Positions 1-35,846 of a stretch of DNA of 35,846 bases are shown here, piece by piece. Positions within the stretch are counted from its first letter, which is position 1. Every line of letters begins with the position of its first letter. The notes under the pieces were generated by a model. That model ran no database searches, was not told where the DNA came from, and saw nothing but the letters and a program-made list of their open reading frames with translations. A program made the position numbers and the translations under genes. Where the stretch lies: assembly GCA_021772705.1 (NCBI GenBank), contig JAJFLN010000729.1, positions 1-35,846 on the forward strand, read 5' to 3'. The stretch is from Candidatus Cloacimonadota bacterium. GTDB taxonomy: Bacteria > Muiribacteriota > UBA6191 > JACPRK01.

Positions 1-111
1 GCCTTGATAGCCGAGGATTGGGAAAAGCTGCGCGAACTGGCCAAGGCCAAAACGCCGAAGCAAGCGCCTGTGGGCCCCTCGACAAGCTCGGGGCGAACGG
101 ATCCGGAATAG
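1..111 (+). CDS. 3' end of a gene entering from the left, possibly KDPG/KHG aldolase; its tail and stop codon lie inside a palindromic repeat
   Basis: Frame 1 reads ALIAEDWEKLRELAKAK...TAG(109-111). The 'IAxDWxxLxELA' C-terminal helix resembles Eda-type aldolases, but only 36 codons are visible. Confidence 0.35.
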   Translation, partial: ALIAEDWEKLRELAKAKTPKQAPVGPSTSSGRTDPE

Positions 112-141
112 GCCAGGGGACCCCCTACGGGACATGCACCC
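75..141. repeat. REP-like palindromic repeat (CCCTCGACAAGCTCGGGGCGAACGG core plus extension)
   Basis: 90-141 is the exact reverse complement of 35735-35786. The core recurs inverted at 8108-8132. Confidence 0.85.
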
Positions 142-474
142 GGGCAGAGGGGGCTCGTCTGCCAGTATGACGTCGTCTGTTTCGACGAGATCTCGGGAGT
201 CTCTTTCGATTCCAAGGACGGCGTGAACATCATGAAGGGCTACATGGAGTCTGGCGAGTTCAGCCGAGGCAAGGAAAGCATCCGAGCCCAAGGCGGCATC
301 GTGATGGTGGGCAACTTCGAGGTGGACGTTCAGCAACAGCAGCGGATCGGCCATCTCCTGAGTCCCCTGCCGCCGGAGATGAGGAACGATACGGCGTTCC
401 ACGATCGGATCCACGCCTTCGCCCCGGGCTGGGACTTCCCGAAGCTCAACCCCGGTGAGCATCTGACGGACCAC
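142..474 (+). pseudogene. brxL: Internal fragment of BREX system Lon-like protein BrxL (MCM-like AAA region)
   Basis: Frame 1 reads GQRGLVCQYDVVCFDEISGVSF...VNIMKGYMESGEFSRG...GNF...DTAFHDRIHAFAPGWDFPK, which are characteristic BrxL motifs. There is no N-terminus and no Lon protease domain. Confidence 0.75.
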
Positions 475-3111
475 AACACCGGCGAGTGGATCGACCGAGT
501 TAAGGCTGCCCTGGACGAGATGGCGAGCAATCCCCCTGAGGGCTACAGGCCACTGTACCTGTTCCCCGGCGTGGAGATTTCGGTCCACGGGGGGATTCAC
601 CTGCTTGCGCTCTTTGGTGTCGAATCCTCGACCTCGGATGTCGACTCACTTCTTGGCGACATTGGATTTCCGAAAGATCGGAAGGGAACCTCTGGCGGGG
701 TTACCCGAGATACTTTTCAAGTAGTGGCTTGGAAAATTCATGAGGCTGGGGGTTTGGCACTTCCAGCCCATGTCGACCGACGCAACGGGCTGTTCGAACG
801 AGTACCGCAAGCGGAGCAAGAGATCGAGGCTGCCGGATCGTTCCGACACGGCGGACCAACGCTTGGGGATGCAGTTTCGTGTGAACAGGTTTTTGCCATG
901 GAGGCGGTTTCTCAAACGTTCGACACTCCGAAGCTATATGACGAAGCGGGGCGGCCGTGGACGAGAGTACTCGGTACCGACTCGCACCACCCTGACGGTG
1001 ATTCCGGTCAGAACTTCCCAGGCAGCCGGTTCACGTGGATCAAGATGGCGAAGCCCACACTGGAGGGGCTGCGGCTTGCGCTCCTGGACGGTGAGCTGTC
1101 CGTTCGCCGATCGGCCCCAGAGAAAGCCGACCCCAACGAACACGCTCCGAAGGCAATCGAGTTCATCGAAGTCACCAACGCCAGGTATCTGGGCCGTTCC
1201 AGACCATTCGAGTTGGTATTCAATCCCTGGTTAAATGCCATCGTCGGAGGCCGCGGGACTGGAAAGTCGACCCTAGTCGAGTTCCTCAGACTCGCGTTGA
1301 GGCGGGGCAGCGAGATTCCGCCGGAGCTGAAGAACGACTTCGAGCGATACAGCTCGGTCACGCTACAGAGTGGTAAGCCAGGTTTGCTGACTAGCGAGTC
1401 AGCCCTCAAGGTGGTTTATCGAAAGGACGGGGCCCGCTTCCTGCTGCAGTGGAGTCCGGCGGGTGATGTCGAGTCCATACAGGAGTGGGTCGACGGAAGT
1501 TGGGTAGCGGCAGAAGGAGAGATTTCCCAGCGGTTTCCGGTCCGGATCTACAGCCAAAAACAGATCTACCACCTCGCGGGCGATCCGCGGGCCTTGTTGA
1601 AAGTCGTCGATGATGCCGAAGAAGTCGGTCATCGAGCCTGGCATGAACAGTGGTCCGAAGCGGAAGGCAGGTTCCTGAGCCTTCGCTCCAAGGTCCGGGA
1701 GCTGCAAGCTGGGATCCTGGAGGAACCACGTCTTCGGGGGGAGCTCGATGACGTGAAGAGGAAACTCGAAGTCTTCGAGAAGAGCGGCCACGCTCAGATA
1801 CTGAAGGAGTACCAGAAGCGACGCCGACAGCTTCAAGAACTGGAGTCCTGGGAAGATAGCTGGACCGAAGGGGGGGGACGGCTGAGAGCTGCCATTGCGG
1901 AACTGGCGCCGAGTTCTCTCGACGAATCGGTGATCGACACAACTGTTGAAACCGATACCAAGCTGAAGGAGCTTTGCCGCACTACAGAAAGGTCCATTGC
2001 TCAGGTCAGCAAGGAGGTCGAGGAGCTGGCGAAACGGCTGGACCTGACTGTCGTCGAGTGGCGTAACCAGCGAGATGACTCGGACTGGAAGAAGGCCGTC
2101 GACCAGTCTGTCCAGGCCTATACGGATCTGCAATCCACTCTTGAGCAGCAGGAAGCCGGAAGTCCGTCGGCCTACGGTGACCTGGTTCAACAGCGACAGA
2201 CCATCGAGCAGAGGCTGAAGGAGCTGGCAAATCGCCGGGAGGAAGTCACACGACTTAGACAGCAAGCTGATGAGTGCTTGCAGCGACTGCTCGAGCTGCG
2301 CCGGGAAAGGACAGAGTCTCGCCGCCGGTTCCTCGAGAGTGTCTTGAAACAGAACAAATACGTTCAGATCCAGCTCGCTGAGTACGGAGACAAGGACTCA
2401 GTGGAACGAGAGATTCGCGAGCTATTGCGACGGGAGGGCGGAGGTTTCGAGAAGGACATAGGGCAACCCGATGGCGAGGGCTTGCTCGGAGGGATCTACT
2501 CTGCCGGAGATGATCCGGCAGAGGTCGAACAGGGGATCGCGGAGTTCAAGAAGACTCTCTCGAACATCGCGGCCGGTTCCCACGACCTCGCAACGCTGGC
2601 GGACCGGCGGTTCGCCGGGGTGGTGCAGAAGCTTCAGCCGGAGGAGCTCGACCGTATGGAGCTCTGGTTCCCGGAGGATTCCCTGCGAGTTCGCTATAGC
2701 TCGACCACGGGGACCGGGAGGTTCCGACCCATTGACGAGGGTTCACCCGGCCAGAAGACGGCGGCGCTCTTAGCCTTTCTCCTGAGCTACGGGGAAGAAC
2801 CACTGATCCTGGATCAGCCCGAGGACGATCTGGACAATCACCTCATCTATGAGCTCATCGTAGGGCAGTTGAGGGAGGTAAAGTTGGGCCGTCAGGTTCT
2901 GGTCGTGACCCATAATCCGAACATCGTGGTTAACGGTGATGCGGAACTCGTCGTGGCTCTAAAGTCCCAGGGAACCCAGACGGTGCAGGCCTGTACCGGC
3001 AGCCTTCAGGAGGATCGAGTGCGGGCGACAATCTGCGATACGATGGAAGGTGGCCGTGACGCATTCGAGAAGCGTTACCGAAGAATCTTTCTGGGAGGTC
3101 GCCGTGCTTGA
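223..3111 (+). CDS. Chimeric ORF: BrxL fragment fused to a PHP-domain + SMC/ABC-type ATPase (Ppl/TrlF-like anti-phage protein) lacking its own N-terminus
   Basis: PHP motifs TDHN, PGVEI, HLL, PAH and GTDSH. Walker A GGRGTGKST, long coiled coil, signature GSPGQK, Walker B/D-loop LILDQPEDDLD, H-loop VTHN. Confidence 0.8.
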   Translation: MNIMKGYMESGEFSRGKESIRAQGGIVMVGNFEVDVQQQQRIGHLLSPLPPEMRNDTAFHDRIHAFAPGWDFPKLNPGEHLTDHNTGEWIDRVKAALDEMASNPPEGYRPLYLFPGVEISVHGGIHLLALFGVESSTSDVDSLLGDIGFPKDRKGTSGGVTRDTFQVVAWKIHEAGGLALPAHVDRRNGLFERVPQAEQEIEAAGSFRHGGPTLGDAVSCEQVFAMEAVSQTFDTPKLYDEAGRPWTRVLGTDSHHPDGDSGQNFPGSRFTWIKMAKPTLEGLRLALLDGELSVRRSAPEKADPNEHAPKAIEFIEVTNARYLGRSRPFELVFNPWLNAIVGGRGTGKSTLVEFLRLALRRGSEIPPELKNDFERYSSVTLQSGKPGLLTSESALKVVYRKDGARFLLQWSPAGDVESIQEWVDGSWVAAEGEISQRFPVRIYSQKQIYHLAGDPRALLKVVDDAEEVGHRAWHEQWSEAEGRFLSLRSKVRELQAGILEEPRLRGELDDVKRKLEVFEKSGHAQILKEYQKRRRQLQELESWEDSWTEGGGRLRAAIAELAPSSLDESVIDTTVETDTKLKELCRTTERSIAQVSKEVEELAKRLDLTVVEWRNQRDDSDWKKAVDQSVQAYTDLQSTLEQQEAGSPSAYGDLVQQRQTIEQRLKELANRREEVTRLRQQADECLQRLLELRRERTESRRRFLESVLKQNKYVQIQLAEYGDKDSVEREIRELLRREGGGFEKDIGQPDGEGLLGGIYSAGDDPAEVEQGIAEFKKTLSNIAAGSHDLATLADRRFAGVVQKLQPEELDRMELWFPEDSLRVRYSSTTGTGRFRPIDEGSPGQKTAALLAFLLSYGEEPLILDQPEDDLDNHLIYELIVGQLREVKLGRQVLVVTHNPNIVVNGDAELVVALKSQGTQTVQACTGSLQEDRVRATICDTMEGGRDAFEKRYRRIFLGGRRA

Positions 3112-3790
3112 CACGCCCGAGGAGCTTCTCGCCAAGATCCGTCTTGGCGAGGACACGTCCCTGGAGCTGAAGTCGGTTCAGTTCCGAGGGGACAGGGTCT
3201 CGGCTCCCAAGCGGGAGGCCCTCGCCGACGAGATCGCTGCCATCGCTAACACTCACGATGGTGCCCTCGTCCTCGGTGTGGACGATAAATCTCGTGAGAT
3301 TCTGGGTGTTCCCGTCGAGCGCCTGGAGGCTCTGGAGCGATACGTCTTCGAGATCTGCAGCGACAGCATCCGGCCCTCGGTTCAGTTCCGGTCGTTTCGG
3401 ATGGAGCTACCCGACGGAACGGGAAGGAGCAGAGCCGTCTTGCGTCTGGAGATTCCACGCAGCCTCTTCGTTCACGAGAGCCCGGGAGGTTACTATCAGC
3501 AACAAGGAAGCTCTGCCAGGAAGATGTCTCCCGAAGTTCTCGCCCGATTGTTCCAGCAGCGGAGTCAGGCGCGGTTGATCCGATTCGATTCCTGCTGCGG
3601 AGGTCTCTGTCGATCCGGCCGACCCTGTGTAGGGGAAAGCTCAGGCAGGCTGTTTCGCCTCAGCGAGTGGAACAGCGGATGGCGCCCGGAGTCCTCTGGG
3701 GCGGCTACCTGGCCCGCTGCCGGTTCCGTCAGTCCCGCCAGTAGGAGCTCGACACAGGGTTTCTGTGTCCGAGTTCAACATCTCCGGTGA
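3104..3790 (+). pseudogene. AlbA_2/Schlafen-domain ATP-binding protein, truncated after the N-terminal domain
   Basis: GGAGG RBS then GTG at 3104 overlapping the upstream stop. Motifs GEDTSLELK, IAAIANTHDGALVLGVDD, YYQQQGSS. Family-like sequence ends at RLIRFD (~3589), and the remainder looks non-coding. Confidence 0.7.
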
Positions 3791-3879
3791 TGGCCGGTAG
3801 AGAGCGACTGGCCCCGAGGCAGTTCGGGTTGAACGTGACGAGGCTTTGCGGTGCTACGCTCCCGTGACACGGCTCCGTT

Positions 3880-4851
3880 ATGAAGGTCAAGTTCATCCTG
3901 CCGGCGCTGACCGAGGCCAAGAGCCCTTTCTGACGTTCCATCAAGTACTCCCTCTTCCCGCCCCTCGGCCTGGCAACCCTGGCCGCCTACCTGTCATCGG
4001 ACGACGAGGCGATTTTGGTGGACGAGCACGTCGAGGAGGTCGACACCGACAACGAGCCGGAGCTGGTCATTATCCAGGTCTACATCACTAACGCCTATCG
4101 GGCCTACGGATACGCGGACCACTATCGCGCCAGGGGCTGCACCGTCGCCCTGGGAGGCCTACACGTCACGAGCCAGCCCGAGGAGGCCCGAGGGCACGCC
4201 GACTCGATCTTCCTGGGTCCCGCCGAACACACCTTCCCGGCTTTCCTCGAGGACCTGCGGCGCGGCAGACCCAAGCCCGTCTACGTCTCCAGGACGCGGA
4301 CTCTGAAGGGTCTCCCCCAGGTTCGCCGCGATCTGATCCGGCGAGAGCTGTACCTGGTCCCCAACTCCATCACCGTGTCCCGCGGCTGTCCCCACAACTG
4401 CAACTTCTGCTACAAGGATGCCTTCTTCGAAGGGGGCCGGACGTTCTACCTCCAGGAGGTGGACGCTGCGCTCGCCGAGATTGACCGCCTCCCCGGGCGA
4501 CACCTCTACTTCCTCGATGATCACCTGCTGGCCCACAGATCCTTCGCCGCAAGGCTGTTCGAAGGGATGCGAGGGATGAATCGTCTCTTCCAGGGCGCGT
4601 GGACGGTGGATGCCATCCTCGAGGGGGACCTCATAGAGAGGGCGGCGAAGGCTGGCCTTCGGAGCATCTTTATCGGCTTCGAAACACTCTCCAGGGATGG
4701 GCTGAGGATGAGCAACAAGGGTCAGAACCTCGATCGGGACTACCAGGCCGTGATCAGGCGCCTCGACGGCCTCGGGATCTCGATCAACGGGAGCTTCGTC
4801 TTCGGCTTCGACGGTGAGGACGAAGACGTCTTCCCTCGCACCGTTTCTTGG
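3880..4851 (+). pseudogene. B12-binding radical SAM protein with an in-frame TGA and a C-terminal truncation
   Basis: ATG 3880 MKVKFILPALTEAKSPF*RSIKYSLFPPLGLATLAAYL with TGA at 3931-3933. Also GGLHVT, SRGCPHNCNFC (CxxxCxxC), FLDD, IGFE, GSFVFGFD. Family resemblance is lost after RTVSW (~4851). Confidence 0.75.
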
Positions 4852-4953
4852 CCAGCTTCAGGAACTACAAGCAACACCTTCTCGACGTCGACTCACTGCT
4901 ACGCATCCAGGAGAGGACGAAGGATCGGGGAGCTCGATAGCCGGGGGGACACC

Positions 4954-6189
4954 TTACCAGCCGCCGGAGGCGCCGCCGCCACCGAAGCTGCCGCCGCCGG
5001 ACAGGCCGCCGCTGAAGCCGCCGCCCGAGAAGCCTCCTCCTCCGCTGCTCCAGGACGATCCGCTTCTCCCTCCCTGGATGTGCAAGAATCCGTAGACACC
5101 GGGACCGTAGAGCCAGGACCAGGGGTTGGCATGTCCGTACTGAGACTTCAGGAAGAACCAGACCATGGCCGCTGCCAGGGCCGCGTTGACCAGAAACAGC
5201 AGCACCTGCGTGCCCAGCGGAGCCCGCTGCTTCTTCGACTCGATCCAGATCATCAGGCCGAGCAGAACGGCCAGGACGAGGGTCATCACGGTCTTCGCGG
5301 CCGGGAGGAACATGGAGGCCGTCGCCGCCCCGACGGACATCAGCAGACCGATGTCGACTGGCTGGACCTCGAGGGTGGTCCCGTCGTTCGTCCCGACGGA
5401 ATCTCGTAGCCGGGAAGCCAGCCCCAGCACGGCTGCGCCGTTCACCAGTGCATGAACATGGAGGTCCTCGCCGATCAGGTACCGGGCGAGCAAGACCGAG
5501 AGGCCCATCGCGAGCGGGAAGGCTGCCGCGGCCGGGAAACGGCAGAACAGGGCCGAACCCAGCCCCAGGACGAGGAAGTAGATCACCAGCGGATAGACCC
5601 CCTGCCGCCGGCTCGCCAGGGGAGGTAGGCCGACCGCTTCGCCTTCGGCTGCCTTCATCAACTTCCGGAACCCTTCCCGGATGCCGCCGGCGATGTCCCC
5701 TTCCCGGAACCGAGGAGCCATCACCCGTCCGATGATGTCGCCAGCCAGCCCGTCCGGAACGGCTCCCTCCAGTCCGTATCCCACCTCGATCCGGATCTTC
5801 CGATCGTCCAGGGCCACGACCATCAGCAGTCCGTCGTCCCGATCCGCCGTGCCGAGGGCCCAGCTCTCGGCCGTCCGGAGCGAGAACGCCTCGATCGATT
5901 CCCCGTCCAGGCTGGGGATGATCAGCAGGACGAAGGTGTGGCCCGTATCGGACTGATACTGCTCGAGCATCGAATCGAGGCGGGCTGCCTCGGATGGTAT
6001 CAGGACTCCGGTCCGATCGTTGATCCGCCCCTTCAACTGCGGGACCGACGGCTCCGACGCTCGGGCGGAAGTCGCGCCGGCCAGGGCCAGGACCAACGTC
6101 AGAAGCGCCGCCAGCAGCAACGTCCCGCTTGCGGGGACAGCTGCCCACGAAAGCCTCCGCCAAACCGGAACGCGAATCAATTCAGACAT
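4954..6189 (-). CDS. TPM-domain (YgcG/DUF477-like) membrane protein with Gly-rich tail
   Basis: Signal peptide, RINDRTGVL, DDGLLMVVALDDRKIRIEVGYGLEG, several TM segments, C-terminal GGGSFGGGGASGGW. Confidence 0.9.
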   Translation of the reverse strand: MSELIRVPVWRRLSWAAVPASGTLLLAALLTLVLALAGATSARASEPSVPQLKGRINDRTGVLIPSEAARLDSMLEQYQSDTGHTFVLLIIPSLDGESIEAFSLRTAESWALGTADRDDGLLMVVALDDRKIRIEVGYGLEGAVPDGLAGDIIGRVMAPRFREGDIAGGIREGFRKLMKAAEGEAVGLPPLASRRQGVYPLVIYFLVLGLGSALFCRFPAAAAFPLAMGLSVLLARYLIGEDLHVHALVNGAAVLGLASRLRDSVGTNDGTTLEVQPVDIGLLMSVGAATASMFLPAAKTVMTLVLAVLLGLMIWIESKKQRAPLGTQVLLFLVNAALAAAMVWFFLKSQYGHANPWSWLYGPGVYGFLHIQGGRSGSSWSSGGGGFSGGGFSGGLSGGGSFGGGGASGGW

Positions 6190-6802
6190 GGACCACCTCG
6201 TCGGGGAGCTCGTTCACGTCGTCCTCCCGTCGAGGGAATGCGGCACCCAGCTCCTGGCCCAGCTCGTCGATCACCTGGCAGATCGCATCGGTTCCGCGTC
6301 CTGCCTGGATGCCCGCCGTGATGCGGTCGACCTTGCCTCTCCAACCGTCGATGCCGACCCGTTCGTGGATGCCTCGGTCGCCCAGGATGACCACCTGCCG
6401 CTCCAGGCACGAGATCAGGATCAGCACGCCCGAACGTTCCCGGGTCTCCGAGACTCCCTGCTCCATGAACTGAAGCGACGCCTGCCGCTCGGCGGCCCGC
6501 CGCTGTACTGGTATCGGCACGAAGGCGGCGCAGACCGGGGGATGAGCGCTGACGGACCAGAACATCCAGACCAGAGGGATCTGGCCGACCAGTATCCAGG
6601 CCGCGTCAAGCCAGGGCAGGAACTGGTAGGCCAGCAAGGCCAGCACGACTGTGGCCGTTCCGGCGGCCAGGGCGCGCCATCCGGCGTAGCTGTCGCTCGA
6701 CCCGGCGACGACGGCGACGATCTCGCCGGCGGTCTTCTCCTCGGCGGCCTTCACCGCCTGCTGGATTCGCGTCAGATCGTCGTCACCGAAGATGGGCTTC
6801 AC
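6182..6802 (-). CDS. TPM-domain partner membrane protein
   Basis: AVKAAEEKTAGEIV, two TM helices, TRERSGVLILIS, GDRGI, NELPD. Overlaps the start of the next gene. GTG start at 6802 is inferred. Confidence 0.85.
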   Translation of the reverse strand: MKPIFGDDDLTRIQQAVKAAEEKTAGEIVAVVAGSSDSYAGWRALAAGTATVVLALLAYQFLPWLDAAWILVGQIPLVWMFWSVSAHPPVCAAFVPIPVQRRAAERQASLQFMEQGVSETRERSGVLILISCLERQVVILGDRGIHERVGIDGWRGKVDRITAGIQAGRGTDAICQVIDELGQELGAAFPRREDDVNELPDEVVHV

Positions 6803-6942
6803 ACCACATGGGTACAACAGGGCTGACGGGGGGAACAAGGGTGGGGAACCGGTGGGCGTGCACCACCGCCTTCCACCGGCTTCGGCGGAAGGCCCGCTGG
6901 GCCTTCAGGACCGCAGGGACCCGGTCCTTCGCCAGGCGCGAC

Positions 6943-8034
6943 TCAGGGGATCAGCACTCCATCCAGATCGGGATTTGAGCCGTCGAGCTTCCAGATCCAG
7001 GCATCGAGGAAGTAGTGGAGGATCTGCGGCAAGGAGAGGACAGCCACGATGAGGGCCGTCGATTCATCCGTGATCTCTGGCAGCGTCCATGACGTGAGGC
7101 CCGGAAGGTACTCTCCCCAGACCATGGCATCCCAGAGGGTCTCCTCGAAGAAGGCCAGCAAGAATATGGGGACGAAGAAAGGAACCCACGTTGTTGCCGA
7201 GAACACTCGTACCAGAAGGGTCTCTTGCACGCCCACTGGCTCGTGGCCCCGCCACTTGTGCCGGCCGCAGTGAAGTATCAAGATCAGGAACGGGATTCCG
7301 TGGAACAGGTTCAGGAAGGCTGCCGAGATGAGAGGGTGCTCGAACCACCAGATCCCCACGAGCCACGTGAACCAGTGACCGGCCATCACCAGGTTCTTGG
7401 CCGGGTTGAACCAGTGGCTCGTTCGATACACGTAGATCTGACGCGCGATGTAGGCCAGCGCCGTGGCTCCGTAGATCGCAACGATGTCGCCCTCCAGGGC
7501 CGGGTCGATCTGAAAGATGAACTTCTCACCGGCGTTGAACCAGTCGAACATCCTCGTCGGTGATGCGTGCCACCACAGAACCGGTCCCAGGGCCCCTGCC
7601 CAGACAGCCCACTTGTCGAGGTGATAGTCGACGGAACTCGTTTCGTTCCCACGAATGCGGTACAGGGACACGAAGCCGTAGTTCTGCTTGATGAAGTGGA
7701 AGATCGCAATGTAGGCGAGGAGGGTCCAGAAGAGTGAGGCCGATACCAGGTGCAGCCGGTAGGAGAGATAGACGCAGACCGGGATCGGCAGCAGGTAGAG
7801 CCAGGGACGGCGGTGGAATTCCCCGGGATCGAAGTAGGTCCTGTAGACCGTGGCCCAGACGTGAGCGACATCGAATGCAATGATCACTCCGATGAATGCC
7901 CACAGCGGAATGGCATGTTCGGAGGGAATGGAGAGACTGCCGAGGGAGAGAACAGCCAGACCGATCGGGACCAGGAACATGGCCAGGTCCGTGCGCCTGG
8001 AGAGTATCCATAACCGGGAATGTCGATCCGTCAT
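6943..8034 (-). CDS. Polytopic membrane protein with His motifs, function unknown
   Basis: Multiple hydrophobic helices with motifs DVAHVWAT, FHFIKQNYG, FHGIPF and HYFLDAWIWK. Confidence 0.75.
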   Translation of the reverse strand: MTDRHSRLWILSRRTDLAMFLVPIGLAVLSLGSLSIPSEHAIPLWAFIGVIIAFDVAHVWATVYRTYFDPGEFHRRPWLYLLPIPVCVYLSYRLHLVSASLFWTLLAYIAIFHFIKQNYGFVSLYRIRGNETSSVDYHLDKWAVWAGALGPVLWWHASPTRMFDWFNAGEKFIFQIDPALEGDIVAIYGATALAYIARQIYVYRTSHWFNPAKNLVMAGHWFTWLVGIWWFEHPLISAAFLNLFHGIPFLILILHCGRHKWRGHEPVGVQETLLVRVFSATTWVPFFVPIFLLAFFEETLWDAMVWGEYLPGLTSWTLPEITDESTALIVAVLSLPQILHYFLDAWIWKLDGSNPDLDGVLIP

Positions 8035-8107
8035 TCAGTCCAGCCCCTCATCGAACCGGGCGAGCCTCCATCCGACTCCAGCTCGTTTCCGTCCGGAAAC
8101 TCCCAAT

Positions 8108-8241
8108 CCGTTCGGCCCGAGCCTGTCGAGGGCCAGTGTTGGAGCGGCAGAGACCCCTCTCCTGAGCTTGCCGAAGGGGCAGGCGATATGGCCGCCTGCT
8201 CCGCTCATCCCCTTCGGCGTGGCTCAGGACATGCTTCGACA
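8108..8241. repeat. Cluster of REP-like units (CTTCGACAAGCTCAGG family), including an inverted pair
   Basis: 8108-8132 CCGTTCGGCCCGAGCCTGTCGAGGG. 8160-8179 TCCTGAGCTTGCCGAAGGGG pairs with 8209-8229 CCCCTTCGGCGTGGCTCAGGA around an internal hairpin at 8179-8199. Confidence 0.7.
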
Positions 8242-8311
8242 GATGGCTACAAAGAAACAGCTGCCGTCTAATCGGGTGCCTGTCCCGCAAGGGGCAGCCA
8301 AAGGTGAGGAT

Positions 8312-8390
8312 CACGGAGTTCACGGAGAACACAGAGGATTCGGGGTGGAAAAGAACCTCCGTGATCTTTGTGAACTCTGTGTTCTCTGTG
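8312..8390. repeat. Inverted repeat built from ~9-bp units (CAC(A/G)GAGnn ... CTCTGTG)
   Basis: Left arm CACGGAGTT CACGGAGAA CACAGAGG, right arm CCTCCGTGA TCTTTGTGA ACTCTGTGT TCTCTGTG. A related element is at 31606-31694. Confidence 0.75.
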
Positions 8391-8441
8391 TAACTTCCCG
8401 TTTCATCCATATTGGGACGGCGGGGCGCCGGTGAGTGACTC

Positions 8442-8508
8442 AGGACGAACGGGGCAGGAAGACCCGGCCATTCAGTCGTCCTGGATGCGGGCATCCATAG
8501 TGGGGCGA
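8442..8508. repeat. Dispersed palindromic repeat with TGGATGC-GG-GCATCCA hairpin
   Basis: Reverse-complement match to 35780-35846, with 8465-8508 (44 bp) identical. Confidence 0.85.
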
Positions 8509-8544
8509 GCGGGCTTCCGGATGGAAACCAGCCCGTGGCGGTGC

Positions 8545-9840
8545 TCAGTAGCGCAGTCCTTTCAGGACGGTGCAGCGGAGGGACTCCGATGCTGGCGGAA
8601 GGCCCGTGATCCGCTCAAAATTGAACGAACGATTCGTCAGGTGGGAAACGACCTGGAACAGGTCGCGCTCCGTGGTGGTGTGTAGCTCCATCAACTCCCT
8701 CAATCCTGCCTCGTCTTGCCCTGTCTCCAGGGGAAGCGGCAGGGCCATCGCTCGCGACAGATTGCGGCGCTGGCTCACCAGCTCGGAGAAGAATGTCTGA
8801 TAGGCGGCTGCTCGATCGGGCCTGCGGAAACAGCGACCGACCATCCAGGCCGCTGCTGTGCCCGAGAAGACGGCCAGCACCACTCCCAGGGAGAAGATGG
8901 GATCGATGAATCCTCCAGCATCGCCGACCACGAAGTATCCGGGCCCGGCGTGGGAGCTGACACGGAACGAGTAATCGTAGAGCGCGCGGACGCTGCCGGG
9001 AATGTAATCGGCTTCCTCCAGCAGGTCCTTCAGATAGGGCAAGCTGTGACAGTGCTCCAGGAAGAACCGTTCCTTATGCGACCCACTCAGCTCGGACTTC
9101 TTTACGCTGGACATGGGGAGAACGAGGCCGACGCTCGTGCTCGAACGCATCGGAATGTGCCACGACCATCCCGTCGGTCCAATCGACGAAACAAACGTGG
9201 TGGGCCGAACCTGGCGAAGGCTCTCCATCGGATGGACCTCTCCTCCGTCCGCCACGTACTTACCGCCCTGGAAGTAGCCCCATACGGACAGGAAACGGAA
9301 ATCATCGTCCGGTCGCCTCATGTTCTTCGCTCTGGCGATGCAGGAGGCCCGGCCGCTCGCATCGATTATGTACCGGGCCGACAGGGAACCGGATACCTCC
9401 TCCGACAGAGAGTGATACCTCAGCTCCCCGCCCTGGTCGTCGAGGCGAGCGACGGAGTTGACGGCCACCTCCTCGAAGATCCGAGCGCCTGCACCACGAG
9501 CATGCTCCAGGAGGATCTTGTCGAACCTGTCCCGCTCGACGTGAAGCCCGGGACGGTCGAATCCGAAATCTCCGAACGTCATCTGTCGGAGACAGCCATC
9601 CCAGGCCACCGTCCCTCCCGATTTCTTGATGAATCCTTCTTCCTCGATCGCATCGGAGATTCCTATCCTGTCCGCGTACTTCCAGAAGTGAGGGATCACG
9701 CTCTCGCCGACCATGTTTCGAGGGTGGCGGGCCTTCTCGAGAAGGACCACATCACGACCTTGTCGCGCCAGCATGGCGGCCGCCGAGCTACCCGCCGGAC
9801 CGCCCCCGATGATCGCCACGTCGCAGGTCTTGGGAATCAT
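8545..9840 (-). CDS. Flavin-dependent halogenase family protein (carrier-protein-dependent type)
   Basis: GGGPAGS FAD motif, GES, FIKKSGG (candidate catalytic Lys), WSWHIP (WxWxIP), GDAGGFIDPIFSLGV. Confidence 0.85.
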   Translation of the reverse strand: MIPKTCDVAIIGGGPAGSSAAAMLARQGRDVVLLEKARHPRNMVGESVIPHFWKYADRIGISDAIEEEGFIKKSGGTVAWDGCLRQMTFGDFGFDRPGLHVERDRFDKILLEHARGAGARIFEEVAVNSVARLDDQGGELRYHSLSEEVSGSLSARYIIDASGRASCIARAKNMRRPDDDFRFLSVWGYFQGGKYVADGGEVHPMESLRQVRPTTFVSSIGPTGWSWHIPMRSSTSVGLVLPMSSVKKSELSGSHKERFFLEHCHSLPYLKDLLEEADYIPGSVRALYDYSFRVSSHAGPGYFVVGDAGGFIDPIFSLGVVLAVFSGTAAAWMVGRCFRRPDRAAAYQTFFSELVSQRRNLSRAMALPLPLETGQDEAGLRELMELHTTTERDLFQVVSHLTNRSFNFERITGLPPASESLRCTVLKGLRY

Positions 9841-10151
9841 GAGACAGAACCTCCCTCTTCCGCGGCCGAGAACGCCGGGTCAATCTCCGCCGTGGCCAGC
9901 TGCCGGTGGACCAGCTCGGCAATTCGCCTCGGAGTTTCGAAATTTGCCGGAATGAGCAACCCAGAATCGAGCAACACGTCGTATTCGTCTTCGAGGAATG
10001 CCACCAGCTGGATGAAGCCCATGGAGTCCATCAGGTCGGCCGTGAACAAGTTCGTGTCCACATCGATCTCGGTCACCGTTTTCCCGGATTCTTCCCGGAT
10101 CCAGTCAACGATCTGTTCAAGTCTTCTGTCCGCCTTCGAGGCCATGGCCAT
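9837..10151 (-). CDS. Acyl/peptidyl carrier protein
   Basis: GGAGG RBS before ATG 10151. LMDSMGFIQLVAFLEDEY carries the phosphopantetheine Ser, followed by ANFETPRRIA. ATGA overlap with the halogenase. Confidence 0.85.
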   Translation of the reverse strand: MAMASKADRRLEQIVDWIREESGKTVTEIDVDTNLFTADLMDSMGFIQLVAFLEDEYDVLLDSGLLIPANFETPRRIAELVHRQLATAEIDPAFSAAEEGGSVS

Positions 10152-10640
10152 GGACCGCCTCCCCCCGGGGGGCTTCCCCGGAACCAGGTGAACTCCGTTT
10201 GGATGATCAGAAGCCCATCCTCTGTAGGGCGACTCACAAGGTGCGCCCTCGGGAGGGAACCATGGCAGACGAAGGGGGTGCAGGGCTGTGATGCGGAGCA
10301 CTGAATCGGCTGTGACGCAGGAGGCAACGGGGTGAATCGCTAATGGTGCAGAGGTCACAGCATCCGTGCGAGCTGCGTGAAATAGTGGTGCTGGCTGGAG
10401 GAAACGATCGGGCCAGCGCGGACAGTCCGGCAGAACACTCGGCGTCTCTTCCAGTCGTGCCAGGGGATCTTGCGGTCCTTGCGAGGGGATTCGGCCCCGG
10501 AATTGCGGCAGTGTAGATGACGTCACCGTTCGTGCGATCAGGATCAGCAGCCTCAGTTGTGACCAGCCACACAATGATCGGTACGCGGGCGTATTCTTTG
10601 AGCATCTTCCACACAGATACCCGGGGGGACCGTAGCCAGA

Positions 10641-11408
10641 GTGTTCTTCAGACCCATGGTTAGATGGAAGCTGGTGGCAGGTCTCGCAACGCTGCTCGTC
10701 CTTGCGGGAGCGATCGCATGGTCATGGTTGCGCCATCCGGAAACCACAGCCGCAATGAGGGGCCGGGAGGTCGCTCGGCGGCTGGGCTGCTTCGCCTGTC
10801 ACGGTCCAGATGGACTTGGAGGCGTCGCCGCTCCCGGCGGGGCTGGAGCAAACATGCCGGGGTGGGGCGGAGCTGCGGCGGCAATGTACATGAAGAGCGA
10901 AGAGCAGATCCGGGAGTGGATTCTGTACGGAGCACCGAGGAGTGGGTCGAGAGATGGCACGGCATGGACAACCGATGGCCTCGTCGAAATGCCGGCCTAC
11001 CACGATCTCCTTTCGAACCGGGACCTGGACGATCTTGTGGCCTACTTCCTGGCGGTCTCGGGCTGGGCGCCGGAGATCCCCGACGGCCCCTTCGAGGGCC
11101 GGCGAGTCGCGACTCGCATTGGCTGCTTCGGCTGTCACGGTCCATCGGGAATGGGGGGCGTGCCAAATCCTGGGAGCTTCAAGGGACACATCTCGCCCTG
11201 GGACGGAGAGGAATTCCGTGAACTGGTTCGGAGCGACGCGGAGCTTCGGGAGTGGATTCTGGACGGGTCCATCGCCCGGCTGAGGGACAATCCGCTTGCA
11301 CGGTACTTCCTTGACGGCCAGAAGACCCAGATGCCGGCTTATCGCGGTCACATCTCCAACGAGGAGCTGAACCTGATGGTCCAGTACGTCGGCTGGTTGA
11401 GGCGATGA
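10641..11408 (+). CDS. Membrane-anchored di-heme cytochrome c with an internal duplication
   Basis: N-terminal TM helix, then two repeats G-x7-GCFxCHG...REWILxG...MPAY (CFACH, CFGCH). The start may be ATG a few codons in. Confidence 0.9.
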   Translation: MFFRPMVRWKLVAGLATLLVLAGAIAWSWLRHPETTAAMRGREVARRLGCFACHGPDGLGGVAAPGGAGANMPGWGGAAAAMYMKSEEQIREWILYGAPRSGSRDGTAWTTDGLVEMPAYHDLLSNRDLDDLVAYFLAVSGWAPEIPDGPFEGRRVATRIGCFGCHGPSGMGGVPNPGSFKGHISPWDGEEFRELVRSDAELREWILDGSIARLRDNPLARYFLDGQKTQMPAYRGHISNEELNLMVQYVGWLRR

Positions 11409-13198
11409 TGACTCGCATGGTCCTGGTCTTCATCATCGTGGCCCTGACGTCACTGCTGATCTCGCCCCCATCGAGTGCTTCGAAGCCGGCCGAGCCGGTC
11501 TACAGATCACCGATCCATATCAGCCTCTCTCCTGACGGAGCGACCGCCTACGTCGTCAATCAGGGCTCGGACTCCGTGTCGATCCTCGACGTGCGAAGCC
11601 GTCGAGTGATCGGGGAGATCCCGGTCGGGTCCTATCCGGCCCACGCTGCTGTCTCCGCCGACGGTCTGAGACTCCATGTGAGTAGCCAGTATGGCGCCAG
11701 CGTGGAAATCGTGGACCTGCAGAGCAGGACCGTCGCTCGATATATCCCGACCGACTTCGGTCCACAGGGAGTGTGCCTCTCGGAGGATGGAGCCACCCTC
11801 TACACCGCCAACTCCGTATCCGGCACGGTCTCGTTTCTGGATCTGAAGACCGGCCGGAGCGCCTTCACTGTTCCCGTGGGGCGTGACCCACGATACGTGG
11901 CTCGAACCCCTGACAGCTCTCGACTGATCGTGACCAACGGCCTGTCCCGCAGCGTCTCCATTATCAATCCGGCCCACGGCACGGTCGTCGAGACACGGGA
12001 GCTGGGCAGGGCCTCCCTCCTGCGGCAGGTAGTCTGTTCATCCGATGGCCGGTGGGCCTTCGTGGCGCACCTGGTTTCCCACGATGAAACGGCGACGTTG
12101 CAGATGGAGCGCGGGTGGATTCATTCCAACGGCATCTCGATCCTCGATCTTCAAGAGCCGGGTCACTACGTGACACTTCTGCTCGACCGTCTTCTCCGGG
12201 GAGCTGCCAACCCTTGGGGGCTGGCGCTCTCCGTCGACGGTCGACGACTGTATGTCTCACTTGCCGGTGCCCACGAGGTGGCGATCGTGGATGTGCCAGC
12301 AGCGCTCCGCCTGGTGAGTGAAACCGGGCCCGAGCAGGTCACCCCACTCTCGAAGGACGTGGAGATCGTGGAGCGGCGAGGAATTGCCCGGCGATTCGAG
12401 TCAGGCGGGCTCGGCCCTCGCAGCCTCGCGCTGAGCGAAGCGACGGGGGATCTGCTGGTAGCGAACTACTTCAGCGATGAAGTCTCCTTCCTGGATCCGG
12501 AGTCCGGTGAGATCCGGGCCGTCCTTCCCCTCGGCGCTCCCCAGGAGATGACGCTGTGGCGAAAGGGACAGCTGCTCTTCAATGACGCGCGGCTCTGCTA
12601 CCAGGGCTGGTACAGCTGCGCCAGCTGTCACCAGGAAGATGCCACGGTTGATGGCCTCAACTGGGACCTCCCGAACGATGGGCTGGGAAACTCGAAGAAC
12701 GCGAAGTCACTTCTCGATGTCCACGACTCGCCGCCAGCCATGTGGGGCGCCGTTCGAGCTGACATGGACGCAGCCGTGCAGGCGGGTCAGCGGTTCCTCG
12801 GGTCCATTCCGGTTCCCGAGAATCATCGGGCACTCCTTGCGTTCTTGGGCAATCCCAAGCGCGCGCCGAATCCCTATCGCTCCCGGGCTCCGGAGACCGT
12901 GGCACGAGGCCGGCAGGTCTTCGAGCGGGCTCGTTGTGGGGCCTGTCACCCTGCACCGGTCTACACGGACATGAAAAAGCATGACGTGGGTCTGGCGGCC
13001 AAAACGGACTTGAGGTCCCGGCTGGACACACCGTCGCTCCGCGGCTGCTACAAGACGGCTCCCTACTTGCACGACGGCCGAGCCGAGTCGCTCCGAGAGA
13101 TCTTCAGGTCGCACAATCCAGAGGATCGGCACGGCCGAACGTCGGGCCTGTCGAACAATGAACTCGAGGACCTGCTCGAGTTTCTGAGGAGTCTCTGA
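11405..13198 (+). CDS. Exported YVTN beta-propeller + di-heme cytochrome c peroxidase/MauG-like protein
   Basis: Signal peptide, repeated SPDG..YVVN/YTAN/IVTN blades, CASCH and CGACH, DTPSLRG...TAPYLHDG. Confidence 0.9.
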   Translation: MMTRMVLVFIIVALTSLLISPPSSASKPAEPVYRSPIHISLSPDGATAYVVNQGSDSVSILDVRSRRVIGEIPVGSYPAHAAVSADGLRLHVSSQYGASVEIVDLQSRTVARYIPTDFGPQGVCLSEDGATLYTANSVSGTVSFLDLKTGRSAFTVPVGRDPRYVARTPDSSRLIVTNGLSRSVSIINPAHGTVVETRELGRASLLRQVVCSSDGRWAFVAHLVSHDETATLQMERGWIHSNGISILDLQEPGHYVTLLLDRLLRGAANPWGLALSVDGRRLYVSLAGAHEVAIVDVPAALRLVSETGPEQVTPLSKDVEIVERRGIARRFESGGLGPRSLALSEATGDLLVANYFSDEVSFLDPESGEIRAVLPLGAPQEMTLWRKGQLLFNDARLCYQGWYSCASCHQEDATVDGLNWDLPNDGLGNSKNAKSLLDVHDSPPAMWGAVRADMDAAVQAGQRFLGSIPVPENHRALLAFLGNPKRAPNPYRSRAPETVARGRQVFERARCGACHPAPVYTDMKKHDVGLAAKTDLRSRLDTPSLRGCYKTAPYLHDGRAESLREIFRSHNPEDRHGRTSGLSNNELEDLLEFLRSL

Positions 13199-16100
13199 TG
13201 CGCTGGCTGGTCATACTCCTGGGACTCACGGTCGTTTCGCTGTCGGCGCTGGCCCGAGAGACTCCTCCGGAGAGCGTCCGGGCGGCTCCACCGGAGGACC
13301 CAGCCGCCCTGGGGACGGCGCCGTCCCATTTCGGTAAGCTCACCAGCAGCCGCTGGGCCTACGGCGGGCGCCACGAGCGGCGAAACCTGACTCCCGTGGC
13401 CAATCCGAATCGGGCCCCGGAGCCACAGCCCCGCCGCGATCACCCCTACGATGTCGCCGTCTCTGCCGATGGGACGAAGGTCTACATCGGCCTGCTCGGA
13501 TCCGAACTGGAACCGGGAAGTGAGGTCGCCGTGTACGACGTGGCCACCGACGAGATCGTCAAGCGCATCGTCCTGAAGATGGCGGCAGAAAAGGGAGCCG
13601 CCGGCTCTGGTCCCGGCAGACTGACACTCCATCCGAGCGGGTACGCGCTGGTCGTGACGAATCGATTCTCCAACTTCGCCACTGTGATCGACACGCGAAC
13701 CGATCAGGTCACATCGGAGATTCCCCTCGACTTCTACTGCCAGGACATCGCCTTCACAGGGAAGGGCCAGCGAGCCTACGTGGCCAACCGGTACCTCGAC
13801 CAGGTGTTCGTCGTGGACGTCAAGGCTGGGGCCAGGTCACTGGAGGCGACCATGAGTGTGCAAGGAGGACTGGACGACCGGTCATTCTACAGGGAGGTTC
13901 ATCCGGCGCTGGTCCGTGGCTGCGGCACGGCCGGCTGTCACGACAGGAGTCGGGGTGGATTCGTCGCAGGCCCCGACGGCCGCGACAGTTTTCTCTCCGC
14001 CCTCGGCCACGTGCGACCCGGAAACTCGGCCGGGAGCCGCCTGATCCGGGCTGCGGTACGCACGGCCAATGGCGGGTACGGTGACCGGAAGCCTCTGTAT
14101 CTGAGTCACGCCGATGGGACGGTGGTCTTTCCGGATCCGGCGAACGATTCAGACTACCGGACAATCGCCCGGTGGATCGATGGGGCCTCCGAAGGTCCGG
14201 GAATTCCGGTGGGCAATCGGCGCAGCAAGCCGAAGGTCTGTGTGCTCAGCACCGATGAGCGTTACCTGTTCGTGGGAAACACGGGGACGCAGGACATCTC
14301 CATCGTGGACACGAAGACGCTGCGAGAGGTCGGCGGGATTTACATACAGAACGCTGTCGACGACCTGAAGGTGCACCACTCCCGCGAGACCGGTCGTGAC
14401 TATCTGATCGTGGCGACCCGAGGCGTTGGCTTCGGTGTCCCGGCGGAACGGGACCCCCACGGGGGAGAGAGCTGGGATGTCCGCAATCCGGCAGCCCACT
14501 TCTCCGTCTGGCGTGACACGATCACGGGCAGCATCCTGCCACGATCGGAACAGGAGATCCTGGGGCCATTCGATGCAGTCGATGGGACAGGGGAGATCGG
14601 TTTCAGGGACATGCAGAACGACATCGTCTTCATTGACCTCTCCCGTCTGGACATCCCGAGCGCCCTGGCCAGTAACGGGCTCCGGTACCTGCTGGAGCCA
14701 AACCGCTACGAGGCGCACCGAGGCTGGGTACGCTACACATCCGACACTGCGGAGTCCACCCGAGGGGACATCAAGGGCGACATCCCGCCGGACCTGATGC
14801 GTGTCGTGGGGGCAACGCCGGAACAGATGGCCATCGTGAAGGATCGTCTCTACGTGACCATGCTCGGGAGCAACCAGGTCCAGGAGTGGCGGATCGACGT
14901 CGGAGCCCGGGAGCCGAGCGACTATCTCGTTCCGGTCCGGGTGGTCGACACCGGGCTGCAGCCCATGGGGATCGCCGCTGCGCCGGACGGGACGGTCTAT
15001 GTGGCCAACTTCCTCGGAGGAACAGTCTCTGTGATTGACGCCAAGTCGGGTGCGTCACGAGAGGTAATCGTGGACCCTTCGGTGGAGCGTCTGCCCGTGC
15101 CGGCAACGAATGCCGAACGAGGGGAGATCTTCGTCCGGGGCGCCGCCTTCTCGTCTGACGGCGATCTCTCCTGCTTTCATTGCCATCGGGACGACATGAA
15201 CGATGGACGTGCCTGGGGCACTCACCAGGTGATGGCCCAGGAGTATCTGTCCGGGGCCGGAGAGGATTCCCGTCGCGCCATAGGCGCCACCATGGGTGTC
15301 CCCCAGCTTCGAGGGCTCAACGACATCCAGCCCCTCTACTTCGAGGGTACATTCACGGTGTTCGAACAGCCACGGGAAGCGATGATCGAGCAGGCGCCGA
15401 TCGACGACTTCCTGGGTTCGACTCCGGCCGGAGACTTCACCACCCTCGAGGCGCACGTCATGCGGCACGGAGCCGGAGATTTGACGCTCCCTGCTATTCA
15501 GCCAGGCGTGCTCGCGAGTCTGGAAGAACGTCGAGATGAGCTGTTCCGCCGTGAGTCGATACGTTACTTCGGCAAGGCCTACAGCCTGCTGGATGTCCAG
15601 CGCTTCGCCGGTGAGTGGCAGGCCAGCGAGCCGCGCCTCCTGCCGAACCCCTTCGACCAGACCAGCCGATCCGTGTTGCGAGGCAAGGTGCTGTTCGAGG
15701 ACCCGCAGGTCGGCTGTGTTTCGTGCCATCCCGCTCCTCACTTTGCCAAGAAGGACCTCCGGGACAACCGGCAGCAGGCCTTCGCGCCCCAGGTGACATT
15801 CACTGCCCGGGACGGCTCGTCGACCCTGATCGGAATGTACCGCCTGGACAGCATTAACGGAGTGCAGCGGGACCTGGAACCGTGGGATGTGGGGCGGGTG
15901 GAGGAGGTTCAGGGGCACTTCACGTCATTCCAGCTCCGGGGGATCTGGGATCGTCCGCCATCCTTCCTGCATAACGGAATGGCCCGGACTCTGCACGAGG
16001 TCGTCGCCACACCCGGTCATCCAGGACTCGGGAAATACAAGTACGAGCCGCTCATCGGCGGTGTCCCCGAGCGACCGGGCCGTCGAGAGGTGGGCTTCAA

Positions 16101-16251
16101 CATGACCTGGCTCTTCAAGAAGCGCTCGGACAGAACGAAGCTCCACATGAAGTCCGGGGCCCGGCTGGGTTTCGATACCCACGGCGGCACATCACACCTG
16201 ACGGCACAACAGGTCGACGACTTGGTCGACTTCCTGGACTCCATCGAATGA
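13198..16251 (+). CDS. Large exported beta-propeller + CcP/MauG-like cytochrome with an extra atypical heme motif
   Basis: Signal peptide, YVAN/VVTN/FVGN blades, CGTAGCH, CFHCH, CVSCH, QLRGIWDRPPSFLHNG. The C-terminus is paralogous to the upstream gene. Confidence 0.85.
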   Translation: MRWLVILLGLTVVSLSALARETPPESVRAAPPEDPAALGTAPSHFGKLTSSRWAYGGRHERRNLTPVANPNRAPEPQPRRDHPYDVAVSADGTKVYIGLLGSELEPGSEVAVYDVATDEIVKRIVLKMAAEKGAAGSGPGRLTLHPSGYALVVTNRFSNFATVIDTRTDQVTSEIPLDFYCQDIAFTGKGQRAYVANRYLDQVFVVDVKAGARSLEATMSVQGGLDDRSFYREVHPALVRGCGTAGCHDRSRGGFVAGPDGRDSFLSALGHVRPGNSAGSRLIRAAVRTANGGYGDRKPLYLSHADGTVVFPDPANDSDYRTIARWIDGASEGPGIPVGNRRSKPKVCVLSTDERYLFVGNTGTQDISIVDTKTLREVGGIYIQNAVDDLKVHHSRETGRDYLIVATRGVGFGVPAERDPHGGESWDVRNPAAHFSVWRDTITGSILPRSEQEILGPFDAVDGTGEIGFRDMQNDIVFIDLSRLDIPSALASNGLRYLLEPNRYEAHRGWVRYTSDTAESTRGDIKGDIPPDLMRVVGATPEQMAIVKDRLYVTMLGSNQVQEWRIDVGAREPSDYLVPVRVVDTGLQPMGIAAAPDGTVYVANFLGGTVSVIDAKSGASREVIVDPSVERLPVPATNAERGEIFVRGAAFSSDGDLSCFHCHRDDMNDGRAWGTHQVMAQEYLSGAGEDSRRAIGATMGVPQLRGLNDIQPLYFEGTFTVFEQPREAMIEQAPIDDFLGSTPAGDFTTLEAHVMRHGAGDLTLPAIQPGVLASLEERRDELFRRESIRYFGKAYSLLDVQRFAGEWQASEPRLLPNPFDQTSRSVLRGKVLFEDPQVGCVSCHPAPHFAKKDLRDNRQQAFAPQVTFTARDGSSTLIGMYRLDSINGVQRDLEPWDVGRVEEVQGHFTSFQLRGIWDRPPSFLHNGMARTLHEVVATPGHPGLGKYKYEPLIGGVPERPGRREVGFNMTWLFKKRSDRTKLHMKSGARLGFDTHGGTSHLTAQQVDDLVDFLDSIE

Positions 16252-17207
16252 CAACACGACTGACACAGGGTCTGATCGGTGCCGTGGCAGTGACCGTGAT
16301 CGGCTATCTGGTGATCTCCGGTAACTCGGCACCGGAGGCTTCCAGCTCGACAGTCGAGGAGATCCTCCACGGCCGGGACGGATCGATCATGGTGGTCGTT
16401 CCGGCGGCCAGGATCAGCACTGGCGATCACGAAACGCACCCGGACCTCCCGGCGGAACAGCTGGGCGACAAACCTCTCAAGCCTTACGAGGTCTTCACGG
16501 TCCGAGCAGAGCCCGGCTGGAGGCCGGGAAGCGAACCGGCGAGGACCATCGACGTCCCGGCCTTCGCCATCGACCGGTACGAGGTCAGCAACGGCCAGTA
16601 CCGGAAGTTCCTCGACTGGATCACACGAACCGGTGACCACCGGTCATGCCATCCCGATGAGGCGAAGTCGAAGGACCACACCCCCAGGTACTGGAAGGAG
16701 TTCAATCCGTTGCTGAGGGACCGGCGCTACGGGCAGACCACACCCTTCGGCTCCGAGACGTTCACGGGGAACTCGAATCCCGTGGTGGGAGTGGACTGGT
16801 TCGACGCCTTCGCCTACGCAGAGTGGGCGGGAAAGCGCCTCCCGGCGGAAGCGGAGTGGGAGCTGGCCGCCCGGGGTACTGATGGACGCCGGTGGCCCTG
16901 GGGAAGCGAGTGGCAGTGGGGGAAGGCGAACACGGGAGGAGAGAAGCGAGGTCTGGACACTGTTCCGAAGGGCAAGGAGAGAGATGGCTACATCTACTCT
17001 GCCCCCGTGGGCACCTACCCGGACGGAAGGAGCCCCTTCGGCTGTGACGATATGGCGGGAAACGTCGCCGAGTGGAGCCTGGAGCGAGCCGTCAGGGGCG
17101 GCAGTTCCCGAAGCTCTCCGAGTTCAGTTCGCTGCTCCGTCCGTTCGGTCCGTGAACCAGAGTTCCGGACGTTCACGCTGGGATTCCGCTGCGCCAGGGA
17201 TCTATGA
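16248..17207 (+). CDS. FGE-sulfatase (SUMF1/EgtB/PvdO-like) domain protein with N-terminal anchor
   Basis: FAIDRYEVSNGQY, PVVGVDWFDA, RLPAEAEWELAARG, DMAGNVAEW, RGGS, GFRCA. Confidence 0.9.
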   Translation: MTTRLTQGLIGAVAVTVIGYLVISGNSAPEASSSTVEEILHGRDGSIMVVVPAARISTGDHETHPDLPAEQLGDKPLKPYEVFTVRAEPGWRPGSEPARTIDVPAFAIDRYEVSNGQYRKFLDWITRTGDHRSCHPDEAKSKDHTPRYWKEFNPLLRDRRYGQTTPFGSETFTGNSNPVVGVDWFDAFAYAEWAGKRLPAEAEWELAARGTDGRRWPWGSEWQWGKANTGGEKRGLDTVPKGKERDGYIYSAPVGTYPDGRSPFGCDDMAGNVAEWSLERAVRGGSSRSSPSSVRCSVRSVREPEFRTFTLGFRCARDL

Positions 17208-17444
17208 GCACTGCATCCTGTCATCCATCGGCTCGAGAGCGCACGCCATCTGCGGTCAGATCGGGTTATGACAGAGCGCGTCAAAGTCGGACCAGCAATG
17301 GCGACTGAGGTCACCGCATCTGGAGCTGGCAGAGCGATAGACTGACGATGAATCCAGAATCCGGGCTCAGGTAACCCTCTCTCATGGCCTGCGGGAGCAT
17401 GACTCCGACAGGCCGCGGAGCGACCCATCCCCAGGAGGTTGGAC

Positions 17445-19358
17445 ATGGACAGAGACTCCAGTGCGAGAACCGGTGGCGGCGTGATAGTGGGAGTGCTGGC
17501 GGCCTGGACCCTCTTCGAGTTGCTGAGCGGAGGCAAGATCTGGCATGGGTTCAGCACCGGAGGCCTCGATCAACACGTACTCCTGGGCCACGTGATCTTC
17601 GGGTTCCTGGTCATGCTGCCCGCAGTGCTGGCCGCCGGCCGGGCGGCAACAGCCGGGAGGCGTCAACACGGCAGGCTGGTGGAAGGCCTCCTTGGGCTGG
17701 CCGTGCTCAGTGCCGGTGCATCTGGCTGCTGGCTTTTCGTCAAGGGCTCCTCCGTGATGCCGACTCTGGGGCGGGACTCTCACCTGGTGACGGGGATAGG
17801 CTGCGTGCTGCTGCTGACGCTGGTCGCCATCGGCCCTCGTGGCCAGAACCTCCGCTTGGCCGGGGCCCGGTCGGGCCTCGCCTGGATCGTGCCTGTGGTG
17901 GCACTGGCGGTCCCCTTCGGAACCGTCGGCGTCACCCTCTCGGTCTGGCCCGAGGAGTCCATGGAGATTCCGTTCCCTGAGAAGTACTTTCGCCCAAGCG
18001 GACCCTTCCTTCCGGCCCGTACTCTGACCTCTCATGGTGGAGCCGTGAAGATCGAGGCGCTGGCAAACTCGCACCGCTGCGGCAAGTGCCACACCGGCAT
18101 TTACGAGCAATGGAAGTCCAGCCTTCACCGCCAGTCCACTGTCTCCAAGTGGTATCAGGCCGGGCTCAAGGCGCGTATGGAGACTGCCATGGCCAGCGGC
18201 CCCGCGGGCGCCCGGTTCTGTGGCGCTTGCCACGAACCGATCGTGACTCTGTCGGGAAACATGGACAAACGTGGTCTCGGCCCGCAGTACCCGCCGAACC
18301 TGGACCAGGGCATCAGCTGCACCCACTGTCACCGGATGACAGGGATTCGTGACACCTACGGCAATGGCAGCTACATCTACTCCGCTCACCGGCCCTACCT
18401 CTTCGAGAACTCCGACAGCCCGCTGCTCGCTTCCCTGGGACGGGGGCTCCTTCGCTCCAAGCCCGATGTTCACGCTCGGGACCTGATGCAGCCCTTCTAC
18501 AGCACCTCGGAGTCCTGTGCTACCTGTCATCAGATCTTCATGAAGACCATGTACGGAAAGCTGTTCGAGATTCAGAACGACTACAACTCCTGGAAAGCCA
18601 GCAGCTACAGCAAGGACGGCCCCAACAAGGCGATGAAGAACTGTCAGCATTGCCACATGCCTCTCGTCGAAGCGGAGGACCCGGCCTCGATCGGTGGCAA
18701 GGTCCACAGTCATCGCTTCGTCGGCGCCAACACGGCCGTTCCATTTCAGGAGAACAACCCGGACCAGCTGGCCCGAACCGAGGAGTTCCTCAAGCAGGCC
18801 TGCTACCTCAACGTCCAGGGACCCGAGAACATCGATGCCGGGGAGGAAGCTGAATTCCAGGTAGTGGTCACCAATGCAAACGTGGGACACTCCTTCCCGG
18901 GAGGAGCGACGGACATGGTGAATGCCTGGATCGAGGCCATCGCCACCGACGGTGACGGCAATCAGATCTTCGCCAGCGGCCTGGTAGATCCCGACACCCT
19001 TTACGTCGATCCCGAATCCCACCAGTATCGGACCTACCCTATCGATATCTACGGCAAGCACCTCTTCACGCGAGCCGTATGGAACATTCATGAAGTGACA
19101 GAGAGCCGCCTCATCCAGCCCAACGAGTCCGACGTCGCCCGGTTCCGTGTTCCCATAACTCCGGGGACAAAGGGGCCGATCGAGTTCCGGGCAAGGCTCC
19201 GGTTCCGCCGATCCAGCCAGCGGTTCACCGACGCCGTCTTCCCGAACACGAAGATGGTCTTGCCCATCACGGACATGGCCAGCGACTCCCTGCAGGTCTC
19301 CCTGGGCCCAGGAGACGAGCCGGGAGCCTCTTCAACAACCCAGGGCGACGCGAACTGA
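17445..19358 (+). CDS. Membrane-anchored pentaheme c-type cytochrome (c554-like) with C-terminal beta-rich domain
   Basis: AGGAGG RBS shortly upstream, several N-terminal TM helices, five CxxCH motifs (CGKCH, CGACH, CTHCH, CATCH, CQHCH), HSHRFVG, GHSFPGG. Confidence 0.9.
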   Translation: MDRDSSARTGGGVIVGVLAAWTLFELLSGGKIWHGFSTGGLDQHVLLGHVIFGFLVMLPAVLAAGRAATAGRRQHGRLVEGLLGLAVLSAGASGCWLFVKGSSVMPTLGRDSHLVTGIGCVLLLTLVAIGPRGQNLRLAGARSGLAWIVPVVALAVPFGTVGVTLSVWPEESMEIPFPEKYFRPSGPFLPARTLTSHGGAVKIEALANSHRCGKCHTGIYEQWKSSLHRQSTVSKWYQAGLKARMETAMASGPAGARFCGACHEPIVTLSGNMDKRGLGPQYPPNLDQGISCTHCHRMTGIRDTYGNGSYIYSAHRPYLFENSDSPLLASLGRGLLRSKPDVHARDLMQPFYSTSESCATCHQIFMKTMYGKLFEIQNDYNSWKASSYSKDGPNKAMKNCQHCHMPLVEAEDPASIGGKVHSHRFVGANTAVPFQENNPDQLARTEEFLKQACYLNVQGPENIDAGEEAEFQVVVTNANVGHSFPGGATDMVNAWIEAIATDGDGNQIFASGLVDPDTLYVDPESHQYRTYPIDIYGKHLFTRAVWNIHEVTESRLIQPNESDVARFRVPITPGTKGPIEFRARLRFRRSSQRFTDAVFPNTKMVLPITDMASDSLQVSLGPGDEPGASSTTQGDAN

Positions 19359-19459
19359 GGCGTCATCTGGCCCCGGTGAGGCCAGATCCACTAGGGCTTC
19401 GGTCCTGACGGCACAGTCGTCTTGCGGAAGACCTCGGATCAGCCGGCCCTACGGCCGGG

Positions 19460-20521
19460 TCAGGGCGTGATGGCTGCGATGCGGTTGATCCTGTCGACGA
19501 GAGCGGCGAACTCTTCCATGTTCAGACTCTGATCTCCGTCACACCAGGCGTGGGTGGGATCGAAGTGCACCTCCACCAGCAGACCGTCGGCACCGGAGGC
19601 GATGGCGGCCGCCGCCAGTGGGAGGACGTACTTCCGGAGCCCGGCTGGATGGCTCGGATCGGCGATGACCGGCAGGCCGGACCGATCCTTGAGAATCGGG
19701 ATGGCACCCACGTCGAGGGTGAATCGAGTCGACTGTTCGAAGGTCCGGATGCCTCGTTCGCAGAGGATCAGCCCGGGTGACTCGTGCCCCGCCGCCAGGC
19801 GGCCCAGCTGGATGTATTCCGCTGCCTCGAGGAACTCGTCGACCGTGGCGCCGAATCCTCGCTTCAACAGAACCGGCTTGCCCGCATCATGCCGCCCCGC
19901 CTTGTACAGGAGCGGGAAGTTGAACATGTTTCGGGAGCCGATCTGAACCACGTCGGCATGACTGGCCACCAGATCCAGTTCGGTGGTGTCCAGCACCTCC
20001 GTGACCACCGGAAGTCCCGTCAGATCCCTGGCTGCCGTGAGAGCGCGGAGACCCGCCTCGCCCAGCCCTCCGAAGGAGTAGGGTGAAGTCCTGGGCTTGA
20101 AGGCTCCACCTCGCAAGGCCAGGGCGCCGGCGTCCTTCACGGTCGCGGCGATCCGACAGACCTGTTCCACACTCTCCACGCTGCAGGGACCGGCGATTAC
20201 CACGGGCTGTCCACCGCCTATCCGTGCGCCGTTGGGGAGCGTCACGGTCCTGTCAGCATCCGGGTTGACGCAGTCGATGAGGTACTGGCCCGGCGGCAGC
20301 TGCACGATCTTCCGTACTCCCTCTCGCGCCGAGAGTTGCCGCAGGAGAGCCGGGTCGGGCGTGGACTCAGTCCTGCAAGTGACGACGCCGGACTGGTGTA
20401 CACGAACTCTCCGATCCCCTTCGAGAGACAGCCCCAGGGCTCCCAGAAGCTGCTCCAGGGACCGGGGGGCAGCGGACTCATCGAACAGGACGACCAGGCG
20501 GGTCACTCCATTGGGAATCAT
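19460..20521 (-). CDS. aroF: 3-deoxy-7-phosphoheptulonate (DAHP) synthase, class I-beta
   Basis: IAGPCSVES, GGAFKPRTSPYSF, QIGSRNM, LLKRG, LCERGIRTFE, DPSH, VEVH, CDG. Start ATG 20521 with a GAGG RBS. Confidence 0.92.
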   Translation of the reverse strand: MIPNGVTRLVVLFDESAAPRSLEQLLGALGLSLEGDRRVRVHQSGVVTCRTESTPDPALLRQLSAREGVRKIVQLPPGQYLIDCVNPDADRTVTLPNGARIGGGQPVVIAGPCSVESVEQVCRIAATVKDAGALALRGGAFKPRTSPYSFGGLGEAGLRALTAARDLTGLPVVTEVLDTTELDLVASHADVVQIGSRNMFNFPLLYKAGRHDAGKPVLLKRGFGATVDEFLEAAEYIQLGRLAAGHESPGLILCERGIRTFEQSTRFTLDVGAIPILKDRSGLPVIADPSHPAGLRKYVLPLAAAAIASGADGLLVEVHFDPTHAWCDGDQSLNMEEFAALVDRINRIAAITP

Positions 20522-20580
20522 ACGGGTTTCCTCATTTCCTAAGTGCAATGCCGGTGAGATAATATGGATTTTGTTGTAGT

Positions 20581-20630
20581 GGGGCTCAGCCCCACACCCC
20601 GTTGGGGGAGCCACCTCCCCCAAACCCCCA
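20581..20630. repeat. Double-hairpin GC-rich palindromic element
   Basis: GGGGCT-C-AGCCCC and TTGGGGGAG-CCAC-CTCCCCCAA followed by ACCCCC. Confidence 0.55.
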
Positions 20631-20788
20631 ATTGGTCTGGTGGGACTGAGAGTGCTGATGAACACTTGAATGACATACGAAAGCTTGACCTGTTCATCCG
20701 GGTCCAGGGGCCAATGGCCCCTGGCGGGAGTTCGAGGGCAGTGCCCTCGTTTTCAAACATTTCCTCCACTAATTCATGGGTATTGGGC

Positions 20789-21637
20789 CTAGCCTCTCGC
20801 GCCGCGGACGTAGGCTGCGGTCAGTTCGCACTTTGGTGATTCGAAGAAGTCCCGGCAGCGGGAGTGTTCCGCCAGATGGCCGGCGCCATCCTTCACCCAG
20901 AAAAGGGCCACGTGGTCCGCGATGCGGCGTGCTTGAGCCAGGTTGTGAGTCACGATGACCAGCGTGTAAGTCTCGCGTAAACGATGAATCAGGTCTTCCA
21001 CTACGCCGCTGGATATGGGGTCCAGGGCGCTGCAGGGTTCGTCCAGAAGGAGTACCTCGGGTCTCAGGACCAGGGCCCTGGCGATGCAGAGACGCTGCTG
21101 CTGCCCCCCGGACAACCGCAGAGCTGGCGTGTCCAGACGCGCGTGCACCTCATCCCAGAGTCCCACGGCTCGCAGGACCTCTTCCATGCGTGACTGAACT
21201 TCATGACGGTCAGAAACAGCGTGCTCCCTCAGGGGGAGCTCCAGGTTCCGCCGAATTGTCAGAGGAAAAGGATTCGGTTTCTGGAAGATCATCCCCACTC
21301 GTCGCCGCAGGGACGTGAGGTCGATCTCTGTCCCGACAAGTTCCTCTCCCACCAAGGTGGCGCTGCCGGTGACGTGGCAATCGGTAAACAGATCGGTCAA
21401 CCGGTTCAGACAGGCGAGGAAGCTGGATTTGCCGCAGCCTGAAGGCCCCACAATGGCGGTGATCTCTCCCTGCCGAATAGGGAGCGTGATGTCTCGGAAC
21501 GCCACATGTGGGCCGTATCGTAGCGTGAGTTTCCTGGTCTCGACATGAATCCGGGGCAGGATTCGCGGCGGCCGCCGGCGCTCGGCATTCGACTGCAGCG
21601 CAAGAGTCTCGGGCATTCTTTGCTTTGCGTTTCTCAT
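20789..21637 (-). CDS. pstB: Phosphate ABC transporter ATP-binding protein
   Basis: GPSGCGKS, LRRRVGMIFQKPNPFP, LSGGQQQRLCIARAL, LLLDEPCSALDP, VTHN. ATGA overlap with the pstA stop. Confidence 0.92.
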   Translation of the reverse strand: MRNAKQRMPETLALQSNAERRRPPRILPRIHVETRKLTLRYGPHVAFRDITLPIRQGEITAIVGPSGCGKSSFLACLNRLTDLFTDCHVTGSATLVGEELVGTEIDLTSLRRRVGMIFQKPNPFPLTIRRNLELPLREHAVSDRHEVQSRMEEVLRAVGLWDEVHARLDTPALRLSGGQQQRLCIARALVLRPEVLLLDEPCSALDPISSGVVEDLIHRLRETYTLVIVTHNLAQARRIADHVALFWVKDGAGHLAEHSRCRDFFESPKCELTAAYVRGARG

Positions 21638-22476
21638 GTCCGTATCCGCCTCCGTAGCCAGACATTGGCCATGAGAGAGGCCGTGAGGTTGATGCCAATG
21701 AGAAGCGCCACGAGTACGAGGGCTGATGCGTGGGAGTTGCCGTCCCCGCCAGGGACGTTCATCGACAGGTCGTAGATGTGCACCGAGAGAGTTCTGCCGG
21801 AGTCGAAGATGCTGGTGGGCCATCGGCTCACGTAGCCACTGGTGAAGAGCAGAGCTGCCGTTTCGGCCAGAGCGCGACCGATGCCGAGCACGAGTCCCAC
21901 CAGCAACCCTGGAGTGGCGGCCGGCAGCAGCAGGTGCACCAGGGTTGAAGTACGGGACATTCCGAGGGCCGCAGCCGCGTGGCGGTACTCAACCGGAACC
22001 GATCGCAGCCCCTCCTCTGTAGAGCGAATCACGAGTGGCAGTGCCATGCAGGCCAGGGTCAGTCCGCCGGAGGCGATCGAGAACCCCATTCCGAGAGCCC
22101 GGCAGAAGAGGGCATTGCCAAAGAGGCCGAACACGATGGAGGGAATACCGGCCAGGACGTCCAGGCTCGCACGGATCAGCCGCGTCGCTCTCCGGCCCTC
22201 GGAGCCATACTCGGATAGAGCCACTGCGGCGCCCACGCCTATGGGAACGGCCACGGTCATGCAAACGCCGAGGATCAGGACCGTCGAGACAAGGATGGGA
22301 GCGATCCCTCCCTGGCGCCCAGCGTCGATAGGGGAGCCCAAGAGGAAATTCAGGTCCACTCGCCGGAACCCATGTCCCATTACGTCGAATAGTATCCAGC
22401 CAGCAATAGCGAGCACCATGAAGGCGGAGCACCAGCAAGCCAGCTCCAGGAGGCGATCCGTTCGAGACTCACGCAT
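21634..22476 (-). CDS. pstA: Phosphate ABC transporter permease PstA
   Basis: GGIAP, LAGIPSIVFGLFG, IGRALAETAALLFT, RTLSVHIY. Confidence 0.9.
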   Translation of the reverse strand: MRESRTDRLLELACWCSAFMVLAIAGWILFDVMGHGFRRVDLNFLLGSPIDAGRQGGIAPILVSTVLILGVCMTVAVPIGVGAAVALSEYGSEGRRATRLIRASLDVLAGIPSIVFGLFGNALFCRALGMGFSIASGGLTLACMALPLVIRSTEEGLRSVPVEYRHAAAALGMSRTSTLVHLLLPAATPGLLVGLVLGIGRALAETAALLFTSGYVSRWPTSIFDSGRTLSVHIYDLSMNVPGGDGNSHASALVLVALLIGINLTASLMANVWLRRRIRT

Positions 22477-23326
22477 CGATTCCCTCCGGAGAGAGGACTT
22501 CGGCCAAGGCGACAAGCCCTGTTACGATCAAGGCCAGCAGCAGTCCCGTCGCGAAGAGCGACGAACGGTGAAGGTCCATGGCATAGGCCATCTCCAGGGC
22601 TATGTTGGCCGTGAGGGTCCTCACGGGGTCGAGGAGGCTTTCGGGAGTGCGTACCACGTTGCCGCAGACCATCAGGGCGGCCATGGTCTCGCCCAGGGCT
22701 CGTGCCGTGGCCAGCAGGACCGCCGTGAAGATCCCGGAGCTGGCCGCCGGAAGGATGACCCCCCGCAAGGCTCCCCAGCGCGTCATCCCCAGCGCGGCTG
22801 CCCCCCTCGAGTAATCGGCGGGGACGCTCTCCAGGGCGGCGTCCACCAGCAGGGCGATGGTCGGCAGAACCATGATTGCCACCACCAAGATCCCCGCGAG
22901 TACGCTCGCTCCGGGTGGACGAATGCGGGCGATGAGCGGCACGAGTACGACCAGCCCCCAGAAGCCATAGACGACGGAGGGGAGCCCCGCCAGGAGTTCC
23001 AGAATCCGCCGAAGGAGCTTGCCCAGCGGGCGGGGAGCGTAGCAGCGGCAGAACAGCGCCGACAGGAGGCCGATCGGTGTCGCCAACAGGAGCGCCCCAG
23101 CCGTGACGGTGAGAGTGCCTGCAATCATGGGCCAGAGGCCAAACTGCCCGCTCGTCGGTCGCCACGCACTGTCGGTCAGCAGGCGGCCCGCACCCGTCGT
23201 TCGCAGGAGAGGAAGCGACTCATGCACGAGATACAGGATGACGAGCAAGAGCAGCGTGCCGGCCAGGATCGCGCAGCCCTTCACGAGGACACCCAGCAGT
23301 TGATCCGTCTTTCGATTTCGGTTCAC
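22469..23326 (-). CDS. pstC: Phosphate ABC transporter permease PstC
   Basis: WRP...FGLWPMIAGT, ELLAGLPSVVYGFWG, RALGETMA. Confidence 0.9.
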   Translation of the reverse strand: MNRNRKTDQLLGVLVKGCAILAGTLLLLVILYLVHESLPLLRTTGAGRLLTDSAWRPTSGQFGLWPMIAGTLTVTAGALLLATPIGLLSALFCRCYAPRPLGKLLRRILELLAGLPSVVYGFWGLVVLVPLIARIRPPGASVLAGILVVAIMVLPTIALLVDAALESVPADYSRGAAALGMTRWGALRGVILPAASSGIFTAVLLATARALGETMAALMVCGNVVRTPESLLDPVRTLTANIALEMAYAMDLHRSSLFATGLLLALIVTGLVALAEVLSPEGIDA

Positions 23327-23328
23327 TC

Positions 23329-24183
23329 TCAGGGCCGTATCGGCACGAAGGCCAGTCCCGCCACCAGGTCGGCCACCTCGGCAGAGCGGGCGAAGTCGAT
23401 GAAGCTCTTCGCCAGTCCTTCCGGGGGAAGGCTACTGACGAGGTTCAACCGGCGCGACAGAGGGAAACGGCCCTGTTGCAGACTCGATACGGAGGCCTCC
23501 ACTCCCCCCATCGGCAGCAACCTGATGGAGACACCTCGAGCGGCATCGGTCTCCGCCGTTCCGATGGAGACATAGCCCAGGGCTCCTGGAAGTCCGGCCA
23601 CCGTCTTGACGCCTTGCTCGTTGTCGCCAATAACGACGTCAGCTCGTATCTCGGAGTTCTCCAGGCCAAAGTGGGAGAGGAACAACTCCAACGTGGACCG
23701 GCCCTCGGCTTTGTTGACCACGGTGATCGTCCGATCCTCTCCGCCGACGTGGGACCAGTTTCTGATCTGCCCCCGATAGATCGCGACGACTTGCTCGTCC
23801 GAGAGCTCCGTCACGGGATTGGCCCGATTCACGATGAGAGCGATTCCATCCCCGGCGATGGTGAAGGCCAGCAAGTCGGACTCCGAGGTCTTCAGGTCGC
23901 GGGACACCATCCCGATGTCGGCAACTCCGCTGCGTGCGTCGGCGATGCCTCGTGCCGACCCTCCTGTCTGAACGTCGATGCGGACTCCGGGATGCTGATC
24001 TTCGTAACGGCGAGCGATCTCCGTCGCGAGAGGAGCAACCGTGCTCGAGCCAGTCAATGTCAGCCTGTTCGCGGACTGTGATGTGACCCGAGACTGGCCG
24101 CAACTTGCCACCAGCAGAGACAGCAGGCCCAGGGCCAGGAGGAGCCCATGTCGCGGATTCGTCTGTGCGATGTTCTCGTTCAT
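23329..24183 (-). CDS. pstS: Phosphate ABC transporter substrate-binding lipoprotein (PstS-like)
   Basis: Lipobox LVASC, GSSTVAP, GGSARG, GMVSR, DGIALIVN, GALGYVS, FPLSRRL. Confidence 0.85.
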   Translation of the reverse strand: MNENIAQTNPRHGLLLALGLLSLLVASCGQSRVTSQSANRLTLTGSSTVAPLATEIARRYEDQHPGVRIDVQTGGSARGIADARSGVADIGMVSRDLKTSESDLLAFTIAGDGIALIVNRANPVTELSDEQVVAIYRGQIRNWSHVGGEDRTITVVNKAEGRSTLELFLSHFGLENSEIRADVVIGDNEQGVKTVAGLPGALGYVSIGTAETDAARGVSIRLLPMGGVEASVSSLQQGRFPLSRRLNLVSSLPPEGLAKSFIDFARSAEVADLVAGLAFVPIRP

Positions 24184-24243
24184 GATGGCGAGTTTCCTTT
24201 CCTGGCATCAGGTCTCTCGAGGAGAGGTCGAGATGGATGCAAC

Positions 24244-25653
24244 TCAGAAATCGGTCTGCATCCTCAGCGAAATCAGCTCGGCGTCTCCTGGAAGATGGCC
24301 CGGTTTGGTGAGCACGTAGTTCAACATGAAGCGCGTCTGAGCATTGAGATGCCAGTTGACACCCAGTGTCTGGCTGGCGAGAGTCCCGCCCGGAATTCCC
24401 GGCGCTTCCAGGTCCAGAAAGGAGCGGCGATAGGCGATCTCCCAGGCGCCACCGCCTTCCTCCGAGAAGGCCTCCGATCGAGGCCGCACCCTCTTGAACA
24501 CACCGAGGGCTGCATCGTAGGGGCGGTGTTCTCCCGTCAGCCAGTATGAGACCTGTCCGTAGTATCCACCGAAGCTCGCCTCGCTCCCTCCCGGCCGGTC
24601 AACTCGCGCCGTAATGTATTCGCCCTGGAGGCTGATGGGGCCGAGAACGCGGGCGATCTCGAAGGAGGACAGATTGGCCCGATCGGCCGTAAAGCTGCCC
24701 GTGTCCGCAAAGATCGGCGCCAGATGGTTTTCCGGGCGTTGCTCGAAACGAAGTGTGCCCGGGAGATCGACTCGACTGTGGGACAACCCGAGGTGCAGGA
24801 GGTCCCGGCCACCGTCTTCGTTCACCGGCGCAACATGCAGCCGTGCCGTGAAGTGTGTCCGGCCGGAGCCTCGACTCGAACCATCACCGGCGACCTCCCG
24901 GAACAGGCCCGCTGCCAGCCCTCCTTTCATGCGTGAACCGAAGGTCCTGTAGGCGGCCACTCCCAGGTTGCGTCCCGGGGTGAAGACATCCGGTAAGGAT
25001 CGTTCAATGAACGTGCTGTACTTCGTACTGGCGAGTTGCTCCAGCCCGAAGGGCTCCTTCACGCGGCCGACGATCAGTTCATCCCACGCACTCCCCCCGG
25101 CGGCAAGGTCGAGGCGAAGGAAGGCGTCTTTCAGACGCACCTTGTTACCGGCGAAGTCGTACTGCACCCTGAACCGCAGGTGGTCCCCAGCCGGGCCCTC
25201 GGCGAACAGACGAGCCCGCCTCACCTCTGTGGCGGTCTCCAGGTTCTTGCCCAGGACGGTCTCCAGAGCCGAGTCACCATCCATCAACGACGCATCGATC
25301 ATCAATCGGCCGCCGACGCGCACCTTCGGTTTTCTGGCCTTGGACGGGGCCGGAACCTCGGAGACAGGTTCGACGGGCCCTGCGTCGCGGATTCGGGCCT
25401 TCAGAGCAGTGACCTCTTCTTCGAGCCGAGGTATCTGTCCAACCTCGGATCGCAACAAGGCGATCTCGCGCTTCATCCGCGCGATCTCGTCACCGATCGA
25501 CTCAGGGCTGGAGTTGGAAACGCCATCAACGGCTTGAAGCGAGCAGGGGAGGAGGATCAGACCCACAAAGAGCTTCGTCAAGACACCTCGCCACCAGGTC
25601 CGTTGTGGAGTGCCGCGGCCGGCATCAACTAATGTGCCGGGGAGTCGCGGCAT
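24244..25653 (-). CDS. Phosphate-selective outer-membrane porin (OprO/OprP family)
   Basis: N-terminal coiled coil, GGRLMID, VRRARL, KEPFGLEQL, FIERS, LTGEHRPY, GVNWHLN, terminal Phe. Start uncertain (ORF open from 25713). Confidence 0.88.
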   Translation of the reverse strand: MPRLPGTLVDAGRGTPQRTWWRGVLTKLFVGLILLPCSLQAVDGVSNSSPESIGDEIARMKREIALLRSEVGQIPRLEEEVTALKARIRDAGPVEPVSEVPAPSKARKPKVRVGGRLMIDASLMDGDSALETVLGKNLETATEVRRARLFAEGPAGDHLRFRVQYDFAGNKVRLKDAFLRLDLAAGGSAWDELIVGRVKEPFGLEQLASTKYSTFIERSLPDVFTPGRNLGVAAYRTFGSRMKGGLAAGLFREVAGDGSSRGSGRTHFTARLHVAPVNEDGGRDLLHLGLSHSRVDLPGTLRFEQRPENHLAPIFADTGSFTADRANLSSFEIARVLGPISLQGEYITARVDRPGGSEASFGGYYGQVSYWLTGEHRPYDAALGVFKRVRPRSEAFSEEGGGAWEIAYRRSFLDLEAPGIPGGTLASQTLGVNWHLNAQTRFMLNYVLTKPGHLPGDAELISLRMQTDF

Positions 25654-25772
25654 CAAGCAGAAATCGTCCTCCCCACAGGGAGAACTCTGAATCATGGGAA
25701 TGAGAGCAGTCATCGGCTAGAATGGGTCATGAGAGCAGGGTTAAGGTCTGGAATTCCACAGCGGGAAAGGCG

Positions 25773-25826
25773 TTCAATCAAATGAACGTTCATATTAACG
25801 CCATTCAATATGAATGAACATTCAAG
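25773..25826. promoter_or_regulatory. ArsR/SmtB-type operator in the divergent promoter region
   Basis: AT-rich. TGAA-N6-TTCA box at 25811-25824, inverted TTCATATT (25789-25796)/AATATGAA (25807-25814), palindrome ATGAACGTTCAT at 25782-25793. Confidence 0.65.
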
Positions 25827-26145
25827 AAAAGACAAGGCCTCTCTTTCGGCTTCGGGGAAAAAGTCGGAGGATTGCGTGGCCCTTTTGCGTGTTCTCGCCG
25901 ACGAGAGCCGCCTTGCCATCGTCCGATTGCTCTTACAGGGACCGATGCATGTGGGTGGCATCGGTTCGACCCTGGACATCGAGCAGAGTCTCCTCTCTCA
26001 CCACCTGAAGGTCCTTCGGGAGTCGGGATTCGTGGCATCACAGCGTGATGGGAAGCGTGTACTCTACCGGCTCGTTCTCGACAAGAAGACATCGGCGGCA
26101 GTGGAGACTCTGGATCTAGGTTGCTGTCATATCGCCTTTGAGTGA
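25810..26145 (+). CDS. ArsR/SmtB family transcriptional repressor
   Basis: LADESRLAIVRLL, QSLLSHHLKVLRESGFV, RDGKRVLY, C-terminal LGCC. Confidence 0.92.
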   Translation: MNEHSRKDKASLSASGKKSEDCVALLRVLADESRLAIVRLLLQGPMHVGGIGSTLDIEQSLLSHHLKVLRESGFVASQRDGKRVLYRLVLDKKTSAAVETLDLGCCHIAFE

Positions 26146-26256
26146 AGTGGGTCTCGAGTTCGATGCAACACGGGTACTCCAGTTTGTAGAGTTGCCTTGT
26201 TCGCCCGTTCAGTCGGCGCCCTGTGGACCCCGTAAGTTCGACACGAGGGAGTCCAG

Positions 26257-26808
26257 TTGATCGCACCACCCGACACTGCTCTTTCTCTCATCCAGGCTTT
26301 CCCTTGCGCCTTGGCTTCCGATGTGGCGGAAGTGCTCTCACTACTCCCTGCCTCTGCTCAGGAGATGAGTCTCGATACGATCGGCCCCGTGTTCCTTGGC
26401 GGCAAGCCGATACAGATCCCCTACCGAATCTACCGGCCCCTCTTCGATGTCAGTCCCCCTCTCTCCCGGTGTCGATCGGCCATTCGTGCCTGCATCTACA
26501 CGAGACACCACGATGGCCGGATACGAGAGACCAGTGTGAAAGACCTGCTCGATTGTGAGGAGTCCTGGGTCTGCCCGTATGTGCTTCAGCTGAGTGGCGA
26601 GTATGTCCTGGAGATCGTCGAACTTCTGGCGGGGCACCCGCACGTCTTCCAACGAAAGGAGTATCTGTCCTTTGCCCGGGAGAACCCTCGCTTCATGGCC
26701 CTGCTCCAGGCTCGAATGGTCAGCTACTGGGACTACTACAATCGCGGCCGTTTCAGGGACGTCTCCCAGTACCCGGGCTTCCGGATCATCGAGGCGTTGC
26801 GGGGGTAG
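26257..26808 (+). CDS. Hypothetical protein
   Basis: Protein-like composition with IPYRIY, CIYTRHHDGRIRE, LSGEYVLEI and SYWDYY; GGAG upstream. Confidence 0.65.
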   Translation: MIAPPDTALSLIQAFPCALASDVAEVLSLLPASAQEMSLDTIGPVFLGGKPIQIPYRIYRPLFDVSPPLSRCRSAIRACIYTRHHDGRIRETSVKDLLDCEESWVCPYVLQLSGEYVLEIVELLAGHPHVFQRKEYLSFARENPRFMALLQARMVSYWDYYNRGRFRDVSQYPGFRIIEALRG

Positions 26809-26849
26809 TCGTCTCTACGGGAGCACTTCTGCGCCCACTTCAACCGCCG

Positions 26850-27110
26850 TCACACCTCGACTTCAGCCAGCCACTCGATCGTCTCCGGATGGTCTCTCGC
26901 CAGGAGGATGAGAACCGCTGCCTGCTTGTTGGGCCTTGCCCTTCCCTGCTCCCGCTTCTCCAGCGTCCTTTCGTTGATCCGCAGCTTCCGGGCGAAGACA
27001 CTACGCGAGAGGTTCAGAGAATGACGGATCTCCGCGATCAGGGACCCACCGACTTCCAGATCCGGCGGCTTCTCTATCTTGAACTTCCGCAGCGTGATCT
27101 TGCCTTCCCG
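26850..27110 (-). pseudogene. 5'-truncated XRE/HigA-like HTH antitoxin remnant
   Basis: Minus strand reads REGKITLRKFKIEKPP...IRHSLNLSRSVFARKLRINERTLEKREQGRARPNKQAAVLILL...EV*. There is no clear start, and the usual WEQG reads REQG. Confidence 0.7.
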
Positions 27111-27412
27111 GCAAGTGGTCCGGCCAAGAGCGTTACTTCCTGCTGAAACAGGTGTCTGTCATCTCGTGAAGGCCTGAGCCCCAGTGCCGTGTGGCCTGGT
27201 GGCCTCGCCGCCGACTTCGAGGTGCGCCGGTCGATGCTGCCCACAGGCGATATTGTGACGGGTGGGGACAACACCCTCCCATGTTTCCCTGCGTCGCTAT
27301 TCACAGAAGAGGCGCAGGGAGCCCGGTCTCCTCTCCCTGGACTCCCTGCCAACGGCTACACCCCTCGTCGCTCCCGTGATAGGCTGCATCACGCCCGACG
27401 GCGCCACCTCGC

Positions 27413-29503
27413 ATGGAACTGCTGCTCAAATATGGCCTCCTGCCTCTCGTCATGGCCTGCACCATCGGCCTCTCCCTGGCGGCCTATCTCAGTCTGGGGA
27501 AGAGACGGGTCCGGTGGCTCGCCATCCTCCGGATCGGCCTGGTCTGCGCCGTGGCGGTGCTGCTCTTCTTCCCTTCCCTGACCCGGGAGAGCCGGGAGGT
27601 CTACCGGCCCGCCTTGGCGGTCCTCCTCGACACCTCCGCCAGCATGACCCTGAAGGAGTCCAGCGACTCCAGCAGCCGCTATGACCGGGCCCGGGCCCGG
27701 CTTCAGGAGATTCGCCGCCAGTTCCAGGAGGACTTCGACATCAACCTGTACCTCTTCGCCCGGGAAGCCAGGCGCGTTCAGTCCGAGCCCGAAGAGGCCC
27801 TGGGCCGGGACACGGATCTATCCACCGCCGTGGCTCACGTGTTGAACCGGGAAGACCCGAAATCGCTGCGGGGAGTCTTCCTGATCAGCGATGGCCGGGT
27901 CTCCATCGGAGAGACCCCCCTGCCCTGGGCCAGGACATCGTCGGTTCCGATCCACGCCGTCGCCGTTGGCAGTTCCAGCTTCGACTACAAGGACCTGGGT
28001 GTAATGAAAGTCGACGCTCCGGATCACCTCTTCAAGGACAGCATCGGGAAGGCCCGTGTCCAGCTCAAGTCCCACGGAATCGACAAGGGAGTCGTCGTCC
28101 TGGAGCAGGCGGGTCGTCGCATCGATCAGAAGGCCTTCTCCAGTGACGATGCCCGGACACTCACCTTCGATCTTCGCCCTGGAGTGGAGGGGCTGACTGA
28201 ATACCGTGTCCATGTATTGCCTCAGGACGGGGAGCTGACGGAGTTGAACAACAGCTGGAAATTCCCGGTCCGGATCGAGAGCCAGCCCAGGAAGGTCCTG
28301 CTCCTGCCGGCCACGCCCGGGTGGGAGTACACCTTCCTGAAACGTCAGCTCAGGGCTGATCCGAGGTACGCCGTCACCGAGACCCGGCAGTTCAAAGCCG
28401 ACGAGGCGCTGCGGCTTCCCGGAGAGGGAATCGACGGATTCGGCCTGATCATCTTGAACGGGTTCCGAAAGTCAGCCTTCGATGATGCGAGCATCGCGGC
28501 GCTGCTGCGATACGTTCGTTCCGGAGACGGCGTCCTTGTCTTCACGGGTAACAGCCGTCTCGGCCTGGATGCTCTGTTCGGCTCCGAGCTGGCTTCCATC
28601 CTGCCCGTCGGGCCGCCGTCGGGGGCCGAGGAGGCTGCCTCACGGTTTCCCTTTCTGCCATCTGATAAGAGTCCCATCTTCAGGATACTCGAGCACGAAC
28701 AGGCGAACCGGCAGGCCTGGAGGGCATTGCCCCCGATCCTGGTTGCCCAGCCTGGTTTGACGCGGCTGCCGGCCACGTCGATCCTGGGGACCTTTCCCCG
28801 ATTTCCCCAGGACAGTCCGGGTCTGACCTACCGGCTCTTCGGGCGAGGAATGACGGTCCTGTTCAACACCGACGAGACCTATCTATGGAAGATGCTGATG
28901 GACGCCGCGAACGACCCGGACCATCTCTACGATCGGTTCTGGTCCAATCTGCTCTCCTGGCTCACCGACGAGTCCCGGTTGACGGGAGTGGGCCTGACCC
29001 TGTCCCGGATGCACTTCATGCTCGGCGATGAGGTCTACGTCCGGGTCGAGGACTACGCCGGCAGGCTCGGGCAGCTGTCCCGGGAGGAGCTGATCCTGGG
29101 CTACATCGGGCCCGACGGCGCCGACAGCAGACTGGCACCGGAGGCTGTCTCCGGTGGCTTCCTGGCCAGCTTCATCCCTCAGCGAGAAGGGCGCTACCGG
29201 ATCCGTCTCGACCTTCCCGGCGGCGGCACGGTGGACCGGGAGATCCAGGTCGATTCAGTGATGCGTGACTTCCAGGACCCTCTGGCTGACGCCGAGCTGA
29301 TGAAGGGGATGGCGGATCTCTCGGGAGGTCTCTTCCTGGCCGATGACACCGGGGGACTGGCGTCCCTGCGTATCGACTCCACCCCCCTGGTCAAACAGCG
29401 ATCCGAGAGCCTGTTCTGGCTCGATCGCGGCTGGGCCCTGGCCCTCTGCCTGCTGCTGCTCGTGACCGAGTGGCTCATGCGTAGGCGTTACAACCTGATG
29501 TGA
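27413..29503 (+). CDS. Membrane protein with vWA domain, Ig-like domain and GATase-like domain
   Basis: Two N-terminal TM helices, MIDAS LLDTSASM, TD, LISDG, ELTELNN, WEYTFLKR, C-terminal TM ending EWLMRRR. Confidence 0.8.
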   Translation: MELLLKYGLLPLVMACTIGLSLAAYLSLGKRRVRWLAILRIGLVCAVAVLLFFPSLTRESREVYRPALAVLLDTSASMTLKESSDSSSRYDRARARLQEIRRQFQEDFDINLYLFAREARRVQSEPEEALGRDTDLSTAVAHVLNREDPKSLRGVFLISDGRVSIGETPLPWARTSSVPIHAVAVGSSSFDYKDLGVMKVDAPDHLFKDSIGKARVQLKSHGIDKGVVVLEQAGRRIDQKAFSSDDARTLTFDLRPGVEGLTEYRVHVLPQDGELTELNNSWKFPVRIESQPRKVLLLPATPGWEYTFLKRQLRADPRYAVTETRQFKADEALRLPGEGIDGFGLIILNGFRKSAFDDASIAALLRYVRSGDGVLVFTGNSRLGLDALFGSELASILPVGPPSGAEEAASRFPFLPSDKSPIFRILEHEQANRQAWRALPPILVAQPGLTRLPATSILGTFPRFPQDSPGLTYRLFGRGMTVLFNTDETYLWKMLMDAANDPDHLYDRFWSNLLSWLTDESRLTGVGLTLSRMHFMLGDEVYVRVEDYAGRLGQLSREELILGYIGPDGADSRLAPEAVSGGFLASFIPQREGRYRIRLDLPGGGTVDREIQVDSVMRDFQDPLADAELMKGMADLSGGLFLADDTGGLASLRIDSTPLVKQRSESLFWLDRGWALALCLLLLVTEWLMRRRYNLM

Positions 29504-29508
29504 TTCCC

Positions 29509-29997
29509 ATGAAGACTGGAAAGACCGTTCGAGAGTCCATGAACGAGACGACTCAGCAAGTACTGCCGGGAGACACGAACCCCATGGGGACGGCCTTTGG
29601 TGGACAGATCGTGGCCTGGGTCGATCTGGCGGGAGCCGTACCGGCCATGCGCCACTCCCGGTCGACGGTGGTGACGGCCAGCATCGATGAGATGCACTTC
29701 ATCTCCACCATCCGGCTGGGGGACATCGTGGTCCTGAAGGCGGCGGTGAACATGACGGGACGGACTTCGATGGAAGTGGGGGTCCGCATCGAGGCCGAGA
29801 ACCCCCGTTCGGGCAAGAGGAGCCACGCCAGCACGGCCTACGTCACCTTCGTCGCCGTCGACGAGAACGGCCGGCCAACGGAGATCCCGTTCATCATTCC
29901 CGAGTCGGAAGTGGAGAAGCGCCGTCACGCCGAGGCGAAGGAGCGGCGGGCGAAGCGGCTGGCAGCCAGGAAACGACTGGCAGCCAAGGACGGTTGA
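29509..29997 (+). CDS. Acyl-CoA thioesterase (hotdog fold, YciA-like)
   Basis: VLPGDTNPMGTAFGG, VVTAS, GRTSMEVGV, TFVAVDENGRP. Confidence 0.92.
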   Translation: MKTGKTVRESMNETTQQVLPGDTNPMGTAFGGQIVAWVDLAGAVPAMRHSRSTVVTASIDEMHFISTIRLGDIVVLKAAVNMTGRTSMEVGVRIEAENPRSGKRSHASTAYVTFVAVDENGRPTEIPFIIPESEVEKRRHAEAKERRAKRLAARKRLAAKDG

Positions 29998-30064
29998 TCT
30001 GAGAGACGATCGGGCAACGCCGGTCTGGAGGCAGGCCGCCCCTCTGCTGGGGTGGCTGCTGCTC

Positions 30065-31597
30065 TTGGCCTTGCTGCTGCTCTATCTAGGCTACTCGGCG
30101 GAGAAGCTGGATCGGTTCGTGCCCGGTGAGGAGTCCCTTGCCGGCAACCTGGGCAAGCTGTTGCTTCCCTATACGGGCCGCTACGACGGGACCCTGAAGT
30201 CCGTGAACCGGCAGGACATCCTGATCTTGCAGGTGACCCTCTTCTTCCTTCCCGCGAGTCTCTGCTGGTTGCTGGCCCTCCGGGAAGTCTTCAGATGTTC
30301 CCTACCCAGATCTCAGGTCATGGCCATCGTCTTCGGTGGCGCCGCCCTGCTCAGATTGCTGCTCGTACCGTCCATGCCGGCGCTGGAGACGGATCATCAT
30401 CGATACCTCTGGGATGGCATGGTGACGGCTGAAGGAATGAACCCCTTCGAGTTCGCCCCCGTGGAGATCTCGAATCACGTCAACGGGAAGAACAGGCACC
30501 TCTACTCCCGTGCCGAGCTGGCCCGGCTGGACAAGCTCTCGGCCTGGTCCGTCACCCCGGCCATGGCGGATCACTTCAAAAGGATCAACCATCCTCGGGT
30601 ACCGACGGTCTATCCCCCCACGGCCCAGGCCCTGTTCGCTGCCGCCCACAGCATCAAGGCCGGGAGTGCGACGGCCCTGAAGGGTCTGATCGCCCTGGTG
30701 GATCTGGCCGTTGTCCTGGTCCTGGCCAGCTTGCTTCTGCGTCTCGGAAGGGACCCCCGATGGTCCCTGGCCTATGGCTGGTGCCCCCTGATTCTGAAGG
30801 AGCACGCTGGAACGGGGCACTACGATTCCCTGGCCGTGCTCTTCACCCTGGTGGCGCTTCATTCCCTCTTCGGGGGGCGACGCCTGATGCCCGCCTTGTC
30901 TCTGGCCGTAGCGGGCCTGAGCAAGATCTATCCCCTGATGCTGGTGCCGCTACTCTTCCGGCGTCTCCGCATCACCGGTGTCCTGCTGGTCCTGGCCACC
31001 TTCGTCGCCGGATATCTCCCTTTCATCTCCATCGGGTTTGGAGTCACCGATGGACTCGCCGAGTTCAGCAAGAGCTGGGAGTTCAACAGCTCGGCCTTTG
31101 CCTTCATGCAGGATCAGGTGGAGCGGCGTATCTCCTTCGACGATCCGATCCGGGTGGCCCTGGCCGTCAGCCGTTCATCCAACCCCGAGGGCGCCGCCTA
31201 CAGCGAGCAGCTCCTGGATTCCTTCTTCTGCACCAAGGTGATCGCCGGTCTGCTCCTGCTGACCCTGCTGGTCTATCTCTGCTGGACCCCCGCCCGGGAC
31301 GACCTGGACCTGGCCGGCCGTTGCAGTGTGGCCATCACAGCCCTGCTGCTGCTCTCTCCAGTCAGCAATCCCTGGTACTTCTCCTGGGTTGCCCCCTTCT
31401 TTTGCATCTTTCCCGCCGCCTCCGCCGCCTGGCTCGCTTGGAGCATGAGCCTCTACTATCTCTACTTCCTGAAGTGGGACTACCTCCCCTGGGCCCGCCC
31501 ACTGGAGTACCTACCCTTCTACCTGTTGCTGGCCCTGGAGCGAATCCGTGCCGCGTTCCTCTCGCGGCAGTCGAAAACCCTTAGAAGCGAGGTCTGA
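30065..31597 (+). CDS. GT-C membrane glycosyltransferase (GT87/DUF2029-like)
   Basis: TDHHRYLWDG, NP(F), TVYPP, WCPL..E..G.GHYD, KIYP, WEFN, PWY, many TM helices. The frame is open further upstream, so the true start may be earlier. Confidence 0.8.
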   Translation: MALLLLYLGYSAEKLDRFVPGEESLAGNLGKLLLPYTGRYDGTLKSVNRQDILILQVTLFFLPASLCWLLALREVFRCSLPRSQVMAIVFGGAALLRLLLVPSMPALETDHHRYLWDGMVTAEGMNPFEFAPVEISNHVNGKNRHLYSRAELARLDKLSAWSVTPAMADHFKRINHPRVPTVYPPTAQALFAAAHSIKAGSATALKGLIALVDLAVVLVLASLLLRLGRDPRWSLAYGWCPLILKEHAGTGHYDSLAVLFTLVALHSLFGGRRLMPALSLAVAGLSKIYPLMLVPLLFRRLRITGVLLVLATFVAGYLPFISIGFGVTDGLAEFSKSWEFNSSAFAFMQDQVERRISFDDPIRVALAVSRSSNPEGAAYSEQLLDSFFCTKVIAGLLLLTLLVYLCWTPARDDLDLAGRCSVAITALLLLSPVSNPWYFSWVAPFFCIFPAASAAWLAWSMSLYYLYFLKWDYLPWARPLEYLPFYLLLALERIRAAFLSRQSKTLRSEV

Positions 31598-31605
31598 GGG
31601 TCTGA

Positions 31606-31694
31606 TCACGGAGGGCACGGAGACAATAGAGGCATAGAGAAAGCTGATGAACCAAAAACCTCTGCGTCTCTGTGTCTCCGCGCCCTCTGTGTTG
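31606..31694. repeat. Inverted repeat of CAC(A/G)GAG-type units
   Basis: TCACGGAGGGCACGGAGAC...AGAGG / CCTCTGCGTCTCTGTGTCTCCGCGCCCTCTGTG; same family as 8312-8390. Confidence 0.7.
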
Positions 31695-32030
31695 ATCCCT
31701 CGAGGACCATCCTCCCATCCTCGATCTGACTTCTCCTGGAGCCGCCTCCTCCCACCGTCGACCTTGACCCCTTGGACCTGATCGTCGTCAATCTGATAGC
31801 ATGGATCGTCTTGGATCATCGCTTCCGAGACCGTCCCTCATGACTCATTGCCGACGTCCTCCCCGTGCCGCCGCCCGAGTTCATCGGGCCAGGCTCCGAG
31901 ATCGACTGGCTCCTATCTCGTCTGAAGGCCTGGGTCCATCCAGCTGCGCGGCAAGGGGAACCAGATTTGACGGCGGGGACTTCAAAGGACTGAACATACC
32001 TGAACGGGTCGTTGGGTGATTCGAGGAAAG

Positions 32031-35000
32031 ATGAGTGACGAGAAGAGAGCGGAGGAAGGCGTCGAGGCAGGGACCGGCCAGGCGAAGGACGAGTTCCTTC
32101 CGGAGGAGCCGGGTCATCTCGATCTGATCCCCTTCACGGGCCGGGATGGAGAGATCGACCGGATCGTCGGAGCCCTGGAGGCGGTCCGCGTCGTCGTCGT
32201 CGCCGGCCTTCCGGGAATCGGCAAGACCGCGTTGCTGGCCCGAGCCGCGCTCCGGGCCGTCGAGGCGCGGCACTTCCGGTTCCTCAGCGCCGAGCTGACC
32301 GACAGGAACGACCTCTTCGAGCAGATCGACATCGGTCTCCGGCACCACGGAGACGATGGCTTCACGCCCTACCTCTCCCAGGATGGCTATGGCTTCGAGG
32401 AGCGGCTCCAGACTCTGCTGGCCCTGATGCAGAAGCAGAAGTACCTCCTGGTGCTGGACGACGTGCACGCCCTCGGTGTGAGCCGAGCGGAGTACCTGGT
32501 CAGCAACCTGGCGGCTCACCTGGGGGACTCCCGGTCTCTCATTGCTTCCCGTATCAGGATGGGCAGGGATCCGGGAGACCGGTTCCAGATGACTCTGGGG
32601 GGGCTCGAAGAGGAGGCTGCCCTGAACCTGCTGAGGAACCTGCTGCCGGGAAAGCGGATCGAGGGCGCCGCGGAGCATGACCTTCGTGACCTGGCCCGTC
32701 GCCTGGGCGGTCATCCCCTGTCCCTGCGTCTCGCTGCCGGAATGCTGCGGTCAGGAGAGGTCAAGCCCAGGGACCTTCAGATGAGAGGGGGCGAGGAGCT
32801 GCGGTCATCCCTGGAGCCCCAGATCCTCGAGAAGGTCCACGACAGCCTGGCCGTCACGGCCCGCCGGTTGCTCTCGATACTCTCTCTCTTCCGGGGACCG
32901 GCGGGGCGGGAGGCTGTCGAGTCTCTGGGAGGCTCCGGCGTGCTCGCTCCGGCGGAGGTGCTGAAGGACAGCTTCATCATCGAGGAAGACGCCGCCGGCA
33001 AGTGGAGTCTCCACCCCACCATGCGGGAGTATGCCCGCAGCCGTCTCGCCGACGACGAGCGGCACCGGCTCCTGATGCAGCTCAGCCAGTGGCACGACGG
33101 GCAGGGGCGTCGCGAGTCCGCTCCCGACGTGCTCCATCTGGTGGAGGCCTATCACTATGCGGCGGAGGCCGGGGAGGACGGCACAGCCTACGGTCTGCTG
33201 CTGGAGGTCATGAAACCTCTACTTCTGGGAGGGCGCTCCTGGGAGCTGGAGCCCATGCTCGATCGGGCGCTGGCCAACATCTACGAACCTGACGTGTCCC
33301 TGGTGCTGACCAAGGCACGGCTGCTTCGGAACCAGGGACGTTCCGGCGAGTCCCGGAAGCTGCTGGAGGAGTTTTCGGATCGGGAAGACCCGGCTGACCG
33401 CTGCGCCATTCTGGGAGAGCGAGGCCTGCTCGATCAGGATGAAGGCCGGTTTTCCCGTGCCTCCAAGCTGTACTACCAGGCCCTGGAGATCTCCAGGGAG
33501 CTGGCAGACGAGGGTTCCCAGGCCCTGCTGCTGTCACGGATTGCCACGGTGTGCAAGGAGCAGGGGGACTACGATCGGGCCATCCTGCTCTACGGTCAGG
33601 CGGCGGAGTTGCAGCGTGCCATGGGCCATCAGGACGGCGTGGCGTTCACGCAGCACAACATCGGCAAGATTCACTACTACCGCGGGGACCATGACGCGGC
33701 GATCCAGTCTCACGAGAGGGCCCTGGAGCTCTGGAACCAGTGTGGGGACAAGCTGTCATCCCTGTTGGCCCGCAACGGCATCGCCAATGTCCTCCGGGAC
33801 CGGGGCCGGGTCGCGGAGGCCGAAGAGCTTTACAGGAAGAACCTGCAGGACTACCGGCAGCTGTCCAATCCCTTCGGGGAGGGCTACACCCTGATGAACC
33901 TGGGTCATCTGGAGATGATCGCCGGACGTTACACCGATGCCTTTCACCTCCTGGATCAGTCGCTCCACCTGGCCCGGGCCATCGGCAACCGGCTCGGGGA
34001 GGCCATGGCCCTGGACCGGCTGGGAGATCTGCGCCGCTCCACCGGGCGATACAGGGAAGCCCGGGAGCTCTACTCGAAGAGCCTGAAGATCAAGAGGGAC
34101 TCCCACAACAACTACGGAATCGCCGTGACCCTGAACGCCCTGGGGGACCTGGAGCGCGAGCGGGGGGAGTACACCAAAGCCCAGGACCACTATGACGAGG
34201 CGATGAAGCTGGGCAAGCGACTTCGGGACCGGGAGGGAGTGGCCCGTTCCCTGGAGGGGAAGGCTGTGATCCTGAGCGATCGGGGTTCCTTCGAGGCCGC
34301 CGAAGCCCAGTTCGACGAGGCCCTGCGCCTGAGGCGGGAGATGGATCAGACCCATGGGATCGGCCGCTCCCTGATGCACCTGGGCCGTCTCGCCGGTCAG
34401 GCTGGTGACGTGGACCGGGCCTTTGACCTCTGCCAGGAGGGGATGGAGCTCTTCAGGCGGACAGCGAACCGGCAGGAGATTCAGCGAACCCTGGGCTGTC
34501 TGTCCCAGCTTCACACCAACCTGGAGGCCTACGATCGGGCGGCCGACCTGGCTCGGGAGAGCCTCGATCTGGCTCGCTCCACGGAGGACAGGAAGGGGGA
34601 GGCAGTCGCCCTGACGCAGCTCGGCAGGATCGCCCTGTACCAGGGTGACCGGCAGGAGGCCCGGAGATGGCTGGGCGAAGCCCTGGCTCTCCGGGAAGTC
34701 CTGGAGGATGATCGGGGTCTTGCGGCGACACTGGAACCTCTGGCCATGCTCTTCCTCGAAGAAGGAGACTACACCGAAGCCGAAGCAATACTGAACCGCT
34801 CCATTGGAGTGTCCGAATCCGGTGGGTATCCCAAGATGGCCCTCCTGAGCCAGGCGCATCTGGCGCTGTTGGAGCTCAGGACCGAGAAGCTCGATGACGC
34901 AACGCGGCGAATCCGGAATCTCATGAAGGAGGCTCGCAAGCTCGGCTTCTCGGAGGGCATCGCCTACCTGCAGCGGCTTCAGGGGTTCCTGGCCTATCGC

Positions 35001-35684
35001 AAGAACCAGCCCGAGGAGGCGGCCCAGCTCCTGCGAAAATCCCGGGACCTGTACCGGAAACTCTCCATCGGCAGGGAGCAGAGCCGGGTGGAGCAGGAGT
35101 TGACCGAGATCGGCAAGGAGCGGCTCCTGAGGCGCCTCGAGAGGCGCACTAGCATGCTCGAGAACTCGCGTCGGATCGAGGACGAACTGATGCGCCAGGA
35201 GGGCCAGGAGTTGACCGCCATGGCCGTGGACCTCGAGGACAGCCGAGGCCAGCTGCCGCCGGACATCAAGGTGGACCGGCGAGCGGTCTACCGGGATGTC
35301 AACTCCCCTCTGGCCAGGACCATCGATGCCCATGGAGGCACGACGCTGAGAGTCTCCTCCGGGGCCTTGTTGGCCACCTTCCCTTCGGCAGATCGCGCCG
35401 TCGACGCCTCCCGAAAGATCCTGACCGATCTGGGGACTCAGAAGAAAGCCCTCCGGATCGGCCTGGACACGGGCAAGCTCCTGTCAGTGGGCCAGGAGAT
35501 CTTCGGCGAGGCCCTGGAGCTGGCCGCCCGTTTCCAAGGCCTCGCCAGGCCCGGCGACCTGGTGCTCAGCGAGGCGACTCACCAGTGTCTCGCCGACGCC
35601 CCCGCCGGGGTGTCGGAGATAGAACCGCAGCGCGTCAGAGGCCGAGCCGAGCCGGTTCGACTGTATAGGCTGACGGTGCGGTAA
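32031..35684 (+). CDS. STAND (NB-ARC-like) NTPase with long TPR array and C-terminal degenerate class III nucleotide cyclase domain
   Basis: FTGRDGE, Walker A GLPGIGKT, Walker B LLVLDD, GGHPLSL, LHPTMREY, many TPRs, then cyclase-like AVDLEDS...LRIGLDTG...FGEALELAARFQ...VLSEAT...VRG. Confidence 0.88.
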   Translation: MSDEKRAEEGVEAGTGQAKDEFLPEEPGHLDLIPFTGRDGEIDRIVGALEAVRVVVVAGLPGIGKTALLARAALRAVEARHFRFLSAELTDRNDLFEQIDIGLRHHGDDGFTPYLSQDGYGFEERLQTLLALMQKQKYLLVLDDVHALGVSRAEYLVSNLAAHLGDSRSLIASRIRMGRDPGDRFQMTLGGLEEEAALNLLRNLLPGKRIEGAAEHDLRDLARRLGGHPLSLRLAAGMLRSGEVKPRDLQMRGGEELRSSLEPQILEKVHDSLAVTARRLLSILSLFRGPAGREAVESLGGSGVLAPAEVLKDSFIIEEDAAGKWSLHPTMREYARSRLADDERHRLLMQLSQWHDGQGRRESAPDVLHLVEAYHYAAEAGEDGTAYGLLLEVMKPLLLGGRSWELEPMLDRALANIYEPDVSLVLTKARLLRNQGRSGESRKLLEEFSDREDPADRCAILGERGLLDQDEGRFSRASKLYYQALEISRELADEGSQALLLSRIATVCKEQGDYDRAILLYGQAAELQRAMGHQDGVAFTQHNIGKIHYYRGDHDAAIQSHERALELWNQCGDKLSSLLARNGIANVLRDRGRVAEAEELYRKNLQDYRQLSNPFGEGYTLMNLGHLEMIAGRYTDAFHLLDQSLHLARAIGNRLGEAMALDRLGDLRRSTGRYREARELYSKSLKIKRDSHNNYGIAVTLNALGDLERERGEYTKAQDHYDEAMKLGKRLRDREGVARSLEGKAVILSDRGSFEAAEAQFDEALRLRREMDQTHGIGRSLMHLGRLAGQAGDVDRAFDLCQEGMELFRRTANRQEIQRTLGCLSQLHTNLEAYDRAADLARESLDLARSTEDRKGEAVALTQLGRIALYQGDRQEARRWLGEALALREVLEDDRGLAATLEPLAMLFLEEGDYTEAEAILNRSIGVSESGGYPKMALLSQAHLALLELRTEKLDDATRRIRNLMKEARKLGFSEGIAYLQRLQGFLAYRKNQPEEAAQLLRKSRDLYRKLSIGREQSRVEQELTEIGKERLLRRLERRTSMLENSRRIEDELMRQEGQELTAMAVDLEDSRGQLPPDIKVDRRAVYRDVNSPLARTIDAHGGTTLRVSSGALLATFPSADRAVDASRKILTDLGTQKKALRIGLDTGKLLSVGQEIFGEALELAARFQGLARPGDLVLSEATHQCLADAPAGVSEIEPQRVRGRAEPVRLYRLTVR

Positions 35685-35734
35685 CGACGGAGCGTCGGGC
35701 TTCGGGCGAAAAAGCAAACCAGTGAGATACTGCG

Positions 35735-35846
35735 GGGTGCATGTCCCGTAGGGGGTCCCCTGGCCTATTCCGGATCCGTTCGCCCCACTATGGATGCCCG
35801 CATCCAGGACGACTGAATGGCCGAGTTTTCCCGATCCGTTCGTCCT
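35735..35846. repeat. Composite REP-like element running off the window end
   Basis: 35735-35786 is the reverse complement of 90-141, and 35780-35846 is close to the reverse complement of 8442-8508. Confidence 0.88.

Follow-up and report, generated by a model that had tools for sequence, protein, structure and literature searches.

Positions 10641 to 19358 of the window, the whole stretch of 35,846 nucleotides analyzed here, hold five open reading frames on the forward strand (g1 to g5) in the genome of a Candidatus Cloacimonadota bacterium (G000), whose assembly is fragmented (858 contigs, 84.8% complete, 3.55% contamination). The first four encode a membrane-anchored dihaem c-type cytochrome (g1, 10641-11408, 255 aa), an exported, HzsBC-like protein that joins a seven-blade YVTN propeller to a CcP/MauG-type dihaem domain (g2, 11405-13198, 597 aa), a larger exported propeller protein with a one-haem c-type insert and a divergent, gamma-like dihaem domain (g3, 13198-16251, 1017 aa), and a membrane-anchored protein of the FGE fold (g4, 16248-17207, 319 aa). 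By their ORF coordinates these genes overlap by 4 nt at 11405, 1 nt at 13198 and 4 nt at 16248. The fifth, g5 (17439-19358, 639 aa), encodes a polytopic membrane pentahaem cytochrome and converges with a DAHP synthase gene on the reverse strand (19460-20665, NCBIfam PRK08673). A scripted count finds two CxxCH motifs in g1, two in g2, two plus a CGTAGCH in g3, none in g4 and five in g5, for a total of 11 CxxCH and one CxxxxCH, and all five proteins have an N-terminal hydrophobic segment. The original prediction made from this DNA had described five such genes, with g1-g4 coupled and g5 co-oriented, the same haem tally, and a signal peptide or membrane anchor on every protein, all of which we could reproduce.

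The g1 cytochrome has the haem motifs CFACH and CFGCH and matches the Pfam families Cytochrome_CBB3 (2.6e-13) and Cytochrom_C (4.3e-13). In Lacunisphaera limnophila it is fused to g2, as checked by alignment: the N-terminus of the fusion protein (P0084, 845 aa) is 50% identical to g1 over 252 residues, and the rest is g2-like. Because this homologue aligns from there, the true start of g1 is probably the ATG at 10656. Proteins of 731-865 aa account for 42 of the best 120 g2 homologues listed, P0084 being the only one of these that was aligned. We infer that g1 is a dedicated electron carrier for g2.

The propeller proteins had been likened to subunits beta and gamma in hydrazine synthase (HZS), and profile and structure searches uphold this likeness. 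With the HZS beta-gamma profiles used (NCBIfam NF052342, NF052340 and NF052341), g2 matches hydrazine_BC at an E-value of 2.8e-68, although its scores fall far below the cut-offs (230.7 bits against 1250 for hydrazine_BC, 173 against 560 for beta and 99.8 against 625 for gamma). The corresponding matches in the PDB are 5c2v_B (1.6e-48) and 5c2v_C (6.3e-26); among solved sequences whole g2 finds the archaeal YVTN propeller 1l0q first, 5c2v_B second and 5c2v_C third, and its dihaem part finds 5c2v_C best. The combination of a seven-blade YVTN propeller and a CcP/MauG-type dihaem domain is common to g2, to HZS beta/gamma of Kuenenia stuttgartiensis (5C2V B/C) and to the fused HzsBC of Scalindua, and g2 has the motifs WDL..G.G..KN.K and HG.TS in common with HzsC. 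Its own haem motifs are C405xxC408H409 and C511xxC514H515; Cys398, which adjoins the first of them, was considered as a third haem link and ruled out, being not conserved. In a HMMER alignment to 5c2v_C, Trp447, Leu465 and Ile468 of g2 line up with gamma His144, Cys165 and Asp168 (chain index converted to the published numbering by an offset of 39, set from the position of the CxxCH motif). Since g2 is without these three residues, HZS-type N-N/N-O chemistry cannot simply be transferred to it: the suggestion of such chemistry in the original prediction retains the kinship with HZS, but not the gamma active site.

This kinship raises the alternative of a small nitrogen-oxide reductase, in which NO or hydroxylamine would be reduced at the inner haem of g2 and/or g3, as has been suggested for HZS gamma; g1 would provide the electrons, the purpose would be detoxification or respiration, and the genes of aromatic metabolism described below would be unrelated neighbours. 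For both dihaem domains the closest relative of solved structure is HzsC, g2 shares with it the WDL..(D/N).G.G..KN.K stretch as well as HG.TS, and a dedicated cytochrome c donor is present, much as HZS has a c-type cytochrome donor according to passages of PMC12607021, with g1 in that place for g2. Passages of the same paper, however, report gamma Asp168 as a proton supplier, and g2 has Leu, Trp and Ile in place of Cys165, His144 and Asp168. No nitrogen-cycle gene lies in the window, and we consider this alternative unlikely.

The CCP_MauG-type first haem region of g2, the conserved Trp that follows and a motif of the PYLHDG type are also common to bacterial dihaem cytochrome c peroxidases (bCcP), MauG and MbnH, whose superfamily includes RoxA. 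Against Pfam CCP_MauG (PF03150) g2 scores 38.2 bits, above the cut-off of 25.6, in a match limited to profile positions 7-76 of 149; neither the Met ligand nor the Ca site was located. At least 90% of 25 g2 homologues have Trp447, a CcP-type Trp between the two haem motifs, which the alignment pairs with the Trp of 2c1u; H576-G577 is invariant in the same set. Together with the cytochrome c donor, these features would suit a periplasmic peroxidase in which g2 (and g3) remove H2O2 with electrons from g1. Such a role is nevertheless improbable: beyond the partial profile coverage, NCBIfam CytoC_perox gives 21.4 bits against a cut-off of 150, the HG.TS of the second haem is shared with bis-His HzsC, no alignment to bCcP extends past PYxHxG, g3 is without the Trp, and two propellers, two FGE-fold proteins and a chorismatase would be superfluous. 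Unlike bCcP, MauG and MbnH, moreover, g2 has its dihaem domain fused to a propeller, a second-haem motif of the HzsC kind, and scores far under the family cut-offs (45.7 bits against 443.85 for MauG, TIGR03791; 45.6 against 362.85 for MbnH, TIGR04039).

The larger propeller protein, g3, has haem sites at C242xxxxC247H248 (in the insert), C659xxCH and C840xxCH. Each of the three motifs is conserved without exception in the 35 homologues, C242, C247 and H248 included, and in 3 of 11 aligned homologues (at L015, L019 and L027, L-numbers denoting the loci compared) the CxxxxCH site is CxxCH; judged by this conservation, it is a real site. As with g2, the HZS profiles match below their cut-offs (hydrazine_BC 9.8e-17, 60.3 bits against 1250; beta 55.3 bits; gamma 3.1e-10 and 39.5 bits, far under), and the C-terminus matches 5c2v_C at 7.7e-7. 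An AlphaFold model (pTM 0.80), confident in the propeller and insert and poor in the C-terminal dihaem domain, has 5c2v_B as its top Foldseek match (E 2.2e-15, TM 0.72 on the target). At the key position g3 has Phe or Leu before an invariant E716-G717, neither the Trp of CcP nor the His of HZS, and a Pfam search gave no PF03150 match. For the haem insert no Pfam family matched even at an E-value of 10, which leaves a supposed likeness to planctomycete cytochrome domains unsupported.

We compared gene order across 57 loci, which were sorted into types by g3 identity without regard to gene content. In the first type (g3 identity at least 54%, n = 34), g2 precedes g3 in all 20 testable loci, 18 of 20 have g1 5' of g2, and 24 of 25 have an FGE-fold gene 3' of g3. 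Judged from this gene order, g1-g2-g3-g4 is a conserved module that recurs in several phyla, and what usually comes next is another FGE-fold gene and then one for a cytoplasmic enzyme of the chorismatase fold, often joined by a DAHP synthase gene. The chorismatase-like gene occurs somewhere in 12 loci, and in 9 of 12 it comes after the second FGE gene; DAHP synthase follows the chorismatase-like gene in 5 of 11 testable loci. The gene set first proposed thus stands as regards g1-g4, which co-occur across phyla, but it was drawn too small at its 3' end. Because its spread is patchy, the distribution suggests that g1-g4 were acquired horizontally. Among plasmids a full-length g3 match is absent, none of the 32 matching records covering at least 80% of the protein.

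Of the 22 loci of a sister type, 16 have an HzsA-like gene, 17 an ApbE part and 12 an RnfD::NuoF fusion; the 34 first-type loci yielded none of the three. An FGE-fold gene follows the g3-like gene in 15 of 17 testable sister-type loci. In this sister operon, which includes the ApbE/RnfD-NuoF module, the HzsA-like protein adjoins the g3-like protein; g2 therefore holds the slot of the HzsA-like proteins. The NADH-linked electron input of the sister operon fits a reductive role and so speaks for the nitrogen-oxide reductase considered above. In the window the partner differs from that in HZS, being not HzsA but another beta-gamma-like protein, one with an additional haem. The lack of an HzsA subunit noted in the original prediction is confirmed, as the HzsA-like domain PF18582 has no match in G000 (84.8% complete) and neither g2 nor g3 matches hydrazine alpha.

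Passages of PMC12758564 and PMC10732223 describe HZS-like pairs outside anammox bacteria, in which an hzsA-like gene lies upstream of a fused hzsBC-like gene and to which they assign no function, and the sister operon type appears to be of this kind. Those pairs resemble the operon studied here in the fused beta-gamma protein, the two C-terminal haem motifs, the Trp in place of gamma His144 and the wide but patchy spread; they differ in that the partner there is alpha-like and here is g2, itself beta-gamma-like (PMC12758564; PMC10732223). The main text of PMC12758564 contains none of the terms formylglycine, sulfatase, chorismat- and ApbE; the supplementary tables of both papers may list these neighbourhoods. 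Our literature search, confined to the main text of openly accessible papers, returned no description of the gene set and no characterized operon that matches it, in line with the original statement that no named pathway has these genes.

The FGE fold assigned to g4 is borne out by Pfam FGE-sulfatase (PF03781; 6.4e-43, 147.7 bits) and by a best PDB match to CalU17 (7ml6, 9.9e-25), but both copper-binding catalytic cysteines are gone. We take those of human FGE to be numbered Cys336 and Cys341; in the alignment to 2aft the Cys336 stretch is missing, Cys341 aligns with Pro, and the third Cys of the stretch is the sole one kept. From its sequence g4 is predicted to be unable to work as an FGE. 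In addition to its N-terminal anchor, it differs from FGE in a family signature, KDHTPRYW, of which K142, H144, P146 and Y148 do not vary among 21 homologues, with H135 conserved in at least 90%. Its closest longer relatives are ApbE::FGE fusions, which occur in the sister operon and to whose FGE part it is 50-57% identical, and the HZS_alpha domain is found in none of the best 120 longer relatives.

MauG and MbnH modify proteins encoded next to them. A maturase of this type would use the dihaem proteins to modify a partner oxidatively, most likely the FGE-fold proteins, and so create a protein-derived cofactor or metal site. The position of an FGE-fold gene behind the g3-type gene in both operon types would suit such a partner, as would the His-rich signature of the g4 family (H135, K142, H144, P146, Y148), which is not seen in the printed FGE and CalU17 alignments. 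The scores against the MauG and MbnH families given above argue against it, however, as does the Pfam search of the window proteins, in which no MauA/B-like or MbnP-like match appeared; nor would a maturase call for an anchored cytochrome dedicated to it and two large propeller proteins at matching gene dosage. We attach a small probability to this reading.

The pentahaem protein g5 has about five hydrophobic segments in its first 170 residues, and because AGGAGG lies just upstream, its true start is probably the ATG at 17445. It matches Cytochrome_C554 and ExtKL weakly (40.1 bits against a cut-off of 250 for ExtKL, NF040886), its Pfam matches being generic multihaem families only. The original prediction counted g5 as a member of the system, and a five-protein complex with g5 as an integral membrane wire would suit its orientation and its place about 237 nt downstream of g4. 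In a promoter and terminator scan of 10000-20800, where sites were no commoner than in shuffled sequence (4 terminator-like sites in the region as a whole against 4.4 in shuffles), no terminator-like site fell in that gap. One of the 22 sister-type loci (L059) has a g5-like gene, a c554-like multihaem gene 27% identical to g5 that lies 5' of the HzsA-like gene. Against these points, none of the 34 loci with a close g3 relative has g5, and four of the five genomes that hold L009 and L013-L016 gave no g5 match. In their phyletic spread g5 and g3 complement one another: besides G000, g5 occurs in all four same-family genomes, and g3 was found in none of those four; g5 occurs in none of 82 other genomes of the phylum. 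An ABC-2 exporter, furthermore, lies 3' of g5 in relatives and of a 70%-identical paralogue on G000 contig C827. Judged by this distribution, g5 is specific to the host's family and not a member of the conserved module, so that its originally proposed membership falls away and a five-protein complex is highly improbable.

In the host genome the second FGE-fold gene and the chorismatase-like gene lie side by side on contig C136 (the latter at L084:13686-14861) and not in the window operon. The chorismatase-like protein scores 43.1 bits against TIGR04444, under the cut-off of 325, and is taken as a putative chorismatase on the basis of a family profile, a structural model and a Cys-Arg pair. The profile finds 5ag3 and 5a3k (9.6e-10) and FkbO 4bps (1.5e-5) ahead of single-domain RidA proteins; the top seven Foldseek matches of the model (pLDDT 82.9) are chorismatases (E about 1e-15, TM 0.64-0.68 on the target); and C377 and R378, which align with the Cys-Arg of 5ag3, are invariant in all 12 chorismatase-like proteins. 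Since the TIGR04444 score is under its cut-off, we infer the substrate from fold and neighbourhood. The fold and the DVCR Cys-Arg are common to the FkbO/Hyg5 chorismatases (4BPS, 5AG3, 5A3K), from which the protein differs in its identity of about 19-20%, in lying outside any polyketide or NRP cluster and in adjoining periplasmic haem proteins. FGE-fold and chorismatase/DAHP synthase genes likewise set the operon apart from that of HZS, and a nitrogen-oxide reductase would leave a chorismatase-like gene in 12 loci of several phyla unexplained. An exporter for an aromatic product was not found as a conserved part of the cluster.

The DAHP synthase of the window (378.5 bits against a PRK08673 cut-off of 335) falls in a clade with 100/100 support together with the cluster-linked DAHP synthases of L009-L012, L015, L034 and L035; two further paralogue clades, which the host has in common with its relatives, stand apart. 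In the tree it pairs (85/88) with that of a relative, G063, in which g3 was not found, and in another relative, G066, a shikimate kinase lies near the g5 homologue. The adjacency of DAHP synthase in the window may therefore date back to the ancestor of the host family, in which case it would lie outside the module.

Taken together, the gene order and the homologies make it very probable that g1-g4 (10641-17207) form a single operon with translational coupling. It would encode a multihaem enzyme system of the periplasm that belongs to an HZS-like branch of the CcP/MauG superfamily and is not a hydrazine synthase. Our best overall explanation of operon and chemistry, to which we give somewhat less than an even chance, is that g1 would pass electrons to the outer haem of g2, the one that shares HG.TS with HzsC, and that g2 and g3 would act as a pair whose inner haems, being open, activate O2, H2O2 or NO as a small oxidant in the manner of CcP/MauG. 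The activated chemistry would be applied to a chorismate-derived, hydroxybenzoate-type compound. We regard the proposed chemistry as a whole as possible but doubtful. The FGE-fold proteins would serve as membrane-anchored ligand-binding or adaptor subunits, and g5 would be a lineage-specific membrane cytochrome offering at most a local electron entry. The pairing of g2 and g3 and the use of O2, H2O2 or NO are likewise conjectural.

A bolder version of this explanation, which we think quite unlikely, is a two-site enzyme in the style of HZS, in which the second beta-gamma-like protein replaces HzsA, one haem site makes a reactive intermediate from NO, O2 or H2O2, and the other couples or applies it to a chorismate-derived aromatic that the chorismatase and DAHP synthase of the operon itself would provide. 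If true, it would be a new class of periplasmic haem chemistry on aromatics, with products that are possibly N-aryl, N-N or quinone-type, and the FGE-fold proteins would be its ligand-binding subunits. To our knowledge, hydrazine synthase has long been viewed as an enzyme with almost no relatives. What is new here is an operon type, recurring across phyla, that pairs a g3-type protein with a second beta-gamma-like protein and has no HzsA-like protein. It offers handles on HZS-like chemistry in a likely aromatic partner molecule, a dedicated cytochrome donor and, with Lacunisphaera limnophila (WP_069962728.1), a carrier of the g1-g2 fusion that is in culture. If the chemistry turns out to be a new redox chemistry of nitrogen or aromatic compounds, it would have a bearing on the evolution of the anammox enzyme and on periplasmic haem catalysis.

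Upstream of g1 the window holds a halogenase-like gene, a carrier protein gene and an unnamed 363-aa ORF (6943-8034). These three lie outside the module; the halogenase-like gene and the ORF, considered as module parts, were found beside no other cluster. Matches to regulatory consensus strings in the 350 nt 5' of g1 at 17 loci and the window, number 2/18 for FNR/CRP, 0/18 for Fur and 0/18 for NsrR. Protein atlas labels are generic only, such as 'YncE' and 'lactonase family'. Large ORFs upstream of the clusters in L010 and L011 are common to those two loci only.

The five forward-strand open reading frames of the original prediction (g1-g5, 10641-19358) were all present at the coordinates proposed for them, and the overlaps claimed between g1/g2, g2/g3 and g3/g4 were confirmed at 4, 1 and 4 nt, respectively; the likely true starts of g1 and g5 are the ATG codons at 10656 and 17445. 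Counting of haem motifs by script returned the totals claimed, 11 CxxCH and one CxxxxCH, distributed as two CxxCH each in g1, g2 and g3, the CxxxxCH (CGTAGCH) in g3, and five CxxCH in g5. A hydrophobic segment is present at the N-terminus of all five proteins, in line with the signal peptide or membrane anchor proposed for all of them, and g5 has approximately five such segments. The Cys, Cys and His of the g3 CxxxxCH are invariant in 35/35 g3 homologues, and three of 11 aligned homologues have an ordinary CxxCH at this site; the alignments thus point to a genuine haem site.

Profile searches identified g1 as a dihaem cytochrome c of the CcoP/cbb3 type (Pfam) and g2 as a YVTN propeller with a CCP_MauG-type dihaem domain, which matches the NCBIfam family hydrazine_BC (2.8e-68) as well as chains B (1.6e-48) and C (6.3e-26) of the Kuenenia stuttgartiensis hydrazine synthase structure (HZS; PDB 5c2v). 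A larger and more divergent relative of g2, g3 matches hydrazine_BC (9.8e-17), hydrazine_gamma (3.1e-10) and 5c2v_C (7.7e-7). Its predicted model (pTM 0.80) shows good confidence in the propeller and in the cytochrome insert but is poor in the C-terminal domain, and has 5c2v_B (HZS beta) as its top structural match; the haem insert matched no Pfam family. The HZS beta/gamma-like architecture noticed at the outset is therefore borne out by the profile and PDB matches of both proteins. The g4 protein has the fold of formylglycine-generating enzyme (FGE; 6.4e-43), lacks both FGE catalytic cysteines, and has CalU17 as its best solved relative. Across its family a KDHTPRYW signature is invariant; this stretch and a nearly invariant His135 lie in an insert not seen in the FGE and CalU17 alignments, and may form a metal or ligand site.

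Scores and active-site residues argue against g2 and g3 being a hydrazine synthase. The HZS scores are all far under the curated cut-offs (best 230.7 bits vs. 1250), and in the g2-HzsC alignment gamma His144, Cys165 and Asp168 correspond to Trp447, Leu465 and Ile468. In HZS, gamma haem I is described as held by three cysteines and Asp168 is reported to be a proton supplier (PMC12607021, in excerpt), and the His-to-Trp change is also reported for other non-anammox homologues (PMC12758564, in excerpt). At least 90% of 25 g2 homologues keep Trp447, and all of them have H576-G577; g2 and HzsC have an HG.TS motif in common, and the second haem of HzsC is bis-His ligated and takes electrons from a cytochrome c (PMC12607021, in excerpt). 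At the HZS His144 position g3 has Phe or Leu, followed by an invariant Glu-Gly. The HZS_alpha domain was not found in the genome of the window (84.8% complete), in agreement with the absence of an HzsA subunit noted originally.

Gene-neighbourhood conservation had been set as a check on the prediction, and the g1-g4 gene order is indeed kept across phylum labels. At seven of the eight genome loci found with g2, g2-g3-g4 occur in order, under the labels Planctomycetota, 'delta proteobacterium', Nitrospirota and Elusimicrobia. An alignment search with g3 added 49 metagenome loci, and the 56 loci with a g3 match were grouped by g3 identity alone into type A (34 loci, ≥54%) and type B (22 loci, 42-50%). 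In type A, g2 immediately precedes g3 in all 20 testable loci, g1 is upstream of g2 in 18 of 20, and an FGE-fold gene is found downstream in 24 of 25. Fusion of g1 to g2 also occurs: the first 252 residues of the 845-aa Lacunisphaera limnophila protein WP_069962728.1 are 50% identical to g1 (42 of the best 120 g2 homologues are 731-865 aa, the alignment check covering the L. limnophila protein). In L034 (2087-14013) and L035, two loci whose g3 is the closest to that of the window (74% identity), this relative is a second g3 copy between a second FGE-fold gene (FGE2) and a DAHP synthase gene; since a complete g1-g2-g3-g4-FGE2 set precedes this copy in L034, the organism has two g3 paralogues. 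A locus labeled Elusimicrobia (L015:130-5786) has the module without g1, adjoining a Crp/FNR-type regulator and a divergent shikimate block (aroK/aroB fusion, chorismate synthase, EPSP synthase).

Type B is equally regular, with the order HzsA-like gene (1170-1255 aa), g3-like gene, FGE-fold gene, ApbE::FGE fusion, small multihaem cytochrome, and RnfD::NuoF-like fusion with a ferredoxin-like gene (the last encoding a 2Fe-2S/4Fe-4S protein), as seen in L059, L071, L079 (6327-19106) and 19 further loci. The HzsA-like gene was seen in 16 of the 22 loci, ApbE::FGE in 17 and RnfD::NuoF-like in 12, which are minimum counts given the large number of short contigs; none of the four type B markers was found in the 34 type A loci. 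In type A, g2 holds the slot occupied by the HzsA-like protein in type B. The closest longer relatives of g4 are the ApbE::FGE fusions of type B (50-57% identity), one of which also contains RnfD and NuoF domains, and therefore g3-type and g4-type proteins constitute the common core. A fusion of HzsA-like and FGE-like parts was not found among the 120 closest longer relatives of g4. The type B operon resembles a route carrying electrons from NADH to an HZS-like enzyme in the periplasm, and no description of it was found in the literature searched.

Past g4, type A operons usually extend to FGE2 and, after it, a gene some 390 codons long assigned to Pfam Ribonuc_L-PSP, whose best NCBIfam match is FkbO/Hyg5 (3.1e-11; 43.1 bits vs. 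a cut-off of 325). A profile of 12 members matched the chorismatases 5ag3 and 5a3k (9.6e-10) and FkbO (1.5e-5) ahead of single-domain RidA proteins, the top seven Foldseek matches of the predicted model (pLDDT 82.9) are all chorismatases, and a Cys-Arg pair invariant in the family aligns with that of 5ag3; profile and model together identify the product as chorismatase-like. This gene follows FGE2 in 9/12 testable loci, two further loci have it ahead of g1, and a DAHP synthase gene comes after it in 5/11 testable loci. In the genome of the window, FGE2 and the chorismatase-like gene adjoin each other at one end of C136, a separate contig of the same fragmented assembly; TumE-toxin-like and HVO_A0114/MarR-like ORFs are directly upstream of the pair (L084:10529-11399). 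The window itself encodes a DAHP synthase (19460-20665, minus strand) that falls in a 100/100-supported clade with cluster-linked DAHP synthases, distinct from two other paralogue clades common to relatives of the host. In the tree it pairs with a DAHP synthase of G063, a relative whose genome yielded no g3, and another relative, G066, has a shikimate kinase near its g5 homologue; the DAHP synthase gene may therefore already have been in place when g1-g4 arrived.

Collectively, these results describe an exported set of haem-rich proteins with a dedicated, sometimes fused, cytochrome c donor and two propeller-dihaem proteins in fixed order, together with obligatory FGE-fold partners predicted to be dead as FGEs, in a module often linked to a chorismatase-fold enzyme and DAHP synthase. 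Because of these features, we propose that g1 would deliver electrons to the outer haem of g2, that g2 and g3 would act jointly, as HzsA and HzsBC do, and that their inner haems would activate a small oxidant, although reduction of a small nitrogen oxide and plain peroxidase activity remain live alternatives for the system. Oxidation of organic substrates is known for dihaem enzymes of the CcP fold, MauG and RoxA among them. In the proposed scheme the partner substrate, or cofactor precursor, would be a chorismate-derived compound of the hydroxybenzoate type that the FGE-fold proteins might bind or present; that these proteins are instead the target of a MauG-like maturase also remains a live explanation. 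Our confidence is high for the classification and operon structure of g1-g4, and low for the proposed chemistry.

The original prediction also placed g5 in the system, which its distribution does not support: none of the 34 type A loci holds g5, and a g5-like protein was found in one type B locus (L059, 27% identity) and in one of five other carrier genomes. This polytopic membrane pentahaem cytochrome, with generic matches only, is present in the host genome and in 4/4 genomes of the same family, and in 0/82 other genomes of the phylum, while g3 occurs in 6/87 genomes of the phylum and 0/4 of the family; thus g5 is a resident gene beside which g1-g4 came to lie. An ABC-2 exporter follows the g5 orthologues of relatives (L099, L100) and also a paralogue of 70% identity that the host genome has on contig C827 (L095:1302-4146), a hint of a distinct cytochrome-exporter unit specific to the family. 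The scattered occurrence of g1-g4 is consistent with horizontal transfer. In the phylum of locus L009, g3 was found in at least six of 401 sampled genomes, a lower bound with two candidates scored per genome, and the g3 family is rare: a search of 1.84 billion cluster representatives gave 64 matches at E ≤ 1e-30.

Pairs of hzsA-like and hzsBC-like genes exist in non-anammox bacteria, and a broader enzyme family with other substrates has been suggested (PMC10732223, PMC12758564, both in excerpt). FGE, chorismatase and ApbE partners are not mentioned in the main text of PMC12758564 or in the excerpted text of PMC10732223. No match to a characterized operon emerged, and no description of the gene set was found in the full-text literature searched; supplementary tables may list such loci.

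Elsewhere in the window, a B12-binding radical SAM gene (4015-5409) and an FAD-dependent halogenase-like gene with a small PP-binding carrier protein (8545-10574) were observed; the latter two genes are divergent from g1, and a query with the halogenase-like gene did not find it next to the module elsewhere. A 962-aa ORF combining a BrxL-like ATPase piece with AAA_21/SMC-like domains and the Schlafen AlbA_2 protein that follows it (223-3790) look like phage-defence genes. The minus strand carries a phosphate uptake block (20789-25713) of pstB-, pstA-, pstC- and pstS-like ABC genes with an OprO/P-type phosphate porin. At 32016-35684 the window encodes a 1222-aa STAND NTPase (NB-ARC/AAA_16) that has a long array of TPR repeats.
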